Source: Candidatus Dormiibacterota bacterium (GTDB lineage Bacteria; Chloroflexota; Dormibacteria; CF-121). Taken from it: a stretch of 55,991 nucleotides of DNA. This document shows positions 1-55,991 of this stretch, piece after piece. Numbering within the stretch: the stretch's first letter is position 1; each line of letters starts with the position of its first letter. The stretch lies in the NCBI GenBank assembly GCA_035602295.1, contig DATNMN010000273.1, positions 1-55,991 of the forward strand, in the 5' to 3' direction. The notes under the pieces are model-generated. The model was not told the origin of the DNA and searched no databases. It was given only the letters and a program-made list of their open reading frames with translations. A program made the translations under genes and the position numbers.

Positions 1-101
1 TCCACCTGTTCGGCGAGCGGCGCCGCCTTCAGGAAGGGCGTGATGCTGTAATCGCGGTGGTCGTAGGGGTCCTTGATGCAGCCGAGCGCGTATCGAGGCA
101 T
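1..101 (-). CDS. partial CDS, 5' end only (runs off left edge); hypothetical protein
   Basis: ATG at 99-101 on the minus strand. My translation is MPRYALGCIKDPYDHRDYSITPFLKAAPLAEQV, with GC-rich third positions. It is divergent from gltX. The D-x-RDY start is reminiscent of bacterial papain-like peptidase N-termini, but 33 aa is too little to call. Confidence 0.3.
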   Translation of the reverse strand, partial: MPRYALGCIKDPYDHRDYSITPFLKAAPLAEQV

Positions 102-150
102 CGAGAGTGTGACGAACGGGCTGCGATTTCCCGCTGGGTACGATGGTCGG

Positions 151-1587
151 ATGGCCCAGGTGAATTCGCCAGTCCGTGTGCGCTACGCGCCGAGCCCAAC
201 CGGCGCCCTGCACCTGGGCGGGGCACGAACCGCGCTCTTCAACTACCTGTTCGCCCGTCGCCAGGGTGGGCAGTTCCTGCTGCGGATCGAGGACACTGAC
301 CGGGTGCGTTTCAAGCCCGGCAGCCAGGAGCAGATCGAAGAGGGCCTGCGCTGGTTGGGCATGAACTGGGACGAAAAACCACTCGTCCAGTCAGAACGAA
401 AAGCCATCTACGAGAAGGCGGCCGCCGGCTTGATCGCCAGCGGTGCCGCCTATCGCTGCTTCTGTACACCGCAGCGGCTCGAGCAGATGCGCGCTGAGCA
501 GCGCGCCCGACACGAACCCGAGCGGTACGACCGTCGGTGCCGGGCGATCCCCGCGGACGAGTCAGAGCGACGCGCGGCGGCCGGCGAGCGCTTCGTGGTG
601 CGCCAGGCCATGCCCACCGAGGGCACGACCACCCTGCAAGACCTGGTGATGGGCACGGTCACGTTTCGTAATGACACGCTCGACGACCACGTCCTGCTGA
701 AATCGGATGGCTTCCCCACCTATCACCTCGCCTTCGCCGTCGACGACCACGAGATGCAGATCAGCCACATCATTCGGGGCGACGGCTGGCTGCCCTCCGC
801 ACCGAAGCACCTGCTGCTGTTCCAGGCCTTCACCTGGTTGCCACCGGCCTTCGCCCACCTCCCCCTGGTACTGGGGCCCGACAAAAAACCCCTCGCCAAG
901 CGGCATGGCGCGAAAGACGTGCTCGAGTACCGCGAGGCCGGCTATCTTCCCGAGGCCGTGGACAATTTCATCGCCTTCCTCGGCTGGTCGCCCGGAACCG
1001 AAGAAGACATCCTCACCATGGATCAGCTGATCGAGAAGTTCTCGATCGAGAAGATTCAGGCCAGCCCCGCGATGGCCAACCTGGAGCGGCTGGACTGGCT
1101 CAACGGCCAGTTCATCCGACGCCTGACCGCGGATGAGCTGGCCGCACGGCTGGCGCCCCGCATGCCCGAAGTGCCGGTCGATTCGCTCAAGCCCTTGATG
1201 CCGCTGGTGCAGGAGCGGCTGCGCAGCTTGAACGAGGCCCCCGACATGCTCCGATTCTTCTTCGAGGAACCCAACACCTATCGGCCCGAGCAACTCGTCC
1301 CCAAAGGGCGGGACGCCGCTGGCACCACCAAAGCCCTCACCGATACCGCCACCACCTTGCGGGCATTGCCCAGTTGGACCCCGGAATCGATCGAGCCGGC
1401 GCTGCGCGGACTGGCTGAGCGGCTGGGTTGGTCCTCTCGCGACCTGTTCATGGCGTTGCGGGTGGCGATCACCGGCCGCACGGTGACGCCGCCGCTGATC
1501 GAATCGATCAGCCGTTTGAGCAAGGAGACCGTCCTGGCGCGGCTGGAACGCGCCGGCCGGGCCGTAGCCGAACCGGCGCCTGGCTAA
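151..1587 (+). CDS. gltX: glutamate--tRNA ligase (class I aaRS)
   Basis: Based on ORF 73..1587. It contains VRYAPSPTGALHLGGARTALFNYLFAR, LLRIEDTD and a KMSKS-like LAKRHG. Start moved to ATG 151 (MAQVNSPVRVRY), which fits family N-termini. Confidence 0.93.
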   Translation: MAQVNSPVRVRYAPSPTGALHLGGARTALFNYLFARRQGGQFLLRIEDTDRVRFKPGSQEQIEEGLRWLGMNWDEKPLVQSERKAIYEKAAAGLIASGAAYRCFCTPQRLEQMRAEQRARHEPERYDRRCRAIPADESERRAAAGERFVVRQAMPTEGTTTLQDLVMGTVTFRNDTLDDHVLLKSDGFPTYHLAFAVDDHEMQISHIIRGDGWLPSAPKHLLLFQAFTWLPPAFAHLPLVLGPDKKPLAKRHGAKDVLEYREAGYLPEAVDNFIAFLGWSPGTEEDILTMDQLIEKFSIEKIQASPAMANLERLDWLNGQFIRRLTADELAARLAPRMPEVPVDSLKPLMPLVQERLRSLNEAPDMLRFFFEEPNTYRPEQLVPKGRDAAGTTKALTDTATTLRALPSWTPESIEPALRGLAERLGWSSRDLFMALRVAITGRTVTPPLIESISRLSKETVLARLERAGRAVAEPAPG

Positions 1588-1865
1588 GGCCGGATCGGCG
1601 GCAGAGGCCAGTAGCGCCAGCCAACCCGCGCCAGGATGTGGTGACGCATCACCGCCCCAAACTGCCTCGAGTCGGTGCTGGCGGCGGGGTTGTCACCGGC
1701 CAGGAAAATGGCGCCGCCGGGGTCGATCGCCTGGATCCGCTTGACGATCTCGAGATCGGGGCGATCAGGCCGACGGGCGACGACGACATCGCCGACGCGC
1801 AAGGGCGTCGCGTCATCGATGGGGCGAGCAACGATCAGCGACCCCGAAGGTAATCGCGGTGCCAT
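1584..1865 (-). CDS. sodX: S26-family signal-peptidase-like NiSOD maturation protease (SodX-like); true start probably upstream of 1865
   Basis: Contains VGDVVVARRP..IVKRIQA..LAGDNPAASTDSRQFG, which are S26 boxes including the catalytic Lys context. It is divergent from and adjacent to sodN. The in-frame upstream codons encode ..VNGDSM, the catalytic Ser box (see finding). Confidence 0.75.
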   Translation of the reverse strand: MAPRLPSGSLIVARPIDDATPLRVGDVVVARRPDRPDLEIVKRIQAIDPGGAIFLAGDNPAASTDSRQFGAVMRHHILARVGWRYWPLPPIRP

Positions 1866-1940
1866 GCTGTCGCCATTTACGCGCAGCGGGTAGACTGATT
1901 TCCGGATCAGTGGTTCATCCTAGTAGGAGGAATTGACACC

Positions 1941-2387
1941 ATGCATGTAATGGAATGGATTCGCCCCAGCCGGACTGTTGAAGCCCATTGCGACCTGCCG
2001 TGCGGAATCTACGACCCCGAGCAGGCACGCATCGAGGCAGAGTCCGTCTACAACATCATCAAGAAGTACAACGACTCGAAGGACGAGGTCTACCGCCAGC
2101 GGGCGATCGTCATCAAAGAGGAGCGGGCGGAGCTGGCCAAGCACCATCTCGACGTCCTCTGGAGCGATTGGTACAAGCCCGAGAAGCACGACGCCAAGTT
2201 CCCCCAGCTGAAGGACGCTCTGAAGGCGGCCGTCTCGCAAGGCTCAAAGGTCAAGGCATCGGTTGACCTGAACGACGCCCAGAAGTTCCTTGACCTGATC
2301 GACCAGGTCGACCAGATCTGGAAAAGCGCGGGAGGCCCCCAGGAAACCCGGGTAGCGCGCGCGGCGGCAACTCCGACCCGCGCCTAG
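1941..2387 (+). CDS. sodN: nickel superoxide dismutase precursor
   Basis: A short propeptide is followed by the Ni-hook HCDLPCGIYDP. AGGAGG RBS at 1925-1930. Adjacent sodX-like gene. Confidence 0.92.
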   Translation: MHVMEWIRPSRTVEAHCDLPCGIYDPEQARIEAESVYNIIKKYNDSKDEVYRQRAIVIKEERAELAKHHLDVLWSDWYKPEKHDAKFPQLKDALKAAVSQGSKVKASVDLNDAQKFLDLIDQVDQIWKSAGGPQETRVARAAATPTRA

Positions 2388-2412
2388 GGCTCCTCGGACC
2401 GCCGCCGACCCG

Positions 2413-3438
2413 TCAAGGCGACCACGCGAGCCGTGAATCGGCATCGAGAAAGCTGCCGTGCGTCACGGCTTGCGCGGCGCCCGCCGCGTGAACCGCAGTG
2501 TCAGTGGCGATCGGCAGGATGAAGAGGTCGAAACTGCCTTTGGTCAGCATCAGGAAGGCGATCGATCGCCCGTCAGGGGACCAGACCGGCTGGGCAATGA
2601 TGCCCGATTGGACGAGCACGGCGCTTTCGCTCGGGTAGGGCTGCGGCTCGCGCGCGTAGGTGGGCGCGAGCGGCATCACATAGAGGTCGTCGCTGCCCGC
2701 GCCAGCGCGGATGAAGGCGACGAAGCGACCGTCGGGTGAGAGGGCTGGTTCGAGACTCCGGCCGGTGTCCGGTGAGAGATAAACCGTCGCCCCCGTCCTT
2801 AATGACATCCAGGTCATCCGTGCGACCGCCTCCGTTGGCACGCCACCATAGAGATAAGTGGTATAGACAAGCTGGTCGCTGACGCCCGGACGGTAGCTGG
2901 GGTCGCTATCGCCGCCGGTGTAGGCGAAAGGCTGGACCAGCCGCCGCGATTGCCCAGTTGCGAAGTCGTACGACCAAACCCCCAGATCGTTCGGCTGGAG
3001 GTTCTGAGGACTCGAGGGCCGCTTGCCGCGGTCGCTGAGGTAGACAATCCGATGGCCGTCGCTATCGAAGCCGGGCGCGAACGCCCAGAGTGACCCCTCC
3101 GCCGCCGCCACCGGCGTAAGGGTCTGGCGGTTCTGACCGTTCGGATCGCTGACCACGATGGTCGAGCTCTGGTCCTGCAGCTGCGCGACCGCGATCCGAT
3201 CGCCCGTTGGGGTCACTGCCGGGTCCTTCACCGTCGACCCGAACCGTAGCCGGGTCAGCGCCGTCCCCGAAAAGCGGTAGAGGGCGCGGCTCTTCGTGGC
3301 GTACAGGCGGCCGGGGACGGGCACCTGCTTGACCGGCAGCACGACGCGTCCTGGATCGTGTGTGACCGGGGTACTCGACGTACAGCCGGCCAGGGCCAGC
3401 ATCGCCGACAGGAAAAGGACTGCCGGACGTGGGGTCAT
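2413..3438 (-). CDS. TolB-like / PD40 beta-propeller lipoprotein
   Basis: Lipobox LALAGCTSS. Repeated SPDGRxxAF PD40-type motifs (SPDGRFVAFI, SPDGRSIAFL, DSDGHRIVYL). ATGA overlap with the upstream LCP gene. Confidence 0.7.
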   Translation of the reverse strand: MTPRPAVLFLSAMLALAGCTSSTPVTHDPGRVVLPVKQVPVPGRLYATKSRALYRFSGTALTRLRFGSTVKDPAVTPTGDRIAVAQLQDQSSTIVVSDPNGQNRQTLTPVAAAEGSLWAFAPGFDSDGHRIVYLSDRGKRPSSPQNLQPNDLGVWSYDFATGQSRRLVQPFAYTGGDSDPSYRPGVSDQLVYTTYLYGGVPTEAVARMTWMSLRTGATVYLSPDTGRSLEPALSPDGRFVAFIRAGAGSDDLYVMPLAPTYAREPQPYPSESAVLVQSGIIAQPVWSPDGRSIAFLMLTKGSFDLFILPIATDTAVHAAGAAQAVTHGSFLDADSRLAWSP

Positions 3439-4508
3439 GGCAGCAAGTCACCGCCAAAGAGCTGGCGCAGGTAGGCATGGACCGCTGTCCAGTCCGCCAG
3501 TAGGATTTGCTGTCCGTCCGCGGAGATCGCGTCACGCACGTAGGGCGAGATGTACGTCTGATGCACGTCAGCTGGATGGAGGTTGCGCATGAAGAGTGCG
3601 AGCTGGGTGAGGCGCACCAGGTCAAGGTCGGTTTTGACGTGGCCGTTGAGGTCTCGCGCGAAGGTAGGCAGCGCGGTTATCAGGTCCATCCCGGCGGCGC
3701 GTTGTTGAAGAGCAAGCAGCAGCTGTTGCTGCCGAACCGATCGGCCGAAGTCACTCAACAGGTCGCCATGCCGGGAACGGACGTACTGGAGCGCGTGGCG
3801 GCCGTCGAGGTGCTGCGGACCCGCGGCAAGATACACCCGCTCCGTGCCATATCCGCTATCGCTGAAATCGTTCGGATAGTTGTCGTCGAGCACGGGATGA
3901 AGCACGTCGAGGTCGACACCCCCCACGCGATCGATGACGCGCACCAAACCGTTGAGGCCGACCCAGGCGTAGTAATGGATCGGAATCTTGAAGGCCTTCT
4001 CGACCGTGGCGCGAGCCAGGGGGGCGCCGCCCTGCGCGAAGGCAAGGTCGATCTTCGCGCTCGTATGTCCCGGGATGTCCACCCAGAGGTCCCGTGGCAG
4101 CGAGAGCATCGTGACCTGGTGCGTCGAGGGGTCGATCGAAACCACGATCATGGTCTGCGAGAGCAGCGCATCCTGCCGGAACTTCTGGTCATTGTCGCTG
4201 CCGAGCAGGAGGATATTGATCCGCTGCTTCGAGTCGAGCGGCGGCGGCGTGGCCGCTGGGACGCCGGCGACCCGTCCGCGCGATGGCTCATGCGGCTCCA
4301 GTAGCGCCAGCACGGGCGAAAGGTAGATGGCGACGCCGGCGATCAACGCCAGAACGAGCGCGATCGCGCCCACTACGATCCAGCGCACGCGGTGAGAACC
4401 GGGCGCATCCGGCACGCCGGTGGCCGGCGAGTGATTCATGCTTCCCAGCGCAGGCACGTCGCCTGCCCTCCCAAACCTATTAGGCGTGGCCGACGTCGAC
4501 GCGGTCAA
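3435..4508 (-). CDS. LytR-CpsA-Psr (LCP) family cell-envelope phosphotransferase
   Basis: N-terminal TM segment, then INILLLGSDND...SQTMIVVSIDP...MLSLPRDLWVDIPGH, typical of an LCP domain. Start uncertain (TTG 4508 or ATG 4439). Confidence 0.85.
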   Translation of the reverse strand: MTASTSATPNRFGRAGDVPALGSMNHSPATGVPDAPGSHRVRWIVVGAIALVLALIAGVAIYLSPVLALLEPHEPSRGRVAGVPAATPPPLDSKQRINILLLGSDNDQKFRQDALLSQTMIVVSIDPSTHQVTMLSLPRDLWVDIPGHTSAKIDLAFAQGGAPLARATVEKAFKIPIHYYAWVGLNGLVRVIDRVGGVDLDVLHPVLDDNYPNDFSDSGYGTERVYLAAGPQHLDGRHALQYVRSRHGDLLSDFGRSVRQQQLLLALQQRAAGMDLITALPTFARDLNGHVKTDLDLVRLTQLALFMRNLHPADVHQTYISPYVRDAISADGQQILLADWTAVHAYLRQLFGGDLLP

Positions 4509-4625
4509 GTCGTCCGTTTGAAAGGCGGCTCGTAAGCCTGAGAAGTGGATGAGAAAGCGTTACGCAATCGTGGCTGCTAACCGCGAACAGAGAGGCGAAT
4601 ACTAGACGTTACGAGGAATAGAGAG

Positions 4626-4841
4626 ATGCACCAGCCAGGAAATATCCTCTCACTGCGCTTCGGCTCTCCGGCGGTTCCGCATGAATATCGCACCCCTGCT
4701 CAGTTGACCTTCTGCTACCAGTGCCACTGCGCCGTCGACCTGGGCGCCACCACGACGGCGCTGCGGTCTGGACACTGGGCGCGGATCGGCACCTGCGCGC
4801 ACTGCGGGACCACGATCACCCGGATCCTCAAGGCAAGTTAA
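4626..4841 (+). CDS. small hypothetical protein with CxxC...CxxC zinc-ribbon-like cysteines
   Basis: 71-aa ORF with CYQCHC ... CAHCG. Purine-rich stretch (aggaatagagag) before the ATG. Sits just upstream of the deaminase gene. Confidence 0.35.
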   Translation: MHQPGNILSLRFGSPAVPHEYRTPAQLTFCYQCHCAVDLGATTTALRSGHWARIGTCAHCGTTITRILKAS

Positions 4842-4850
4842 CATCGATCG

Positions 4851-5432
4851 GTGACGTCCCGGCCCTCCCGGCCTGCGGCGCGCCGCGCGCGCCGGGCCGC
4901 CCCCAACCCTGATGCCGTCGACGTCCATTCGTCGAATCAGCAGGGTCGGCCCGACAAGGATTCCTACGCAATGATCCTGGCGTTTGCGGCGGCGCTGCGC
5001 TCAACCTGCCTCAGCCGGAAAGTCGGCTGCGTCATCGTGCGCGACGGCCAGGTGATCGCGACGGGGTACAACGGCACACCGAAAGGCACCTGGCACCCCG
5101 AAGAGTTCCCCAAGCCGTGTCCCTGCGTGGGTGGGATCAGCGGCGCCGACCTCTCGCTCAAATACTGCGCCCACGGCGAGGCCAACGCCCTGGCACAGAG
5201 CGCGTACCGCGGCTCCTCAACCGCCGGCGCCGACATCTTTTGCACCAACTTTCCATGCATCGAATGCGTCAAGCTCCTGATCAGCGCCGGCATCCGGTCG
5301 ATTTATTACGTGCACGGCTACCCCGACCTTAGCGGCTTGCGCGACCGATACCTGAGCCAGGCCGGGATCCCCACCCACCCTATCGCGTGGTCCCGGATCC
5401 AGCCCCATCTAGCGGCGCTGGCGAAGGGGTAG
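4851..5432 (+). CDS. dCMP / cytidine deaminase family zinc enzyme (ComEB-like)
   Basis: Contains CAHGEANAL (H-x-E) and FPCIECVKL (PC-x2-C) zinc motifs, plus RSTCLSRKVGCVIV. N-terminal extent uncertain. Confidence 0.85.
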   Translation: MTSRPSRPAARRARRAAPNPDAVDVHSSNQQGRPDKDSYAMILAFAAALRSTCLSRKVGCVIVRDGQVIATGYNGTPKGTWHPEEFPKPCPCVGGISGADLSLKYCAHGEANALAQSAYRGSSTAGADIFCTNFPCIECVKLLISAGIRSIYYVHGYPDLSGLRDRYLSQAGIPTHPIAWSRIQPHLAALAKG

Positions 5433-5646
5433 GCGAGGCCTCCACCGCGGCCGGCTCCACCAGGAACGAAACGCTCAAGGCTGGGTGGGGCCGCGTGGGA
5501 AGGGCGGCGGCGGAAGGCAGAAGCGTGGCACAGGCGGCCGCGGCGAGTACCCAGCGACGCCAGGAACCACCCATGCTGGAGCAACGCCCCGGACAGGCGG
5601 CACCAACCCGGCGTCGCCGGCCTGCTCCACTCGCGCCATGCCGGCG

Positions 5647-6537
5647 TTACAGCCGGGTGATCCCTTCCCTGACTCTGACCGGCGACGCATGCGGCTGGCG
5701 GGGCGCGCCCGCTCGCCGCACGGATTGCGCGTAGCGCACCGAGTCGAGGGCTGCCTTCCGCGGCGCCGTTTTCTGCGCGAGCCCGACCCAGAAGGCAGCA
5801 GGACCAGCGTATCGATCGCGCGGCGCGTCTTCACCCGGGCAGGCATAAACCCGACCGGAATCCCGAAGGAGAACGGTACCGTCGGCCTGCGTGAGATAGA
5901 CGAGGCGCGGTCCCATTTCGCCGATCATGCGGAGCGCCTCCCGACCATCGACGGGACCGAACAGGGCGCTGGCGTCGGTCGCCCAGAGGGCGACGCTGTC
6001 GGCCGCATCCAGCGCGGGTTCCAGAATGCGGCGTGTCATCCGGGCGTTCGTCCACCACAGGAGATCGGCCTCCAGCAGCAGGGCGGAATGACCGGCGCGG
6101 GCTCGGGCCGTGGTCAACGCGCCTAGTGCGGCCGATCGGGCGGGCTCGACCGAAAGGCTGTACCCGGAGACCACCGTCAACGCCGCGCTCAGCGAGAGCG
6201 GCGGCAGCTCATCGCGTCGAAGAGCGAGATCGGCACCGCGCTCCACGTGGCGATCCGGTGCGTGGCCATCGGGCTGATGCCACACCGTGGTCCGCATGCC
6301 GGGCGCGATCCGCAGCCATTGCAGCTCCACCTTGAGACGTTCGAGAGCGTCACGCACACGGCGGCCGGCGTCATCGTCTCCCAGCTTGGCAACCAGTGCG
6401 GTGCGACCCCCGAGCGCCGCGGCATGGGCCGCGAGCCGTGCTGCGCCCCCACCCAGGATCACGATGCCGTCGGCGGTGCGTTCCTCCGCCACATCACCGA
6501 CGGCGAGCCAGTCGAGGGCTCCGCTCATCGGGGTCAT
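5647..6537 (-). CDS. PfkB-family carbohydrate-kinase-like protein
   Basis: N-terminal GGGAARLAAHAAALGG matches the PfkB GG motif. The C-terminal DTxGAGD box is degenerate (PRDRYAGPAAF), so kinase activity is uncertain. Confidence 0.6.
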   Translation of the reverse strand: MTPMSGALDWLAVGDVAEERTADGIVILGGGAARLAAHAAALGGRTALVAKLGDDDAGRRVRDALERLKVELQWLRIAPGMRTTVWHQPDGHAPDRHVERGADLALRRDELPPLSLSAALTVVSGYSLSVEPARSAALGALTTARARAGHSALLLEADLLWWTNARMTRRILEPALDAADSVALWATDASALFGPVDGREALRMIGEMGPRLVYLTQADGTVLLRDSGRVYACPGEDAPRDRYAGPAAFWVGLAQKTAPRKAALDSVRYAQSVRRAGAPRQPHASPVRVREGITRL

Positions 6538-6542
6538 GATAG

Positions 6543-6995
6543 TCAGTGGTTGTCGTTGAGTTGTGAGGCGTCCGGATGCGAGTCGGGTGTCGGAACCACG
6601 GCCGGCTCGGGCTTTGGAACGGCCGTCGGCTCGGGCTTTGGAACGGTCGTCGGCTCCGGCTTCGGAACCACAATCGGCAGCGGGTGGCTGGCGGCCCGAG
6701 GGGTCGGCGTGGAGGATGGCCGCGATGACCTCGAGATCCTGTCGGCACCCGAAGCTGGCGCGGCCGGCGTCGTGCGCGTGCCGACCACCTTGATGGTCGA
6801 GGCCAGTGGCTCCGAGAGGTCTTGAACAGCGACGCTGGGAATCGTGAGCGAAAGATCGAGTTGGCGACTGCTGACCGGACCTAGCATCAGCGAGGTCAAC
6901 TGGTAGAGGGCGAGGCCGGCGCCGAAAACCAGCAGGGCCCCGGCCGACAGGGTACGGCCGCTGGCAACGCCCTGCACTTCTGGCATGGCATGCAT
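6543..6995 (-). CDS. membrane-anchored Pro-rich hypothetical protein
   Basis: One TM segment (LSAGALLVFGAGLALYQL). C-terminal VPKPEPT(T/A) x3 is encoded by about 24-bp DNA repeats near 6590-6670. Confidence 0.5.
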   Translation of the reverse strand: MHAMPEVQGVASGRTLSAGALLVFGAGLALYQLTSLMLGPVSSRQLDLSLTIPSVAVQDLSEPLASTIKVVGTRTTPAAPASGADRISRSSRPSSTPTPRAASHPLPIVVPKPEPTTVPKPEPTAVPKPEPAVVPTPDSHPDASQLNDNH

Positions 6996-7077
6996 GCTAC
7001 GAGCCCTCCATTTCGAGCCCGTAGTCCATGTGGCCCATTACAACGGCCGTTCGGAGGAGGGCCGCTAGAGTGGTCGA

Positions 7078-9102
7078 ATGGGCAATCGGCTGGCGGGGGA
7101 GACGAGTCCGTATCTGCTGGAACACGCCCAGAATCCGGTCGACTGGTACCCGTGGGGTGCCGAGGCCCTGGCCAGGGCGCGGACCGACAACAAGCCGATC
7201 CTGCTGAGCATCGGCTATAGCGCCTGTCACTGGTGTCATGTGATGGCCCGCGAGTCTTTTGAAGACGAAGAGACGGCGGCGGCGATGAACCGGGATTTCG
7301 TTGCCATCAAGGTCGACCGTGAAGAACGGCCGGACCTGGACCAGGTCTACATGCGAGCGGTGCAGGCCATGACGGGTTCTGGCGGATGGCCGATGACCGT
7401 TTTTCTTTTGCCCGACGGAACGCCCTTTTTCGCCGGCACTTACTTTCCGTCGAGCGAGCGGTTCGGCATGCCCTCTTTTCGTCGCGTCCTGGCCGCCGTG
7501 GCCGACGCCTTTGCAAACCGGCAGCAGGAAGTCGACGACACGGCCGACCAGGTCCGCGAGTTCCTGAAACGTCCCGCATTACCGCTGGCGGCGGGGACGC
7601 TCGACGCGACTTTGCTCGACGAGGCGTACACGCGACTGGTCCGCGATTACGATGCCGCCCATGGCGGCTTCGGCGGCGCACCCAAATTTCCTCAACCGAT
7701 GCTGCTGGAGTTTCTTCTGCGCACCCATGTCCGGACCGGCCAACCGACCGCGCTGGAGATGGCGACCGACACGCTGCGCTCGATGGCTGCCGGCGGCATG
7801 TATGACCAGCTGGGCGCCGGCTTTCACCGCTACAGTGTCGACGATCGCTGGCTCGTTCCCCACTTCGAGAAGATGCTGTACGACAACGCCTTGCTGGCCC
7901 GCGCATATCTCGATGCCTGGCAGCTGACAAAGGAGCCGGCGTTTGCTCGGGTCGTTGAGGAGACGCTCGCCTTCGTGCAACGCGAGATGACCGCGCCGGA
8001 GGGTGGCTTTTACGCCAGCCTCGACGCCGACACGGAGGGCGAAGAGGGCCGCTTCTACCTGTGGACCCCAGCCGAGCTCGACGCAGTGCTCGGTCCGGAG
8101 CAGGGCGCCGCATTGGCGCGCGCCTTCGATGTCACGCCTGCAGGCAATTTCGAAGCCCACAGCATTCTTCATCCCGTCGCGCCGGGCGCGATCGACCTGC
8201 TTGCCGCGGCCAGGGATCGGCTGCTGTCGGCGCGCGCGCAGCGCGTCCGGCCGCATCGCGACGAGAAGGTTATCGCGGGGTGGAACGGACTGATGCTGCG
8301 GGCGTTTGCCGAGGCGGGGCGGGTGCTGCGCCGGCCCGACCTGGTCGCCGTCGCCGAAGCCAACGCTGCGTTCCTGCTATCGCAGATGCGTACGTCTCAT
8401 CGAATGCGCCGGAGCTACAAAGATGGTCGAGCTCCACTCGCTGGCTACCTCGAGGACCAGGCGGCGGTCGCCGATGGCCTGCTGAGCCTGTACGAAGCAA
8501 CCCTCAATCCGATCTGGCTTGACGACGCCCACGGTCTGCTGGCGGAAATGCTGACCGCGTTTTGGGACGAAACCGAGGCCGCATTCTTTGATACCGCCGA
8601 AGACCAGGAGCAGCTCGTGGTGCGACCGCAGGACGTGACCGACAACGCGGTGCCGTCGGGAACCTCGATGGCGATCGACGTCTTGCTGCGCGCCGGCATG
8701 CTCTTCGGCGAGCAATCATGGATCGACCGGGCCCGCGCGACCCTCGAGCGGCTGGCACCGACCGCGGCCAAGGCGCCGCAGGCGTTTGGCCGCCTCCTCG
8801 CGGCGATGGATTTCTACTTGGGCCGGCCGGTCGAGCTAGCGGTGATCGGCAACCCCGCGGAGCCGCAGGCCAGGGAGTTTCTGGAAGTGCTCAGAGCCCG
8901 TTACCTGCCGAACCGACTGGTCGCCGTCGCACCGCCCGGCCGACCGCCGCAACCGCTGCCGTTGCTCAGCGACCGAACGGCGATTGGTGGAAAGGTGACC
9001 GCCTATCTCTGCGAGGGCTTCGTGTGCCAGACGCCCACCACGGACCCAGCGGAGCTGGAGCGCCAGCTCGAGGCGTTCAGCGCGAGAGCGCTTGCGTCTT
9101 GA
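7078..9102 (+). CDS. thioredoxin-domain DUF255 protein (YyaL / SSP411-like) with six-hairpin glycosidase-like C-terminal region
   Basis: Contains [25 protein letters not shown]...[18 protein letters not shown], the family signature. Confidence 0.88.
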
Positions 9103-9673
9103 GCCAGCCCTCGTAGTCCGCCGGGGTATTGACGTTGCGAAAAGAGCGGAGCTCGGGATCCACCGCGTGCAGCTCGTCTGACGCGACATAGCGGACAGTG
9201 CTGCGGTCGAGCAGGCTCTTGATACTGCGCTCGCCGGCCTCGAGCAGCCCTTCGATCCGCGGCGCCAGCTCGCGGACATAAAGCGCGCACACACCCTCGG
9301 GCTCCTGGTCGGGACGGGGCACGACCGCCTCGTAATCGCCGGCCAGGGCACAGAGTAGGCCGCCCAGCGCCGGTTCGACGTCGGGCAAATCGCAGCCGAC
9401 CACCCAGACGTGCCGCTCTTTCGCCGCGGTCAAACCGGCAAGCATACCGGCGAGCGGGCCGAGGCCGGGCAGATGGTCGGGAACGACGCGGACGCCCTCA
9501 AACGGTAGGCCAACCGATCCGCCGGCGATGATCGTTTCGTCGACCACCGGGGCCAGCCGACGAGCGAGGTGCTCGATCAGCGTCCGGTCGCCCGCCGGCA
9601 AGGTCGCCTTGTCGTGGCCCATCCGGCGGCTCAGTCCGCCCGCCAGGATCACGAGGCTGCACCTGGCGCGCAT
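9077..9673 (-). CDS. mobA: molybdenum cofactor guanylyltransferase
   Basis: Contains [32 protein letters not shown] and VVGCDLP motifs. Confidence 0.85.
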
Positions 9674-9694
9674 GCCAAGAGCCTACCTGCCTGT

Positions 9695-9877
9695 CTAGTG
9701 CCCGATCGCTCCGCTGATGTTGCAGAAGACGTTGGCCACCTGGTTACCCAGGACGATCAGCATCCCGATCACGACCACCGCGATCAAGACCAGGATCAGC
9801 GCGTACTCGACCATTCCCTGGCCGCGCTCGCTCCGCATCCGACGACAAACGTCATGAAAGAGTCCACCCAAATGCAT
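9695..9877 (-). CDS. flp: Flp/Fap family type IVb pilin
   Basis: ERG-QGMV-EYALILVLIAVVVIGMLIV fits the G/XXXXEY prepilin processing motif plus a hydrophobic helix. The real start is probably an internal Met. Confidence 0.7.
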   Translation of the reverse strand: MHLGGLFHDVCRRMRSERGQGMVEYALILVLIAVVVIGMLIVLGNQVANVFCNISGAIGH

Positions 9878-9963
9878 GCCTGCATTGTCAGTGCGCGACC
9901 TTTCGCATACCGTTACGCGGGCGTTGCATCTCGAGATCTAGCTGTGTCACACGGTGCGTGACA

Positions 9964-9994
9964 AGAAAAAAGACCGGCCCGCGCCGGTCTTTTC
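9964..9994 (-). terminator. rho-independent terminator (readable in both directions)
   Basis: Hairpin AGACCGGC-ccgc-GCCGGTCT at 9971-9990. It is flanked by AAAAAA (9965-9970), a U-tract for the minus-strand gene ending at 10016, and by TTTT on the plus side. Confidence 0.7.
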
Positions 9995-10015
9995 CTTTCC
10001 TGGGCTGCCTCGAAA

Positions 10016-10240
10016 TTACTTCGAGGGGGACACCGCGGCCGAGGCCGAGGCCGCGATAGACGGTGCGTTCGACGCCGGGTTGATGATGGTCGTGTTGCCG
10101 CCGCCGACGCCGAACCAATGCCCAACCGCGAAGCCATAGAAGAGGATCGCCAGGATCACGATCAGGGCGATCAGGAAGATCGCTACCACCGCCGCGTTCG
10201 AGCCGCCGTCGCCATCGTCATGCTCATGAACGACTGCCAT
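10016..10240 (-). CDS. small membrane protein, hypothetical
   Basis: 74 aa: an acidic N-terminus, one TM segment (AVVAIFLIALIVILAILFYGF), and a Gly/Ser/Ala tail. GGAGG RBS (plus strand cctcc at about 10246-10250). AT-rich upstream region. Confidence 0.6.
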   Translation of the reverse strand: MAVVHEHDDGDGGSNAAVVAIFLIALIVILAILFYGFAVGHWFGVGGGNTTIINPASNAPSIAASASAAVSPSK

Positions 10241-10390
10241 AATTACCTCCCTAGTACGTATTTAGGTGATACCGTTGATATCATATCAGTTGCCTGTCCG
10301 GCCGTCAATATTGCCCGGCGTAGATCACTCAGAGAAATCGGAGCCCGTGTGCATATGTGGAAGGGCTGTGTATAAGCGTCCGCGGGGTGC

Positions 10391-11146
10391 TCAGCTCTGG
10401 CGGGCGACGTCGCGCACGGTGGCTTGCGCGATCGGGCGCACCACCATCTCGTCGATGTTCACATGGGGTGGCCGGGTCACGGCCCAGACGATGCAGTCAG
10501 CGACATCGGCCCCGGTCATCGGCTTCATGCCCTGGTAGACCGCCGCAGCGCGCTGCTGGTCGCCCTTGAATCGCACCAGGCTGAACTCGGTCTCGACCAT
10601 GCCTGGCTCGATCTCGGTCACCCGGATGGGCTCGCCGAGAAGCTCCAGCCGGAGGGTCTTGGTGATGGCCCGTACGGCGTGCTTGCTGGCGGTGTAACCG
10701 ACACCGCCGGGGTAGACCTCGAAGCCGGCGACAGAGCCGAGATTGACGATATGCGCGCGAGGGGCACGCCGAAGCAGCGGGAGCATGGCCTTGGTCACCC
10801 GAAGTAGGCCCAGGACATTGGTCTCCATCATCTGCACCCAGTCGTCGTCGTTACCGTCGGCGAGCGGTTGCAGCCCGGCCGCCAGCCCCGCGTTGTTGAT
10901 CAAGATCTCGACCTGCGGATATCGGGTTTCCATCGTTCGAACGAACGTCTGGATGCTGCTGAGATCCCGGACATCGAGGGGAATCGCCAGTCCCCCGAGC
11001 TCCTTCGCGACCGCGCCGAGGCGGTCCTCCCGACGCGCCCCGAGCACCAGGGTGAAGCCTTCGCGGGCGAGGCCGCGCGCGGTTGCCTGGCCGATTCCCG
11101 AGCTCGCTCCCGTCACAACGGCGACTCGTTCCGAGGAGGGCACCAC
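10391..11146 (-). CDS. short-chain dehydrogenase/reductase (SDR)
   Basis: Contains TGASSGIGQATA (TGxxxGxG), NNAG, and YTASKHAV (YxxxK). Confidence 0.9.
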   Translation of the reverse strand: MVPSSERVAVVTGASSGIGQATARGLAREGFTLVLGARREDRLGAVAKELGGLAIPLDVRDLSSIQTFVRTMETRYPQVEILINNAGLAAGLQPLADGNDDDWVQMMETNVLGLLRVTKAMLPLLRRAPRAHIVNLGSVAGFEVYPGGVGYTASKHAVRAITKTLRLELLGEPIRVTEIEPGMVETEFSLVRFKGDQQRAAAVYQGMKPMTGADVADCIVWAVTRPPHVNIDEMVVRPIAQATVRDVARQS

Positions 11147-11246
11147 TTAATGGTAGGCGGGACCGCCGGCCTCACGGTCTGTCCTTTTCTCGTCACACTG
11201 CGTATCATTTCGGAAGGAGTATTCGGGCAGGAGGCGAGGGGAAGGA

Positions 11247-11921
11247 ATGGATGGGCGCCAGCGTGCCGTCACGCTCGCCGTTGCATTGTTGCTGTTTGCC
11301 GCCTGCGGAGCACTTGGTGGTGTCGTGCTGGCGGGCGAAGCATGGGCATTGAACCCGGTGGCCGTGGCGCTGCCGTCCCTCGTACCAACCCCGCCTCCGT
11401 CGGACTCGGATTGGCCCCCGCCCACCCCGCGCCCCACGCCACGCCCGACGCCGACTCCCACTCCGCCACCAACCCCGCCGCCGACCGCGCCACCAACCCC
11501 GCCGCCGACAGCGACGCCTACGCCGCCCCCCACGCCCGCACCGACGCCAACGCCCACGCCGCCAACCCCCTCGCCGTCGGCATCACCAACGCCGGCGCCC
11601 ACCGAAACGCCGTCACCGACGCCGGCCCCTCAACCAACGCCAACCGTCAACGCCACGGCTCCGCCGCCAGCGCCACCTCCGGCGCCACCGCCGAATGCAG
11701 CCGCGCCGGACACCGGCACTCTACCTATTACAGTCGTGGCGCCGACCGGATCAGCTCAGGCAGTGGCGATCGCGCCGACCCCGCAGGAAGCGCGCATTGC
11801 CGCCGACACAGTTACCTCCGGCGATTCGCCGAACTTCTTCCTGCTGTTAATGGTCGCGGTCATGGCGATCCCGGCCCTGCTCACGCTGACCCTGCTCGCG
11901 ACCGTCTTGACGCGGCGCTGA
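11247..11921 (+). CDS. secreted Pro/Thr-rich protein with C-terminal TM anchor
   Basis: Signal peptide (..LAGEAWA), a long PTPxPTP low-complexity region, and a C-terminal hydrophobic helix ending in RR. Confidence 0.6.
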
Positions 11922-11924
11922 CGA

Positions 11925-12845
11925 CTACTTGACGGCGCCGGCGAGCACACCCTGGACGAAGTAGCGCTGCAAAGAGAAGAACACGATCAATGGAATCAGG
12001 ATCGAGACCATCGCGCCGGTCGAAATCACCCAGTAATTGGCGGCGAGCGTTCTGGTCTGATCGTAGAGGAAGATGGTCAGCGGGTGGTGAGGATTGCCGC
12101 CGAGAAAGACCAGGGCAATCAAGAGGTCGTTCCACACCCAAATGAACTGGAAGATGGCGAGCGACATGGCCGCCGGCAGGCTGAGTGGCATCACCACCCG
12201 CTGAAACAGTGTCCACTGACCGGCTCCGTCGATCCGTCCAGCTTCCATCAGCTCCGTGGGAATACCGATGAGGAAGTTGCGCATCAGGAAGATGCCAAAC
12301 GGGAGACCGAAGGCGACGTGGAAGATGACTACGCCGAGCAGCGTCCCATAGGGGTTGAAACCACTAAGCGAGCCAAAACCCCTGAACATCTGCACAACAG
12401 GAATCAGGGCCACCTGGAGCGGCACCACCAGAAGGGCGACGACCGCCAGGAACACCACCTCTCGACCGCGCCACTTACCGAAGACGAGTGAGTATGCGGC
12501 CAGGCTGGAGATGATCGCGACCAGAAGCGTGGCCGGCACGGTGATGGCAATCGAGGTCGTGAGGGAATCGAGAACTCCACCGGGCACGAGGCCTTGTGAG
12601 AACAACGTCGAGTAGTTTTGCAGCGTAAGCTGCGCGGGGGCGCCGAGAACCGTCCACCATCCAGACTGCTGGAAGAACCGCTCCGGTCGCAGGGAGATGA
12701 TGGTCAAGCCGATCGTCGGCACCAACCAGAAGATCGCCACAACTGCCAGCACGATGTCGAGGACGGCCCGCGACGGGCGAAAGCGGAAGGCACGCTGCCC
12801 CGCCCGCCCGGCGGCCGGGGCGACAGCCGTTGGCACGGCGCTCAT
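11925..12845 (-). CDS. carbohydrate ABC transporter permease (MalG/CUT1 type)
   Basis: The ORF track gives 11925..13211. The plausible start is ATG 12845 (MSAVPTAV...), which overlaps the upstream permease stop as ATGA. Contains an EAA-loop-like ELMEAGRIDGAGQWTLFQRVVMPL. Confidence 0.85.
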   Translation of the reverse strand: MSAVPTAVAPAAGRAGQRAFRFRPSRAVLDIVLAVVAIFWLVPTIGLTIISLRPERFFQQSGWWTVLGAPAQLTLQNYSTLFSQGLVPGGVLDSLTTSIAITVPATLLVAIISSLAAYSLVFGKWRGREVVFLAVVALLVVPLQVALIPVVQMFRGFGSLSGFNPYGTLLGVVIFHVAFGLPFGIFLMRNFLIGIPTELMEAGRIDGAGQWTLFQRVVMPLSLPAAMSLAIFQFIWVWNDLLIALVFLGGNPHHPLTIFLYDQTRTLAANYWVISTGAMVSILIPLIVFFSLQRYFVQGVLAGAVK

Positions 12846-14338
12846 CCGCGAATCCTCCTGAGGTTGGACACCATGGCCGGAATGACCAGCAAGAAGAGGA
12901 TCACGGCGAGCGCGCTCGACAGGCCCGAGTGAATGCCGCCCGTGAATCCATCGTTGTACATTGCCAGCGCCAGCGTGCTCGCATCTCCCTGGGAGGACCC
13001 TGGCGCCATGTTGAGGATGATGTCGAAGATCTTCAGGACGTTGATGATCATCGTGACCAGGACCACGACCAGAACCGGGGCCAGCAGCGGCATGGTGATC
13101 CGGCGGAAGATCTGAGTCTCGGTTGCGCCGTCGACGCGGCCGGCCTCGAGCAGCTCGCGGTTGAGTGACGTCAGACCGGCGCCGATGACCACCATGGCGA
13201 AGCCGGCCCACATCCAGAGATAGGCGACGATCATGGCGAGGTCGACGAGGGGCACACTGAGGAGCGCCTGCGCCGTCTGGCTGAGGTGGCTCGTCGGCGT
13301 GACGGATTGCGAACCGAGCCAGAAGATCCCGGTGAACCCCGATTGAAAGTTTTTGGCGTCGATCTGCACCCGGAAGCTACCGTTGCCGACACTATCGAAG
13401 CGGAAATTCCCATGCTGGTCGGTCGAGGTCGATGCGGTGCTGGCGCCATCGCTGCGCAGTAGCGTCAGTCGAAGACCCGGAAGTCCCACCTCATCCGGAA
13501 AGAGCTGGCCGCGGACAGTCGGATGGGACGGCGAGAAATCACGATAGACGAGGCCTGAGATTGCTCCGGAGGATGCCGACGGCGGCACGGCAGTCTGCGC
13601 GCCAACGACCTGAAGGGTCGTTGCGTTAATACCGATGAGCCCTAACTCGACGGTGTCTCCCGCGGCCGCCGTCGACGTGCTCTGCAGGCTGCCCGAGGCC
13701 CCCGGACTGAGTCCGGTCGAAGCCAACGCCGCTACGGTCTGCCCCGCCGAGGTGTTGACGGGATACAGGCCCGGCGGGTTGACCCAGTCGCTCGCCGTTT
13801 GAACTGCCGCGTTGACCATCCCCACGTGGGGATCGAGATCGAAGATCGTCCGCCAGATCAAGGCCGATGCCGTGGCGCTGAACACGATGGGCATGAAGAT
13901 GATGGCCTTGAACGCGGTCGACCATCGAATCCGCTCGGTAAGAACCGCGAAGAGCAGGCCCAGGAATGTGACCAGAAAGGGGAAGATCACGACCCAGATG
14001 ACGTTGTTGCGGAAATTTACGATGATGCTGGCGGTTGAGAAGACCGACTTGTAATTGCCGAGCCCGACGTAAGTGGTGGCGGTCTCGTCGTAGAGACTGT
14101 TGCGAAAGGTCGCGACCACCGGATAGATCGTGATCGCCAGCAACCAGATCGCGGCCGGAGCGAGGAAGAGCAGCGAACCGAGCTGATCGCGCCGGCCACC
14201 GCCGGCGGGCTTGCGCGTAGACGGCACGGCTGGAGAGGTCGCGACCGGCGTGCCGGCGGGAGTCGGCACCCCTGTCGGCATGCCGGCTCCCCGCGGCGGC
14301 GCAAGTTCGCGTCCGGGTGACCGCGACGACAACGTCAC
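12842..14338 (-). CDS. carbohydrate ABC transporter permease (MalF/CUT1 type) with large extracytoplasmic insertion
   Basis: EAA loop ELLEAGRVDGATETQIFRRITMPL and multiple TM segments. There is an insertion of roughly 180 aa between TM3 and TM4 (see finding). Start uncertain. Confidence 0.85.
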   Translation of the reverse strand: MTLSSRSPGRELAPPRGAGMPTGVPTPAGTPVATSPAVPSTRKPAGGGRRDQLGSLLFLAPAAIWLLAITIYPVVATFRNSLYDETATTYVGLGNYKSVFSTASIIVNFRNNVIWVVIFPFLVTFLGLLFAVLTERIRWSTAFKAIIFMPIVFSATASALIWRTIFDLDPHVGMVNAAVQTASDWVNPPGLYPVNTSAGQTVAALASTGLSPGASGSLQSTSTAAAGDTVELGLIGINATTLQVVGAQTAVPPSASSGAISGLVYRDFSPSHPTVRGQLFPDEVGLPGLRLTLLRSDGASTASTSTDQHGNFRFDSVGNGSFRVQIDAKNFQSGFTGIFWLGSQSVTPTSHLSQTAQALLSVPLVDLAMIVAYLWMWAGFAMVVIGAGLTSLNRELLEAGRVDGATETQIFRRITMPLLAPVLVVVLVTMIINVLKIFDIILNMAPGSSQGDASTLALAMYNDGFTGGIHSGLSSALAVILFLLVIPAMVSNLRRIRG

Positions 14339-14386
14339 CCCTCCGTTGTGCCGGATTCCGGGCCCAGCAGGGTCATGCGGGCCGCG

Positions 14387-15724
14387 CTAGTGGCCGAGAC
14401 CCGCGGTCGCTTGCTGGTCCATCGTCGCCTCGATCGACGAGATGCTCGAGCTGCTGGGATTCTTGACGAAGTCGAGCAGATCCTGCCACATATTCTTCTC
14501 CCAGGTCCCCTGCAAGTCGTCGAGGCTGAAAACAAAACTGCTGGCGCCGACCAGCCCCTGCGCAATGGCCTTGCTGACGGGGTCCGGGTAGGCGCTCGTC
14601 GGCACCTTCTTGTTCGGCGAGGCGAAGCCGCCCAGGTGGGCCCAGATCGCAGCACCATCGGGACCGGCAAGGTACTTGATCAGCGCCTCACTTTGCGGGG
14701 TGTCCTTGAGCATCACGGCGACGTCGCCCGCACCCTGAATGGCTGCCTGGTTGGCACTATTCGCCGACGGCGCCGGGAAGTCGAAGAAGTTGTAGCACGG
14801 CGTCTTGCTCGGATCGGTGGTGCAACTCGAACCCGTTCCAGGGGTGTAGTTCTTGGAGTTGCCCGTAATATTGGTCGCGACGAAGTCGCCTTCGAAGATC
14901 ATCGCCGCCTGGGGCTGCGCCCCGGCCTTGGGAAACACTTTGTCGACGCACGCGGGAAACGCGTTGGAGAGCGAACCCTGGACGCCGCCGGCAAGATTGC
15001 TCGGCGTGCCGACGAGCTGGGCCATCGTCGTGAAGGCCGTCGTGACAGTCGGGTCCGTCCACTTAAGGGTATGCGCGGACAGCTGGTTGTACTTGTCCGC
15101 ACCGGCCGTCTTCAGGTAGACGTTCTGCCAGAAGTCCGCCACCGGCCATCCAACGTCGGTGCACAAGGAAAAGGGCGTGACGCCGGCAGCCTTGAGCGTG
15201 GCGGCGTCCTGGATCAATTCTTCCCAGGTTTTCGGCGGCGAGCTGATGCTGGCGGCGGCGAACTGCGCCGGGTTGTACCAGATGGTGTTCTTGTTGGCGC
15301 CCTTGAACCAGACGCCGTAGAGCTTGCCGTTGGAGCTGGCCAGCGTGTTCCAAGCCGATCCGTAATTGGAACTGAGACCGCTGAGGATGCTGGTCAGGTC
15401 CGTGATCTTTCCTTGTTTGGCCAGCGTCTGTAGGGTCCCTGGGTCGGGGATAAGCGCGACGTCCGGGGGGGCGCCGCCCGCCACGGCCGCCGCCAGGACG
15501 GTGTCGATGTTCGATCCCTTGCTCGAGTAGTTGACCGTGGTACCACTCTGGCTCTCGAAGGGCGACAGCGCTGCAGTGAACGCCGCCTGCTCTCCGCTGC
15601 TCCATTCGGCCCAGAGGCTGACCGAACCGCCCTGCTGGCTGGATGATGTTGGGGCATTGGACGTCCCGCACGCACTTAAGAGAAGGACGCCGACGACGGC
15701 CAAAGGCAAAATTCTGGGCTTCAT
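14387..15724 (-). CDS. ABC transporter extracellular solute-binding lipoprotein (family 1, sugar type)
   Basis: Lipobox LLLSACGTS. It is the first gene of a three-gene SBP-permease-permease operon. No ATPase gene is in the operon. Confidence 0.85.
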   Translation of the reverse strand: MKPRILPLAVVGVLLLSACGTSNAPTSSSQQGGSVSLWAEWSSGEQAAFTAALSPFESQSGTTVNYSSKGSNIDTVLAAAVAGGAPPDVALIPDPGTLQTLAKQGKITDLTSILSGLSSNYGSAWNTLASSNGKLYGVWFKGANKNTIWYNPAQFAAASISSPPKTWEELIQDAATLKAAGVTPFSLCTDVGWPVADFWQNVYLKTAGADKYNQLSAHTLKWTDPTVTTAFTTMAQLVGTPSNLAGGVQGSLSNAFPACVDKVFPKAGAQPQAAMIFEGDFVATNITGNSKNYTPGTGSSCTTDPSKTPCYNFFDFPAPSANSANQAAIQGAGDVAVMLKDTPQSEALIKYLAGPDGAAIWAHLGGFASPNKKVPTSAYPDPVSKAIAQGLVGASSFVFSLDDLQGTWEKNMWQDLLDFVKNPSSSSISSIEATMDQQATAGLGH

Positions 15725-15834
15725 TCCTTCCTCCTACGAGATCGCTCTCCCGAACTTCTTCGGCTACTCTACGCCAGAGCCGGACCGCCATCAAGAGCAA
15801 ATCGATGTTGCCCTCGTCGGCATATCGCAGAAAG

Positions 15835-15910
15835 TGGCTGGGGCGCTAGGATTCGAACCTAGGATTACCTGATCCAGAGTCAGGCGCCTTACCAGCTTGG
15901 CCACGCCCCA
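15835..15910 (-). tRNA. tRNA-Gln (anticodon CUG), CCA encoded
   Basis: Minus strand reads TGGGGCGTGGCCAAGCTGGTAAGGCGCCTGACTCTGGATCAGGTAATCCTAGGTTCGAATCCTAGCGCCCCAGCCA. It folds as a cloverleaf with anticodon loop CTCTGGA and closely parallels E. coli tRNA-Gln. Confidence 0.9.
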
Positions 15911-15968
15911 GCGGGCACTGAAAAAGCGACGCCAGTCTATCAAACGCGAATTCGAATCGCCGCCTTTT

Positions 15969-17912
15969 CTAAGCTGAAAGCCTGGGCAGCACGACCTGAG
16001 GAACCGGCTCGACGGCAGGAAGCCAGAAGGAGATGTTCGTTCCCGACCCTGGGCTGGATTCGAGTTTCCACCAGCCGCCGGCCATCTGCGCACGCTCGCG
16101 CATGGCGGTCAATCCGAGGTGGCCCGGGGCCGATCCGCCATTTGGCAAAAACCCGTCGCCATCATCGTTGATTTGCGCCTCCCATCCCCGGTCGACATCC
16201 TCGAGACGCACCCGAACCCGGTGCGCTCGAGCGTGCTTGCGGACATTGACGAGCGCTTCCATTGCGATCCGATAAAGGATGACGCGCGTCTCGGACGGAG
16301 GCTCCGTAGTCAATCGATTCTCGACTTCGAACTCGAGGCCGACCTCCGACTGGATCCTCTCGAGCTGGGTGCGCAAGGCCGCGGCGAGCCCCGTGCGGTC
16401 AAGGGCGAGCGGGCGCAAGTCGAACATCAGATGGCGCAGCCGGCTGACCGATCCCTGGATGGCCTCCTCCAGTTTGTCGAGCGCCTCGACCTCCTTGGTT
16501 GTGGTCAGTCGTTTGCGGAGTTGCTGGAGCCGCAGCCCAGCCGCCGTCATCGCCTGGATGCTGTCGTCATGGATGTCCGCAGAGATACGCAAGCGCTCGG
16601 CCTCCTCTGCCCGCACCAGGTGTCCCAGCAATTCCTGCCGCTCGAGGCCGATCTTCCGGACCAGCTCGAAGCTCGCCTCCAGGTCCGCCGCGGCACGCTT
16701 CCGCTCCGTAAGGTCGCGCACCCGTGCGGCCGCCAGCTGGCCGGCGTCGGAGCTGATGACGCTCATGCTGATGTCCGTCGGAAACTCGCTGCCATCTTTA
16801 CGCCGCCCGACCAGATCGAGGGTGGCCCGCGGCGGGCCCGTCGTGGGATTGCCCCGGTCTGGAGCGGGATGAAACACATGAGAATCCCGGAATCGCTCCG
16901 GCAGCAGCCTCTCCGCCGGCCGGCCAATCAGCTCGCCCCGGGCGTAGCCGAACAGCAATTCCGTCTGCGTATTGACAAGCCGGATGATGCCACTCGCGTC
17001 GACCATAACCATCGCGTCCGGAGACGACTCGATGAGGGCGATAAATTGTGACTCGGACTTCCGCTGTGCCTCCGCGGCCTGCCTGCGTTCGGTGATGTCA
17101 CGAATGGCTGCCACAAGGCGTCCTTCGTCCGCTTCCAGCGGGCTCAGGCTGATGTCCACCGGAAACTCGCTCCCATCCTTCCGGCACGCCGTCAGCTCGA
17201 GACCCACGTTAGTTGGTCTGGACTGTGCCATGGCAATGTACCGCTCGCGGTGTGCAACCAGGGCTTCTCGGAAGCGCTCCGCGAGGAGCCTCTCGACCGG
17301 ATGACCGACCAGCTCACTCCGTTCATAGCGGAATAACCGCTCGACCTGCATGTTCACGGCCTCGATCTCGCCTCTGGCGTTGACCACCACCATGGCATCG
17401 AGGGCCGACTCGAGCAGACCGCGGAACTGCTCCTCGCTCTTGCGGTGGACGGCCTCGGCGTGCTCGCGCTCCCTGGCGTCGCGCAGCAGATCCTGGAAGC
17501 AGGCGGTGGCCAGGTTGGCCGACATGTTGAGCTGGCCGCGAGCGGTCCGAAAGATGGCATCAACCAACTCGGCGTCGGACGAGCCCTTGACGAGGTAACC
17601 GGACGAACCCACGTCCATCATTTCGTAGACGCCCGTCTTCTCCTCGTAGGCAGAAAGGGCAAGAACCCGCGTTCCTGGGGAGCACACCCCGATTTCTCGG
17701 GCCGCGCGCAGTCCGCCGCCCCCCGGCATCCGCACATCGAGCAACGCGACCGTGGGTCGATGCTCGCCCGCGAAGCGGATGGCTTCGTCGGCGTTGGTGG
17801 CGATCGCCACGAGGCGCATCCCGGGCTCGTCGGAGATGAGGTCAGCCAGTGCCTGTCGGACTGCTGCGTCGTCGTCGGCGACCAGGACGGTCACGCTGTT
17901 GGGGACCAGCAC
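15969..17912 (-). CDS. hybrid sensor: N-terminal receiver + two PAS domains + HisKA_3/HATPase_c histidine kinase
   Basis: REC (VLVADDD..LLDVRMPGG). Two PAS-like segments (each ..RD(I/L)TERK/RQA.). H-box RISADIHDDSIQ and a C-terminal ATPase region. Confidence 0.85.
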   Translation of the reverse strand: MLVPNSVTVLVADDDAAVRQALADLISDEPGMRLVAIATNADEAIRFAGEHRPTVALLDVRMPGGGGLRAAREIGVCSPGTRVLALSAYEEKTGVYEMMDVGSSGYLVKGSSDAELVDAIFRTARGQLNMSANLATACFQDLLRDAREREHAEAVHRKSEEQFRGLLESALDAMVVVNARGEIEAVNMQVERLFRYERSELVGHPVERLLAERFREALVAHRERYIAMAQSRPTNVGLELTACRKDGSEFPVDISLSPLEADEGRLVAAIRDITERRQAAEAQRKSESQFIALIESSPDAMVMVDASGIIRLVNTQTELLFGYARGELIGRPAERLLPERFRDSHVFHPAPDRGNPTTGPPRATLDLVGRRKDGSEFPTDISMSVISSDAGQLAAARVRDLTERKRAAADLEASFELVRKIGLERQELLGHLVRAEEAERLRISADIHDDSIQAMTAAGLRLQQLRKRLTTTKEVEALDKLEEAIQGSVSRLRHLMFDLRPLALDRTGLAAALRTQLERIQSEVGLEFEVENRLTTEPPSETRVILYRIAMEALVNVRKHARAHRVRVRLEDVDRGWEAQINDDGDGFLPNGGSAPGHLGLTAMRERAQMAGGWWKLESSPGSGTNISFWLPAVEPVPQVVLPRLSA

Positions 17913-18197
17913 TTACCTCGTTGACGGCGCGACGCATTGTTGCGGTTTTTCTTGCGCGATCGAATAGGGAATTTAGGCAGTATTGCCGAGGTGGACGGAG
18001 GGCAACCTAAAGCCCCGAGCCAGCACGACGCGTGCGGCGACGGACCTGGAAAAGGAGGCCGCTGGAGCGACGGCGACGGAACCGTCCGACCGGCGGTTCG
18101 TCACTCGCCGCAGGGGTCGCGGCGAGCCGCTGACTGAGCAGCGCGTCGGCGTCGTGGTCGCCGTGCGATTCATCTCGTTTGTCCATGATGGGTGCCA

Positions 18198-19145
18198 CTA
18201 GGCTGCGTCGGCGTAGGCGCCGCGCGTTTCGAAATGCGGCGTCATGACGAGGTTGCGGAGAACGTCAGCGCCGATATCGAGGACGACGTGGCCGCGAGCG
18301 CACGACTGAATGTTGTCGGTCAGATCCTGGCTGCCCCAGCCCTTAACGATGTAGCCGCAGGCGCCCCCACGGAGCATCGCCGCAACCTCCTCTGCATCGT
18401 CACTCGCCGAGAAGGCGATCATGCGGGTGGCGGGTGCGACCCGAGCGATCTCGAACGCCACGCGCTCACCACCCCAATCGGGCATACGAACATCGATCAA
18501 GGCTACGTCGGGGCGGGCCGTGGAAGCCAACTCGATCGCATCTTCGACGTTGGTCGCCGTGCCGACCAGGCGCATCCCGGGCTCGCCGTTGATCAGCGCA
18601 TCGACCGCCTCGAGGACCCCCGGGTCATCATCGACAGCGAGGACGCGCACGGGGTCGCGCTCGAAGTCGCGGTTGGCGGGTGCGCGGTCGTTGATGACGG
18701 CCAGCCGCTGAGCCACGTGGCGGCCCAACTCGGGAGAAAGCACGGCGCGGCCTTTGAGGACGTGCTCCATGCCCGTCAGGATCTTTTGCGGCCGGGTGCC
18801 CTTGAGCAGGTAGCCGCTGACCCCCGCCTGCAGCATGCTGATGACGCTCTGTTCGTCGCGGCGCACCGTCAGCGCCAGCATGCGCGTGTGGGGCCAAACT
18901 GAGTGGATGCCTGTTGCGGCCCGCGCGCCGCCGCCGGGCATGTTCATGTCCAGCAATGCGATGTCAGGGTGCAGGGCGTCGGCCATTTCGATCGCGGACC
19001 GCGCGCTCGCGGCCGTCGCCGATACCACCATCCCCGGATGTCCATCGATGAACGCTGAAAGGCTCGACCGGACCAGCTCGCTGTCGTCGACGACCAGCAC
19101 GGTGCGGGAGCTGTAGCGCAGAGGCACGTCGTACCGAGCCAGCAT
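18198..19145 (-). CDS. tandem-receiver (REC-REC) response regulator without output domain
   Basis: Two complete receiver domains (VLVVDDS..LLDMNMPGG.. and VLAVDDD..LIDVRMPDW..), each ending in GY(L/I)(L/V)KG. Confidence 0.8.
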   Translation of the reverse strand: MLARYDVPLRYSSRTVLVVDDSELVRSSLSAFIDGHPGMVVSATAASARSAIEMADALHPDIALLDMNMPGGGARAATGIHSVWPHTRMLALTVRRDEQSVISMLQAGVSGYLLKGTRPQKILTGMEHVLKGRAVLSPELGRHVAQRLAVINDRAPANRDFERDPVRVLAVDDDPGVLEAVDALINGEPGMRLVGTATNVEDAIELASTARPDVALIDVRMPDWGGERVAFEIARVAPATRMIAFSASDDAEEVAAMLRGGACGYIVKGWGSQDLTDNIQSCARGHVVLDIGADVLRNLVMTPHFETRGAYADAA

Positions 19146-19203
19146 TCGTGGCTACGCTAGTTGGGCTCAGGTCGCCGGCACACGGGCAAACGCGGGGGGC
19201 GCT

Positions 19204-19917
19204 CTACCCTAATTGAGGCAGCCGGGCAGGGATGGCCGAGGAACCGACGAAGCCCTGCTCGCCGGCACGGACCACCGCCTCCAGGCGGGAATGGACGCCG
19301 ATCTTATCCATGAGGTTGCGAACGTGGGACCGGACGGTTCCGTAAGCGATCCCCATGTGGCCGGCAATTTGCCGGTTGTCGAGGCCGGCGACCAGCAGGT
19401 TCAGGACTTGCTGCTCGCGGGTCGTGAGGTCCGAAAACAGGCGCGATCGAGAGAGGGCTCGGGCTTCCAGCAGACGCTGGTGACCGGCAAGTGCAACGAG
19501 CCGGTCGGCCGGCACGAGCATCTCACCGCCGGCGGCACGGCGGATCGCGCCTCTCACCTGCGTCGCCACCACTGCCTTGGAGAGATAGGCACATGCGCCG
19601 GACTCGACCGCGGCCAGCACCGCGTCATCGCTGTCGTCGGCGCTGAGGAAGACGATCGCGATTTGGGGCCGCAGCCGCCGGATCCAGGCGGCCGCCTCCG
19701 ACCCGGTACCGTCGGGCAGGCGCGAGTCCATCAACACCACGTCGGGGTTGCGCTCCTCGGCAACGGCGATGGCGTCCCGCATGGTGTCGACCGATCCGAG
19801 GACCGCGAAATCCGGCACATCGCTGAGCAGTGCGACCAGGCTTTCCGCCAGGATCGGGTGATCCTCGACGACCAGCACCACAATCGGCCCGGTCCGGCTG
19901 GTTGATGACGGGTTCAT
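19204..19917 (-). CDS. NarL/FixJ-type response regulator (REC + LuxR HTH)
   Basis: Contains VLVVEDHP..VLMDSRLPDG and a C-terminal LTTREQQVLNLLVAGLDNRQIAGHMGIAYGTVRSHV. 4-nt overlap with the upstream kinase gene. Confidence 0.88.
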   Translation of the reverse strand: MNPSSTSRTGPIVVLVVEDHPILAESLVALLSDVPDFAVLGSVDTMRDAIAVAEERNPDVVLMDSRLPDGTGSEAAAWIRRLRPQIAIVFLSADDSDDAVLAAVESGACAYLSKAVVATQVRGAIRRAAGGEMLVPADRLVALAGHQRLLEARALSRSRLFSDLTTREQQVLNLLVAGLDNRQIAGHMGIAYGTVRSHVRNLMDKIGVHSRLEAVVRAGEQGFVGSSAIPARLPQLG

Positions 19918-20999
19918 ACCGCGGACCCTTGCGCCGCCGGCGCGTCGGCCGGAATCCAGATCGAGGCTCGCGCGTGGCTTCGGACTCTCCGGTCGAATCG
20001 AGCCCAGCCGCCGCCGAGCCGGGCACGAACCGCGATCCGGGCGCGATCGGCCGCCACCGCAAACTCCGTACCCACGTCGACGGTTCCGTCATGCTGCACG
20101 CTGAGCAGAAAGCCGTGATTGTGGTCATCCATCTCGACCACGACCTGGCTAGGACGCGCGGTGCACGCGGCCCGCAACGCGTCTTCGGCGATGCGGAACA
20201 ATGTGACGCGGCGCTGAAAGCCTGGCTGCTGCCGGAGCCGATTGCGGACCTCGGTCGACACGCCATAGTCGGCGCGCAACACCTCGAGCAGTTCACGGAT
20301 CGCGGTGGCGAGGCCCAACCCATCCAGCCCCGGGGCGTGGAGCTTCACCATCAGCTCTCGCAATCCCACGCTCGTGATCTCGAGCAACCCCTCGATGGTC
20401 GTCAGGATCTCGAGATCGGCCGGGTCGGTCACGGCACGGCGGAGCTGCTGCAACCGTAGGCTGGCCGCCGTGACCGATTGGATGCTCCCATCATGGATTT
20501 CGTCGGCGATCCGTTTGCGGTCTAGCTCCTGCGCGCACTGTGCCAGATCCTCGGCCTGCCAGCGTTCGGTCATGTCACGAACCAACACCACGCGCACCGC
20601 CCCACCGGGAGTCACGTGGTGGACCGCGCTGACGTCGATGGGGAACCACGACCCGTCCTTTTTGCGGCCGACCAGCTCGGCGCGGTCCCGGTGTGCGGGC
20701 CCGTTGGACGGCAGCGCGAATGGAATCCCAGTGTCGAGTGGTCCTTCCCCCAGCAGCGAGCTAATCGGCTCACCGACCAGCTCCGCGTCGCGATATCCAA
20801 AGAGGGTTCCCCACGCCGCGTTCACAAACTGGAACGCATCGTTTGCGCCGACGATCGCCATCGCGTCGGGAACAGCCTCCGGCAGCCAGCCCAGCGAGTC
20901 CGCAGAGCACGGCAGCGTTGTGCCCGCGTTGGGGATGCCCACGTCTTCGCGCGACGCGTGCCCATCCGTATCCTTGCGAATGGCGAGAAACTTAGGCAC
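19914..20999 (-). CDS. PAS-domain sensor histidine kinase (HisKA_3 type)
   Basis: A PAS segment followed by H-box RIADEIHDGSIQSV and an ATPase-like C-terminus. Operonic with the 19204..19917 regulator. Confidence 0.82.
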   Translation of the reverse strand: MPKFLAIRKDTDGHASREDVGIPNAGTTLPCSADSLGWLPEAVPDAMAIVGANDAFQFVNAAWGTLFGYRDAELVGEPISSLLGEGPLDTGIPFALPSNGPAHRDRAELVGRKKDGSWFPIDVSAVHHVTPGGAVRVVLVRDMTERWQAEDLAQCAQELDRKRIADEIHDGSIQSVTAASLRLQQLRRAVTDPADLEILTTIEGLLEITSVGLRELMVKLHAPGLDGLGLATAIRELLEVLRADYGVSTEVRNRLRQQPGFQRRVTLFRIAEDALRAACTARPSQVVVEMDDHNHGFLLSVQHDGTVDVGTEFAVAADRARIAVRARLGGGWARFDRRVRSHARASIWIPADAPAAQGSAV

Positions 21000-21077
21000 T
21001 AATACCGAGCGGTACCATTAGTGGCGCGCGAGTTAGGCTTGTGAATTAGGCAGTCCTGCCGATGCAGGGGACTCACA

Positions 21078-21398
21078 GTGAGTGCCACGCTGCGCACGAC
21101 GAGCATTTATAGGTCCCCGGGGGCGATGAGCGTGGGGCGAGGGGGAGCACAATTGGATAGCGGCATGCCGGCTGTCCGGCTGGTGCATGTCGATGGGGTG
21201 GCCGTCCATCACCTGACGCCGCGCCAGGCCGAGGTGCTGCGCTTGCTGGCCCGCGGGTGGACGGATGCCCAGATCGCGGATGAGCTTTTTCTAAGCCGTC
21301 GCACTGTGCATGCCCATCTTCGAGAGATCTTTCGCAAGTTGGGCGTCTCTCACCGGAGCGCTGCGACCCGCTACGCGATCGAGCACGGCCTGGCCTAG
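21078..21398 (+). CDS. stand-alone LuxR/GerE-type HTH protein
   Basis: Contains LTPRQAEVLRLLARGWTDAQIADELFLSRRTVHAHLREIFRKLGV with no receiver or ligand domain. Start uncertain (GTG 21078, ATG 21126 or ATG 21165). Confidence 0.7.
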   Translation: MSATLRTTSIYRSPGAMSVGRGGAQLDSGMPAVRLVHVDGVAVHHLTPRQAEVLRLLARGWTDAQIADELFLSRRTVHAHLREIFRKLGVSHRSAATRYAIEHGLA

Positions 21399-21465
21399 TC
21401 GGCAGCCTGAATACAGAGATCACGCGAAGCGTCCATGACCGTTATGCTTAGCACCGTATAGCACA

Positions 21466-21702
21466 ATGCAGCATCGGTGGCGAGGCGTGGTCTTGGACGA
21501 GACGTATCCGGATAATCTGACATCCCGAGAGGTGCATGTCCTGAAGCTGGTGTCCGCCGGGTTGACCAACCGAGAGATTGCCGAACGGCTCGGCCTCAGC
21601 TCTCGTACCGTGGACGCACATCTGCGCTCGATCTTCGGCAAGATCGGGGTCGGCTCGCGTAGCGCGGCGACCCGCTACGCCGTCGAGCGCGGCCTGGTTT
21701 AG
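21466..21702 (+). CDS. stand-alone LuxR/GerE-type HTH protein (paralog of 21078..21398)
   Basis: Contains LTSREVHVLKLVSAGLTNREIAERLGLSSRTVDAHLRSIFGKIGV. 78 aa. Confidence 0.75.
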   Translation: MQHRWRGVVLDETYPDNLTSREVHVLKLVSAGLTNREIAERLGLSSRTVDAHLRSIFGKIGVGSRSAATRYAVERGLV

Positions 21703-21706
21703 CGAG

Positions 21707-22393
21707 TTAGGCGACCAGCAAGTCGTAGCGCGCGGCGGCGGCCACCGCTTCGAGCTTGGAGTGGGCGTCAAGCTTTTCCAGAATGTCCTGGACATAGCTG
21801 CGCACGGTGTTGAGCGTGAGGCCGAGCTCCCGGGCGATGGCTTTGTTGTCGAGCCCCTGCGCCATCAGCAGCAGCACCTCATGCTCGCGTGGCGTGAACT
21901 GTGACCGCAGCTGGGTGCGATCCTGCTCTTCCCGTGCGCGTTGGTGGACACGGGTCAGCAGTCCCGCCAGTTGCGCCGCTGGAATCAACATTTCCCCTTC
22001 GGCAGCCTTTCGGACAGCCGCCACCACATCCGCCGAGGCGCGCGACTTCGGCAGAAATCCGCACGCACCCACGCGAACGGCGGACAGCAGCGCGTCCTCG
22101 CTGTCATCGCCGCTGACGAACACCAGGCGGGGCCGCGGCCGCTGGTTACGTATCCTCTCGCCTGCCTGCGCTCCTGTCCCGTCCGGGAGGCGAAAGTCCA
22201 TGACGACGACGTCCGGCGCGCCCGCATCGGACATGGTGACGGCATCCTTTACGGTGCCGGCGACGCCCACCACCGTGATGTCACTCTCTCGGTTGAGCAA
22301 GGCCTCGATGCCTTCGGCGACGAGCCGATGGTCCTCGACGAGCAGGACGCGAATCGGTTGCGGCATGGACTCCCTTGTGGTCACTCTGGGCAA
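21707..22393 (-). CDS. NarL/FixJ-type response regulator (REC + LuxR HTH)
   Basis: Contains VLLVEDHRL..VVMDFRLPDG and a C-terminal FTPREHEVLLLMAQGLDNKAIARELGLTLNTVRSYV. Confidence 0.88.
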   Translation of the reverse strand: MPRVTTRESMPQPIRVLLVEDHRLVAEGIEALLNRESDITVVGVAGTVKDAVTMSDAGAPDVVVMDFRLPDGTGAQAGERIRNQRPRPRLVFVSGDDSEDALLSAVRVGACGFLPKSRASADVVAAVRKAAEGEMLIPAAQLAGLLTRVHQRAREEQDRTQLRSQFTPREHEVLLLMAQGLDNKAIARELGLTLNTVRSYVQDILEKLDAHSKLEAVAAAARYDLLVA

Positions 22394-22526
22394 CGAGAGG
22401 TGCGCGGGCTCCTTGCGAGCGCCCGTGTAACGATCAGCGCCCGAAGGCGCTGCGGCCGGGTGACGCCCACTGATGCGCAGTGGTGAGTCGTGACCGGCGG
22501 CCGCACGACTCGGCGACGAGCGACGA

Positions 22527-23879
22527 GTGGGAGTGGGGGTGGGGCCTCGTCGTGTCGCCTTCGATCATTGGCCGCCGGTCTCCTACCATGGGTACGACCT
22601 TACCCGCGCGTCGAGCGCGAGTCTGCCTGCAAATGATGGCTCCGCCATCGCCGCCCAGCGCCAACCCCTGCATCTGCGGGCCGGCCATCCCTACCGGCAC
22701 GAGGCGACACACCGACGCGGTGGCCATAGCATCCGGGCTATGAAAACAGCTATCTCCGGGATGGACGAGGGATCCTCCGCTTTCGGCCGGCTGGAACACG
22801 TCCAAGAGCCATTGGATTACCGCTGGGCGGTACCCGCGCAGCGATTTGCCCGCCGCGGATCGGTGCTGTCGCGACCGGGCACGGAACACCTACTCCGACT
22901 GTTGCAGCCCCAGCGCCGCCATGATTGGGCGTTGCTGGCGGCGATCCGCGATGCGTATGTCAGCGGTGCGGCAACCCGTCACGTGGAAGCCATGGCACGG
23001 CTGGTGGGCGTCGACGGTGTCAGCGATGATGACGTGGTACGTGCGAGCCACGAGCTCGACCGGCAATTACAGACGTTCCGGACGCGCTCGGTATCGGGTG
23101 CCTACCCTTACATCGTCATCGACGCGATCACCCAAAGCGTGCGGCAACGGGGCCGCCTGGCGAGCATGTCGGCGATGGTTGCGGTCGGTGTCGCGGCGAC
23201 CGGGAACCGGGAAGTCCTGGCGATCGAGGTTGACGAAGCGGAGGAACCCGCGGCTTGGTTGCGGCTGCTCAGCGGGCTGCGAGACCGAGGCGTCTATGGG
23301 GTACGCCTGGTTACGGCGAAGGCGCACCCAGGCATCGCGTTAGCGATCGCGCACACGTTTCCCGCGGCCAGCTTCCAGCGGTCGCGCTCGGGGTTGATCC
23401 CTGAACTGCTCGATGTCGTGGCCGAATCCGATCGCCCGGGCCTCGCCACGCAGCTCCGGGCCGTCTTCGTCCAGGACGATCGGGTTGCCGCCCAGTCGCT
23501 GCTGCGAGGCATCCCAAGCGCCTTCCCCTCCAACCCCACCCTCGTCAATGACCTGCGAGATGGAGAAGAGTCGATTCTCGCTTTCTACGATTTGCCCTCA
23601 CCCCACCGTCGCCGCGTCAATTCCGCACGCTGCCTAGCCCACGCCCGTGCGGAGATCCAACGTCACTGCCGGATGATCGGCATCTTCCCCTACCGGCTTT
23701 CGCTTCTGCGGCTATGCGGCGTGATCCTGCAAGAACAGAACGACGAATGGATCGCCGGCCCACGTTATGTCGGCCGCCGCCGCGACGGCACGGCAACAAC
23801 GGTGGGCCAGCCCTGGACGGGGCTCGAAACCGACTCCATCGGATCCCGTAGCACGCGGCGCGTGGTGCCGGCGGCGTGA
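22527..23879 (+). mobile_element. IS256/Mutator-family transposase-like ORF, apparently degenerate (no terminal inverted repeats recognised)
   Basis: From about 22880 onward it reads AIRDAYVSGAATRHVEAMARLVG...YPYIVIDAITQSVRQRG...VAVGVAATGNREVLAIEV...WLRLLSGLRDRGVYGVRLVTAKAHPGI...FQRS...LAFYDLPSPHRRRV...IGIFPYRLSLLRLCGVILQEQNDEW. This tracks the IS256 transposase consensus. The first roughly 120 codons of the ORF are probably not real. Confidence 0.65.
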
Positions 23880-24199
23880 TCGAGATCGAGTCCGCCAAGC
23901 CGGGCGCCCAGCTCGTGCCGCTGCGCCTCGCGCACTTGCGCCTGCAAGTGCTAGACCTTGTGCTCGACGATCTCGAGTATATGCGGCTGGAGGGAGTCCG
24001 GATGCTGCCACCGGACGTCAGCGCCTTGATTGCGGATCTCGCGCGGGCTCACGATGGCACCCTACAGGGCGTTCCCGACGCGCCAGGGTACGAGATAACG
24101 ATCGCGGAGGACCAGCTTCTGGAAGCCCAGGGCCAGATCATGCTCGAGCTGGCGAGCCTGGGTGGCGGCGCGACCTGGGTGGAAGCGGAAATAGCCTAG
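23876..24199 (+). CDS. hypothetical protein
   Basis: 107-aa ORF. Its GTG start overlaps the transposase-like stop (GTGA). No recognisable motif. Confidence 0.35.
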   Translation: MIEIESAKPGAQLVPLRLAHLRLQVLDLVLDDLEYMRLEGVRMLPPDVSALIADLARAHDGTLQGVPDAPGYEITIAEDQLLEAQGQIMLELASLGGGATWVEAEIA

Positions 24200-24310
24200 C
24201 CGACCGTTCACGTTTGCGGACCGCCAACGTTGTCCTTTACAGTAAGTGCGCGCAGAAATCCGGCTCTCTAACTCGGTGAGGAACCTGAGACTTGGTCCAC
24301 GCTGCTACCG

Positions 24311-25090
24311 ATGAGCGCTGCAAACCGTAAAGAGATACCGGTCGCCCGCGAGCGGCTTCTAACGACGCGGGAAGCCGCGACCTTTTTGAAGGTCAGCGAA
24401 GCGTCGATTCGACGCTGGACGGATAGCGGCCTGCTACCGGCGAAGCGTGTCGGTCGCCGCCGTGCCCGCCGTCTGCGCGAAGAAGACCTGACGTCGTTCA
24501 TGGAGGCGGGTCCCAGCCAGAGCACGGCCGCCCCGGACACCAGCCTATCGTCGACCATGGTCATCCAGGACGTCGTCGTCTCGCTGGGGGACCACCTGGC
24601 CGCCTTTTACACCACGGATGCCGGCCGACTCCGGCTCGGCCTGCCCATGATGCGGGACGGCTTGCTGGCGGGTCAAACGGTCGTCTTCAGGGCCACACCT
24701 CATGTGCGCGAACACTATTTCGCCGCGCTACGGAACGAGGGCGTCGACCCTGCGGGGGCCATCCGCGCCGGTCTGATGATGATCTACCCGGAAATCCCTG
24801 GGTCAGCCACGGAGCAGGTCACCCGCTTCGAGCAGCTGCTGACGGAAGCCTCCCGCAAGCGCCCGGGCCCTATCCGCATCCTCGCGGAGGTAGTGGCGGA
24901 TGTCCAAACCCTGGGATCGGTGGCCGAGCACCTGATCGTGGAGCAGCAAGTGGATGCCGTCTTCAAACGATTTCCCGTGGTGACGATCTGCGCCTACGAC
25001 GTCCGCGCCTTCGATGGCGTGGCCGTGATCGAGGCACTCAAACTTCATTCCGACGTCTTTGGGCCTCGAGTAGGCTACTGGCTGAACTGA
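24311..25090 (+). CDS. excisionase-type HTH + MEDS-domain protein
   Basis: The N-terminus LLTTREAATFLKVSEASIRRWTDSGLLPAKRVG is HTH_17-like. It is followed by GDHLAAFYTTD...TICAYDVRAF, typical of MEDS sensory domains. Confidence 0.7.
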   Translation: MSAANRKEIPVARERLLTTREAATFLKVSEASIRRWTDSGLLPAKRVGRRRARRLREEDLTSFMEAGPSQSTAAPDTSLSSTMVIQDVVVSLGDHLAAFYTTDAGRLRLGLPMMRDGLLAGQTVVFRATPHVREHYFAALRNEGVDPAGAIRAGLMMIYPEIPGSATEQVTRFEQLLTEASRKRPGPIRILAEVVADVQTLGSVAEHLIVEQQVDAVFKRFPVVTICAYDVRAFDGVAVIEALKLHSDVFGPRVGYWLN

Positions 25091-25116
25091 CTCCCCGAGT
25101 CGGCCAGAATTGAACC

Positions 25117-26685
25117 GTGGCGAAGCCTCGTAAGCAGGGCGTCCTTGCCCTCGACATCGGTACGTCGTCTGTTCGTGCCGTCGTCTACGACATCCACGGA
25201 CGCATGCGGCCCTCGACGTTGTTCGATGTGCCATACAAAGTCCGGACGACGGAGCCTGGCGAGGTCTCCTCAGACCCCAGGGAATTGGTGACGCTCATTG
25301 CGCAGAGCATCGATGGCACGCTTGTCGCCGCCCGCAAAGGCAAGGTCGAAATTCTCGCCGCCGGTGTTTCCTGCTACTGGCACAGCCTGATGGGGCTCGA
25401 TCGCGCGGATCGCCCCACCACCGAGCTGTTCACCTGGGCCGACACGCGGAGCGCGCTCGAGACACGCGGCTTGCGCGCGCGCTTCGACGAACACGCTTAC
25501 CACGCCCGCACGGGGTGTTTTTTTCACGCCAGCTACTGGCCGTCGAAGCTGCTGTGGTTGCGGGCGACACGAGCCGCCGCCGTTCGGCGGACGGTCCGTT
25601 GGGTGTCGTTGGGCGAGTATCTCTTCCAGCAGCTACTTGGCGAAGGCCCCGTCAGTTACTCGATGGCCTCCGGCACCGGCCTCCTGGATGTCAACCGCTG
25701 TCAATGGGACAAGCAGGCGTTGAAGCTGGCGGGCATCGACGCGACGCAGCTATCGCGGCTCACCGACTGGGACCATCCACTGCACTCGCTGCGTCCCGCC
25801 TTCGCGCGACGCTGGCCGGAGCTTCGCGACATACCCTGGTATCTCCCGGTCGGCGACGGTGGCCTTGCGAATGTGGGCGCCGGCGCCGTGAGCCCGCGCT
25901 GGGTGTGCGCCACGATCGGAACGTCGGGCGCAATGCGAGTAGTGCTGGACCGCGATCGCATCACAGTTCCCTGGGGTACGTTCGTCTACCGCCTCGATCG
26001 GCGCCGATTCGTGCTTGGCGGGGCGCTCAGTGAGGGGGGCAACGTGGTGCGGTGGTTTACCGACGGCCTCGGTCCGCAGAACAAGAAAGCGCTCAAGCAA
26101 GCGGCCGCGCTTATTCCGCCCGATAGCCACGGGCTCACCGTCTTGCCGTTTTGGGCGGGTGAGCGTAGTCCCAACTGGCGAGGTGATGCGCGCGCCGCGA
26201 TCACCGGCCTGTCCCTTGGGACGCAGCCGGCGCAAATGCTCAGGGCGTCGATGGAAGCGATCACGTACCAACTCGTCACGGTGGCCTCAGCGATGCAGCG
26301 CGTTATCACTCGACCGGAGTCGGTGATCGCGACGGGTGGCCAATTGGTTCACTCACCAGCGTGGAGCCAAATCCTGGCCGATGCGCTGAATCAGCGCGTC
26401 ATCACCTCGCCGGAGCCCGAAGCCTCGAGTCGCGGGGCTGCACTGCTGGTGCTCCATGCCCTGGGTAAACTGCCGCGATTCTGGTCGACGACACCGGCAC
26501 GCGGCCGTATTTTCCGTCCACGTGCCCGGGTACACCCCATCTATGAACGCGCCCGGCGCCGCCAGCAAGACCTGTACGACCTGCTCTTTCCTAAGCTCGC
26601 GCAACCCGAGCATGCACCGCCTAATGCCGCGGCGGGATCAGGTTCCAGAAAGAAGGATCTTCGAAGCCCAGCCGCCAGACGCTGA
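25117..26685 (+). CDS. FGGY-family carbohydrate kinase (gluconokinase/xylulokinase-like)
   Basis: Contains LALDIGTSSVRAVVYD, GDGGLANVGAG, and VIATGGQLVHSPAWSQILADAL. Confidence 0.85.
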   Translation: MAKPRKQGVLALDIGTSSVRAVVYDIHGRMRPSTLFDVPYKVRTTEPGEVSSDPRELVTLIAQSIDGTLVAARKGKVEILAAGVSCYWHSLMGLDRADRPTTELFTWADTRSALETRGLRARFDEHAYHARTGCFFHASYWPSKLLWLRATRAAAVRRTVRWVSLGEYLFQQLLGEGPVSYSMASGTGLLDVNRCQWDKQALKLAGIDATQLSRLTDWDHPLHSLRPAFARRWPELRDIPWYLPVGDGGLANVGAGAVSPRWVCATIGTSGAMRVVLDRDRITVPWGTFVYRLDRRRFVLGGALSEGGNVVRWFTDGLGPQNKKALKQAAALIPPDSHGLTVLPFWAGERSPNWRGDARAAITGLSLGTQPAQMLRASMEAITYQLVTVASAMQRVITRPESVIATGGQLVHSPAWSQILADALNQRVITSPEPEASSRGAALLVLHALGKLPRFWSTTPARGRIFRPRARVHPIYERARRRQQDLYDLLFPKLAQPEHAPPNAAAGSGSRKKDLRSPAARR

Positions 26686-28264
26686 TCCCTTTCAGCCCGT
26701 ACTCGTACATCAGTGGCAGCTTGCGTCGCAACGTGTCCGTGCTCTGGACCCACAGCTCGTGGTGCACGCCGTAGGCGGTATAGGCGAAATGCAATTCTTC
26801 TTCGGTCGTGTCGAGTGCCGGCGTGGTCCCGTGACTCTGGGCGAGGATCATCGCATCCGAGTACGAGCTCGACGTCAGCCTGCCGACTCCCGTCCAGTCG
26901 TGGTAGTAGGTGGGTAGGCCGAGGGTTGCCTTTTCGGGTGGGACGCCCTGCATCGAAAACTCGAGTGCGCGGCGCATCCACGGTGTGCCGGAGACCGGGC
27001 CAGGAGGCGTCACGCCGTTGTGCTCGTCGTAGGTCATGAAGGAGAGGAAGTCGGCGGCCTTGGCCAGCGCGGCGAAGTCATACGCGCCCGACCATTGATG
27101 GAAGTAGTCGAGCAGCGTCCCGCTGGCCGCGGCATCGCCGGGCAGGCGCGGAATGACGGCGATTGACAGGTTGAGGCCGGCGGCATGAAAGGCCGCGGCG
27201 CAGTCCTGCACTAGTGCCGTCAGCAGGTCCCGATCGGTCCACGGGATTTGCTCGAAATCCAGCTGGAAGCCGGCGTAACCATAGGTCTTCGCCTCATTGA
27301 CCAGGTTGCCCGCGAGCGCGGCACGCCGAGCGGGATCGCTGAGGATTGCATGGCCAACATCCGGATCGACATCCTTGTTGACAACCAGCGGAATAATGGC
27401 GATGCCATTGGCGTGAGCCGCATCGATTACGTCGCGCCGCGCGTAGCCCTTGATCGTGCCATCGGCGTTGGCGTCGTACCAGGCGGGACTGAGCACATCG
27501 ATTTGCTTCAAGTGCGCAAACAGCGACGCGCGGCCGTCATCGGTGTTGACGTAATACATCTGGACCATCCGGCCCGGCTCGACCTGGGTCAGGGTCGACG
27601 GGATCGTCAGGCCGGCGCTCTGGGATTCCCGGCTAAACGTGCCGTCGCGGGCCTGGATACCGGCGTCGACCACCGCTGTTGCCTGATCGGCGAGGCGAAA
27701 CCCGGTCGAGATCACGTCGACGGTCTGGGCGTCCTGCCAGGTAAAGGTGGGATTTCCGCTCACAACCAGGTGATCCTGCGCCTGCGTCTTGTCCGCCACC
27801 GGCCGCGAAAAGCGGATGGTCGTCGCCACGATGGGCTGCGCGCCGGCCTGCAGGTGATAGAGATGCATGTTGATCGCCGCCGTCAGCGGGGGAACGATCT
27901 TGAAAGCCGTGCGGATCTGCATGGCGCCCGCCGCCAGCTGCACCGTGTGGCGGCTGCTCAGCGGCATCGGCCCCGGGAGAGCAACCCGCAGCACCGCCCC
28001 GGTCGAGGCGGCAGAGACGTTGACCGGTCGGCCGTCCATGACCACTCGCCAGTCGCCCGGCTTGATCGCGCGGCTCACCCTGACGACCAGCTGAGGACGC
28101 GGCGACACTTCCGGCAGGGGGCTCGAAAGCAGTGAAGCTCCATCGAGGTCCATGGCGTCCACATTGACGACCGGCATCGGGTCCAATGCCGTCACGACCA
28201 GGCCACCCATGAGGAGCACCCCGGTCATCAGCGCGCCGGTGCCCAGGACGAGCGGAAGGCGCAT
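26621..28264 (-). CDS. secreted glycoside hydrolase family 18-like protein (YaaH/YdhD-like) with N-terminal Ig-like region
   Basis: Contains a TM/signal segment and GYAGFQLDFEQI (the D-x-E catalytic box of GH18), plus SFMTYDEH. Start set to ATG 28264 (MRLPLVLGTGALMTG). Confidence 0.75.
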   Translation of the reverse strand: MRLPLVLGTGALMTGVLLMGGLVVTALDPMPVVNVDAMDLDGASLLSSPLPEVSPRPQLVVRVSRAIKPGDWRVVMDGRPVNVSAASTGAVLRVALPGPMPLSSRHTVQLAAGAMQIRTAFKIVPPLTAAINMHLYHLQAGAQPIVATTIRFSRPVADKTQAQDHLVVSGNPTFTWQDAQTVDVISTGFRLADQATAVVDAGIQARDGTFSRESQSAGLTIPSTLTQVEPGRMVQMYYVNTDDGRASLFAHLKQIDVLSPAWYDANADGTIKGYARRDVIDAAHANGIAIIPLVVNKDVDPDVGHAILSDPARRAALAGNLVNEAKTYGYAGFQLDFEQIPWTDRDLLTALVQDCAAAFHAAGLNLSIAVIPRLPGDAAASGTLLDYFHQWSGAYDFAALAKAADFLSFMTYDEHNGVTPPGPVSGTPWMRRALEFSMQGVPPEKATLGLPTYYHDWTGVGRLTSSSYSDAMILAQSHGTTPALDTTEEELHFAYTAYGVHHELWVQSTDTLRRKLPLMYEYGLKGISVWRLGFEDPSFWNLIPPRH

Positions 28265-28409
28265 GCCCGGGCGAGTATCGCTGCCAGGTGCATGGCACCG
28301 CAAACGATCGAAGTGGCACCAACTCAGCCCCAGCCGTTAGCGCCTTACCCCGAGTTGGCGCTATCAGCTTTGCTGGTTTGCAGCGTACGATTCCGGGTAG
28401 GAAAAAATC

Positions 28410-28730
28410 GTGGATCTTCTGGATATTCTTCGTCGCCAGGCGGGCCGTTTTCAGTGTCCCAAGTGTGGGGAAAGTCTGGCCGACTGCCAGCTCGAGATGG
28501 TCGCACATGCCGATGAGCAGTCGCTGGTCAAAGTGACCTGCGGGCACTGCCAGGACACACGGATGATCGCGGTCGCCATCGCTGCCGACACCGAAGCGCA
28601 GGTACCCGTTATCGAGGTTCGCGACCAGCCGATCGCTGAGCTCGGCGGCCCGATCACGAGCGATGACGTGCTCGACGCCCGGTTGGCGCTCGCCGGCTTC
28701 GATGGTGACCTCGCCAGTCTGCTTCGCTAG
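28410..28730 (+). CDS. zinc-ribbon hypothetical protein
   Basis: CPKCG ... CGHC in the first 50 aa. GTG start. Confidence 0.45.
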   Translation: MDLLDILRRQAGRFQCPKCGESLADCQLEMVAHADEQSLVKVTCGHCQDTRMIAVAIAADTEAQVPVIEVRDQPIAELGGPITSDDVLDARLALAGFDGDLASLLR

Positions 28731-28814
28731 GCGCGACTGTCACCAGCCGGTAACAATCCACAGCAAACAGCCTCGGCGCTGGACATGCCCCAACCTCGAC
28801 CGTAAGATGGCGCC

Positions 28815-29435
28815 GTGATGACGGGATGGCGCCGTGCCGCGGCGGCAGGCCTGCTGGCGCTCACGGCGTGGTCGCTGGGAGGGCTCTGGGCCCTAGCTGG
28901 GCCGCCTGTGCCGACCATGAGCCAGCGATCGCTGCCATGGGCACGCCAGGCGCTTGGCAGCGATCGCGTGGATACGATCGGCTCGTCCGGCTGCGCCTTG
29001 ACCGCGGTCACCATGGTGGCGTCCGCCTACGGCTACCCGACAAACCCCGCGCAGCTGAATCAGTGGCTCACCGCTCACGGCGGCTACATCGAGAACGACC
29101 TGCTGCTCTGGCGCCAGGCAACTGCCGTCACACAGGGTTCGGTCCGCTGGCAGTGGCTCCACGTCCCCGGGATGGTGTCACAGCTGCGCACTGACGATCA
29201 GGACATCGAGGATCTGCCACCGCAGTCCCTGGTGGAGGCTCAGCTCGACGCGGGACGTCTCGTGGTCGCTGAGGTTCGACTCTACGGTGGCATGCACTTC
29301 GTCGTGATCACCGGCCACCGCGGCGACATCCTCTATATCAATGATCCGTGGTTCGGGGATCGGACCACCCTGCAAGCCCGCTACGGCGGTTACCGCCAAG
29401 CGGTGCACTCGGCGCAGGTCTACTACCGGAACTAA
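28815..29435 (+). CDS. secreted papain-fold cysteine peptidase-like protein (peptidase C39-like domain)
   Basis: Signal-like N-terminus. GSSGCALTAVTMVASAYGY carries the catalytic Cys context and GGMHFVVITGH..LYINDPW the His context. Confidence 0.6.
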   Translation: MMTGWRRAAAAGLLALTAWSLGGLWALAGPPVPTMSQRSLPWARQALGSDRVDTIGSSGCALTAVTMVASAYGYPTNPAQLNQWLTAHGGYIENDLLLWRQATAVTQGSVRWQWLHVPGMVSQLRTDDQDIEDLPPQSLVEAQLDAGRLVVAEVRLYGGMHFVVITGHRGDILYINDPWFGDRTTLQARYGGYRQAVHSAQVYYRN

Positions 29436-29447
29436 CGGCCGCGTCCG

Positions 29448-29939
29448 TCAGGCCGCGGCGGCGAGCTCGTCGTCGTACTCGGCCGGACCCCACTGACGAG
29501 TCCGCTGCGCGACGGCGGCACACAGGTTCTCGAAGGTGTCCTGCCGAAACAGGGAGCGGTTGAGTTTCAGCACCTGGCCGGCGGCCGCGATTTCGAGATG
29601 GCCGCCCTCGCGGGTAATGACCTGGTTCATCCCGTGGACCCGGTCCCAGGGGACCAGGCGCGGCTGACGATTGAACCAGGCATGCCCGACCGGCCGGAGC
29701 GCGATGCCCTCGCGGGTGATGGTCACCTCGATCCACTCGATGAAGAAGCTGTGAAAGAGGAGCCCGACGCTGAACGCAAGGCCACAGCCCATCGCGATCG
29801 CGAGCGCCGCGAAGGAGCTGCTGTGCGTCTGCGAGATCTCGATGACGGCCAGGACGAAGCCGAGCGCGCACGCCGTGATCGGCACGCCAGGCCAGAGGAT
29901 TACCAGCCGGTTCAGTGGGCTATCCGGCCGAAAGCTCAT
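29448..29939 (-). CDS. membrane protein, hypothetical (two TM segments + soluble PH-like C-terminus)
   Basis: Start moved to ATG 29939 (MSFRPDSPLN). The upstream part of track ORF 29448..30089 lies over a non-coding repeat tract. Confidence 0.5.
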   Translation of the reverse strand: MSFRPDSPLNRLVILWPGVPITACALGFVLAVIEISQTHSSSFAALAIAMGCGLAFSVGLLFHSFFIEWIEVTITREGIALRPVGHAWFNRQPRLVPWDRVHGMNQVITREGGHLEIAAAGQVLKLNRSLFRQDTFENLCAAVAQRTRQWGPAEYDDELAAAA

Positions 29940-30034
29940 ACGTGTTGCTAACGGTATCGGCGCAGATCGAAGCCAACATTTCGGCAACCGATTCGCCGCT
30001 GAGCTGTTGCGCTCGCGTAACGCGGGCCCGCCGG

Positions 30035-30134
30035 CCCACGCGAGCGGCGCTCGGGGCGTCGCCCCACGCGAGCGGCGCTTTAGTGCCAAACGAGCGTTTG
30101 AGACGTTAGTGCCAGGCGAGCGTTTGAGGCGAGT
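30035..30134. repeat. degenerate tandem repeat tract (units of 26-28 bp)
   Basis: CCCACGCGAGCGGCGCT occurs at 30035-30051 and 30063-30079. TTAGTGCCA(AA/GG)CGAGCGTTTGAG(A/G)CG occurs at 30080-30105 and 30106-30131. All units share CGAGCG. Confidence 0.8.
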
Positions 30135-30482
30135 TTAGACGTCTAGTTCTTTGACGTCGAGGTCGCGCAGCTCGGGTGGCGCCTGCAGGCCGTTATCGAC
30201 CAGGATGCGCAACAGCCGGAGGACGTAACGCGCGCCGTTTAGGTTGACGCCGTGCTGGCGCGTCAGCGTCTGGATCGCCTGGAGCTTCCGGATGTCCCGT
30301 TGCGAGAAGCGCCGACGGTTCGTCGACGTGCGCTTGGGGACCACCAGGCCAAGATGCTCGTACATCATCAGGGTTCGGGGGTGCGTCTGGAGGATCTCGG
30401 ACGCCACGCTGATGGTGTAGATGGGCTTGTCGAGGGAGAGACTCGTATCCGGCGGTGCCCGGCGCGTTACTCCTTTAGCCAA
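30135..30482 (-). CDS. MerR-family regulator, HspR-like (paralog 1)
   Basis: LDKPIYTISVASEILQTHPRTLMMYEHLGLVVPKRTSTNRRRFSQRDIRKLQAIQTLTRQHGVNLNGARYVLRLL resembles HspR (YTISVAAE..HPQTLR.Y.RLGLV.P.RT..G.RRYS.RDI..L..VQ.L....G.NLAG). TTG start lies inside the 3' end of the upstream RR gene. Confidence 0.85.
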   Translation of the reverse strand: MAKGVTRRAPPDTSLSLDKPIYTISVASEILQTHPRTLMMYEHLGLVVPKRTSTNRRRFSQRDIRKLQAIQTLTRQHGVNLNGARYVLRLLRILVDNGLQAPPELRDLDVKELDV

Positions 30483-30895
30483 TCCTCGATACCTTCCGAG
30501 AGGCTGGTCGGCGTGGTGCGGGCCTTGATGAGGTACTCATGCGCCCCGAGGCGCAGCCCTCGCGCGACCAGATCCTCTTCATCGTAGTTAGAGAGGATGA
30601 TAACCGGAATATCGCGGGTCTTCTCCTGCGCGCGCAATTTCCTCAAGACTTCCAGCCCGTCCATTTTCGGCAGGCGGATATCGAGAAAGATGATGTCGGG
30701 AGCGAGGTCGCCGGCCTTCTTGAGGCCCTCTTCACCGTCGAGGGCGGTGTTGACCCGGTAGCCGTCGAGTTCCAGCTTCAATCGGTACATCTCGAGCACC
30801 GATGGATCGTCTTCCACGAGGAGGACATCGACCAGGTCTTCGTCGGCCTGGGTTGCGCGGTTCGCGCCGGCGCTTCGCCGCGTCTTACTTTCCAT
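30467..30895 (-). CDS. single-domain (REC-only) response regulator
   Basis: Contains VLLVEDDP, IIFLDIRLPKMDG, VIILSN and EYLIKA. No output domain. 16-nt overlap with the downstream MerR gene. Confidence 0.88.
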   Translation of the reverse strand: MESKTRRSAGANRATQADEDLVDVLLVEDDPSVLEMYRLKLELDGYRVNTALDGEEGLKKAGDLAPDIIFLDIRLPKMDGLEVLRKLRAQEKTRDIPVIILSNYDEEDLVARGLRLGAHEYLIKARTTPTSLSEGIEDWLKE

Positions 30896-31010
30896 AACAC
30901 TCCTCTTGGCGCGAAAGAGTATAGACGAACGCCGTGAATCGCGCGGGCCTTATGGATAGCAAAACGGCGTAGTCACCTCGAGGCATACGCGGGTCCCTCC
31001 GAACGGCCCC

Positions 31011-31041
31011 AGAAAAGTTAAGGCCCTCCGAAGGGAGGGCC
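31011..31041 (-). terminator. candidate rho-independent terminator
   Basis: GGCCCTCC-gaag-GGAGGGCC (31022-31041). On the minus strand it is followed by TTAACTTTTCT. It lies about 190 nt downstream of the MerR paralog-2 stop. Confidence 0.45.
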
Positions 31042-31231
31042 CGAAGAGGGGGGCAAGAGAACTACCTGAAATTATAGGCAAGCCCTGGAGCCATGTCAAC
31101 ATGGACGCCATCAGAAAGTATCCTGCGGCGACTGTCGGCAAAGCTCTCGGCGCGCGCATAACAATGCGCGAAAACTGCGCAGGCCAAATCGCACGGTTAC
31201 AGGCGGTCGCCGCGCAAATGACGCGCTGTGT

Positions 31232-31579
31232 TCAGACGTCCAGTTGCGAGACGTCGATATCGCGGAGCTCAACTGGCGACGGCAACTGGTGCTCATGCAA
31301 CAGCTTGAGGAGTTTGAGGATGTAGCGGACGCCGGCCAGGTTGACCGAGTGCTGCCGGGTCAGCTTTTGAATGGTTTGAAGCTTCATGACGTCGCGCTGC
31401 GAGAAGCGGCGCCGGTTGGTCGAGGTCCGCTTCGGCACGACCAGCCCAAGGTGCTCGTACATCATCAGCGTCCGCGGATGGGTCTCCAGAATCTCAGACG
31501 CCACGCTGATCGTGTAAATCGGTTTGTCGAGGGAGATGTTCGTGTCGCGTCGGGTGTCACGCTTGACGGCGATAGCCAT
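31232..31579 (-). CDS. MerR-family regulator, HspR-like (paralog 2)
   Basis: Start set to ATG 31579 (MAIAVKRDTRRD), preceded by a GGAGGG RBS. The 47-aa stretch LDKPIYTISVASEIL.THPRTLMMYEHLGLVVPKRTSTNRRRFSQRD differs from paralog 1 at one position. Confidence 0.85.
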   Translation of the reverse strand: MAIAVKRDTRRDTNISLDKPIYTISVASEILETHPRTLMMYEHLGLVVPKRTSTNRRRFSQRDVMKLQTIQKLTRQHSVNLAGVRYILKLLKLLHEHQLPSPVELRDIDVSQLDV

Positions 31580-31755
31580 GCGGCCCTCCAAAAATTGTTT
31601 ACCTGTTCCCGATTCCCGATCCACGACCGTGACGCCTACCGCCTGAGATCGCGTCGAGCGAAGCGATGGTCAGTATAGGCGGCAACGTGAGGGGGCTCAA
31701 GGGAGGATTCGTAAATACATGTGAACTCAAATAAACCCCCAGCCCTGGCATCAAA

Positions 31756-31814
31756 TTGTAGCCAGACTCTTACTGGTGCGCTATAATACTTCGTAACAGG
31801 CGCGATATCGCGCC
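31756..31814 (+). promoter_or_regulatory. candidate csbD promoter (TTGTAG-20 nt-TATAAT) plus perfect 16-bp palindrome in the leader
   Basis: TTGTAG at 31756-31761, TATAAT at 31782-31787, GGCGCGATATCGCGCC at 31799-31814, then a GGAGG RBS and ATG 31837. Confidence 0.45.
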
Positions 31815-31836
31815 AAACCTTTACCGGAGGTGCCAC

Positions 31837-32025
31837 ATGGGCGAGTTGTTGGACAAAGTCGAAGGCGAGGCCAAGGATGCCGGCGGCAAGGTGACCGGTG
31901 ACAAGAAGATGGAGTGGGAAGGCAAAGGCCAGAAGGCGAAGGGCGATCTCGAAGGCGCCACCCGCAAGATGCGGGACGGTGAGCCACTCGAGGGCGAACC
32001 GACCGAAGGCAACAAGAACCTCTAG
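31837..32025 (+). CDS. csbD: CsbD-family general stress protein
   Basis: 62 aa. GELLDKVEGEAKDAGGKVTGDKKMEWEGKGQKAKGDLEG is typical of CsbD. Confidence 0.85.
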   Translation: MGELLDKVEGEAKDAGGKVTGDKKMEWEGKGQKAKGDLEGATRKMRDGEPLEGEPTEGNKNL

Positions 32026-32040
32026 TTCGGGAGAGCGCGG

Positions 32041-32074
32041 AGCCGGCCTGACATCAGGCCGGCTTTCCTATTTT
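32041..32074 (+). terminator. rho-independent terminator of csbD
   Basis: AGCCGGCCTG-acat-CAGGCCGGCT (10-bp stem) followed by TTTCCTATTTT. Confidence 0.75.
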
Positions 32075-32592
32075 GGCGTCGCGGGCGGCGAGGATTCGGC
32101 GTTGGCGACTTCGGCGGGGACGCCGGCTGCTGGCACGGCGGGCCGTCGACCCGCGTGGGTACGACCGCCCGTCGGGGTCGGCGTTGGAGCGCCTCCGCGG
32201 ACCCGGATGTGGCTTAGCGTCGACTCCCGGAGAATGAGGAAGAGGAGCAGGGCGACTGACCCCAGGAGAAAGTTCGTGCCAAGCCAGCTGTAGGCCAGGA
32301 AGAAACCCAGGACAAACCCGATCAGGGCCATCAGGAAGGCGGCAATCGTCCCGATGTGCATGAACTCGTCCTGCAGGTGGTGGCGCGGAAAGAGCTGGCG
32401 CAGCCAGTTCTCAAGCCCGACGCCGCTCGGGCCAGTCGAGCCAGCATGCGAGGAAGTGGACGCGGAGCCGGCTACGGGGTCGGCCTGGGACTTGCCGCAG
32501 AAGCGGCAAAAACGGGCATCCGCCTCGATCGGCCTGCCGCACTCGCGACAGAATACGGTTCCGGCTTTTGGAGTGGCTTCCGAAGGCGACAA
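32068..32592 (-). CDS. zinc-ribbon membrane protein, hypothetical
   Basis: CRECGRPIEADARFCRFCG at the N-terminus and two TM segments in the C-terminal half. Confidence 0.6.
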   Translation of the reverse strand: MSPSEATPKAGTVFCRECGRPIEADARFCRFCGKSQADPVAGSASTSSHAGSTGPSGVGLENWLRQLFPRHHLQDEFMHIGTIAAFLMALIGFVLGFFLAYSWLGTNFLLGSVALLLFLILRESTLSHIRVRGGAPTPTPTGGRTHAGRRPAVPAAGVPAEVANAESSPPATPK

Positions 32593-32908
32593 GGCGGCCC
32601 CATTATAGGGCCGCGATCAGTCGGATCCGCCCATTCACGACCGGCGTAACCATCTGCCCCAGGCTCCCGTTGGACGGTAGACGATGGCAATGCGTACTCG
32701 ACTCTCCCATGCGAATCGCACTTACGTTATACTAGCTCCATCAGCTTTTTCGCCATCCACAGGGTAGGATTTAGGGGCCTGAATTGATAAGTATCCGGCA
32801 CGCGACTCACCCAATAACTGCTAGCGGCCTCTCGTCGCTCGACGCTCGTCGGCGCCAGATCCGGCGGCTGCGCCGGTCACCTCTTCGCACCATCGTCAGC
32901 GGAGCAGG

Positions 32909-35170
32909 GTGGGGAGCCGTTATCCTCGTCTCTCTGTGGCTCCTCCTTTCAGGGATCTTCGGGTTTCTGAGCGCCTAAGCCTCGCCACGCGCCGACGGAG
33001 TCAGCGCAACGTCGAGCGCTGGCGCCGGCGTAGCCGTGCGGACTTTCGCCGGGTCCTGATCCTCGGCCTGCTGGTCGTCTTCGTGCTGCCCCTGCTCGGC
33101 ATCCCGGCGATCACGGCGCAGGCCGTGGGTACCCTGCCGGCCGTCAGCGGGCTGGCCTCCAACAAGATGGAGCAAGACACCCTGATCTACGACCGTCATG
33201 GCACATTGCTCGCGGACATCGGCAAAGCCGGTGACCATCGCATCGTCGTGCCGCTTAATTACATCTCGCCCTGGGTGGTGAAGGCGACCCTCGCCACCGA
33301 GGACCGCACGTTTTACTCGAACAGTGGCATCGACCTCGGCGGCATCGTTCGCGCCGCCATCGCGAACTATCAGCACCACGCGGTCAAGCAGGGTGGCAGC
33401 ACCATCAGTCAGCAGCTGGTGAAGCAGGTCTACATCGGTTCGAATGCCCCAGCGGACATCCAACGCAAGCTCAAAGAAGCCATCCTTGCCATCGAGCTGA
33501 ACCGTGAGTACAGCAAAAACCAGATCCTCGAGATGTACCTCAACACCATCTTCTATGGCAGTCAGACGTACGGCATCGAGGCAGCGGCCCGCAGCTACTT
33601 CCAGACCAACGCCCACGACCTTTCCCTGGCGCAGGCCGCCATGCTCGCCGGGCTGCCGCAGGCGCCGACGCAATACAACCCGGTGGTGAACCTGCAGTCC
33701 GCAAAGCAGCGGCAGGCGCAGGTGCTCGCCGCGATGGTGGGCGAGAAATACATCACCGCGGCGCAGGCCGAGGCGGCCTATGCCGTCAAGCTGCAGATCT
33801 CTCCACCAATCACCAAGTTCGAGGCGCCCTACTTCGTCGACTACGTCTTGAAGACGCTCGCCAAAGCCCCCTACAACATCACGTCTGACAATCGCAAGGG
33901 CTACCGGGTCTACACCAGCCTCGACCTGAACCTGCAACATCTCGCGGAGCAGACCGTCTATGACCAGGTGGCCCAGAAGGGCAACTTCTATAACTTCCAC
34001 GACGCCGCGCTGGTGAGCATGGACCCGAGGACCGGCGAGGTGCTAGCCATGGTTGGCGGCGTCGACTACAACCGTCCCGGCGGTCAGTTCAACTTCGCCT
34101 ACGACCAGCCGCGACCGCCGGGCTCGAGCTTCAAGATCTTCACCTACACCGCTGCCATCGAAAGCCGCAAGGTGAACATGGTCAGTCCGATCCTGGACGA
34201 GCCGCTGGTCTTTCCCATCGGCGGCGACCCGGCCGGTTTCGGCAAGTACATTCCACAAAACTACGATCGCCGCTTTCACGGCACCCTGCCGCTGAAGATG
34301 GCGATGGGCAACTCGATGAACATCCCGGCGCTGAAGACCGAGCTGCGCACCGGCATCCCGGCGGTAGTCGATATGGCGCACCGCATGGGCTTGACCTGCT
34401 TGGGTCCGCTCCCCTGCGTCGATCAGAGCCCGGACAACTACGGGATGAGCCTGACGCTGGGCGCGTACCCGGTGCGGCTCGCCGACATGGCGACGGCGGC
34501 CTCGACGTTGGCGACGCTCGGGGTCCGTCATCGCGAGGCGCCAATTCTCAACATCAAAGACGGCCTGGGTCGCGACGTCTTCACCTACGACGCGAAGAAG
34601 AATGAGTTCCGCGCCGTCGACGAGAACGTCGCTTTCATCATCGCCCAGATCATGTCGGACGACCGCAACCGCTGCCTGGAATTCGGCTGCCACGGCGACC
34701 TCACGCTGCCCGGCCGGACGGTCGCCGCGAAGACCGGCACCACCAACGACTTCAAGGACAACTGGACGATCGGCTTCACGCCGAGCCTGGCGACGGCGGT
34801 GTGGGTCGGCAACCCGGACAACAAGCCGCTCAGCCACAACTCGACGGGCATCGTCGGCGCTGCGCCCATCTGGCACAAGTTCATGATGCAAGCGCTTGCC
34901 GGGAAGCCCGACGAGTGGTACCCGGTGCCGGCCAGCGTTCACGCTTTGGGCGCGAATTACTTCTTGCCCGGTACTGAGAGCCTGCCGGCCACGCTCGCGC
35001 AGCCCTGGCCGCAGTGCAAGCTGCCGGCGAACTACAACCCCTACACCCTGACCTATTCGCAAATCACGGTCAACGGTGTCTACTGCATCATCAACCCGCC
35101 GCCACCACCACCCGCGCCGCCACCCACGCCGTCGCCCTCACCGACTCCCAACAACCAGGGAAACAACTAA
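32909..35170 (+). CDS. class A penicillin-binding protein (GT51 transglycosylase + transpeptidase)
   Basis: GT51 motifs EDRTFYSNSGID, GGSTISQQLVK and RKLKEAILAIELN. Transpeptidase motifs SSFK, a SxN region and KTGTT. Pro-rich tail. Start uncertain. Confidence 0.9.
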   Translation: MGSRYPRLSVAPPFRDLRVSERLSLATRRRSQRNVERWRRRSRADFRRVLILGLLVVFVLPLLGIPAITAQAVGTLPAVSGLASNKMEQDTLIYDRHGTLLADIGKAGDHRIVVPLNYISPWVVKATLATEDRTFYSNSGIDLGGIVRAAIANYQHHAVKQGGSTISQQLVKQVYIGSNAPADIQRKLKEAILAIELNREYSKNQILEMYLNTIFYGSQTYGIEAAARSYFQTNAHDLSLAQAAMLAGLPQAPTQYNPVVNLQSAKQRQAQVLAAMVGEKYITAAQAEAAYAVKLQISPPITKFEAPYFVDYVLKTLAKAPYNITSDNRKGYRVYTSLDLNLQHLAEQTVYDQVAQKGNFYNFHDAALVSMDPRTGEVLAMVGGVDYNRPGGQFNFAYDQPRPPGSSFKIFTYTAAIESRKVNMVSPILDEPLVFPIGGDPAGFGKYIPQNYDRRFHGTLPLKMAMGNSMNIPALKTELRTGIPAVVDMAHRMGLTCLGPLPCVDQSPDNYGMSLTLGAYPVRLADMATAASTLATLGVRHREAPILNIKDGLGRDVFTYDAKKNEFRAVDENVAFIIAQIMSDDRNRCLEFGCHGDLTLPGRTVAAKTGTTNDFKDNWTIGFTPSLATAVWVGNPDNKPLSHNSTGIVGAAPIWHKFMMQALAGKPDEWYPVPASVHALGANYFLPGTESLPATLAQPWPQCKLPANYNPYTLTYSQITVNGVYCIINPPPPPPAPPPTPSPSPTPNNQGNN

Positions 35171-35187
35171 AAGAACGCGGGTCTGAG

Positions 35188-35562
35188 CTAGGCGATCCCC
35201 GGCTGGTCGCTGGATGCCTTCTCGGTGCGGCCCTGCTCGCCATCCCCGAAGGACATCTTTGATGCCAGCCCGCCGGCCCGGTCGCGCAGCTCGATGCCGC
35301 GCTGCATCAGGTCGTCGCGCATCTCCTCGCCGGATTTGGGGGCGAGCAGCAGCGCCAGCCCGAAGCCGACCGCAACCCCGAGCAGGAGTCCCGTGACAAA
35401 GCGCTCTACGCCGGCATCGTCGTCCTGGGTGATCCGGGTCCGGCGCAAGGCCGACACGGCATCCGTCAGGCGGTCCTTCACCTCGAGGTCCTGAGCGGTT
35501 TTGGTGGCACGGTCGAGCAGCTCGCTCAACCGGTCGATCGTCTTTTCCACGGTCTGATCCAT
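35188..35562 (-). CDS. YtxH-domain stress protein
   Basis: GLLLGVAVGFGLALLLAPKSGEEMRDDL is the YtxH signature. Confidence 0.75.
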   Translation of the reverse strand: MDQTVEKTIDRLSELLDRATKTAQDLEVKDRLTDAVSALRRTRITQDDDAGVERFVTGLLLGVAVGFGLALLLAPKSGEEMRDDLMQRGIELRDRAGGLASKMSFGDGEQGRTEKASSDQPGIA

Positions 35563-35572
35563 CCTCGTCCTC

Positions 35573-35794
35573 CTACGGGCGTCTGGCCCTGCTTTCTGGT
35601 CCGCTGGCGGCTCGGCGCCGGGGTGTTGCCGCGGGGGTCACCGGCGCGCCGCCATCGCCGGCCATCATCGCCTGGGCCTGGCCCAGCAGTCGCGAGAGCC
35701 GGCGCCGCATGGCCACGCCCGATTCAGGCGCGTACAACAGCCCCAGGATCGCCCCGGCGATCGCGCCGTGCCGAAGACCTCGTAGATATCGCAT
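35573..35794 (-). CDS. YtxH-like small protein
   Basis: GAIAGAILGLLYAPESGVAMRRRL. Start set to ATG 35794 (MRYLRGL). Track ORF is 35573..35899. Confidence 0.5.
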   Translation of the reverse strand: MRYLRGLRHGAIAGAILGLLYAPESGVAMRRRLSRLLGQAQAMMAGDGGAPVTPAATPRRRAASGPESRARRP

Positions 35795-35993
35795 ACAAAA
35801 CGCGCGCCTCCACGGCAGCACGGTGCTTCCGGGGGGCCGCGACGCCATCGTATCACTTGCCTTTGGGCCCGCTGCACGTTCGGTTGCGTACGTCGCCAAT
35901 TCAGGAAATTGGGTGAACTTGTTTTATACTAACCACCGATGGGAAGGGGGGAAAGATGACAGGCATGATGTCTGCTTTGCGACCTGCCGTCCT

Positions 35994-36101
35994 AATGAGC
36001 CCGCTCCGGCGTGGAAAAGCCGGCGGTTCAATGAGCCCGCTCCGGCCTGGAAAAGCGGGCGGTTCAATGAGCCCGCTCCGGCGTGGAAAAGCGGGCGGTT
36101 C
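35994..36101 (+). repeat. 3 x 36-bp perfect-period tandem repeat, each unit a hairpin; abuts the RBS of the REC gene
   Basis: Units are at 35994-36029, 36030-36065 and 36066-36101 and read AATGAGCCCGCTCCGGC(G/C)TGGAAAAGC(C/G)GGCGGTTC. Stem is GCCCGCT/AGCGGGC around loop CCGGYNTGGAAA. The array is followed directly by AAGGAGGGG-ac-ATG (36113). Confidence 0.9.
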
Positions 36102-36112
36102 AAGGAGGGGAC

Positions 36113-36502
36113 ATGAGTGAAGTCGTCGACGAGGACGTAAACGTCCTATTCATCGAAGATGATCCGGCGGTGGCTGAGATGTACAAGCTCAAGCTGGAGC
36201 TGGATGGCTACCGCGTCACCGTCGCGAAGTCCGGCGAGGAGGGCCTCGACCACGCCAAGAACCAGGTGCCGGACATCGTGTTCCTCGACATTCGGCTCCC
36301 GAAGATGGACGGCTTCGCCGTTCTCGAGAACCTTCGTTCCGATAGCGTTACCAAGAACATCCCGGTCATCATCCTGTCCAACTACGGCGAGAAGGAATTA
36401 GTCGATCGCGGACTGAAGCTCGGCGCCCTCGACTACCTGATCAAGTCCGAGACCACACCCGCCAGCCTGAGCCGCGGCGTCCAGGATTGGGTCAAGGAAT
36501 AG
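36113..36502 (+). CDS. single-domain (REC-only) response regulator (paralog of 30467..30895)
   Basis: Contains VLFIEDDP, IVFLDIRLPKMDG, VIILSN and DYLIKS. Start ATG 36113 with an AAGGAGG RBS. Track ORF starts at 36083. Confidence 0.88.
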   Translation: MSEVVDEDVNVLFIEDDPAVAEMYKLKLELDGYRVTVAKSGEEGLDHAKNQVPDIVFLDIRLPKMDGFAVLENLRSDSVTKNIPVIILSNYGEKELVDRGLKLGALDYLIKSETTPASLSRGVQDWVKE

Positions 36503-36505
36503 ACC

Positions 36506-36850
36506 TTGGTCCCCAATCGCGATCCGCGGATCGGTGGAGCCTTCGACCTCGACAAGCCGCTCTACACGATCAGCGTGGCCTCCGAGATCCTGGAGACCCA
36601 CCCGCGAACCCTGATGATGTACGAGGATCTCGGATTGATCGAGCCCTATCGCACCGCGACCAACCGGCGCCGCTACTCGCAGCGCAACGTGCGCAAGCTG
36701 CAAGTAATCCAGCAGCTGACCCGGGAGAAAGGGGTCAACCTCGCGGGCGTCAAGTACATCCTCATGCTCCTGGAGTCATTGAAGCGCGGCGGCGTCAAGC
36801 CGCCCGACGACCTGAGTCAGGTCTATGACCTGTATGAGGAGATTATTTAG
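36506..36850 (+). CDS. MerR-family regulator, HspR-like (paralog 3)
   Basis: Contains LDKPLYTISVASEILETHPRTLMMYEDLGLIEPYRTATNRRRYSQRNVRKLQVIQQLTREKGVNLAGVKYILMLL. TTG start 4 nt after the RR stop. Confidence 0.85.
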   Translation: MVPNRDPRIGGAFDLDKPLYTISVASEILETHPRTLMMYEDLGLIEPYRTATNRRRYSQRNVRKLQVIQQLTREKGVNLAGVKYILMLLESLKRGGVKPPDDLSQVYDLYEEII

Positions 36851-36857
36851 TTCGTCG

Positions 36858-38825
36858 TTAGCTGGCCGCGATCGGTGGCCCTGGCTCGCTGTCGTGCACC
36901 GAACCGCTCGAGCCATCGTCCCAGTCATGGGCCTGTGCGGCGGCGATCCTGGGCGCGACGGCTAACTCCGCAACCTCGGGCAACGTCACGTTGACGAGCG
37001 GCGCGGCGGCCTCATCGAGCAACAACCGGTCGAGCTCCTCGCCGTCGATCGTCTCCACCAGTTGCAGGTGATCCGCGATCCGGATGAGCGTGGCACGTCG
37101 TGACTCGCAGATCTCATACGCCTGGCGATAGGCCGCATCGGTGAGGGCCTTGACCTCGGCATCGACGTCGGCCGCGGTCAACTCGGAGAAGAAGAGACTG
37201 TCACCATCGCCTTTGCGGTGCAGGGTCACGAGTCCGAGCCGTTCGCTCATGCCGAACTCACACACCATCTGACGCGCGACGTTGGTCGCGTACTCGATGT
37301 CCTGCTTGGCGCCGGTCGTGACGTCCCCGAAGATGATCTCTTCAGCGGCTCGACCGCCCATCGCGGCCGCCATGCGCGCGATCAACTCCGACTTCGACGT
37401 CAGATAGCGATCCTTCAACGGCAACTGGATGGTGACACCGAGCGCCTGCCCCCGCGAGACCACCGACACTTTGTGCACCGGATCGCTCTTGGCAATGGAC
37501 TTCATCACGAGGGCGTGTCCGACCTCGTGGTAGGCAATGATCGCCTTCTCTTCCGGCGTGATCATCCGGCTGCGCTTTTCCGGGCCTGCCATCACGCGCA
37601 GCCCGGCCTCTTCCAGCTCCTGCTTGCCGATCGCCTGCTTCTTGTTGCGCGCCGCCAGGATCGCTGCCTCGTTGAGGAGATTGGCCAGGTCGGCCCCGGT
37701 GAATCCCGGCGTCTGGCGCGCTACGATGTCGAGGTTGATGTTGTCGGCGAGCGGCTTCTGCGCCGAATACAGGGACAGGATGGCGCGCCGGCCGTTGAGG
37801 TCCGGGGCGTCGATCGCGACGCGGCGGTCGAACCGGCCGGAGCGGAGCAGGGCCGGGTCGAGGACATCGGGCCGGTTGGTGGCCGCGATCACGACCACCG
37901 CGCAGTCGGTGTTGAACCCGTCCATCTCCACCAGCAGCTGGTTCAGCGTCTGCTCGCGCTCTTCATTGGTTCGGATTTGGGCGCCGCCCCGCTTGCGGCC
38001 GAGGGCGTCGATCTCGTCGAGGAAGACGATGCAGGGCGCGTTCTTTTTGGCATGTCGGAACAGGTCGCGCACCCGCGCCGCGCCAACACCGACGAACATC
38101 TCGACGAAGTCGGAGCCGCTGAGAGAGAAGTACGGGACTTTTGCCTCGCCCGCCACCGCGCGCGACAGCAGCGTCTTGCCAGTGCCGGGCGGACCGACCA
38201 GCAGGATCCCGCGCGGCATCCGCGCACCGAGCTGACCGAAACTCCCGGGTGCCTTGAGGAATTCGACGACTTCTTCCAGCTCGCGCTTGGCCTCGTCAAC
38301 GCCGACCACCTGGTCGAACGTGACCTGGTCGGTGTCACCGAGCTTGGCTTCGGCCAGATGCTTGGTCATCGCGCCCATCGGATTTCCCAGCAGGTTCGAA
38401 CGGCGCAACATAATGAACAGCAGGGCCAGCAGGACGAGCAGGCCCAGCAGGTTCGGCAGCACCGACGCGAAGGAGGCCTCGTCCGTCGACTGGACGGCGA
38501 CCTTGACGTTGTGACTGCGCAGGTACTGCTCGGTGGTGCCCATCGACGACTCTTTTTCGATGGTCCACGACTGCCGGCCGGCCGTATCGGTCAGCAGGAT
38601 GCGCTGGCCGCTGATGGTCGCAGCCACGATGTCACCGTGATCGACGCGGTCGAGCACGTCGCTGATCGGCACGCTGGGCTGGTTCCAGACCGAATTCGTT
38701 CCCGAGTGGCCGAGGAACCATAGCGCACCAAGGAGAAGCACCCCGACGAGCGCGAGCGCGGGCACCAGGACCCGCTTTTGGCGCAGGCCCGCTGGGATGG
38801 ACAGACCGCGGAAGAAAGTTTTCAT
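36858..38825 (-). CDS. ftsH: ATP-dependent zinc metalloprotease FtsH
   Basis: Walker A GPPGTGKT, Walker [13 protein letters not shown] region [19 protein letters not shown], and HEVGH zinc site. Two N-terminal TM segments. Confidence 0.95.
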
Positions 38826-38845
38826 TTGTTCCTCAACCCCTCTTC

Positions 38846-40024
38846 TTAATAGGCGACTGGCTGGTCAGGTAGGGCGATCAATGCCTTGGCCGCGATCCCC
38901 CCTCCGCGGTATCGCTGCCAGAACGGGTAAGCCGTGATCGCTTGCTGCTCGTCCGCGGTGACGCCATTGTCGGCATTCGCCAGCCGGTAATAGGACCAGC
39001 TGATGCCGCCCTGGGCGCGGGTCTCATTCATCGAGGTGATGATCTCGTCGGCGGGCGGTGCCCCCGGCGTGCCGTACTCGGGTGCGGCGTCGTAGGTTTG
39101 CGCGGTGATCGTCAGGGGACGCTTGAACGGGTTGACGCCGGGATCGCGGAACTGTTGAAAGACCTGGTCGACGTAAGCCCGCGTCCCGTCGGCGCCGCTG
39201 TACTGCGGGAGCCCGGTGGCGCGCCAGTAGACCATCGGCGCAAAGACCTGACAGTAACGCGACATGGTGGCGTACGCGTAGCCCGGGTGGTCATAGGGCG
39301 TTGGCAACGTGCTGGCGATCAGCAGGTAGCGGTCGCCCAGTCCATTCATGCCGGTGATGCCGCCGCGGATGCCCGACAGGTACTGGCCGACGTTCGGGTC
39401 CGAGGTGCTGTTGCCCTCGATGGTGAGCGCGAGGCCGTCGAGCCGTTGGCCTTGTTCCTCGAACTGCGCGGCCGCCAGCGCATCGGCGGTGTCGCCGGTC
39501 GGGTCGTCGAGCATCGGCTCGATCCAACCGATGATGCTCAGCCCGTGCGCATGGGCGATTGGGAGCAGGTCCTGCAGCGCCGGCGCGCCGTAGAAGTGGT
39601 GCTTGGAATCGGCGATTCGGATGTAGAGGTGGCTGAGGTCAGCCCGCACGGCCGCATCGACGATCGCCGCCGCGCGGTCCGCATCCGGATCGTTCCAATC
39701 GCCGTCGAAGATCATGAGCCAGGACCCCTTGCCGCGGATGCCGTCGAGCGGTGAGCGTGGGGTCTGCGCAAACCCACGTGCGCTCACCGGCAGCTTGAGG
39801 ATCGCGCCGACCGGGCGCCCGAAGCTGCTGATTACGCGGGCCGCCTGCGCTTGATCCTGGGCGCGGGCCTCCAGATAGGCGCGCAGCCCAAAGGGAGGTG
39901 TGAGAAGTGCAAAGAGCATCACTCCCAGCACGACCCGCCCTCCAAACGCCGTGAGTTGCCGTAAGATGCGCGACATGCTCGAATGTTCGGCACGAGAGCC
40001 GTTCGGGCGTGACAGTACCGACAA
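38846..40024 (-). CDS. hypothetical exported protein, possibly TIM-barrel glycoside-hydrolase-like
   Basis: N-terminal TM/signal segment. No motif I can name with certainty. Operonic with ftsH (20-nt gap). Start may be ATG 39976. Confidence 0.5.
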   Translation of the reverse strand: MSVLSRPNGSRAEHSSMSRILRQLTAFGGRVVLGVMLFALLTPPFGLRAYLEARAQDQAQAARVISSFGRPVGAILKLPVSARGFAQTPRSPLDGIRGKGSWLMIFDGDWNDPDADRAAAIVDAAVRADLSHLYIRIADSKHHFYGAPALQDLLPIAHAHGLSIIGWIEPMLDDPTGDTADALAAAQFEEQGQRLDGLALTIEGNSTSDPNVGQYLSGIRGGITGMNGLGDRYLLIASTLPTPYDHPGYAYATMSRYCQVFAPMVYWRATGLPQYSGADGTRAYVDQVFQQFRDPGVNPFKRPLTITAQTYDAAPEYGTPGAPPADEIITSMNETRAQGGISWSYYRLANADNGVTADEQQAITAYPFWQRYRGGGIAAKALIALPDQPVAY

Positions 40025-40223
40025 GCCCGCACCCGTTCAAGCGGGAGTTCCCACGGCTAAGGTGATACGCGACCGTACAGCCAATGGGTGACCTCTTGTG
40101 CTCCGTCACGCTGCGCACAGTGACGCCACAAAGCGCACAAACGAGGCTTCCCTTCGCCGTTTATCACAAATTTTGATATGTTGGATATAATGGTTTGCAG
40201 TCTCGGGTCCTGGAGGGCAGCAC

Positions 40224-40526
40224 GTGACAATGCCGCATAAGTCCAGCGAAGTCTCCGATATGTTCGACATCGAGCCGCGAACACTCTTCGTCTACGAGAG
40301 TGAGAACCTGATCGCGCCTGAACGAACGCCGACCCAGCGTCGCCGCTACTCGCGCCGGGACATCGAGCGGATCCGGCTGATTCGCGAGCTCACCACGGTG
40401 CACGGCATCAATCTCGCCGGGGTCAAGGTGATCTTCTCCCTGATGGAGGCGGCCGTCCAGAGCCGGCTCCAGATCCCGGAGACGGAGTTTCCGGAGCTCG
40501 CCGGCGCCCGCCATCTCTGGGCCTGA
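40224..40526 (+). CDS. MerR-family regulator, HspR-like (paralog 4, divergent)
   Basis: Contains DIEPRTLFVYESENLIAPERTPTQRRRYSRRDIERIRLIRELTTVHGINLAGVKVIFSL. TATAAT-containing AT-rich region upstream (about 40170-40195). Confidence 0.75.
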   Translation: MTMPHKSSEVSDMFDIEPRTLFVYESENLIAPERTPTQRRRYSRRDIERIRLIRELTTVHGINLAGVKVIFSLMEAAVQSRLQIPETEFPELAGARHLWA

Positions 40527-40567
40527 GCTCACTCCGCGAGCGTCTCCTCGGCGTTCCCGCCTCGCGC

Positions 40568-41314
40568 ATCCTGCTTGGCCTCGACTTCGACGGGACCCTC
40601 GCGCCCATCGTGCCGGACCCGGACCAAGCGGCTCCCGATCCGAACGCGGTCACGCTCCTCAGCGAGCTCAGCCAGTGCCTGCAACGGGTCGTCATCATCA
40701 GCGGCCGCGACACGGATTTCCTTGTCAGCCGATTACCGCTGCCTCACGCCCTCTTTATCGGTAACCACGGGCTAGAGGAACGACACGATGGCGCCTCGCA
40801 GGTCGTTGTTGAGGCGCAGCCATTCCTGGAGCGGCTACGGCGTGCAGCCGATGCGGTGGCGGCGCTTCCGCAGGCCCGCGGGGCCGGCATCACCATCGAG
40901 CGCAAGCGGGCCGCAATCAGCGTCCATTTTCGGCAAGCCACGGATCCCTCCGCGTCCGGAGCGGCGCTTCAGCCGGCCATGCAACAGATCGCGCGTCACG
41001 AACAATTGCAGCTCCAACCCGGACGACTGGTCTGGGAGCTCCGACCGCCGATCGAGATCGACAAAGGCGCGGTTCTGCGCCGGCTGGCCGCCGCCATGCA
41101 GCCGGCGGCCATCGTCTATGCCGGTGACGATCGGACCGATGCGAAGGCCTTTCAAGCGCTCAAGGGCATACCCGCCGTCAGAACGGTGGCCGTGGGCGTG
41201 CGGTCAGAAGAGGTGCCGGGCGACATGTTCATCGATTGCGACCTCACGGTGGATGGCGTCCCGGGCGTCACCAATCTCCTCAGCCAGCTGCTCGACGTCT
41301 GCGCAAACGCCTAA
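40568..41314 (+). CDS. otsB: trehalose-6-phosphate phosphatase (HAD family); start codon unresolved
   Basis: HAD motif I LDFDGTLAPI is encoded at 40580-40609, which is upstream of the first canonical start (GTG 40610) used by the ORF track. ISGRD, then GDDRTD (HAD motif IV). The frame is open from 40322. Confidence 0.8.
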   Translation: MLLGLDFDGTLAPIVPDPDQAAPDPNAVTLLSELSQCLQRVVIISGRDTDFLVSRLPLPHALFIGNHGLEERHDGASQVVVEAQPFLERLRRAADAVAALPQARGAGITIERKRAAISVHFRQATDPSASGAALQPAMQQIARHEQLQLQPGRLVWELRPPIEIDKGAVLRRLAAAMQPAAIVYAGDDRTDAKAFQALKGIPAVRTVAVGVRSEEVPGDMFIDCDLTVDGVPGVTNLLSQLLDVCANA

Positions 41315-42873
41315 CGGATTACCTCACGTTCGAGCGGCAGGGGTTCGTCGAGCCCGACCTCGGGCCGGCGAGCGGCGGACGGCTCCACCAGGTCACGGAT
41401 GTCCTGCAACTGCGCGGAGATCCAACGGGCCACATCGTTCTGCTGGACGACCGCACGCATCTTCTCGGCGCGCGCGTGACGTTCGACCGGGTCCATCAGC
41501 AGGGCGCGATGCAGCGCCTGCGCCGTGGCGTCGACATCGAAGGGATTGATGGTGATCGCCCACTCACCGAGCTCTTCGTGGGTCCCAGCATTCTCCGATA
41601 GAACGAGTGCGCCGCCCCGTTGGTTGACCGTGATCCCTTCCTTGGCAACCAGGTTCATGCCGTCATAGATGGGATTCACCAGCAGCACGTCGAACTGCTT
41701 GTAACCCGCCACCGCCCGATTCATGTCGTCGCGCAGCTCGAGACGAATCGGCTGCCAGGAATCCGACCCGAGTCTTTGATTGATCGCCCTGGCCAGCTGG
41801 ACCACCTGCCGGGCATACTCGCGATACTCGGGCACATTCTGGCGTGTCTTTTGCAGCAACGCCCAAAATACGACGCGGCCCCGCCATTCCGGATGCGCGT
41901 GCAGCAGCCGCTCATAGCCGAAGAAGCCGCGGATGATGTTCTTCGAGAGGTCCATGCGGTCGACGCGGTAGACCAGGTGCTCCGGTCGCCACCGCAAGAT
42001 CTCGCGCTCCGCCCGCTCCACGGCCGGACTCGCCGCGGTACGTTCGAACTCCCGGACATCGATCGAGATCGGGTAGCGCCGGACCCAAATGGTGCGGCCG
42101 CGATAGAAGGCGGTTTGCTGGCGAAAGTCGACAGGCAACCCCATGTTCTCCTCGCAGGTCAGCAAGAAGTTGCGCACATCCGAGTGGGTCTGCAGACCGA
42201 CGATGTCGGCCGCGAGCAAGCCGTCCATGATCTCCTCGCGCATGTAGCTCGGCAGGACTTTCCAGTACTGCGGAGTCGGCCACGGAATATGGACGAAGTG
42301 CTGGATGACCGCATCCGGAAGCTCGCGACGGACGAGTCGGGGAACCAGGTAGAGGTGGTAATCGTGCGAGAGGACCAGCGGGCGCTTGCGGCCACGGCGT
42401 GCCTCACGGATGACCTGTTGGGCGAAGAGCTGGTTGACCCGACGGTACCCCTCGTTCCAGGCGAGGTGGGTACTGTCGTCGAGCACGGGGGCCTCGGCCA
42501 GGTTCCAGAGGTAGTGTTGAACAAACCAGAGCAGCGGGTTGGCAATCGTGTTGTAGTAAAGGTCATAGGCGAGGCGTGGGGCATTGACCCAGCTCACCTG
42601 GAAGCGTGAGCCGTCGGTGGTTTCGACCATCATCGGTTCGCCGCCGTCGTCGAGTTCGAGTTCACCTTCGAGCCCGTCCCGAATGGAGGCGACCCACACC
42701 GCTCCCGTCGCCAGCGCCAGCCCAGAGAGGCCGGTCACCAGCCCGCCGGCGCCGCGAACGAAATGCGTCCGATCGGGCGGATCGTGTGCGACGTCCACCG
42801 GCGGACGGTTGGCCGCCACGATCGGGTGGAAGTCCTTGAGCAGCCGCCGGGTATATTGCTCGATCGCCAGCAT
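41311..42873 (-). CDS. otsA: alpha,alpha-trehalose-phosphate synthase (GT20)
   Basis: GT20-like throughout: VANRPPV.., ANPLLWFVQHYLW, HDYHLYLVP, LVNPIYDGMNLVAKE. Confidence 0.9.
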   Translation of the reverse strand: MLAIEQYTRRLLKDFHPIVAANRPPVDVAHDPPDRTHFVRGAGGLVTGLSGLALATGAVWVASIRDGLEGELELDDGGEPMMVETTDGSRFQVSWVNAPRLAYDLYYNTIANPLLWFVQHYLWNLAEAPVLDDSTHLAWNEGYRRVNQLFAQQVIREARRGRKRPLVLSHDYHLYLVPRLVRRELPDAVIQHFVHIPWPTPQYWKVLPSYMREEIMDGLLAADIVGLQTHSDVRNFLLTCEENMGLPVDFRQQTAFYRGRTIWVRRYPISIDVREFERTAASPAVERAEREILRWRPEHLVYRVDRMDLSKNIIRGFFGYERLLHAHPEWRGRVVFWALLQKTRQNVPEYREYARQVVQLARAINQRLGSDSWQPIRLELRDDMNRAVAGYKQFDVLLVNPIYDGMNLVAKEGITVNQRGGALVLSENAGTHEELGEWAITINPFDVDATAQALHRALLMDPVERHARAEKMRAVVQQNDVARWISAQLQDIRDLVEPSAARRPEVGLDEPLPLEREVIR

Positions 42874-43016
42874 GGCCAGCTTCTAACTCTACGCGGGGTT
42901 CCCGGGGCCAGTTCTCAGCTTCCGGCCAAGGTTGCGCCCCAGACCAATAGGTGATATCGTGGCTATAAAATTACTGCCATGCGGGGATGGTCGGGTCCGT
43001 CTTTAGGGGTAGGGAC

Positions 43017-43364
43017 ATGGGAAAGCGGAAGCGAATGTCAGCAATCGCCCCCGGGCGGGCGGTTTTCACACCCAGTATCGCGAGCGAGATCCTGAATCTC
43101 CATCCGCGCACCTTGATGATCTACGAGAGCGAGAGCCTCATCAAGCCGCAGCGGACGGCGACCAACCGCCGCCGCTACTCTGAGGACGATATCCGGAGAG
43201 TCCGGGTGATCCAGTTCCTGACCCGACAGAAGGGCGTGAACCTGGCGGGGGTCAAATACGTCCTCCGCTTGCTGCAGACGCTGGCCGACCAAGGCCTCGA
43301 TCTCAACCAGGTCCCCGAGCTCGACTCGCTGCAGGAAGTCTCCGGAGACGGCCTGATCGCCTGA
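43017..43364 (+). CDS. MerR-family regulator, HspR-like (paralog 5)
   Basis: Contains FTPSIASEILNLHPRTLMIYESESLIKPQRTATNRRRYSEDDIRRVRVIQFLTRQKGVNLAGVKYVLRLL. ATG 43017. Divergent from otsA. Confidence 0.85.
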   Translation: MGKRKRMSAIAPGRAVFTPSIASEILNLHPRTLMIYESESLIKPQRTATNRRRYSEDDIRRVRVIQFLTRQKGVNLAGVKYVLRLLQTLADQGLDLNQVPELDSLQEVSGDGLIA

Positions 43365-43369
43365 GCATA

Positions 43370-43395
43370 GCCGCCCCCGGTGTGGAAAGGGCGGC
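43370..43395 (+). repeat. solitary copy of the CCGGYGTGGAAA-loop hairpin element
   Basis: GCCGCCC-CCGGTGTGGAAA-GGGCGGC, 6 nt after the MerR paralog-5 stop. It has the same 7-bp stem / 12-nt loop architecture as the 36-bp repeats at 35994-36101, with a different but still complementary stem. Confidence 0.8.
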
Positions 43396-43518
43396 GCGAA
43401 CGTGCTGAACTTGCGCGAAAGTGCTTGACAGCCATTGCCGACTATGTAACAGTGTGCATATCAATTTTCATGCGTCGGTGAATTGAGGGTAATCGGGGTT
43501 AGTGAAGGGAGCGATTGA

Positions 43519-43830
43519 ATGCTGAGCGACGCAATCGAGGAGATCCATCGGGAGTTCGAGGCGGCGGCCGACCGGCGAAACCAGGAGCTGAAGCGGCGCG
43601 CCGATGTCCGCCGCGCTGACGACTTTCTGCTCTCGGTCGAGGACATCATCGAGAATCGACGGGGTGCCGTCCCGGCACCGCTGATGGACGAGATCACGCA
43701 GTTCGTGCGCCCGCTAAACCGGAAGCTGCTGCGCGCCCTCAACCGCAACGTCACACGTGACCCGGTGCGGGTTCTGGACGTCCTTTTCGATGTCCAGCAA
43801 CTCCTCCTGCCCCGGCTAATGGTGGCGTAA
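43519..43830 (+). CDS. hypothetical helical protein
   Basis: 103-aa ORF with a GAAGGGAG RBS. TTGACA at 43425-43430 upstream. No recognisable motif. Confidence 0.45.
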   Translation: MLSDAIEEIHREFEAAADRRNQELKRRADVRRADDFLLSVEDIIENRRGAVPAPLMDEITQFVRPLNRKLLRALNRNVTRDPVRVLDVLFDVQQLLLPRLMVA

Positions 43831-43968
43831 TCTAGACGCGGGGGGGATCCAGCCGGCAAGAAAACCGTAAGGCACGGCGCTCAATAAGCCGGACAGCCGT
43901 TGCAGTTGAATGCGGCATGTGCCTGAAATAGCCTGTGCGGCCGGTCGGAGTACCCTGCTGAGGATCCC

Positions 43969-45564
43969 TTGATGCGTCAAACCATGGCCCGCGGTAGCGG
44001 GTTTGCCGCGGCGCTGCGTCGCCGCTGGTGGATTTTCCCCATCGTCCTGCTGCTGGTCGCCGCCGGGCTAGTGCTGCGCGCCCTCACCGCCCCCCTCGCG
44101 GTGAACGCCAGCGTCACCGATGGTGACCACGCCGTCGTCCGAAGCTCGGCCGTTGTCCTGGCGTTCAACCAGGACATGGATGTCGCCTCGGTCGAGAACG
44201 GCTTCCGCATCACGCCACTGTCCCCCTTCACCGTCGTGGTGAAGAATCCCCGGACCTTCGAGTTCCGTCCCTGGTTGCAGCCCGATACCAGCTACCGCGT
44301 CCGGGTTATCGGCGCCCGCAAGAGCATCGGGTTTGGCAGCCAGGACTACGCGGTCGCGTTCCATACCGAGCCCGCGCCCAAAGTCGCCGGCGCCACCTAC
44401 AACGACGCCGCGCTCGCCGACGGCCAGCAAGCCGTGCCGCTGCGGGGCAACGTCAAGCTCACCTTCTCGCAGCCGATGGACTCTCTGCGCACGCCCATCC
44501 TTCTCGATGGAACGGCGCTCGATGCCAAGGGCATCACCTGGGACAAGGCCGGGCAGAGCGCCACGCTCGCCGTGACGCTCACCCACAGCCGTACCCACAC
44601 GCTACTGGTTCCAATGACCGCGGAAAACCGCAAGCACGATCTCGCGATCGCTGACTGGAAGCTCAGCTTCATGACGATGGTGCAGGTACCGTCGGCCGGA
44701 TCGACCGCGCGGATCGGGACCTCGGGTGCCCCGATCATCATCCAGATCGAGAACAGCTCACAGCCGACCGTGCGGCCGCAGACCGGCATGCAGCAGGCCG
44801 ACATGATCTACGAATACATCAGCGAATTTGGGATCCCGCGATTGTCGGCCATCTACTGGCATCCACCGTCGAGTCTGCTCGGCCCGGTGCGAAGCTGCCG
44901 CCTGATTACCGTAGCGCTCGAGCAGATGTATCGCGGCATGATCTATTGCTCCGGAGCTAACGACTACGTCCTGGGCCAGGTGTGGAAGTGGCCGAACGTG
45001 GTCTACGACTACTACTACATGTACGACTTCATGTATCGCGCCTCGGATCGCTACGCGCCGCACAACGTGATCGCCCGCCCCGACAGGATCGCGGCCCATA
45101 CGGCCCAGGCGAACCTGCCGGCGCCCAATTATGACATCGCGCCGGCGCACCCGGACGTGCCGCTGCCGGGTGCCACGCCGGCGACCAGCGTCACGATCCC
45201 GCAGCACGGGGCCGTCTGGCGGTATGATGCCAACTCGCGTGAGTACCTCAAGTGGCAGGACGGCGCGCCGTTCACCAACGTCGGCACCGGCCAGGTCCAC
45301 GCCAAGAACCTGATCATCGAGCGCGTGACCTCGTATCTCGACAACAACCCCGCGAACACCGGGGTACATCACACCTACAACACCGAGTACTACGAGCTCG
45401 CCGGGGAAGGTTCGGCCGACATCTACTCCGACGGCGGGATGATCCATGCGACATGGAAACATCCCAATCGCGACTTACCCGTTGTCTACTACGATGCCAG
45501 CGGCAACCCGGTGGATTTGAATACCGGGCTGACCTGGGTTCACGTTATAGGGAGTGATCAATGA
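43969..45564 (+). CDS. DUF3048-domain protein (YerB-like) with N-terminal TM and Ig-like (SbsA-type) region
   Basis: IIQIENSSQPTVRPQTGMQQADMIYEYISEFGIPRLSAIYWH is the DUF3048 core. Confidence 0.75.
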   Translation: MMRQTMARGSGFAAALRRRWWIFPIVLLLVAAGLVLRALTAPLAVNASVTDGDHAVVRSSAVVLAFNQDMDVASVENGFRITPLSPFTVVVKNPRTFEFRPWLQPDTSYRVRVIGARKSIGFGSQDYAVAFHTEPAPKVAGATYNDAALADGQQAVPLRGNVKLTFSQPMDSLRTPILLDGTALDAKGITWDKAGQSATLAVTLTHSRTHTLLVPMTAENRKHDLAIADWKLSFMTMVQVPSAGSTARIGTSGAPIIIQIENSSQPTVRPQTGMQQADMIYEYISEFGIPRLSAIYWHPPSSLLGPVRSCRLITVALEQMYRGMIYCSGANDYVLGQVWKWPNVVYDYYYMYDFMYRASDRYAPHNVIARPDRIAAHTAQANLPAPNYDIAPAHPDVPLPGATPATSVTIPQHGAVWRYDANSREYLKWQDGAPFTNVGTGQVHAKNLIIERVTSYLDNNPANTGVHHTYNTEYYELAGEGSADIYSDGGMIHATWKHPNRDLPVVYYDASGNPVDLNTGLTWVHVIGSDQ

Positions 45565-47126
45565 CCTGGACACAAACACTTCGCGAACGCTGGTGGCTGG
45601 CCCCGGTCGCCATCCTCGTGGTGGCGGCTGCCATCGTGATTCGCATCATCACCACTCCGCTCGAGGTGAACGCCAACGTCAACGACGGTGACCAGGCGGT
45701 TCCTCGAACGGCTACCATCGACCTTCACTTCAACCAGGACATGAAGGCCGACTCCGTGCAGCACGCCTTCAGCCTCAGCCCTTCGGTGCTGGTCGCGTTC
45801 AAGGCCGTCAGCCCGAGGGAATTCCAGTTCCGGCCGCACATGGCGCCGAACACCGCCTATCACGTCAGCATCAAGGACGCGAAGAACACGTCCGGGCGTG
45901 GCGTCACCAGCGGTTTCAGCTTCAAAACCGAGCCCGCGCCGGTGATTGCGGCCGTCATGGTTGACAGCAAGGCGGTCGTCGACGGCCAGCAGGCGGTAAA
46001 GCCGACCGGCAACGTCAAGATCAATTTCTCCCAGGCGATGGACGGCGCCAAGACAGCGATCTCGTTGAACGGCAAGCCCTACGACCAGCCCATTACGTGG
46101 GCGAGCGACGGGAAGAGCGCCACCCTCGGCCTCAAGCTGGGCCACAGCCGACAGTACCAGTTGTCGATCCCGCAAACTGCGGTCAACCGCAAGCAGGACC
46201 CGCTGGCGGCCGACTGGAAGCTGACGTTCACCACCGTCATCGAGGTGCCGTCGCAGGGCGACCCCGGCCGGATCGGCTCGGGGGCCCCGACCATCATCCA
46301 GATCGAGAACAGCATCGATGCCCGTCCGCAGGCCGGGATGCAGCAGGCCGATATGGTCTACGAGTACATCAGTGAGGGGTCGATCCCACGACTCAGCGTC
46401 ATTTACTGGCATCCCCTTCCTGACCTCGTTGGGCCGGTCCGCAGCTGCCGGCTGATCACGATCCGCCTGGTGATCATGTTCAAGGGCATGATCTACTGTT
46501 CAGGCGCCAACGATTACATCCTTGGACTGACCTGGCAGCATCCGAACCTGGTCAACGACTACAGCCACGGTGCGGGCAACGTCTTCTACCGCGACAACAA
46601 CACCCGCTACGCGCCCCACAACGTAATGATGCATGGCAACAACGCCACGACCTTCACCGCGCAGCAGAACCTGCCCGCCCTGGTGTATGACATCGCTCCC
46701 AAGCATCCGGACGCGACCTTTACCGGTGATGCGGCACCCACGGTCAATGTGCCCGATCACGGGGCCGTCTGGCATTATGACGCGGCATCGAAGCAGTACT
46801 TCAAAACACAGGACGGCGCCGCGTTCAACAACGTCGGCACGGGCCGGGTGCATGCCAAGACCGTCATCGTGCAATACGTCAATTCGTACCTGGACACCAA
46901 CCCGGCGAACAGTTTCCACGGCTACTTCACCGAGGCCTACGAGCTCACCGGTGACGGAAAGGCGGACATCTTCGTCGACGGCGTCGTGGTCCACGCCACC
47001 TGGCATCACCCGGATCCAAATGTGCCCGCGGTCTACCTCGATGCCGCCGGCAACCCGATCGACCTGGACAACGGGTTGACCTGGGTCCACGTGATCGGCT
47101 CCGAAAAATGGCACATGATCGGCTAG
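45561..47126 (+). CDS. DUF3048-domain protein, tandem paralog
   Basis: IIQIENSIDARPQAGMQQADMVYEYISEGSIPRLSVIYWH. ATGA overlap with the preceding paralog. Collinear similarity along the whole length. Confidence 0.75.
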   Translation: MTWTQTLRERWWLAPVAILVVAAAIVIRIITTPLEVNANVNDGDQAVPRTATIDLHFNQDMKADSVQHAFSLSPSVLVAFKAVSPREFQFRPHMAPNTAYHVSIKDAKNTSGRGVTSGFSFKTEPAPVIAAVMVDSKAVVDGQQAVKPTGNVKINFSQAMDGAKTAISLNGKPYDQPITWASDGKSATLGLKLGHSRQYQLSIPQTAVNRKQDPLAADWKLTFTTVIEVPSQGDPGRIGSGAPTIIQIENSIDARPQAGMQQADMVYEYISEGSIPRLSVIYWHPLPDLVGPVRSCRLITIRLVIMFKGMIYCSGANDYILGLTWQHPNLVNDYSHGAGNVFYRDNNTRYAPHNVMMHGNNATTFTAQQNLPALVYDIAPKHPDATFTGDAAPTVNVPDHGAVWHYDAASKQYFKTQDGAAFNNVGTGRVHAKTVIVQYVNSYLDTNPANSFHGYFTEAYELTGDGKADIFVDGVVVHATWHHPDPNVPAVYLDAAGNPIDLDNGLTWVHVIGSEKWHMIG

Positions 47127-47156
47127 GCATTTAGGACCCGTCCGGCACAATTAGCT

Positions 47157-49535
47157 GTGCCTGAGCGCGCCCCGACGACCGTCTACATCGTTCCGCATAC
47201 TCACTGGGACCGGGAATGGTATGCGACCTTTGAGACGTTCCGAGCCCAGTTGGTCGAGCTCTGGGACCAACTGCTCGCGCTGACCGAGGAGGATCCCGAT
47301 TTCCGATTCTTGATGGACGGCCAGACGGTCGTCATCGACGATTACCTGGAGGTCCGTCCGCAGGCGAAAGAACGCCTCGAGGGAGCGATTCGTCGCGGCC
47401 AGATCCAGGTGGGGCCCTGGTACACGCTCCCTGATGAATTCCTTGTCAGCGGCGAGACGCTGCTCCGCGACCTGCAGCGCGGGATTGCAGCGGCTGAGGC
47501 GCACGGCGGCTCGATGCGGGTCGGGTATCTGCCCGACTCCTTTGGCCATGCGGCCCAAATGCCGCAGCTCTACCACCAGCTCGGCTTTCACTATGCCGCC
47601 GTCTGGCGCGGGGTCCCACTCGAGATCGATCGCGTCGCCTTCTCCTGGGAAGCGCCGGATGGCAGCCGCATTCTCACGGCGTACATGGGGAATTCGTACG
47701 CGCAGGGCGTCGATCTGCCCACCGACCCGGCCGCGCTGGCGACGCGGGTCGCGTCCGCGCTGGAGGCGATCGAGCCGTTTCGTCCGACCGCAAACGTGTT
47801 GCTGATGAACGGCAACGATCATGTCCTGCCGCAGGCGTCCCTGAGCGAGGCCATCCGGGGTGCCAGCGGCCGGCTCAACGGCACCATCATTCGGCTCGCG
47901 CGCCTCGATGACTACCTGGCAACGCTTCCCTCCGAGGGATGGCCGCAGTGGCAGGGAGAATTGCGATCCTCGGCGCGGGCGAACGTCCTGATGGGGACGC
48001 TCTCCGTGCGTATCCCGGACAAGCAGCGTCACTTCGCGGCCAGCCGGACGCTCGAACGGCTGGCTGAGCCGATCGCCGCCCTGACCGGGATCGAGGCAGA
48101 GGATGCGCTGCAGCAGGCCTGGACGCTGATGCTCCAAAACGCCGCCCACGACACCGCGTGTGGCTCAGGCATCGATGCCGTCGCCGAGGCCTCGCGACAG
48201 CGCAGCATCTCGGCGTTGCACATCGCGGCGGCCGTCGTCGAGCGCGGTCTGACCCGGCTCGCCGGCGCGGGCCAGGTCTGGAATCCCAGCCTCTTTCCCC
48301 GGCAAGGGCTGGTAGAAGTCGACGGATCGCTGGTTCTTACTCCCGAAATCGCAGGCGGTTCGGTCGGCAGCCTGATCCCCGCAAGTCCGCAGGTTGCGGT
48401 GACCGCCGATAGCCGGCGGCTGGAGAACGTGCGCCTCAGCTGCGAGCTTCTACCCGATGGAACGCTCACAATCCTGGACCGGCAAACCGGCGTGCGATAT
48501 CAGGGACTGCACCGACTCGTGGACGAGGGCGACGCCGGCGACGAGTACAACTTCTCTCCGCCGGCCCTGAACCCCCAGCCGCCCGATCCGGTCCGCAACT
48601 TCGGCAGTACCGTGGCCGAAACCGGTCCGCTGCGTGCCAGGCTGGAGGCGCGCTTCGACTTTGCGGTCTACGAAGGATTGGGTCCGGACCGAGCGGCGCG
48701 CAGCGATCGCGAAACCATACTGCCGATTCATCTCACCCTCTCACTCGAGGCCGATACAGCGCGCCTCGACGTCGAGATGGAAATCATCAACCGGACGCCG
48801 GACCATCGGCTTCGAGTCCACTTCCCGCTGCCGTTTCAAGTCAGCGAGTCCGCCGCTGACACCCCCTTTCACGTCACCCGGCGCCCTGTCATCGGCCCTC
48901 GACGGGATCCCGGCGCCGCGGAAATCGAGCTGCCTACGTACCCCATGTGGTCGTTCGTTGATGTCAGCGATGGACGAGCGGGACTCGCGTTGATCGCCGA
49001 CGGCTTGCACGAATACGAGGTGCTGCCTGGGAACCCGCAGGAGCTGGCGCTGACCCTGCTGCGCTCGGTCGGCTGGCTGTCGCGGGACGACTTGACCACC
49101 CGCACCGGACACGCGGGTCCCGAAATGGAGACGCCCGGCGCGCAGGTAATGGGCGGGCACCGGCTTCGCTACAGCCTGTATTTTCACGAGGGCGATTGGG
49201 AACGTGGGGCTGTCTGGCGGATGGCGGAGTCGACCCTCACGCCCCTGGTTCCCGGACGCGGTCCTACCGTCACCACCCCGGTTCCCCGCATCGAGCTGAG
49301 CCCGGATAGCATCCAGATGACCGCTTTGCTGCCCCGCCGGCAGGGGTACGACCTGCGACTCCTCAACGCCTCCGACGCCCCGCACGAGGCGACCATCGAG
49401 CTTCAACCACAACCAGCCGAGGCCTCGGCCGTCACGCTCGCCGGCGATCCGCTGGCGCCGCTGGCCGTCGGCGACGGAGCGGTTCGGCTCTCGTTACCGG
49501 CCTGGGGGATCGCGACGCTTCGGGTCCGGACCTAA
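47157..49535 (+). CDS. glycoside hydrolase family 38 (alpha-mannosidase / mannosylglycerate hydrolase-like)
   Basis: Contains VYIVPHTHWDREWY and GPWYTLPDEFLVSGE, typical of the GH38 N-terminal domain. Confidence 0.85.
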   Translation: MPERAPTTVYIVPHTHWDREWYATFETFRAQLVELWDQLLALTEEDPDFRFLMDGQTVVIDDYLEVRPQAKERLEGAIRRGQIQVGPWYTLPDEFLVSGETLLRDLQRGIAAAEAHGGSMRVGYLPDSFGHAAQMPQLYHQLGFHYAAVWRGVPLEIDRVAFSWEAPDGSRILTAYMGNSYAQGVDLPTDPAALATRVASALEAIEPFRPTANVLLMNGNDHVLPQASLSEAIRGASGRLNGTIIRLARLDDYLATLPSEGWPQWQGELRSSARANVLMGTLSVRIPDKQRHFAASRTLERLAEPIAALTGIEAEDALQQAWTLMLQNAAHDTACGSGIDAVAEASRQRSISALHIAAAVVERGLTRLAGAGQVWNPSLFPRQGLVEVDGSLVLTPEIAGGSVGSLIPASPQVAVTADSRRLENVRLSCELLPDGTLTILDRQTGVRYQGLHRLVDEGDAGDEYNFSPPALNPQPPDPVRNFGSTVAETGPLRARLEARFDFAVYEGLGPDRAARSDRETILPIHLTLSLEADTARLDVEMEIINRTPDHRLRVHFPLPFQVSESAADTPFHVTRRPVIGPRRDPGAAEIELPTYPMWSFVDVSDGRAGLALIADGLHEYEVLPGNPQELALTLLRSVGWLSRDDLTTRTGHAGPEMETPGAQVMGGHRLRYSLYFHEGDWERGAVWRMAESTLTPLVPGRGPTVTTPVPRIELSPDSIQMTALLPRRQGYDLRLLNASDAPHEATIELQPQPAEASAVTLAGDPLAPLAVGDGAVRLSLPAWGIATLRVRT

Positions 49536-51598
49536 GCGGCGGCGAAGGCCTTCTCGCGGTTCATCCAGCGCGGCATCGCGTTGAGTAGGGCGCCGCCTTC
49601 GACCTGCGTTTTGATGACGTACTCCAGGGCCCCAAGCTGGATCGCGCGCTTGATCAGCGTCGGCTCGCTGAAGTTCGACATCACGACGACCGGCGTGTTC
49701 TTCGTTTCGTCGGAGGCCCGCAGGGTCTGAAGCACCAGGATGCCGTTCTGGCGCGGCATCATGACGTCGAGCAGGATCACCTGCGGTTGGACGCGGGTGC
49801 ACAGATCGACGCCAGACACGCCATCGTTGGCCACCTCGACCCGGTAGCCGTTGCCCCTGAACAGCGTCGCGTAATAGCTGGCGGCAGTGTCATCGTCCTC
49901 GATGATGACGATCGTGCCGGCGCTCGGCCCGCTGCCGGTGTCCGACGTGGGGGTCTGGGGGTAGCTGACCGCGGGGGCCTGGTCCGCATCGGCGTTGGCC
50001 GACTCCGATTCAAAGACTGATGCGGAGGCAACCGAGGACTTCCAGGGCGCGAATGGCTCCGCCTCACTGGCTTCGGCGTCGGGCACGGCCGCTGGTGCAT
50101 CCTCGACGACCGGTTCGTCCTCCGCAACAGGCTCCTCGGCCGCCGGCACATTGGCCGCGATTTCCCTCGCGGGCGTCGACGCGCTGTCCTCGGCTGGCTC
50201 CCAGCGGGTAGGGCGCCAGCTCCAGTCGGCTGACGCCGGTTCGGGCTCGGATTGGGTTGGCGCGGCGGTCGGCTCCGCCTCGGCGGCAGCCGGAGCTTCT
50301 TCGCCAAAGAGCATCTCGCGCATCGACTTTCGCGGCGGCGCCGCCGGGGTGGTTGGCGGCGCTTCCGGCTCCACCTCAGGCTCGGCGCTCGGCGCCTCCG
50401 CCTCGATGGCGGGCGGCTCGTCCGCTTCGCTTACCGCCGTGGGCGCTTCCGCTTCGGCTTCCTCGGCAGTGGTCGTCTCCTCCGTTTCGGTCTCGGCGCT
50501 CTCCGGCTCCGTGGCATCGGGCGCCTCCTCGACGCTTGGACCGAATGGCAACGGCAGGGATGGTGCCTCGGCGGACGGCTCCTTGACAGGACTCACGGCC
50601 TCGACCGCCGGCGCCGGCGGCGGGACGACCTTCAATTCCGGAGTCGTCATGACCGGCGGGACGGTGGGGGCGGGCGCTGCCGGGATCGGGGGCGCAGCCG
50701 CGGGCGGCGTCCAGCCGGTCGGCGGCAGGGGCTCCGTCCTCGTCTGCACCATCTTCTCGAGGTTTTCGAGCACGTTGAAGTTGAAGCGTCGGCGCTTCGG
50801 TTTTCCGCGACGGCCAGCGTCCTCCGCGGCCGGAACAGGAGCTGGCGCAGCCGGTGGGCTGCCATACGGCGGCGCCATGGGCGGTCCAACCGGCGCGCTG
50901 GGTTGGGCGGTCGGTTGTGCCGGTGCGCTCGGACCGCTCGTCGTTGGAGCGAAGGCGGGGTGCGAAAACGTTGGCGCCTGCGGTGGACCGAAGAAGCCAG
51001 GCGGCGCGGGCGGCGCCGTCATCGGTGGCATCGCCGTTGGCTGCTGCGGTGGTATTGGCGGCTGCGGCTGGTAGAACGGTGCCTGACCTGGCGACTGCGG
51101 AGGCATTGGCCGGCCGGGGGCCGCCGGGAAGCCCCACGGCGATTGTTGCTGCGGTGGCGCACCCCATGGCGCGTTTGGCGGTGCGTACGGGGCGCCCTGT
51201 GTCGGCTGCCCTCCGCCCGCCTGGCCCGGGTTCGAGGGCGGGGTCCAGCCCTGGGGCGAGGGCGGTGAGTAAATCGGCTGCGTCGAGATCCCGGCTTTCG
51301 ACAACGCGGTGCCGAGATTGCGGGCGTACGAGCGTCCGCCCTTTACCGGCGGCAGCCCCCCGCTTTCAACGGGAGCCTCTTCTACCTGCGCGGTCGGGGC
51401 ATAACGCCGGGGGCTCGAGCTGGACGGAGCCGACTTGGCCGCCGCCAGGTCGCGTTGGAGGCGCTCGTTGCGCCAGCGGGCGACCAGGAGCTGGATCGTG
51501 AACCAGCCCAGCAAGATCCCCAGCAAGACGATCGCTTTGTCCCGGTTGGCGAAGAGGAGATGGCTGAATGGGGCGAAGAAGTCCTGAAGGCCGCTCAT
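49532..51598 (-). CDS. membrane-anchored protein: N-terminal TM, roughly 530-aa Pro/Ala/Glu-rich low-complexity region, C-terminal receiver (REC) domain
   Basis: TM segment AIVLLGILLGWFTIQLLVA followed by RWRNERLQR. The C-terminal REC carries IVIIEDDD, ILLDVMMPRQNG, VVVMSN and EYVIKT. Confidence 0.75.
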   Translation of the reverse strand: MSGLQDFFAPFSHLLFANRDKAIVLLGILLGWFTIQLLVARWRNERLQRDLAAAKSAPSSSSPRRYAPTAQVEEAPVESGGLPPVKGGRSYARNLGTALSKAGISTQPIYSPPSPQGWTPPSNPGQAGGGQPTQGAPYAPPNAPWGAPPQQQSPWGFPAAPGRPMPPQSPGQAPFYQPQPPIPPQQPTAMPPMTAPPAPPGFFGPPQAPTFSHPAFAPTTSGPSAPAQPTAQPSAPVGPPMAPPYGSPPAAPAPVPAAEDAGRRGKPKRRRFNFNVLENLEKMVQTRTEPLPPTGWTPPAAAPPIPAAPAPTVPPVMTTPELKVVPPPAPAVEAVSPVKEPSAEAPSLPLPFGPSVEEAPDATEPESAETETEETTTAEEAEAEAPTAVSEADEPPAIEAEAPSAEPEVEPEAPPTTPAAPPRKSMREMLFGEEAPAAAEAEPTAAPTQSEPEPASADWSWRPTRWEPAEDSASTPAREIAANVPAAEEPVAEDEPVVEDAPAAVPDAEASEAEPFAPWKSSVASASVFESESANADADQAPAVSYPQTPTSDTGSGPSAGTIVIIEDDDTAASYYATLFRGNGYRVEVANDGVSGVDLCTRVQPQVILLDVMMPRQNGILVLQTLRASDETKNTPVVVMSNFSEPTLIKRAIQLGALEYVIKTQVEGGALLNAMPRWMNREKAFAAA

Positions 51599-51740
51599 AC
51601 CGGGTTCGTGACTCCATCGAGGCGGCCACGCATGGCACGGCAGGGGCGCTGGCTGGGCGCGGGCACGCTAGTAGAACGGAGAGTGGCAGAAAGGCTGTCA
51701 CTCGCCGGAAGCGGAAGTTACCGGACCGTCACGCGGACGG

Positions 51741-52028
51741 TCAGGCTCGCTCGGCGAGGCGGCGGTACCCGTCTCGCAGCCGCGGGATCAGGCGGCCGAA
51801 GTTCACCGCCCAGCCGATGCCAACGACCCGGTCGGTGAAGATGCGGGGATCGTCGGGATTCCAGTAGGCGTCGCGGAAGCGCTTGAACGTGGGAAAGCGA
51901 AAGTCATAGGGAACCCCCGCCACCCGTCCGTGCCAGGTCCGCTGGCCCTCCGGCTTGCTCAGCTCCTGCGCGACTGCGGCCAGCGTGAGGAAGAAGACAG
52001 CAGCGCGCAGTAGACGATTGAGCCGCAC
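51741..52028 (-). CDS. small membrane protein, DUF5808-like
   Basis: An N-terminal hydrophobic helix, then GVPYDFRFPTFKRFRDAYWNPDDPRIF..VGIGWAVNFG. The family assignment is from memory. Confidence 0.5.
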   Translation of the reverse strand: MRLNRLLRAAVFFLTLAAVAQELSKPEGQRTWHGRVAGVPYDFRFPTFKRFRDAYWNPDDPRIFTDRVVGIGWAVNFGRLIPRLRDGYRRLAERA

Positions 52029-52031
52029 CGG

Positions 52032-52274
52032 TCAGCCCGCCTTTCGACCCTGGAAGCCCAGGCTGGGCAGGTCCTCGCGGAGGCTTTCCATCGACTTCGC
52101 ACAGATCCAGTGGTCGAGCGCGGCCTTGGAGAAGACAGTGCGTTCACCAACCTTCGTGAACGGAATGGTGCCCTTTTCGACCATCGTCTCGATCAAATCC
52201 GTGGGCATGCCGAGATAACTCGCGGCCTGGAGTGTATTCATCACATAGTTGACGCCGGTTGGATCGAAGATCAC
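52032..52274 (-). CDS. excisionase-family (HTH_17-like) DNA-binding protein
   Basis: Contains MNTLQAASYLGMPTDLIETMVEKGTIPFTKVGERTVFSKAALDHWI. The likely start is ATG 52241. Confidence 0.6.
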   Translation of the reverse strand: MIFDPTGVNYVMNTLQAASYLGMPTDLIETMVEKGTIPFTKVGERTVFSKAALDHWICAKSMESLREDLPSLGFQGRKAG

Positions 52275-52285
52275 GTCAAATCCTC

Positions 52286-52313
52286 TTGGTGATCGAGTTT
52301 CGCTACCTATAAT
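52286..52313 (+). promoter_or_regulatory. candidate sigma-70-type promoter for tRNA-Glu
   Basis: TTGGTG (52286-52291), a 16-nt spacer, then TATAAT (52308-52313). The tRNA 5' end is 17 nt downstream. Confidence 0.5.
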
Positions 52314-52329
52314 AAGTGCCGCGCCGCAC

Positions 52330-52403
52330 GGCCCGTTCGTCTAGAGGCCTAGGACGCCGCCCTCTCAAGGCGGAGATCAGCGGTTCGAATCCGCTACGGG
52401 CTA
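52330..52403 (+). tRNA. tRNA-Glu (anticodon CUC), CCA not encoded
   Basis: GGCCCGTTCGTCTAGAGGCCTAGGACGCCGCCCTCTCAAGGCGGAGATCAGCGGTTCGAATCCGCTACGGGCTA. Collinear with E. coli tRNA-Glu. Anticodon loop CTCTCAA. 1:72 is a G-U pair. Confidence 0.85.
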
Positions 52404-52458
52404 CTCCCTCGAATCGATCCTCACCCGCTCAAACGGATAGACGACTTAACCTGCTTCT

Positions 52459-53250
52459 ATGGCCGACCGCCGGGTGGGCGACCTCCTGACCGCACCGAAG
52501 GGATTGCAGCTGCTCGACCTCATCTCGCAACATCAAGCCGCCGACCTGACCGACAACGACTTGAGCGGCCTGCTGCCCCAACTCGACTTCCACGTGACAC
52601 GTTATCGAGGCGACTACGAGGCAACCGTCGAAGCGCTGAAATCCAGAGCGCCGCAGCTCCGCCGTCTGGCGGAGTGGCTGCCGGGGCGGATGGCTCACTG
52701 GTGGGATAACCTCGATCGCAAGAAGCAGATCTGGGTTGGGCGCTCACCCGACCCTCCAGTCGAGGATCAGCTGATCGTTGACCTGACTCCATTCGGCTCT
52801 GAGACACCCAAACCGAAACGGGCCTTCTGGACGAGCACCTTTGTACCGGTTTTGGTCTCACCCTGGCTGCACACTCCCGAGGATCAGTTTTCTGGACCGT
52901 ATTACAAGTGGGAGATCACAGCGACCGATTCCGCACGCGTGCTCGAAATCCATTCACGCGATACGTGGTGGGCCCTTGCGCGGTTCTATCCAAGGGCGGA
53001 GCCCGGGTTCATCTTTACCGCCACACCTCATCGACCCCAAAACGCGGCCCGCCTAGATCCAGACTGGTCCGAGCTGTCGCGCGACTGGGACGGAGTCCAC
53101 CTTTCCGTCGGTGGATGGCTGACCGCCGAAGACGTACCACATGAATCAGATGGCGTGAAGACCGAACTCCGCGGCTGGGACATGGAGTCGACCGTGTGGT
53201 TCCGCTGGTCGTTTACCTCCGTCAACCGCGTTGAAACACTGGAACGCTAA
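52459..53250 (+). CDS. hypothetical protein (unit 1 after tRNA-Glu)
   Basis: 263-aa ORF, Trp-rich, no motif recognised. Lower GC than the upstream region. Confidence 0.5.
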   Translation: MADRRVGDLLTAPKGLQLLDLISQHQAADLTDNDLSGLLPQLDFHVTRYRGDYEATVEALKSRAPQLRRLAEWLPGRMAHWWDNLDRKKQIWVGRSPDPPVEDQLIVDLTPFGSETPKPKRAFWTSTFVPVLVSPWLHTPEDQFSGPYYKWEITATDSARVLEIHSRDTWWALARFYPRAEPGFIFTATPHRPQNAARLDPDWSELSRDWDGVHLSVGGWLTAEDVPHESDGVKTELRGWDMESTVWFRWSFTSVNRVETLER

Positions 53251-53345
53251 CCCACGGTAGCCAGCCGTCAACCCTTCCCAGCACGCCAGTACCGCTCAGG
53301 GCTAGCAGCCTAACTGGCGTCTATTGCACGAGTCCCAATTCGATT

Positions 53346-53371
53346 GTTCGATTAGTGTCCGCCACGGGCTA
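53346..53371 (+). repeat. tRNA-Glu-3'-end-like 26-nt repeat, copy A
   Basis: GTTCGATTAGTGTCCGCCACGGGCTA, preceded by ATTCGATT. Confidence 0.9.
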
Positions 53372-53417
53372 TTGACCATCCGAGATCCGGAACCCGAGGA
53401 ATCCGGAGAATCACGCA

Positions 53418-53879
53418 TCACCCACCAGACTGATTCTGGGCGAGGCGGGGACCAGTCGCCACGATTAGAGCAATGAAGAGTGCCATTAGACCGAGCACGG
53501 CGGGGCCTGCGTTGAAACGAGTCATCGCCCAGTCAGCCTCAGCAACGACAATCGCCAGCGCAATCGGAAGTTGCATCAGCCGGATCGGGATTAGCAGCCG
53601 CCCGCGGGGCCGAAGGGCCGCACGCACCTCCGCGACTGCGAGGGCAACCAGGCAAGGGGCAAGGACAATCCACAGGAAGCCCTGTCCGGAGTGCCCGCAG
53701 GTTGCACCTTGCGGACCAGAAGCACAGCCGTTCCCGGTGCCAATGACGGCAAGCACCGCCGCTACCGCGCCAGCTAGGGCCAACAGCGCCGCCTGAACGA
53801 CGACTGCTGCTCGCCAAGCCGTCATGCGATCAACCACCGCCATTGTCTCGCACACACTAGCATCGAATGAGCTCGGCAC
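53418..53879 (-). CDS. hypothetical integral membrane protein (about 4 TM segments; unit 2)
   Basis: 153-aa hydrophobic ORF. The only minus-strand gene in this block. Start uncertain (internal Met possible). Confidence 0.5.
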   Translation of the reverse strand: MPSSFDASVCETMAVVDRMTAWRAAVVVQAALLALAGAVAAVLAVIGTGNGCASGPQGATCGHSGQGFLWIVLAPCLVALAVAEVRAALRPRGRLLIPIRLMQLPIALAIVVAEADWAMTRFNAGPAVLGLMALFIALIVATGPRLAQNQSGG

Positions 53880-53909
53880 TATCAGGAGTAGCCGCGAGCG
53901 CTATACGAC

Positions 53910-53935
53910 GTTCGAATAGTGTCCGCCACGGGCTA
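53910..53935 (+). repeat. tRNA-Glu-3'-end-like 26-nt repeat, copy B
   Basis: GTTCGAATAGTGTCCGCCACGGGCTA. Its T-loop-like octamer is identical to the tRNA-Glu T-loop region. Confidence 0.9.
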
Positions 53936-54053
53936 TGACCCTCAATTGACGACGTTACCCAAGCTTGGCACGATCGGGCCTGGGCTGAAGCTGACCTGAT
54001 TGCGTTTGGACTCTTGAAGGTGTTACAAAGGCGACAGCGCATCGGCTGCCGAT

Positions 54054-54590
54054 ATGAGGGTCATTGTCTCGGTCGCGCTCACCACCTTTCTTCTGACGGG
54101 CTGTGCTCCCGCTTCAGCGCCTCCGACAGATACCCTGGGCTGCGGGGCACCAACGGCCCTTGAGACATTTTCGGGAGCCAATTCCGAATACCATGGTCAC
54201 CACCTCTTGCACATTGGTCTCTTGTGGCTATCCAACCTTGACGAGTCTCACTCCGAGGCGGTTATCGCCGACTTTAAGCCCGGTATCCCAACAAAGGCAC
54301 CCATATATTTCCCTAGCCCTATTACTACTGCCGTAACCCTCCGAGGCTGGGCGTGCGCAGACGGGACTGCCCTTCACTTCTGGTATAAGCCCGGTTCGCC
54401 AACGCCTGTCGGTCAGACTGTCGGTGCTGCCACTCTGCGACAGGTAGGTGAGGCCTCCGTCGATTTCATGCCTTCAGCCTCCAATGACTCCACGGGGTAC
54501 ATCCTTTTTTGGGCGCCGGGCAAGTATCGGTTAGCCACTTATCACGGCGCAAACCAGTTAGCCGCGGCCGTGGTGGCAGTGCCTCAGTAG
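54054..54590 (+). CDS. hypothetical lipoprotein (unit 3)
   Basis: Lipobox LLTGCAPAS. 178 aa. The lowest-GC stretch in the window by eye. Confidence 0.55.
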   Translation: MRVIVSVALTTFLLTGCAPASAPPTDTLGCGAPTALETFSGANSEYHGHHLLHIGLLWLSNLDESHSEAVIADFKPGIPTKAPIYFPSPITTAVTLRGWACADGTALHFWYKPGSPTPVGQTVGAATLRQVGEASVDFMPSASNDSTGYILFWAPGKYRLATYHGANQLAAAVVAVPQ

Positions 54591-54605
54591 AGTCTTCCAC
54601 CTAAT

Positions 54606-54631
54606 GTTCGATTAGTGTCCGCCACGGGCTA
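54606..54631 (+). repeat. tRNA-Glu-3'-end-like 26-nt repeat, copy C
   Basis: GTTCGATTAGTGTCCGCCACGGGCTA, 16 nt after the lipoprotein stop. Confidence 0.9.
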
Positions 54632-54744
54632 CTATCCGAACACCATGCGAACGCTCATCCTTACGATCGCCCCGCAGAGAACCCGTGATCGGATCCGGGT
54701 CTTCGGTCGGCCGACAGGCGTGATATCGTCCTTGGCTGGCCACG

Positions 54745-55623
54745 ATGGCTAGCGGCAATGTCCGGTTCGACCATTTCCTTACCTACGTAGAGGCGCCCAG
54801 CATCGACCGGTACCTGGAGAGGTACCGAAGCACGGGCTTCCTCGTGAGCGACCGAACCGAGCGACATGACCCCGGATTGCGGAACGGCGTCGTTTTCTTC
54901 GGCTCGCAATACATCGAGTTCTGCTGGGTCGAGGACGAAGCGCTCTTTTCCAAGGGCGAGCCTGATGAGGCCGTCATGCGGCGAGCTCATCGTCCCTTCG
55001 CAATCGGCTTGGTCAGCGAAGACATTCAGGCGACGCATGACGACTGGCTTGCGCGAGGCCGTGACCTGCCGAAGGTGTTCAGCAAAGCTGAGCGGGGCGC
55101 CGACAATGTTCCTCCCAGTTGGAGTTTTCAGGAGATCCCTGAGGCGCTGCTTCCCGGTGCGTGGTGCTTTGCGCTCACTTACCACATCAGGCGCCCACCC
55201 GAGAGGATCGCTCCCAACTCGACGTACGCGATCGCGGGTACAACCTTCGTCTCGTCCTCGGCGGAAGAACATGCTGCGGCATGGCGCGACCTATTGGCGC
55301 CCGAGGCATCGATCGACAGCTCAGACGAAGCGTATCGCGTCACAATTGGTCCTCACATCGCCCGGTGGATGGAGCCACGGCAATACGAGCGTCGATATGG
55401 TCGCTCGTGGGAGCCCGCGCTGCACCGGTTTGGCGAGCTGGCGATCCTGCACGTTCTGGCGACAGACCTACAGCGTGTCCAGTCCGCTTTGGTCGGTTCC
55501 GGCAGAGAAGTCATTCCTGTGGACCCACCGTCCACCGACGAGCCAGGCCTCTTTCTGCCGCCGGATGCACAAGACGGTTTCAGCTTTGTCGTCACCGAGC
55601 AACCGATTGGAAAAGTGAAGTAG
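54745..55623 (+). CDS. glyoxalase-like (VOC-fold) domain protein (unit 4)
   Basis: VRFDHFLTYVEAPSIDRYLERYRSTGFLV..HDPGLRNGVVFFGSQYIEFCWVED resembles the Glyoxalase-like domain family. Confidence 0.55.
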   Translation: MASGNVRFDHFLTYVEAPSIDRYLERYRSTGFLVSDRTERHDPGLRNGVVFFGSQYIEFCWVEDEALFSKGEPDEAVMRRAHRPFAIGLVSEDIQATHDDWLARGRDLPKVFSKAERGADNVPPSWSFQEIPEALLPGAWCFALTYHIRRPPERIAPNSTYAIAGTTFVSSSAEEHAAAWRDLLAPEASIDSSDEAYRVTIGPHIARWMEPRQYERRYGRSWEPALHRFGELAILHVLATDLQRVQSALVGSGREVIPVDPPSTDEPGLFLPPDAQDGFSFVVTEQPIGKVK

Positions 55624-55689
55624 TCGATCGCTGTCGACGCTGTGGTCAACTTGCCCCATCCAGCCCCGGGTACCCATTCGAGTTCGATT

Positions 55690-55715
55690 GTTCGATTAGT
55701 GTCCGCCACGGGCTA
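55690..55715 (+). repeat. tRNA-Glu-3'-end-like 26-nt repeat, copy D
   Basis: GTTCGATTAGTGTCCGCCACGGGCTA, preceded by ATTCGAGTTCGATT. Confidence 0.9.
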
Positions 55716-55917
55716 CTCACCTGACACTCCTTCGAACGCCGGGGTTTCCACTTTCGGCCGGGACTCAGCCGTCCGGGATCAACTCCATGAGGCCAATCAG
55801 ACCATGTCCAAACGTCCGCCAAGGCTAGTTCTCCACAACCCTTCCCGAAGCGAGATATTCTGTGTTCGGGAACGCCACGCAATCGGGGCGGTGGGAGTGC
55901 CGCCAGGGAGGGAAGTG

Positions 55918-55991
55918 ATGTATCGCCACCGAGCCTATCAGCAGGTTGTGTACGGACGCTTCAACGACTTCTTGAAGACCGTCGAGGAGCT
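55918..55991 (+). CDS. partial CDS (5' end; runs off right edge), hypothetical (unit 5)
   Basis: ATG 55918 after GGGAGGGAAG. Reads MYRHRAYQQVVYGRFNDFLKTVEE. Confidence 0.35.
   Translation, partial: MYRHRAYQQVVYGRFNDFLKTVEE

Follow-up and report, generated by a model that had tools for sequence, protein, structure and literature searches.

The window analysed here, the whole 55,991-nucleotide stretch of contig DATNMN010000273.1, comes from an uncultured soil bacterium of the Candidatus Dormibacterota. Within it, a single 13-kb island carries five MerR-family regulators together with trehalose, envelope and general-stress genes. The five ORFs reported in the preliminary description are all present and all belong to the MerR family, with Pfam MerR_1 matching each at 57-62 bits. 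They are P1 (30135-30482, minus strand, 115 aa), P2 (31232-31579, minus, 115 aa), P3 (36506-36850, plus, 114 aa), P4 (40224-40526, plus, 100 aa) and P5 (43017-43364, plus, 115 aa; its start at 43017 is kept in relatives as ATG, GTG or TTG). Identity to P1 is 73% for P2, 57% for P3, 38% for P4 and 49% for P5, with 26 invariant columns, and the helix–turn–helix sequence is identical in P1, P2 and P3. The single mismatch in 47 positions noted earlier between P1 and P2 is confirmed as a Q/E exchange, the sole difference in the stretch LDKPIYTISVASEIL(Q/E)THPRTLMMYEHLGLVVPKRTSTNRRRFSQRD. P4, the most divergent, lacks the N-terminal LDKPxYT extension and forms its own long branch in the tree.

Two of the regulators adjoin stand-alone receiver-domain response regulators, whereas P2 stands alone. 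REC1 (30467..30895, minus, 142 aa; PF00072, 91 bits) has the acidic pair in LLVEDD, the phospho-acceptor context FLDIRLP, and the motifs ILSN and YLIK. REC3 (36113..36502, plus) is 66% identical to it and has its true start at ATG 36113, following AAGGAGGGGAC. The first 16 nt of P1, which starts with TTG, lie within the end of REC1, and P3 begins 4 nt past REC3; junctions of one or the other kind are conserved throughout the class, and this arrangement shows P1 and P3 as translationally coupled to orphan receivers. The coupling of two paralogs to receivers is absent from the preliminary description. We found no HisKA kinase on the window's contig and no REC-MerR fusion protein among 150 family representatives.

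The remaining genes are largely arranged back to back with the regulators. A CsbD-like general-stress protein (31837..32025, plus; Pfam 34.7 bits, gathering score 40) is divergent from P2, and a zinc-ribbon membrane protein (32068-32592, minus) is divergent from a class A penicillin-binding protein (PBP) with Transgly and Transpeptidase domains (32909..35170, plus). Two YtxH-like genes (35188-35562 and 35573-35899, both minus) are divergent from REC3-P3; YtxH1 scores 52 bits against a cut-off of 37.5 and ytxH2 31 bits, and since most relatives match ytxH2 only from about residue 25-35 onward, its real start may lie inside the annotated ORF. FtsH (36858-38825, minus; 710 bits, cut-off 600) forms an operon (36858..40024) with a 392-aa protein of no Pfam family (38846-40024, minus), divergent from P4. 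Downstream of P4 lies the trehalose-6-phosphate phosphatase OtsB (40610..41314, plus; 108 bits, cut-off 68), and divergent from P5 is a trehalose-6-phosphate synthase (41311..42873, minus) that is best named a GT20 OtsA-like synthase, since it reaches only 326 of the 565 bits required by TIGR02400. A conserved 103-aa protein without a Pfam family (43519..43830, plus), which has its own conserved promoter block, also adjoins otsA in several class-level loci. The earlier names of these neighbours are confirmed, with csbD, ytxH2 and otsA as weaker labels that fall below the cut-offs of their models.

The island is stable. Its gene order is identical in all 11 genomes examined (9/9 of the genus and 2/2 of a sister genus, within one Dormibacteria family), and the divergent pairs P2-csbD, REC3-P3-ytxH, P4-ftsH operon and P5-otsA are retained although the neighbour genes diverge greatly. 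Across the genus, regulators and receivers are 85-99% identical, whereas csbD, otsB and ytxH2 are just 57-92% identical, and the pattern indicates that regulators and receivers are under purifying selection. A genome-wide count returned these five as the only strong HspR-like matches (2.77 Mb, 76% complete), and because of this and the synteny in 11 genomes, the clustering of the paralogs is not due to chance.

HspR is the heat-shock repressor of Streptomyces, Mycobacterium, Helicobacter and Deinococcus, and the five paralogs were originally described as HspR-like. The top NCBIfam model for all of them is indeed HspR (NF047375), with 87.8 bits for P1, 92.1 for P2 and P3, 70.2 for P4 and 82.2 for P5, but all lie under its equivalog cut-off of 105 bits. 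In a tree of 150 rows and 111 columns, the five fall within a 70-row clade whose sampled members score 83-100 bits, and the sister clade of 60 rows (SH-aLRT 98) scores 108-128 bits, above the cut-off; deep splits are moderately supported (SH-aLRT 80-94 on 111 columns). A phylogeny had been suggested as a check on the assignment, and it retains a relationship to HspR while placing the paralogs outside the clade that passes as HspR; by both the cut-off and the tree, they are not HspR proper. The proposed lineage-specific expansion is borne out for this HspR-related subfamily, since genomes of the window's own family carry 4-6 copies each and most genomes in a phylum-wide sample of 201 have 1-2. 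At least 24 loci across the class have a MerR-REC-MerR triad next to otsA/otsB and a class A PBP, arranged otherwise than in the island. The comparison shows that the island's five regulators and two receivers arose by expansion of an older triad beside these genes, and the class-wide recurrence of the triad supports the trehalose and envelope linkage. Together with the synteny in two genera, this upholds the earlier suggestion of stress-gene linkage, and the comparative sequence evidence supports a stable linkage of the regulators to trehalose, envelope and general-stress genes.

The predicted fold is nearest to that of GlnR and TnrA, which are also the nearest PDB sequences. The AlphaFold2 model of P3 (pLDDT 90.4) has helices at 22-29, 33-41, 59-74, 79-95 and 101-111 and lacks the long MerR coiled coil. 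Its best Foldseek match is GlnR-DNA 4r4e_B, which superposes with an rmsd of 1.3 A across 76 columns at 42% identity, with 7tea and TnrA 4r22 among the further top matches, whereas canonical MerR proteins superpose at 5-7 A. By this evidence the paralogs belong among the minimal winged-helix proteins of MerR type that lack a dimerising coiled coil, and they end in a short conserved C-terminal tail. Like GlnR/TnrA, they have extra N-terminal residues, although the N-terminal helix is not predicted by AlphaFold2. In GlnR/TnrA of Bacillus and other Firmicutes, the C-terminal tail is a partner-binding sensor, and the weak dimers assemble on DNA (PMC4335299). The tail motif here, (L)xD(I/V)DVxx(L/V), is conserved class-wide in both triad regulators; the tail of P2, which is not receiver-coupled, does not differ from that of the copies with a coupled receiver, so the tail is no specific mark of receiver partnership.

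Upstream regions offer two kinds of candidate operator. The P2 promoter (31672..31700, minus) has -35 TTGAGC at 31700-31695, a 17-nt spacer and -10 TATACT at 31677-31672, both hexamers being invariant across the genus, and the csbD promoter is TAGCCA-N17-TATAAT with its -10 at 31782-31787. Between them lies a conserved block, GGATTCGTAAATACATGTGAACTCA (31705..31729), an imperfect dyad in the window that reads GTTCA-N11-TGAAC at one sister-genus locus (L118) and a similar dyad with ATGAAC at the other (L119); with its centre at about -51.5 relative to the inferred P2 start, it is a candidate operator of the P1/P2/P3 group. The minus-strand TTGAG "half-sites" previously noted here must be reinterpreted, as 31695-31700 is the P2 -35 hexamer itself and the rest is part of this upstream dyad. 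The two TTTGAG sites likewise proposed (30097 and 30123) lie inside a tandem-repeat insertion of roughly 75 nt; as just 2 of the 11 aligned genomes have this insertion, the sites are no conserved operator. At P4 (40162..40191, plus), TATCA-N7-TGATA (40162-40178) overlaps TGATA-N7-TATAAT (40174-40191), with 19 nt between TTATCA and TATAAT. At P5, TGATA-N7-TATAAA (42952..42969, plus) overlaps the -10 and becomes a perfect 17-bp palindrome, TGATA-N7-TATCA, in the sister genus. The pattern TGA[TC]A-N7-TAT[AC]A[TA] occurs at just 6 loci in 2.77 Mb, two being the P4 and P5 promoters, a count to be read knowing that the operator candidates were derived post hoc from few sites and that -10 hexamers and AT-rich promoter sequence form part of them. 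A 20-bp motif is common to the P2/csbD and ytxH/REC3 regions, its second site not being conserved in the sister genus, and we found no 5-N7-5 palindrome common to the class-level loci.

We favour, with a probability of about 0.6, the reading that one Candidatus Dormibacterota family keeps a conserved stress-control island here, with five regulators from a subfamily sister to bona fide HspR. They probably form an undescribed local stress-control circuit; we found no description of the island in the searchable literature. From sequence we infer operators, regulation of neighbours and a REC-MerR partnership, whereby each paralog, by binding a dyad within its own divergent promoter region, would control both its own expression and that of the neighbouring gene. 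As operators, the strongest candidates are the TGATA-N7-TAT(C/A)A dyad over the P4 and P5 -10 boxes, where binding would repress, and the GTTCA-N11-TGAAC-type dyad upstream of P2. Given their identical helix-turn-helix, P1, P2 and P3 would use common sites. Since the paralogs lack a ligand domain, protein partners would set their activity through the tail or the weak dimer, as glutamine synthetase does on GlnR/TnrA. In the case of P1 and P3 this role would fall to the phosphorylated receiver, and each pair would act as a split response regulator that takes its input from a distant kinase. Such phospho-receiver control of a DNA-binding module would resemble classical response regulators, except that here two translationally coupled genes encode receiver and DNA-binding module as distinct polypeptides, a GlnR/HspR-like MerR domain would serve as the output and no kinase gene lies nearby. 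[quoted passage not shown]

The regulators could instead be real while their position beside stress genes is an accident of tandem duplication, with targets elsewhere and independent receivers. Control of the neighbours is, after all, deduced from sequence, otsB appears dispensable beside P4 (no tblastn match between P4 and otsA in 4/9 genus genomes), and motif-bearing promoters also occur at C147, C148, C243 and window position 10267. We consider this unlikely, because gene order and divergent pairing persist in 11/11 genomes despite diverging neighbours, the proximity to otsA/otsB and the PBP reappears elsewhere in the class with the genes arranged differently, and the REC-MerR junctions are kept class-wide. 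It is improbable that stand-alone paralogs act mainly through mixed dimers or multimers, with P4 BldC-like, paralog dose tuning a shared regulon and the receivers uninvolved. The shared helix-turn-helix of P1, P2 and P3 and the weak GlnR/TnrA-type dimers would allow it, and the N-terminally truncated P4 alone matches the BldC model, weakly, at 24.8 bits. BldC of Streptomyces (PMC5859096) is a minimal MerR-like protein of 68 residues, also without coiled coil or effector domain; it assembles as multimers, head to tail, on direct repeats and controls development. The reading is, however, purely inferential, and the tight, conserved coupling to REC argues that receivers matter.

Highly improbable is the notion of ordinary duplicated HspR orthologues acting as DnaK-titrated repressors on HAIR-like sites at chaperone genes. 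HspR is likewise a small MerR-type winged-helix protein without a ligand-binding domain and associated with stress genes, and IMG labels close relatives "heat shock protein HspR", in line with the top NCBIfam match. But the paralogs lie below the cut-off and in the sister clade, have a GlnR/TnrA-like fold, and number five instead of one, two being receiver-coupled. HAIR gave 0 matches at ≤3 mismatches in the window, the dnaK and hrcA loci examined hold no HAIR-like site, and genome-wide matches are imperfect (2-3 mismatches), which agrees with the earlier reports of no full HAIR and of operators unlike the canonical one. There is no dnaK, clpB or cbpA linkage, dnaK lying on other contigs than the island's in four genus genomes, and CIRCE precedes groES, groEL and hrcA, with HrcA present; these sites indicate that classical chaperone control resides outside the island, with HrcA and CIRCE. 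GlnR/TnrA-type nitrogen regulators under glutamine synthetase control can be all but dismissed: the nearest structures and PDB sequences are GlnR and TnrA, and the candidate operators have the 17-bp 5-N7-5 geometry of the TnrA box, but the NCBIfam TnrA model, with its cut-off of 140 bits, gives only about 25, TGTNAN7TNACA is absent upstream of all four glnA-type genes and perfect only 5 times genome-wide (0 in the island), and the conserved neighbours are otsA/otsB, PBP, csbD, ytxH and ftsH, with no adjacent genes for nitrogen metabolism. A further difference from GlnR/TnrA is that a phospho-receiver takes the place of the enzyme as proposed partner.

Finally, the island carries a candidate small RNA of about 55 nt (31010..31064, minus). 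Its 5' part, UUGCCCCCCUCUUC, is C-rich, it contains an intrinsic terminator hairpin, and its promoter consists of TTGACA (31099-31094), N17 and TATAAT (31076-31071). An Rfam search gave no match. It is single copy in the genome and is found in 48 loci besides the window's own, where -35, -10 and transcript are conserved while spacer and hairpin loop vary.

Our analysis of the island describes a set of conserved divergent pairs of regulator and stress genes. The regulators are minimal GlnR/HspR-like proteins, and two of them are hard-wired to receivers. The five regulator ORFs lie exactly where the preliminary description had placed them, as seen from the six-frame ORF list: P1 (30135-30482) and P2 (31232-31579) on the minus strand, and P3 (36506-36850), P4 (40224-40526) and P5 (43017-43364) on the plus strand. 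They all belong to the MerR family (PF13411/PF00376), with scores of 57-62 bits against Pfam MerR_1 (cut-off 21.6). Their alignment contains 26 invariant columns, with identities to P1 of 73% for P2, 57% for P3, 38% for P4 and 49% for P5, and the near-identity of P1 and P2 reported earlier holds, with Q/E as the sole difference across the 47-residue core. The genes listed as their neighbours are also found, namely those for FtsH, OtsB, an OtsA-like enzyme, a class A PBP, a CsbD-like protein and two YtxH-like proteins, but three of these labels are weaker than first given: csbD and ytxH2 score under the Pfam gathering scores, and OtsA falls under the TIGR02400 cut-off and is better called an OtsA-like GT20 enzyme.

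A genome-wide count agrees with the expansion proposed in the preliminary description, as P1-P5 are the only strong HspR-like matches in the 2.77-Mb MAG, which is 76% complete. Each of the other 24 genus genomes carries 3-8 matches, and across a phylum survey of 201 genomes most have 1-2, with 4-6 found only in the window's family. Where the region lies on one contig, the order and orientation of all 19 genes are kept in 9/9 genus genomes and in 2/2 genomes of the sister genus, apart from gaps at otsB, which was not detected in four genomes of this set, and csbD, which tblastn did not detect in two. Across the genus, the regulators and receivers are 85-99% identical, as against only 57-92% for csbD, otsB and ytxH2.

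Two of the regulators are directly coupled to stand-alone receiver proteins. The 3′ end of REC1 (30467-30895) is overlapped by P1 over 16 nt, and P3 begins 4 nt downstream of REC3 (36113-36502). REC1 and REC3 share 66% identity, match PF00072 at 91.4 and 90.7 bits, respectively, and carry the phosphorylation-site motifs DD, FLDIRLP, ILSN and YLIK. A search for a cognate kinase gave 25 HisKA matches in total, none of them on the window's 56-kb contig. At no fewer than 24 loci in other Dormibacteria families, two MerR paralogs flank a single receiver, and the downstream paralog is tightly coupled to it, usually in the order otsA(-otsB)-MerR-REC-MerR-...-PBP. In a second group of these triads, a MerR gene is divergent from REC-MerR-otsB, with otsA convergent, and 13 further class-level loci have one MerR gene adjoining a PBP gene and no receiver. 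Since the triad recurs at these other loci of the class, and three HspR-like genes sampled outside it have no receiver nearby, the triad is old within the class; the state with five regulators and two receivers is specific to the window's family. Fusions of a receiver to a MerR protein are absent among 150 family representatives. Two of the representatives, P0162 and P0227, have other partners, with MerR fused to three BON domains and to a Lon N-terminal substrate-binding domain (LON_N); BON is a domain associated with osmotic stress.

The preliminary description had taken the five proteins to be HspR. NCBIfam HspR is indeed the best model for all of them, but the phylogeny places them, with moderate support, outside the clade whose members pass the HspR cut-off. 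A 150-row tree puts P1-P5 together in one 70-row clade, where P1 and P2 lie in a 26-row subclade (SH-aLRT 99) with P3 as sister to it, P5 lies near this group, and P4 stands alone on a long branch. Five sampled members of the 70-row clade score 83-100 bits with the HspR model. Four members of the sister clade of 60 rows (SH-aLRT 98) score 108-128 bits and are therefore bona fide HspR. The scores of the paralogs themselves against the HspR equivalog NF047375 (P1 87.8, P2 92.1, P3 92.1, P4 70.2 and P5 82.2 bits) all remain below its cut-off of 105 bits, which is passed in 54 of the 201 phylum genomes and in none of the Dormibacteria genomes searched. At E<=1e-30, a profile search of 1.84 billion representatives yielded just 29 clusters, and beyond these the matches form a continuum.

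HspR acts with DnaK as its co-repressor, binds the operator HAIR (CTTGAGT-N7-ACTCAAG) at its own and chaperone promoters, and is genetically linked to dnaK-grpE-dnaJ, clpB or cbpA. The earlier remark that the region has no full HAIR is correct, with zero matches in the window at up to three mismatches. Within the window's genome only imperfect matches with 2-3 mismatches occur, and the dnaK and hrcA loci that we examined have no match at up to three. Linkage to dnaK-grpE-dnaJ, clpB or cbpA is also missing, as the paralogs adjoin csbD, ytxH, ftsH, otsA/otsB and the PBP gene, and in four genus genomes dnaK lies on contigs other than that of the island. The window's genome does encode HrcA, and its contigs carry CIRCE elements at C231:3564, C32:10590 and C235:4359, which lie 5′ of groES, where the match is perfect, of a groEL gene and of hrcA. 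We did not find dnaK in this incomplete MAG; the hrcA contig ends about 300 nt past the gene, which may account for its absence. Given the scores below the cut-off, the position in the sister clade (of moderate support), the lack of HAIR in the window and the lack of chaperone linkage, the identification as HspR does not stand, and the paralogs are HspR-like proteins outside the bona fide HspR clade.

Structural comparison points to GlnR and TnrA. A PDB sequence search gave no match to an HspR structure, with GlnR (55 bits) and TnrA (33 bits) as the closest sequences. In the AlphaFold2 model of P3 (mean pLDDT 90.4), a winged helix-turn-helix is followed by helices at 59-74 and 79-95 and a short one at 101-111; the last two end the chain, and there is no long coiled coil. 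The top Foldseek matches are GlnR-DNA complexes (4r4e_B, rmsd 1.3 Å over 76 columns, 42% identity), with 7tea and TnrA 4r22 after 4r4e. TnrA and GlnR are an offshoot of the MerR family that has no coiled coil, in which 11-20 extra N-terminal residues form a dimerisation helix, weak dimers form on DNA, the C-terminal tails bind partner proteins, and the box TGTNAN7TNACA is recognised (PMC4335299). Judging from the model, the Dormibacteria paralogs share this minimal winged helix-turn-helix build without a coiled coil. An N-terminal extension, LDKPxYT, is conserved in P1, P2, P3 and P5 and missing from P4; AlphaFold2 models no helix there, at a pLDDT of 50-83. Throughout the class the C terminus carries a conserved motif, (L)xD(I/V)DVxx(L/V), and by analogy with GlnR and TnrA the C-terminal tail of the paralogs may serve as a sensor. 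Despite this likeness, a reading of the paralogs as nitrogen regulators is rejected, as the TnrA box is found neither in the island nor 5′ of four glnA-type genes; the NCBIfam TnrA model, whose cut-off is 140 bits, also gives them only about 25. Canonical MerR regulators dimerise through a long coiled-coil helix at the C terminus, which usually has an effector-binding end, and with no such helix in the P3 model and an rmsd of 5-7 Å to canonical MerR proteins in Foldseek, we reject this assignment.

To look at possible operators, we aligned the intergenic regions over the genus and the sister genus. The TTGAG half-sites put forward in the preliminary description do not hold up as operators. The minus-strand copy at 31695-31700 belongs to the P2 promoter (TTGAGC-N17-TATACT, minus strand) as its -35 box, and the TTTGAG sites at 30097 and 30123 lie within a non-conserved repeat insertion of about 75 nt that is present in only 2 of 11 aligned genomes. 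The repeat itself, at ~30080-30133 between P1 and the downstream membrane-protein gene, is a tandem 26-nt direct repeat (…AGTGCCA(A/G)(A/G)CGAGCGTTTGAG…). In the non-coding part of the P2/csbD region, conservation is highest in a block at 31705-31729, upstream of the P2 promoter. The block is centred at about -51.5 relative to the inferred start of P2 and about -78 relative to the inferred csbD start, and its sister-genus counterpart contains GTTCA-N11-TGAAC, which is exact in one of two genomes. A similar 20-bp motif, ATTC-N10-GTGAACT, lies just 5′ of the REC3-P3 -10 element, and ATTC-N10-GTGAAC has only two intergenic occurrences genome-wide, in the P2/csbD and ytxH/REC3 regions. We nevertheless rejected it as a common operator, as it was derived after the fact and the sister genus lacks its ytxH/REC3 site. 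The P4 and P5 promoters have in common TGATA-N7-TATAA(T/A) over the -10 element. The P5 copy of the sister genus forms a perfect 17-bp palindrome (TGATA-N7-TATCA) with TnrA-box geometry. At P4, where the promoter is TTATCA-N19-TATAAT, it is overlain by TATCA-N7-TGATA as well. The pattern TGA[TC]A-N7-TAT[AC]A[TA] occurs at only six loci in the genome, including the P4 and P5 promoters; the other four lie 5′ of genes for a 51-aa membrane protein and a glutaredoxin-like protein, 5′ of rpiA, and at 10267 of the window. This last site (10267-10284, plus strand) is a TGATA-N7-TATCA palindrome (AGGTGATACCGTTGATATCAT) for which no convincing downstream gene was found. At class level, upstream alignments of the otsA, MerR_a and REC genes show a conserved TATACT -10 element and no common dyad, and a search of the loci for a common 5-N7-5 palindrome gave only GC-rich chance matches. 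Read from sequence, the dyads of the island promoters are operator candidates only.

Between P2 and REC1, the minus strand carries a candidate small RNA (31010-31099) with the consensus promoter TTGACA-N17-TATAAT, about 55 nt in length and unannotated, in which an invariant C-rich stretch (UUGCCCCCCUCUUC) precedes a terminator hairpin. It is present in a single copy in the genome and kept at 48 loci besides that of the window, where only the spacer and hairpin loop vary; Rfam families have no match to it or elsewhere within 29000-45000. Complementarity to its seed is seen in the conserved ribosome-binding site of ftsH (AGAGGGG) and in a G-rich element of the REC3-P3 leader, but as C-rich seeds pair with many Shine-Dalgarno sites, both are uncertain as targets. 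The leader has a G-rich block at 35945-35975 (plus strand), (A)GGGGGGAAAGGTGACAG, conserved in both genera.

For the general picture of how the island works, we would give a probability of about 60%. Each paralog would autoregulate and control its divergent neighbour gene; P1, P2 and P3, because their helix-turn-helix sequences are identical, would share binding sites; and activity would be set by partner proteins, and not by ligands, with the phosphorylated receiver (REC~P) as the partner of P1 and P3. More doubtful is the step by which each pair would work as a split response regulator, with REC~P acting as a switch on the MerR protein translationally coupled to it, at either the weak dimer or the C-terminal tail. 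The wider proposal is similarly tentative: with REC1 and REC3 as phosphorylation-dependent effectors, the two REC-MerR pairs, the three stand-alone paralogs and the conserved C-rich small RNA could form a hierarchical circuit by which Dormibacterota, when they dry out and are rewetted, would control trehalose synthesis, FtsH, and protection of the envelope and CsbD/YtxH types. Dormibacterota are abundant uncultured soil bacteria, noted for their persistence in dry, nutrient-poor soils. Our results suggest that they do without the HspR/HAIR scheme in stress protection, and appear instead to use expanded minimal GlnR/HspR-like regulators directly at the trehalose, FtsH, PBP and CsbD/YtxH genes. 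Should the pairs of receiver and MerR protein prove to be split response regulators, they would represent a new output type for two-component signalling, and a third case of a coiled-coil-less MerR protein under the control of a protein partner, after glutamine synthetase-GlnR/TnrA and DnaK-HspR. Literature searches turned up no account of receiver-coupled HspR/GlnR-like regulators, nor of MerR regulators in Dormibacterota.

Three tandem 36-bp hairpin units lie 5′ of REC3 (35994-36101) and another hairpin follows P5 (43370-43395), all belonging to a repeat with the loop CCGG(C/T)(C/G)TGGAAA, whose stems vary yet stay complementary. We rejected these hairpins as HspR-linked elements: the repeat is dispersed over many contigs in at least 26 copies genome-wide, and most genus genomes lack the array 5′ of REC3; the elements are therefore not specific to MerR genes. 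Downstream of P5, 43519-43830 (plus strand) encodes a conserved 103-aa protein that has no Pfam family. Its promoter block at 43430-43470, CTTGACA…GACTATGTAACAGT, is invariant in the genus, and in several class-level loci the gene adjoins otsA, with a similar …ACATAACAGT… word upstream there.

Follow-up and report, generated by a model that had tools for sequence, protein, structure and literature searches.

Tandem hairpin repeats of variable copy number upstream of a REC/HspR-like operon in uncultured soil bacteria: a likely REP/MIRU-like mini-repeat

Introduction

Three hairpin-forming repeats stand head to tail immediately before the ribosome-binding site (RBS) of an operon that encodes a receiver-only response regulator (REC) and an HspR-like regulator of the MerR family. 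The question raised by this locus is whether the repeats form a control element dedicated to the operon, or whether they belong to a repeat family with a wider distribution. The hosts are uncultured soil bacteria, entered in their records as Candidatus Dormibacterota or 'Chloroflexi', and the window analysed here is the whole stretch of DNA containing the array, 55,991 nt in length. A first-pass annotation of the window, made from the sequence alone, had interpreted the array as a structured 5' leader or protein-binding platform controlling the two regulator genes, possibly in the manner of a thermosensor.

Structure of the array and of the operon leader

The array consists of three 36-nt units (Table 1), which differ from the consensus AATGAGCCCGCTCCGGCGTGGAAAAGCGGGCGGTTC by 1, 1 and 0 mismatches, respectively, while matches to this consensus were obtained in 0 of 100 shuffled sequences. 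Tandem Repeats Finder (TRF) gave the array a period of 36, 3.2 copies and a score of 207, the highest in the window; its call extends to position 36107 because AAGGAG resembles AATGAG. Each unit comprises a 7-bp stem (GCCCGCT/AGCGGGC) and a 12-nt loop, CCGG(C)(G/C)TGGAAA. The hairpin repeats described in the first-pass annotation, including the dimensions of stem and loop and the single stem mismatch of the first copy, were thus reproduced by the unit matches, the shuffled sequences and the TRF call, whereas the gap of 1 nt that it had placed before the RBS does not exist, the last unit being joined directly to AAGGAGGGG. Its statements that the hairpins carry no U-tract and that the array has no spacers were borne out: no T-tract follows the hairpins and the units are contiguous. 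A CRISPR array was ruled out by the absence of spacers, and an intrinsic terminator by the missing T-tract and an empty terminator scan at this place. Canonical T-tailed hairpins are found elsewhere in the genome.

Table 1. Features of the array, its operon and the second family member in the window
Feature	Position	Strand	Remarks
-10-like site TATACT	35925-35930	+	kept in nearly all relatives examined, distant ones included
Small upstream ORF, 54 codons, putative	35956-36120	+	spans the three units; its TGA stop codon, in ATGAGTGA, overlaps the start of REC
Palindrome TGACA-N7-TGTC(T), TGACAGGCATGATGTCT	35957-35973	+	candidate operator of the HspR-like repressor
Repeat unit 1	35994-36029	+	stem 35999-36005/36018-36024 with one C-C mismatch (AGCCGGC); loop CCGGCGTGGAAA at 36006-36017; tail GGTTC; covariance model 55.5 bits
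Repeat unit 2	36030-36065	+	7-bp stem perfect; loop CCGGCCTGGAAA
Repeat unit 3 (consensus copy)	36066-36101	+	stem perfect; loop CCGGCGTGGAAA; abuts the RBS; 60.2 bits
RBS AAGGAGGGG of the REC gene	36102-36110	+	followed by 'ac' and ATG at 36113
Receiver-only response regulator (REC), 129 aa	36113-36502	+	
HspR-like MerR-family regulator	36506-36850	+	best NCBIfam match HspR, 92.1 bits, below the cut-off of 105
Second HspR-like MerR gene	42987-43364	+	82.2 bits against a cut-off of 105; just upstream of alt1
alt1 hairpin, second family member	43367-43410	+	ATA-GCCGCCC-CCGGTGTGGAAA-GGGCGGC-GCGAACGTGCTGAAC

Alleles that carry no unit have the RBS as well, in unchanged form. Conservation of the TATACT hexamer upstream of the array places the repeats in what is probably the 5' untranslated region of the REC operon, with a predicted transcription start near 35937; the corresponding site is TATAGT in contigs L075-77, and L078/79 have a different promoter layout. 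At the array, a scan of the region for sigma-70 promoters and terminators came back empty for both, and a sigma-54 promoter (GG-N10-GC) was rejected on inspection, its spacing being unsuitable. In the palindrome located between the hexamer and the array both half-sites change together among relatives. The same window contains a paralogous REC-MerR pair (30895-30138, minus strand), in which the covariance model detected no unit.

Folding and RNA family searches

The predicted folding energy of each hairpin is -14 to -15 kcal/mol (z-score -1.3 to -1.4 on the plus strand), and the 191-nt leader as a whole has a z-score of -1.8. These values are unexceptional for such a G+C-rich sequence, so the significance of the hairpins lies in their repetition and conservation. 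The RBS is not part of the hairpins. In partition-function folds of leaders with 0-4 units it is predicted to be unpaired with a probability of 0.28-0.98, which neither rises nor falls consistently as units are added. The pairing of CTCC in the units with GGAG of the RBS, considered in the first-pass annotation, does not mask the RBS consistently in these folds, and the thermosensor idea is not favoured by them either, as accessibility does not follow copy number. An RNA thermometer of the ROSE or fourU type was rejected because the RBS is not sequestered and hairpins of about -15 kcal/mol each are too stable.

Searches against Rfam 15 with permissive and gathering thresholds assigned the array to no family, the best overlap being anti-hemB with 19.3 bits against the 49.5 needed; in the whole window only two tRNAs exceeded the threshold. 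A likeness of the unit junctions (GGTTCAA) to the tRNA T-arm was also dismissed, since it merely reflects an alternative pairing of the same arms between units.

Copy number and absence among relatives

Among contigs encoding an identical 129-aa REC protein the units are missing in 8 places, while others carry 3 or 4 of them, and in a neighbour-joining tree of REC coding sequences the nearest neighbours have 3 vs 4, 1 vs 2, 2 vs 3 and 1 vs 3 units. Copy number is therefore free to vary among close relatives, an outcome that the first-pass annotation had itself listed as speaking against control of the operon. Across lineages the period of the units ranges over 33-40 nt (33, 34, 36, 37, 38, 39 and 40), and the units are either contiguous or separated by conserved linkers of 0-8 nt. 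This spread of periods, together with the clade-specific nature of the linkers, is consistent with local amplification and not with one fixed architecture.

Contigs L071-L081 were found via the REC protein and were thus not chosen for carrying the repeat. In these relatives the repeat is mostly missing, namely in L080 (97% REC identity), L081 (95%), L071-73 (91%), L074 (87%), L075-77 (86%) and L078-79 (79%), and the loci of the read-through proteins P0002, P0004 and P0008 are likewise devoid of units. Look-ups of the proteins P0003, P0006 and P0007 gave one contig each and added little. The covariance model found nothing in 126 kb of L071-L079 (REC identity of at most 91%).

Dispersal and sub-families

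An exact 22-base core pattern was matched by 51 contigs of metagenomic origin and by 6 from related genomes, in at least five unrelated contexts and in one to at least five copies; about 8 distinct contexts were seen in all. The family-wide search proposed in the first-pass annotation brought up further copies, which have the same loop and compensated stems. A lack of other copies in the genome had been named in the annotation as a point against its proposal, and other copies do exist. A hairpin of about 30-34 nt is located between ddl and ftsQ, with the TGA within AATGAG serving as the stop codon of ddl, and between apt and a PfkB kinase gene that is followed by ahcY. In antisense orientation it lies between a SAM-methyltransferase gene and mfd, and a further site is between the convergent genes of dCMP deaminase and PfkB kinase. 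Sense orientation was recorded in about 7 of 9 context/orientation cases, and at ddl-ftsQ, at apt-PfkB and 3' of the second MerR gene the sense hairpin is 0-16 nt from stop or start codons.

In the PfkB kinase the units are translated in frame as 11-residue insertions, as read from the DNA of both empty and filled alleles: the N-termini are MADSIRP- in empty alleles (at least 90 clusters), MNQPAPAWKSGRDVRP- with one unit and METYQPAPAWKSGRNEPAPAWKSGRDVRP- with two units of period 33. All multi-copy sites found are direct tandem arrays; the sole pair on both strands belongs to L067, an apparently chimeric contig. Within the window, the covariance model run with filters off detected only two loci, and the 12-nt loop has three exact occurrences against 0.02 expected.

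The second locus of the window, the alt1 hairpin, begins 2 nt after the stop codon of the second HspR-like gene and combines the same loop with a compensated stem. Two sub-families were recognised in which the loop CCGG(C/T)GTGGAAA is kept and the stem is compensated. One has the stem GCCGCCC/GGGCGGC (window 43370-43395, L018 and L050; the orthologous copy of L029 is decayed), and the other GCGGCC/GGCCGC (L022, L036, L027 and L059). On the alignment 3 of the 7 stem pairs change on both sides, and 95.6% of the cells pair, versus 31-65% when the partner column is slid. Flanks of the stem-loop are conserved as well (AAT-N-A or ATA on the 5' side, GG on the 3' side). Compared with L018, L029 and L050, the window has the 44-nt segment 3' of the second MerR gene in the opposite orientation, between homologous flanks.

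When empty alleles were compared with filled ones, at the REC leader as well as the kinase start, no clear target-site duplication emerged, only short ambiguous matches. Hints of duplication are CCTAA...TAA in L035, CTAA...CTAA in L025 and, in L064, an AAGGAG to either side of the element. Copies from different species diverge in the core by 0.014, versus 0.29 at third codon positions of REC, a contrast that is inflated because most loci were collected by the exact 22-base match and was therefore set aside as evidence of selection. No transposase or other mobilising gene came to light in the sequences analysed, a RAYT (Y1/HUH transposase) being absent from ten small window ORFs scanned against Pfam; like the want of a clear target-site duplication, this counts against the mini-repeat reading. 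Viral contigs gave 0 matches to the element, leaving a phage origin unsupported, and a role as a DNA uptake sequence was rejected, its density being far too low (2 loci in 56 kb of the window and 0 in 126 kb of sister lineages).

Alternative explanations

That the array is an assembly artefact, i.e. a collapsed or inflated repeat, has a practically negligible probability: a run of N within the array of the related contig L012 does indicate that assemblers struggle here, but independent assemblies from different projects contain three units identical to those of the window (L003/L011), four units (L007) or one to five units with lineage-specific linkers, and units differ from each other by point substitutions. 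It is very unlikely, too, that the repeats are a coding minisatellite, kept because they hold open the 54-codon ORF of a translated leader peptide, with REC synthesised by termination-reinitiation, a coupling that has been proposed for MIRUs. In 28 of the 32 distinct leaders an ORF begins at a conserved (A/G)TGACAG and has a stop codon that overlaps the ATG of REC, being in frame with REC in only 3 of the 32. The zero-copy contigs L071, L074 and L081 also possess an upstream ORF, of 12 codons and ending in ATGA or GTGA, a G-rich RBS-like run precedes the upstream ORF, and most array periods are multiples of 3. However, the reading frame through the repeats changes from lineage to lineage (SPLRRGKAGGS, EPAPAWKSGRF, ARSGVEKRAV), and these three frames rule out a conserved leader peptide. 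Two of three frames meet the stop in ATGAGTGA in any case, and the alleles do not count as independent cases; the conserved 'start' belongs to the TGACA-N7-TGTC palindrome, which co-varies like an operator or hairpin; periods of 34, 37, 38 and 40 nt occur; and L080 and L075 do not fit.

Regulation through the units themselves might operate on RNA or on DNA. In the former case, which we consider rather unlikely, they would form a cis-regulatory platform, where the sequence CCGGYGUGGAAA at gene junctions is read by a trans-acting RNA-binding protein, a loop-loop contact or an antisense RNA. Such a platform would tune translation initiation or mRNA stability of the neighbouring genes, with copy number acting as the dose at the REC/HspR-like operon, and would generalise the idea of the first-pass annotation. 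In its favour, three sub-families with co-varying stems all have the same invariant loop, the element touches the RBS in a probable 5' untranslated region, and the ddl-ftsQ, apt-PfkB and second MerR sites share sense orientation and proximity to stop or start codons. Both loci of the window adjoin HspR-like genes, although five MerR_1 genes are present among its approximately 57 ORFs, which makes this adjacency weak evidence. The loop also contains GGA, as do the hairpin sites bound by CsrA-type proteins, but copies that are antisense, inverted or in frame make the CsrA parallel weaker. These copies, i.e. those at methyltransferase-mfd, at the second MerR site in 3 of 4 genomes and inside the kinase gene, argue against the RNA platform in general, as does its absence from the same leader in many close and all distant relatives and from the paralogous REC-MerR pair. 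Moreover, the distance from element to RBS ranges from 4 to 14 nt, the flanking genes have no common functional theme, and predicted RBS accessibility is indifferent to copy number. At the DNA level, the units might be double-stranded operators for the HspR-like MerR protein, its REC partner or another transcription factor, as might be expected of inverted repeats near the promoter of an autoregulation-prone regulator operon and next to another HspR-like gene. This is highly improbable, since the arms vary between sub-families around a fixed 12-nt centre, the reverse of a dimeric operator. The operator of HspR (HAIR) is the inverted repeat CTTGAGT-N7-ACTCAAG with conserved arms, which those of the units, GCCCGCT/AGCGGGC, do not resemble. 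Copies also occur inside operons and in the coding sequence of unrelated housekeeping genes, zero-copy alleles retain the remaining promoter region, and the palindrome upstream of the array is the better candidate operator.

Proposed scenario

The element is repeated and dispersed, polymorphic in presence and copy number, inverted at one site and translated in frame at another, and its stem covaries. Gain, loss, flipping and multiplication among close relatives give it the look of a REP/MIRU-type repeat and not of a dedicated regulator switch. We therefore regard it as likely that the array is a clade-restricted, REP/MIRU/RPE-like palindromic mini-repeat with the behaviour of a variable-number tandem repeat (VNTR) and a probable position in a 5' untranslated region. 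Of the structured 5' leader suggested by the first-pass annotation, the genuine hairpins, the conserved loop and the probable untranslated location stand. Control of the operon does not: alleles with an identical REC protein differ in units, the paralogous pair lacks them and unrelated housekeeping junctions have them, so that a control element dedicated to the REC/HspR-like operon is not supported.

Mobility, the untranslated location, the recognition factor and the mechanism of expansion we infer. A basic element of about 30-34 nt (AAT-N-A, GCCCGCT, CCGGCGTGGAAA, AGCGGGC, GG) would have landed at several gene boundaries, and a resident element might then grow or shrink head to tail through slippage or unequal exchange, giving rise to a VNTR. 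One copy presumably entered the REC/HspR-like leader between the promoter-proximal palindrome and the RBS, and in the lineage of the window this single copy may have expanded to three units. The units are probably transcribed, forming three stable hairpins in the 5' untranslated region that are crossed by the small upstream ORF. The operon appears to be able to do without them, and if they influence expression at all, this would be a side effect scaling with copy number. The invariant loop, the co-varying stems and the tolerance of both orientations hint at a trans-acting recognition factor. This suggests that the hairpin, extruded or single-stranded, is read by a putative protein, for example by a REP-associated HUH-type transposase-like enzyme.

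The sense bias, the proximity to stop and start codons and a loop conservation beyond the need of a selfish repeat are all compatible with a function at the RNA level. An unlikely extension would be that the invariant loop CCGGYGUGGAAA, on any G+C-rich 7-bp stem, is the site of a dedicated protein in a lineage-specific post-transcriptional or attenuation network, to which the elements would belong through their places at stop/start junctions and in the leader of the REC/HspR-like stress-regulator operon. If so, the protein might bind RNA or might derive from a HUH/RAYT-like enzyme by domestication, and the strength of the network at each gene would be set by a fast-evolving copy number.

Significance

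The array is weak evidence that the REC/HspR-like operon has a new regulatory mechanism. On the other hand, a phylum for which metagenomes are the sole source gains a repeat family in searchable form, namely a covariance model with a 7-bp stem and the loop CCGGYGTGGAAA. Annotators should be warned that its units create spurious N-terminal extensions and small ORFs; public databases already hold REC proteins of 195-213 aa and N-terminal variants of the kinase. Its arrays break assemblies, and they are a natural VNTR marker for strain resolution in these soil bacteria. If a protein reads the invariant loop, the recognition and co-option of hairpin repeats could be studied in this family on a conveniently small scale.

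Comparison with known repeat systems

With CRISPR the array shares a 36-nt period and a palindromic repeat, but it has no spacers, and the window ORFs that were examined included no recognisable cas gene. RPEs (Rickettsia palindromic elements) were reportedly described by Ogata et al. in 2000 as lying in frame inside protein genes, where they add residues and leave the protein intact. The palindromic unit translated in frame at the N-terminus of the PfkB kinase is similar in this respect, whereas RPEs are about 100-150 bp long and not tandemly amplified, and the element described here is mostly intergenic.

REPs are imperfect palindromes of about 20-40 nt outside genes, which form lineage-specific families with several sub-groups per genome (PMC3337134, PMC3116915). 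In strain SBW25 up to five REPINs occur in tandem, and recognition of the REP hairpin by a protein was proposed (PMC3337134, PMC3116915). The REP/BIME/REPIN elements of Enterobacteria, Pseudomonas and Stenotrophomonas resemble the present one in being short palindromes with conserved flanks, located at gene ends and in operons and gathered in tandem clusters. In contrast to REPs, which number hundreds per genome, the present element was seen in about 8 contexts over the contigs searched, one of them coding, and at two loci in 56 kb, a count that would speak against the mini-repeat reading. The same holds for its arrays, which consist of direct repeats only, whereas the replicating unit of REPINs is an inverted doublet. 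REP loops, furthermore, are short and not the conserved part, while here the 12-nt loop is most conserved.

MIRUs (mycobacterial interspersed repetitive units) are VNTR loci of the Mycobacterium tuberculosis complex. Their founding example lies between senX3 and regX3, the genes of a two-component system, with units of 77 and 53 bp whose number differs between the H37Rv and CDC1551 strains (PMC4213456). Common to MIRU and the present repeat are short units in direct tandem, a limited number of dispersed intergenic sites, often between genes of an operon, and a copy number that varies between strains. Here, such arrays are dispersed over the REC leader, ddl-ftsQ and apt-PfkB-ahcY with one to at least five units, and their copy number is polymorphic among close strains. 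Supply et al. in 1997 reportedly noted small ORFs crossing MIRU units and overlapping the flanking stop and start codons. A comparable upstream ORF ends in ATGA or ATGAGTGA in the 28 of 32 leaders mentioned above, an agreement that two of three frames reach by default. The units differ in length (33-40 nt versus 46-101 bp), and the hosts belong to unrelated phyla. The present element is further set apart by its strong hairpin, whose 12-nt loop is invariant, by sub-families with compensated stems, and by its occurrence in both orientations and in frame inside a coding sequence. The parallel with MIRU is an analogy of behaviour and not a membership, a relationship in sequence not being expected.

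Structure and family of the hairpin repeat

The three tandem hairpin units described in the first-pass annotation, in front of the gene for a receiver-only response regulator (REC), were confirmed. Units 1, 2 and 3 have one, one and no mismatches to the consensus AATGAGCCCGCTCCGGCGTGGAAAAGCGGGCGGTTC, which found no match in any shuffle of the window, and the array is the top-scoring one of Tandem Repeats Finder in the window (period 36, 3.2 copies, score 207). The arms GCCCGCT and AGCGGGC enclose a 12-nt loop in every unit, with a C-C mismatch in the stem of unit 1 and one loop substitution in unit 2. Neither the single units (-14 to -15 kcal/mol, z about -1.4) nor the whole leader (z -1.8) folds with an energy that stands out for sequence of this composition; the array is non-random by virtue of its repetition and its recurrence elsewhere.

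A search of 533 kb of collected sequence for the loop 12-mer between complementary flanks revealed the same loop, CCGG(C/T)GTGGAAA, on other stems (sub-families in the table). The window has three exact occurrences of the 12-mer, where 0.02 would be expected. When 23 representative copies are aligned, 95.6% of cells pair, compared with 31-65% once the 3' partner is shifted, and both sides change in three of the seven stem pairs. The covariance model built from this alignment, run over the window with filters off, gave only four convincing matches: the three units and 43364-43401. Arms that vary around a fixed centre are the opposite of what a dimeric double-stranded DNA operator would display. 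The pattern points to recognition as an extruded or single-stranded hairpin.

Features of the window and of related loci (L numbers denote related contigs or loci)
Feature	Position or context	Strand	Remarks
-10-like TATACT	35925-35930	+	shared by most of the relatives examined, even distant ones
Small upstream ORF	35956-36120	+	reads through the units; stop TGA overlaps REC start (ATGAGTGA)
Palindrome TGACA-N7-TGTC(T)	35957-35973	+	
Repeat units 1-3	35994-36029, 36030-36065, 36066-36101	+	contiguous, 36 nt each
AAGGAGGGG	36102-36110	+	adjoins array; then 'ac' and REC ATG at 36113
Second HspR-like gene (MerR2)	42987-43364	+	82.2 bits, cut-off 105
Sub-family ATA-GCCGCCC...GGGCGGC-G	window 43367-43398, L018, L050		
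Sub-family ATAA-GCGGCC...GGCCGC	L022, L027, L036, L059		
Context B	between dCMP deaminase gene and convergent PfkB kinase gene		1-3 units
Context C	SAM-methyltransferase stop to mfd (TRCF) start	antisense to both genes	1 to 3 or more units
Context D	apt to PfkB kinase gene, then ahcY		1-2 units, 33-nt period
Context E	between ddl and ftsQ; L030 1891-1928 and L026	- (L030)	
Second REC-MerR pair	REC 30470-30895, MerR 30138-30482	-	
Further sites of MerR_1 paralogues	31235-31624; 40224-40526	-; +	

Layout of the REC leader

The REC gene encodes 129 amino acids and is followed four bases later by a MerR-family gene of 114 amino acids, whose product is named only 'HspR-like' because its top NCBIfam match, HspR, scored 92.1 bits, below the curated cut-off of 105. 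Downstream of the -10-like TATACT come a G-rich run, the palindrome and then the repeat array, which probably lies within the 5' untranslated region. The -10 element is TATAGT in L075-77, and a different, TTGACA-based promoter layout was found in L078/79. The two halves of the palindrome change together in relatives (GATAG-N5-CTATC in L071, GATAGC-N3-GCTATC in L075, TTGACAtacacgaTGTCA in L078), and in L078/79 it overlaps the TTGACA -35 box. HAIR, the operator of HspR, has a 7-N7-7 geometry, which the palindrome matches; we infer that the HspR-like repressor has its candidate operator in the palindrome and not in the array.

An upstream ORF ending over the REC start is present in 28 of the 32 distinct leaders, a count to be read knowing that two of the three frames stop there by default and that the alleles are related. 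The reading frame through the units differs from lineage to lineage, and a short ORF of 12-18 codons exists in the zero-copy relatives L001, L071, L074 and L081; none was seen in the zero-copy relatives L080 or L075. Translational coupling of the upstream ORF to REC is possible.

Variation among relatives of the operon

The exact REC protein was found on contigs of one MAG and of several soil metagenome projects; PBP1, two YtxH genes, REC, MerR and FtsH make up the neighbourhood in every case. With this identical protein, the leader has no unit in eight places (...CGGCGCCTAAGGAGGGGACATG), the same three units as the window in two contigs and four units in one, while in another (L012) a run of N, an assembler gap, lies inside the array. 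Comparison of these leaders therefore defines the array as an insertion of variable length between CCTA and AGGAGG. Nearest neighbours in a neighbour-joining tree built from REC coding sequences differ in unit number (3 vs 4, 1 vs 2, 2 vs 3, 1 vs 3). In DNA sequence the zero-copy alleles encoding the identical protein make up a branch of their own.

Leaders without the element were also found in relatives retrieved through the protein, at REC identities of 97% (L080), 95% (L081), 91% (L071-73), 87% (L074), 86% (L075-77) and 79% (L078-79), as well as in the read-through gene calls P0002, P0004 and P0008 (P numbers denote REC-related protein entries); P0001 carries a single unit, whose loop is a variant. 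The covariance model had no match in 126 kb of L071-L079 (REC identity at most 91%). The family is therefore limited to one narrow clade, and the REC/MerR operon can do without it.

Array periods in the REC leaders L014-L070 are mostly multiples of three (36, 39, 33), and 34, 37, 38 and 40 nt also occur; the linker is uniform inside one array and different between clades. The core divergence among copies across species is 0.014, versus 0.29 at REC third codon positions, a comparison biased by the way the loci were collected and not taken as evidence of selection.

Some of the entries are irregular. L067 shows the leader on each strand, with numerous minor differences, and is probably chimeric or of low quality, and L015 is labelled Candidatus Acidoferrum yet represents the same locus as the Dormibacterota-type contigs, probably a binning error. 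In P0001, P0002, P0004, P0008 and P0071 gene callers ran REC upstream into the leader or repeats, giving 'REC' proteins of 138-213 amino acids with spurious N-termini.

Dispersal to other loci

Two large collections were scanned with the 22-base core pattern GCTCCGGCNTGGAAAAGCNGGCGG, which matched 51 metagenome contigs and 6 related genome contigs labelled 'Chloroflexi/Chloroflexota bacterium' or 'Candidatus Dormiibacterota'; one further match, in a Pygmaiobacter coding sequence, is due to chance. About two thirds of the matches are REC leaders, where the unit number runs from 1 to 5 or more. The genes flanking contexts B-E share no common functional theme. In context E the TGA of the element's AATGAG is the ddl stop codon, and the ftsQ ATG lies 3 nt past the element.

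In context D the element lies 3' of the kinase start codon and in the same reading frame. Searching proteins gave the short kinase N-terminus MADSIRP-ILVVGS in at least 90 clusters, an insert form MNQPAPAWKSGRDVRP- in a few and METYQPAPAWKSGRNEPAPAWKSGRDVRP- in one, and reading of the DNA identified an empty allele (L082) and filled alleles (L083, L054, L066, L070). The kinase start is a second locus with presence/absence polymorphism and shows that coding sequence tolerates the element where it spans a multiple of three nucleotides. In L022/L027/L059 a PfkB kinase gene bears a sub-family copy at its 3' end, which is read through and alters the C-terminus.

The MerR2 site and other MerR genes

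The second hairpin copy of the window begins 2 nt past the MerR2 stop. An alignment of the window, L018, L029 and L050 showed homologous flanks from the MerR stop to TTGCG..CTTGACAGCC..CTATGTAACAGT, but the 44-nt hairpin-bearing segment (window 43367-43410) has one orientation in the window and the opposite one in L018, L029 and L050. Two tandem copies, one of them decayed, occupy the site in L050, and L029 has a decayed copy there (stem GCGGTCC, three loop substitutions).

Both hairpin loci adjoin HspR-like genes, which is weak evidence of a connection because there are five MerR_1 genes among about 57 window ORFs. Such richness in MerR_1 paralogues, five in 56 kb, is unusual, and the same clustering is seen in related loci beside trehalose-phosphate synthase and phosphatase genes. 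Upstream of the second REC-MerR pair there is a perfect 12/12 sigma-70 consensus promoter, TTGACA-17-TATAAT (31099-31071, minus strand), and about 30 nt past it a G+C-rich hairpin of 9 bp whose tail is T-rich (31042-31011, minus strand); together (31099-31011) they could specify a short RNA or attenuator. Tandem repeats (periods 6-30 nt) that code for proline-rich sequence occur at 11421-11693 and 35094-35131, the latter being the Pro/Thr/Ser-rich C-terminal tail of a PBP1-type transglycosylase/transpeptidase.

Nature of the element

The best-supported reading is a clade-restricted, dispersed family of palindromic mini-repeats that amplifies in tandem. Its main rival, a functional RNA hairpin that a trans-acting factor recognises, seems unlikely, although it keeps some weight because the loop is invariant, the sense orientation predominates and the elements lie close to start and stop codons. 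Against it stands the inversion at the MerR2 site, where orientation is therefore unconstrained, which favours DNA-level events over a strand-specific RNA function.

The first-pass annotation had proposed a structured leader or protein-binding platform controlling REC and MerR, possibly a thermosensor. A structured element, probably in the leader, holds, and it belongs to a conserved-loop family; the pattern search suggested there brought out further copies. Dedicated control of the operon is not supported, given the many relatives lacking the element and the paralogous REC-MerR pair of the window (30895-30138, minus strand), which has no unit; nor is a thermosensor, since in partition-function folds the unpaired probability of the RBS (0.28-0.98) had no trend over leaders with 0-4 units.

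By the tests run, the mini-repeat is a member of none of the MIRU, REP or Rickettsia palindromic element families. In behaviour it is similar to MIRU-type VNTRs in that its arrays lie within operons and vary in unit number between strains, and the first MIRU locus was located between genes of a two-component system (PMC4213456); however, unit length and host are different. No inverted doublets of the REP type occurred among the multi-copy sites found, and no RAYT gene was identified among ten small window ORFs scanned against Pfam. In form it resembles REP elements, for which protein recognition was proposed (PMC3337134, PMC3116915), in having a short palindrome, conserved flanks, several sub-groups and tandem clusters. 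An occasional likeness to Rickettsia palindromic elements is seen in the in-frame copies inside coding sequence.

Follow-up and report, generated by a model that had tools for sequence, protein, structure and literature searches.

Organization of the locus

At the right end of the window, which is the whole 55,991-nt stretch of DNA from a soil bacterium (Candidatus Dormiibacterota) analyzed here, a tRNA-Glu(CUC) gene is followed by short gene units and copies of a 26-nt repeat. The features are listed below.

52032..52274, minus strand: HTH_17 (excisionase-fold) gene, 80 aa, directly upstream of tRNA-Glu(CUC)
52330..52404 by ARAGORN, 52330-52403 by Rfam (60.1 bits), plus strand: tRNA-Glu(CUC), the upstream anchor of the array
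52383-52403, plus strand: 3' segment of tRNA-Glu(CUC), GTTCGAATCCGCTACGGGCTA; proximal site with a proposed attI/attB-like role
52405..53371, plus strand: cassette 1, with a 263-aa ORF (52459-53250, plus strand) without a Pfam match; ends in S1
53346-53371, plus strand: site S1, exact copy of the 26-mer, with the conserved left extension ccaattcgatt at 53335-53345
53372..53935, plus strand: cassette 2, with a small hydrophobic ORF of multi-TM-like character (53418-53879, minus strand); ends in S2
53910-53935, plus strand: site S2, GTTCGAAT variant of the 26-mer (one substitution)
53936..54631, plus strand: cassette 3, with a 178-aa predicted lipoprotein (54054-54590, plus strand; lipobox LTGC); ends in S3
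54606-54631, plus strand: site S3, exact copy
54632..55715, plus strand: cassette 4, with a 292-aa Glyoxalase_3-family protein (54745-55623, plus strand); ends in S4
55690-55715, plus strand: site S4, exact copy
55716..55991, plus strand: first part of cassette 5, which runs past the window end, with a 104-aa ORF from 55918

Four copies of GTTCGAWTAGTGTCCGCCACGGGCTA, all in the orientation of the tRNA gene, are present where 100 shuffles predict none, which confirms the three exact and one singly substituted occurrences given in the preliminary description. The tRNA 3' end reads GTTCGAAT-CCGCT-ACGGGCTA and the repeat GTTCGAWT-AGTGT-CCGCC-ACGGGCTA. Alignment of the two also bears out the earlier count that the copy designated B matches 20 of 21 tRNA positions and carries a 5-nt insertion. 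The conserved site reaches further left than first noted, with c.AATTCRATT ahead of the 26-mer. Apart from the tRNA's own 3' end, an nhmmer site model detected no further sites in the 56-kb window. The flank CCCTC.AAT.GA, described earlier as common to copy B and the tRNA, does belong to a right flank that is loosely conserved throughout the family (C[CT]A.CC or TGACC), but the resemblance is weak and needs an indel.

The units are approximately 0.6-1.1 kb long, contain one gene apiece, and are each closed by a site copy; the previously described arrangement of one main ORF between successive copies, including the lipoprotein, the glyoxalase-like protein and the fifth ORF at 55918, was reproduced. 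Cassette 1 has a 93%-identical copy that is an internal cassette in another locus (L095), with homology beginning at cassette position 22. In public contigs, the gene call for the cassette 2 ORF gives 135-141 aa; neither this ORF nor the lipoprotein of cassette 3 has a Pfam match. The cassette 4 product is assigned to Glyoxalase_3 (PF13468) by the precomputed annotation of an identical protein. Cassette 5 opens with an inverted partial copy of a site arm (ctcacctgacactccttcgaac), and its family is found in six other arrays with differing neighbours, including one (L143) in which it is the first cassette after the tRNA. Contig L001 carries the array past the window end, with sites at its positions 6175-6200, 6889-6914, and 7602-7627. 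Of the genes publicly annotated in the window's own array, five run with the site orientation and three against it. The G+C content over 52-55 kb is 0.59-0.61 in 1-kb bins, compared with approximately 0.65 for the whole window; the drop noted earlier is thus real but modest, and the 31-32 kb bin is equally low.

Conservation of the site and the array

We collected 461 sites in 159 public loci of Candidatus Dormiibacterota; all of these sequences are MAGs or metagenome contigs, and many are short. Site orientation is never mixed within a locus, and in each of the 39 loci with a tRNA-Glu(CUC) gene, the array starts directly downstream of that gene and is co-oriented with it. Exact matches to the 26-mer lie on one to four contigs per MAG in 19 MAGs, always in co-oriented arrays. 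With one or two array loci per genome, the repeat lacks the genome-wide dispersal that, according to the preliminary description, would have refuted its reading. The conserved chromosome upstream of the arrays encodes HTH_17, DUF5808, response regulator, and GH38 proteins, and the distal flank encodes methyltransferase, MEDS/HisK, and SLT proteins. HTH_17 and DUF5808 accompany the tRNA gene in approximately 33 of the 39 loci, with 59-99% amino acid identity; the loci that lack them are mostly those with little sequence upstream of the tRNA. A role of the HTH_17 gene in recombination is a speculative suggestion. The right end of the window is the tRNA-proximal portion of a chromosomal gene-cassette array that is conserved across Candidatus Dormiibacterota.

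The AGTGT stretch is present in approximately 95% of the copies even though the search pattern left it free, and approximately 95% of the sites differ from the tRNA by this insertion and a T-to-C change: the tRNA always has CCGCT and the sites have CCGCC. Sixteen sites lack AGTGT, and three of these (in L015, L063, and L098) keep the tRNA's own CCGCT. The sites are nearly identical even between species with only 59-90% identity in their core proteins. The site, including AGTGT, is conserved in 19 MAGs as well as in over 120 metagenome contigs, which supports the earlier view that the shared insertion marks a site maintained by selection or recombination.

The cassettes (n = 302) have a median length of 696 bp (5-95% range, 406-1686 bp), and their density reaches nine or more units per 10 kb (L056 and L015). 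Their products include SDR, SnoaL, glyoxalase, cupin, DinB, methyltransferase, PIN, and HATPase_c_3 proteins, and most have no Pfam match. Among the longest ORFs, 98 run along the site orientation and 76 opposite to it (approximately 44% antisense). Because the sites point one way while the ORFs point either way, a function at the DNA level is favoured over one at the RNA level. An RNA-level element, in which a tRNA-like tail would flag the 3' ends of transcripts for processing, addition of CCA, or priming of reverse transcription, with cassette spread via RNA, would accord with the resemblance of the site to a T-loop and 3' acceptor strand and with the 87 of 305 distinct downstream flanks that begin with CCA. 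However, the complementary 5' acceptor/T-stem strand is absent upstream, so that a minihelix cannot form; the sites have no Rfam match, and no Pfam listing of the loci includes a reverse transcriptase. We consider this explanation very unlikely.

Movement of cassettes between arrays

Discordant neighbours between genomes were found in 15 of the 54 multi-copy cassette families. Homology between cassette copies changes over precisely where GGGCTA ends: in 54 pairs, the ungapped identity falls from 0.94 inside the site to 0.26 at position +1 and 0.11 at +2, so that cassette-specific sequence begins at +1, and the 5' cassette boundaries show the mirror-image pattern. First-position cassettes bounded by the tRNA reappear end-to-end, from position 1, as internal cassettes elsewhere. 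L016 and L136, which are 96-99% identical, have the order tRNA-A-B in one and tRNA-B-A in the other, and a CCAGGGGCTA variant goes along with the 3' end of cassette B. Within the window's own species, L007 departs from L001 and L002 right after site S5. The cassettes thus move as whole units whose breakpoints lie at one fixed site position, and the expectation that relatives would be rearranged at the repeat boundaries holds between strains as well as between species. These polymorphic units, together with the AGTGT conservation and the invariable tRNA anchoring, support the original reading of the locus as a cassette-accumulating array on a tRNA-derived site. One detail at the L016/L136 junctions, the segregation of nucleotide +5 with the left partner, does not fit a crossover strictly before +1. 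Neither circular cassette junctions nor empty sites were observed in the MAG and metagenome contig data.

All comparison sequences are short-read assemblies and many contigs end in or near arrays, which speaks for chimeric assembly at the repeats as the source of the apparent shuffling. Nevertheless, at 45 bp or less, the repeat does not reach the length of the final k-mers given in the contig identifiers (k127 and k141), and independent samples and assemblers yield the same arrangements (the window, L001, and L003-L008; L016 versus L136). Shuffling by misassembly is accordingly extremely improbable.

Movement without a dedicated recombinase was also considered. The repeat could be an intergenic element with another role (protein-binding, terminator-like, or REP-like) that offers short homology for RecA-dependent or slippage recombination and for uptake of foreign DNA. 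Identical direct repeats of 26-37 bp could support rare deletions and duplications, and no recombinase is linked to the arrays. Against this, the repeat is restricted to one or two tRNA-anchored, co-oriented arrays per genome and has no copies in the remaining 52 kb of the window, and the sites show no hairpin, excess structure, or terminator signal. The exchanges moreover involve the tRNA 3' end, whose contiguous identity with the sites around the crossover interval is only 8-13 bp, which is too short for efficient homologous recombination, and their breakpoints fall at one exact position. We therefore regard this explanation as unlikely. REP/BIME, MITE-like, and Neisseria dRS3/NIME sequences are likewise short conserved intergenic repeats and can be recombinase targets, but the array repeat is non-palindromic, is not dispersed, has one orientation, and bounds whole genes. 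We infer that the exchange is an enzyme-catalyzed site-specific recombination, with a tyrosine integrase as the putative enzyme class and a circular cassette as the putative intermediate.

Search for a recombinase

Searches with phmmer and hmmsearch (XerC, lambda Int, and a 55-sequence integrase profile; serine recombinases were probed with a phiC31 seed only) found no integrase in the window or L001. No recombinase is encoded in the 52 kb upstream of the array, in the 2.1 kb that L001 adds past position 55991, where the preliminary description suggested looking for one, or in the conserved flanks of other genomes. On a 1.5-Mb contig and an 867-kb contig, there is no recombinase up to 10 kb from the arrays, and no integrase appears among the Pfam matches listed for the 10 kb to either side of the tRNA in L167 and L169. 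The 302 inter-site units are also free of integrases. In approximately 0.96 Mb of array-bearing sequence, there are only four tyrosine-recombinase ORFs, of which only two abut an array (L157 and L013, out of about 160 loci). Both sit beyond the last site, as xis-int modules at the distal array end, and their close homologues are located at tRNA-SeC or tRNA-Cys without array sites nearby. We could not link the array site to a cognate element or integrase.

These modules bear on the possibility that the array is a collapsed, CIME-like stack of tRNA-Glu-targeting integrative elements that have lost the integrase and most of their cargo, the units being relics between att scars. Besides the two modules, this explanation can draw on the derivation of the sites from the tRNA 3' end, on bare 3' fragments of tRNA-Glu at a second locus, which retain the CCGCT of the tRNA, and on small classical elements of the same integrase family at tRNA-SeC, each with a 69-nt tRNA duplication. 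Independent scars, however, would copy the tRNA and then drift, so the shared derived site counts against it. In addition, the units are uniformly small, usually with one intact gene, hmmsearch finds no integrase remnants inside the arrays in approximately 0.96 Mb, and the same cassettes occur in permuted order and in different arrays. A collapsed stack is thus unlikely.

Similarities to such elements are nevertheless evident. As in tRNA-targeting islands, tandem integrative elements, and CIMEs, the tRNA 3' end serves as the attachment site, the units are bounded by direct repeats of the tRNA tail, and xis-int modules occasionally occur at the array edge. The differences lie in scale (one-gene units of approximately 0.7 kb versus multi-kb islands), in the repeat, which is a derived consensus (AGTGT insertion and CCGCC) kept phylum-wide instead of an exact tRNA copy, and in the lack of integrases or their remnants within the arrays, unlike Islander-type islands with an integrase inside, next to one att end. 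A CIME lies between functional att sites that belong to an integrative element and has no recombination or transfer genes of its own. The array architecture is compatible with this definition, the cassette sites being putative att sites. Because the units are integrase-less but att-flanked, as in CIMEs, they may be mobilisable in trans or in cis.

Comparison with integrons and proposed mechanism

In integrons, the tyrosine recombinase gene intI adjoins the array and attI. Most integron cassettes consist of one promoterless ORF that points in the direction of the array. Their attC sites are imperfect inverted repeats (R''-L''...L'-R') that form single-stranded hairpins and are conserved in structure, not sequence. 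Like sedentary chromosomal integrons and CALINs (attC clusters without an integrase), the arrays consist of co-oriented, short, mostly single-gene units with a recombination site at the 3' end of each and a fixed proximal insertion site. Cassettes are common to several genomes in different orders and with different neighbours, and the cargo is small, diverse, and accessory, much of it of unknown function (here PIN toxin, glyoxalase/bleomycin-type, and SnoaL proteins). In contrast to integrons, the arrays have no adjacent intI, and a functional tRNA gene takes the place of attI. The mixed gene orientation argues against the Pc-driven operon logic of integrons. The array site is a 26-37-bp element derived from a tRNA 3' end and conserved in sequence, whereas attC is a structure-defined imperfect palindrome. 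When 80 distinct sites were folded on both strands with DNA parameters, the mean profile of pairing probability was flat at approximately 0.55, and no partner region stood out beyond the adjacent TTCGATT; the sites are not attC-like. The lack of an attC-like hairpin, the mixed gene orientation, and the conserved recombinase-free flanks rule out a canonical integron. The literature that we searched reports no integron-like arrays in the host phylum.

The array is anchored on the 3' end of the tRNA-Glu(CUC) gene, and its cassettes (median, approximately 0.7 kb), usually with one gene in either orientation, each end in a 26-37-bp site, c.AATTCRATT-GTTCGAWT-AGTGT-CCGCC-ACGGGCTA, a mimic of the T-loop-to-discriminator end of the tRNA. 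In the mechanism that we propose, cassettes would be excised, inserted, and reordered by conservative site-specific recombination between two cassette sites or between one site and the tRNA's own 3' end. Strand exchange would occur within or at the end of GGGCTA, the segment common to both. Such an exchange would preserve the tRNA, including its CCGCT T-stem strand, and the cassette would retain its own 3' site. The recombinase is not encoded beside the array and is most likely a tRNA-targeting tyrosine integrase acting in trans, possibly supplied by integrative elements like those abutting two of the arrays.

Taken together, the arrays probably represent a new integron-like gene-capture platform with a tRNA-3'-end-derived site, a GGGCTA crossover, and a candidate recombinase in trans. 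The chances are about even that this is an independently evolved, integron-like gene-capture system of Dormiibacterota, in which a double-stranded mimic of the tRNA-Glu 3' end is the site, the living tRNA gene is the insertion point, and a recombinase encoded elsewhere in the genome, or brought in by a visiting element, acts in trans. If so, cassette platforms would have arisen a second time in evolution, outside the IntI/attC paradigm.

Site repeats downstream of tRNA-Glu

Downstream of tRNA-Glu(CUC), the window carries four copies of the 26-mer GTTCGATTAGTGTCCGCCACGGGCTA, located by sequence search.

52330-52404 (+), tRNA-Glu(CUC), from tRNA prediction and Rfam
53346, 54606 and 55690 (+), exact copies of the 26-mer
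53910 (+), copy of the 26-mer with one substitution

The preliminary description had reported three identical copies and one singly substituted copy co-oriented with the tRNA, and these positions were confirmed, with 0 matches expected by chance (100 shuffles). The 3' end of the tRNA reads GTTCGAAT-CCGCT-ACGGGCTA, and the site at the 3' end of a cassette terminates in CCGCCACGGGCTA. Comparison of the two sequences upholds the derivation of the repeat from the tRNA-Glu 3' end, because the repeat consists of the T-loop, the 5-nt insertion AGTGT, CCGCC, and the acceptor 3' strand with the discriminator base. The CCGCC corresponds to the 3' strand of the T-stem, with T changed to C relative to the tRNA. 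When a profile of the site was run over the 56-kb window, the sole extra match was the tail of tRNA-Glu itself.

Each interval between successive copies in the window holds one main ORF, as had been described, and the G+C drop in the array is real and modest (from about 0.65 to 0.59-0.61). A promoter and terminator scan of the window's array gave no signal above shuffles. An identical 292-aa protein is present in public contigs of the window's species. One public contig, L001, carries the array 2.1 kb beyond the window end with three more sites; the recombinase that had been expected past 55991 is absent from this extension. Elsewhere in the window, ARAGORN called a 91-nt tRNA-Trp at 1488-1578 (-) with no Rfam tRNA match at the gathering score; the call is probably spurious, the sequence there being rich in G+C.

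Distribution and conservation of the site

When one genome of each GTDB species was scanned with a pattern that did not constrain the five insertion positions, 28 stretches in 19 MAGs matched, nearly all assigned to Candidatus Dormiibacterota or to the same group under older 'Chloroflexi' labels. Single site-bearing contigs fall in bins named Limnocylindria, Acidoferrum and Nitrosopolaris. A metagenome scan returned at least 120 matching rows, and an nhmmer model found, among the matches listed, 461 sites in 159 loci (public genome or metagenome contigs, numbered with the prefix L), none of which mixes site orientations (0/159). The array lies directly downstream of, and co-oriented with, tRNA-Glu(CUC) in all 39 loci that contain this tRNA. 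The free positions read AGTGT in about 95% of the copies, and the AGTGT/CCGCC consensus is kept across species whose core proteins are just 59-90% identical. Conservation reaches left as c.AATTCRATT and stops abruptly after GGGCTA, to the right of which there is a weak preference only (C[CT]A.CC or TGACC). The array is not peculiar to this locus; it is a system found throughout the lineage. A generic REP- or MITE-type repeat, which had been proposed to appear as genome-wide dispersal, was rejected because each genome has just one or two co-oriented loci.

The AGTGT insertion is absent from sixteen sites. One cassette family is shared by L169 (~7980-8060), L050 (~8640-8720 and ~1650-1730), L105, L115 and L071; its ORF ends in ...RLDELLISS* and is followed by a GC hairpin and then by the insertion-less site GGTTCGAATCCGCCACGGGCTA, at which low-stringency ARAGORN calls implausible tRNAs. 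This insertion-less site may be the ancestral form.

Cassettes as mobile units

Between the sites lie 302 units, which group into 182 sequence families; their median length is 696 bp (5-95%, 406-1686 bp). In 15 of the 54 families with at least two members, the neighbours differ between loci. Alignments of cassette copies show that homology starts right after the GGGCTA of the upstream site and stops at the GGGCTA of the site that closes the cassette. Over 54 pairs that have one cassette in common and different cassettes after it, identity without gaps is 0.94 within the site and falls to 0.26 at +1 and 0.11 at +2 (counted from the end of GGGCTA), and the 5' cassette boundaries exhibit the mirror-image pattern. 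Cassettes bounded on the left by the tRNA reappear internally elsewhere, aligned from position 1 (L148 vs L062 and L143; L128 vs L104; L055 vs L123), indicating that the tRNA tail is an equivalent recombination partner.

Rearrangement at repeat boundaries in relatives, which the preliminary description had proposed to look for, is thus seen in discordant families and also in closely related loci. Over the whole locus, identity between L016 and L136 is 96-99%, and both have the same distal flank; the order is tRNA-A (1565 bp)-B (541 bp) in L016 and tRNA-B-A in L136. Within the window's species, L007 departs from L001 and L002 exactly after S5, a site beyond the window. In L095, window cassette 1 stands at an internal position, and window cassette 5 occurs in six other arrays, being the first after the tRNA in L143. 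Assembly chimeras could in principle mimic such shuffling, but they are unlikely because the final k-mers of the assemblers exceed the repeats (up to 45 bp) in length and independent samples show the same arrangements. The units behave as mobile cassettes, and we consider it likely that they are exchanged by site-specific recombination.

In L001 and L002, other genes (including an HTH_20 protein) precede cassette 1 within 1-2235, and there is no tRNA there. Homology to the window (52405-52425 compared) begins 21 nt past the tRNA end, as it does for cassette 1 in L095. A rearrangement, the presence of a second locus, or variation at the 5' end of the cassette could account for this pattern.

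Position of the crossover

The tRNA always has CCGCT and the sites have CCGCC, the CCAGGGGCTA variant moves together with the 3' end of cassette B in L016 and L136, and cassette-specific sequence starts at +1. From these features, the exchange would fall inside GGGCTA or at its end. Contiguous identity between tRNA and site in this region is 8-13 bp, far below the length used efficiently by RecA-type recombination, which favours an enzyme-catalysed, conservative site-specific reaction. Such an exchange would take place between two sites or between a site and the tRNA tail.

In L016 (3171, 4736 and 5277) and L136 (2150, 2691 and 4256), base +5 stays with the left partner, being T where that partner is the tRNA and C where it is an internal site, and bases from +6 onward follow the cassette. 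A crossover strictly before +1 would not give this segregation, which hints at an overlap region extending a few bases beyond GGGCTA. In addition, 9 of 305 cassettes open with an inverted copy of the left arm of the site, giving 15-bp arms, an 18-bp spacer and the centre GGGC/TA; this rare geometry would also be compatible with a serine recombinase.

Search for the recombinase

Seeds for phmmer (E. coli XerC, lambda Int, phiC31 Int and a fragment from L013) and a 55-sequence integrase HMM were run over about 1.09 Mb of loci, with matches in L157, L013, L102 and L067 only. An integrase adjoins the array in just two of them: L157 has a xis-int module 57 bp from a degenerate site, and the integrase gene of L013 is cut by the contig end. 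The HMM found no integrase remnants inside the arrays (about 0.96 Mb).

Homologues of the L157 integrase (85-92% identity) reside in small xis-int elements; on those contigs that include a tRNA (L162-L165, L171 and L174), it is tRNA-SeC. In L165, 69 nt from the 3' part of the tRNA are seen duplicated as a direct repeat. Two classical elements of this kind, 4.4-7.8 kb long with xis-int and 1-5 cargo genes and with integrases about 85% identical to that of L157, are located as follows.

L165 440-494 and 4855-4954, tRNA-SeC integrative element
L162 4098-4152 and 11883-11982, tRNA-SeC integrative element

Homologues of the L013 integrase are found near tRNA-Cys or in unrelated contexts. The elements at tRNA-SeC or near tRNA-Cys that hold close homologues of the two integrases are small and ordinary, with long tRNA duplications of the classical type. 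Because array sites were absent near the homologues of both types, neither family can be assigned as the enzyme of the array. The 263-aa protein of window cassette 1 was also considered as a hidden recombinase and rejected, as it has no Pfam match and is an ordinary cassette elsewhere (L095).

Viral contigs gave 0 matches to the cassette-type or tRNA-type site, and blastn gave 0 site matches in plasmids and phages. Since only two integrases adjoin arrays, their relatives sit at other tRNAs and no such carrier was found, we infer that the recombinase acts in trans. It is most likely a tRNA-targeting tyrosine integrase, and we hold the naming of any specific enzyme with much lower confidence than the cassette reading itself.

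Chromosomal setting and second arrays

Conserved chromosome upstream of tRNA-Glu encodes HTH_17, DUF5808 and response-regulator proteins and a GH38 enzyme. In the window, two of these genes are nearest to the tRNA.

52032-52274 (-), HTH_17 gene, 80 aa, excisionase-fold, immediately upstream of tRNA-Glu(CUC)
51741-52028 (-), DUF5808 gene, neighbour of the HTH_17 gene

The pair is kept in about 33 of the 39 tRNA loci (59-99% aa identity); most of the remaining loci extend only a short way upstream of the tRNA. The pair may simply be part of the core gene order, or it may supply a DNA-binding factor that assists the array; a role of the HTH_17 gene in recombination is speculative. Housekeeping-type genes (methyltransferase, MEDS/HisK and SLT) recur distal to the arrays. 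When the ORFs beyond the last site were clustered for 107 loci, the recurrent families were methyltransferase, HisK/MEDS, response regulator, ABC transporter and glyoxalase, which are ordinary chromosomal genes.

Some genomes have a second array, which runs from a bare tRNA-Glu 3' fragment of 21-22 nt to a convergent tRNA-Arg(CCG). The fragments keep CCGCT and lack the tRNA body.

L015 7433-7461 (-), bare tRNA-Glu 3' fragment
L098 ~7545-7569 (-), bare tRNA-Glu 3' fragment
L063 ~1051-1072 (+), bare tRNA-Glu 3' fragment

CTTAACCGAACACTWTTCGAACGCCCC follows the fragment in L015 and L098, and not in L063; in L015 and L098 the fragment begins the second array. The convergent tRNA-Arg(CCG) ends the second array in several loci. 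In L098, the genes upstream of the fragment encode TetR and a MacB-type ABC transporter, with no integrase.

Cassette content

The cassettes encode SDRs, SnoaL-like, glyoxalase/bleomycin-type and DinB proteins, cupins, methyltransferases, Kelch proteins, a PIN toxin and MORC-like HATPase_c_3 proteins, a content similar to that of chromosomal integrons. Just 62 Pfam families were matched among 150 representative ORFs, and thus most ORFs appear to have no Pfam match. A large HATPase_c_3 cassette of 2.3-3.3 kb recurs; it encodes a protein of about 500-540 aa and may carry a defence gene.

L157 4093-5709, large HATPase_c_3 (MORC-like) cassette
L014 4566-6038, large HATPase_c_3 (MORC-like) cassette
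L100 5651-7147, large HATPase_c_3 (MORC-like) cassette
L036 3957-5561, large HATPase_c_3 (MORC-like) cassette

Comparison with known systems

The closest known systems are integrons and CALINs, whose logic the array shares, and tandem tRNA islands and CIMEs, with which its site has its ancestry in common, but the array lacks defining features of both groups. No intI adjoining an array was found by phmmer and HMM searches or in Pfam listings of the flanks. The sites are conserved in sequence, with no hairpin or excess pairing on either strand (the pairing profile is flat), and match no Rfam family, the only Rfam match being the tRNA gene itself. Genes lie in both orientations: the longest ORF runs with the site in 98 cases and against it in 76, and public gene calls for the window's array give 5 with and 3 against. 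A canonical integron was rejected on these grounds. A stack of decayed islands was also rejected, because the units are uniformly small, the genes are intact, the arrays hold no integrase remnants and the derived consensus is maintained. The site is probably not an RNA-level element, as its orientation is independent of the genes and there is no upstream strand to complete a minihelix. In a full-text search of the literature, neither cassette arrays anchored at a tRNA nor integron-like elements of Dormiibacterota were found described.

Among bacterial systems that stockpile and shuffle cassettes of single genes, only integrons are, to our knowledge, well understood, and those we know of all depend on IntI and folded attC sites. 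Because the ancestry of the present site, a tRNA tail, is still legible, the system bears on the origin of cassettes and their sites. The compact 26-37-bp site and its tRNA attB, paired with an integrase, might be of use in genome engineering. If the cassette reading is correct, cassette platforms can evolve from ordinary tRNA-targeting site-specific recombination, and the arrays would reveal that a soil phylum which is abundant but uncultured has a pool of mobile accessory genes, one that tools searching for attC or intI probably miss.
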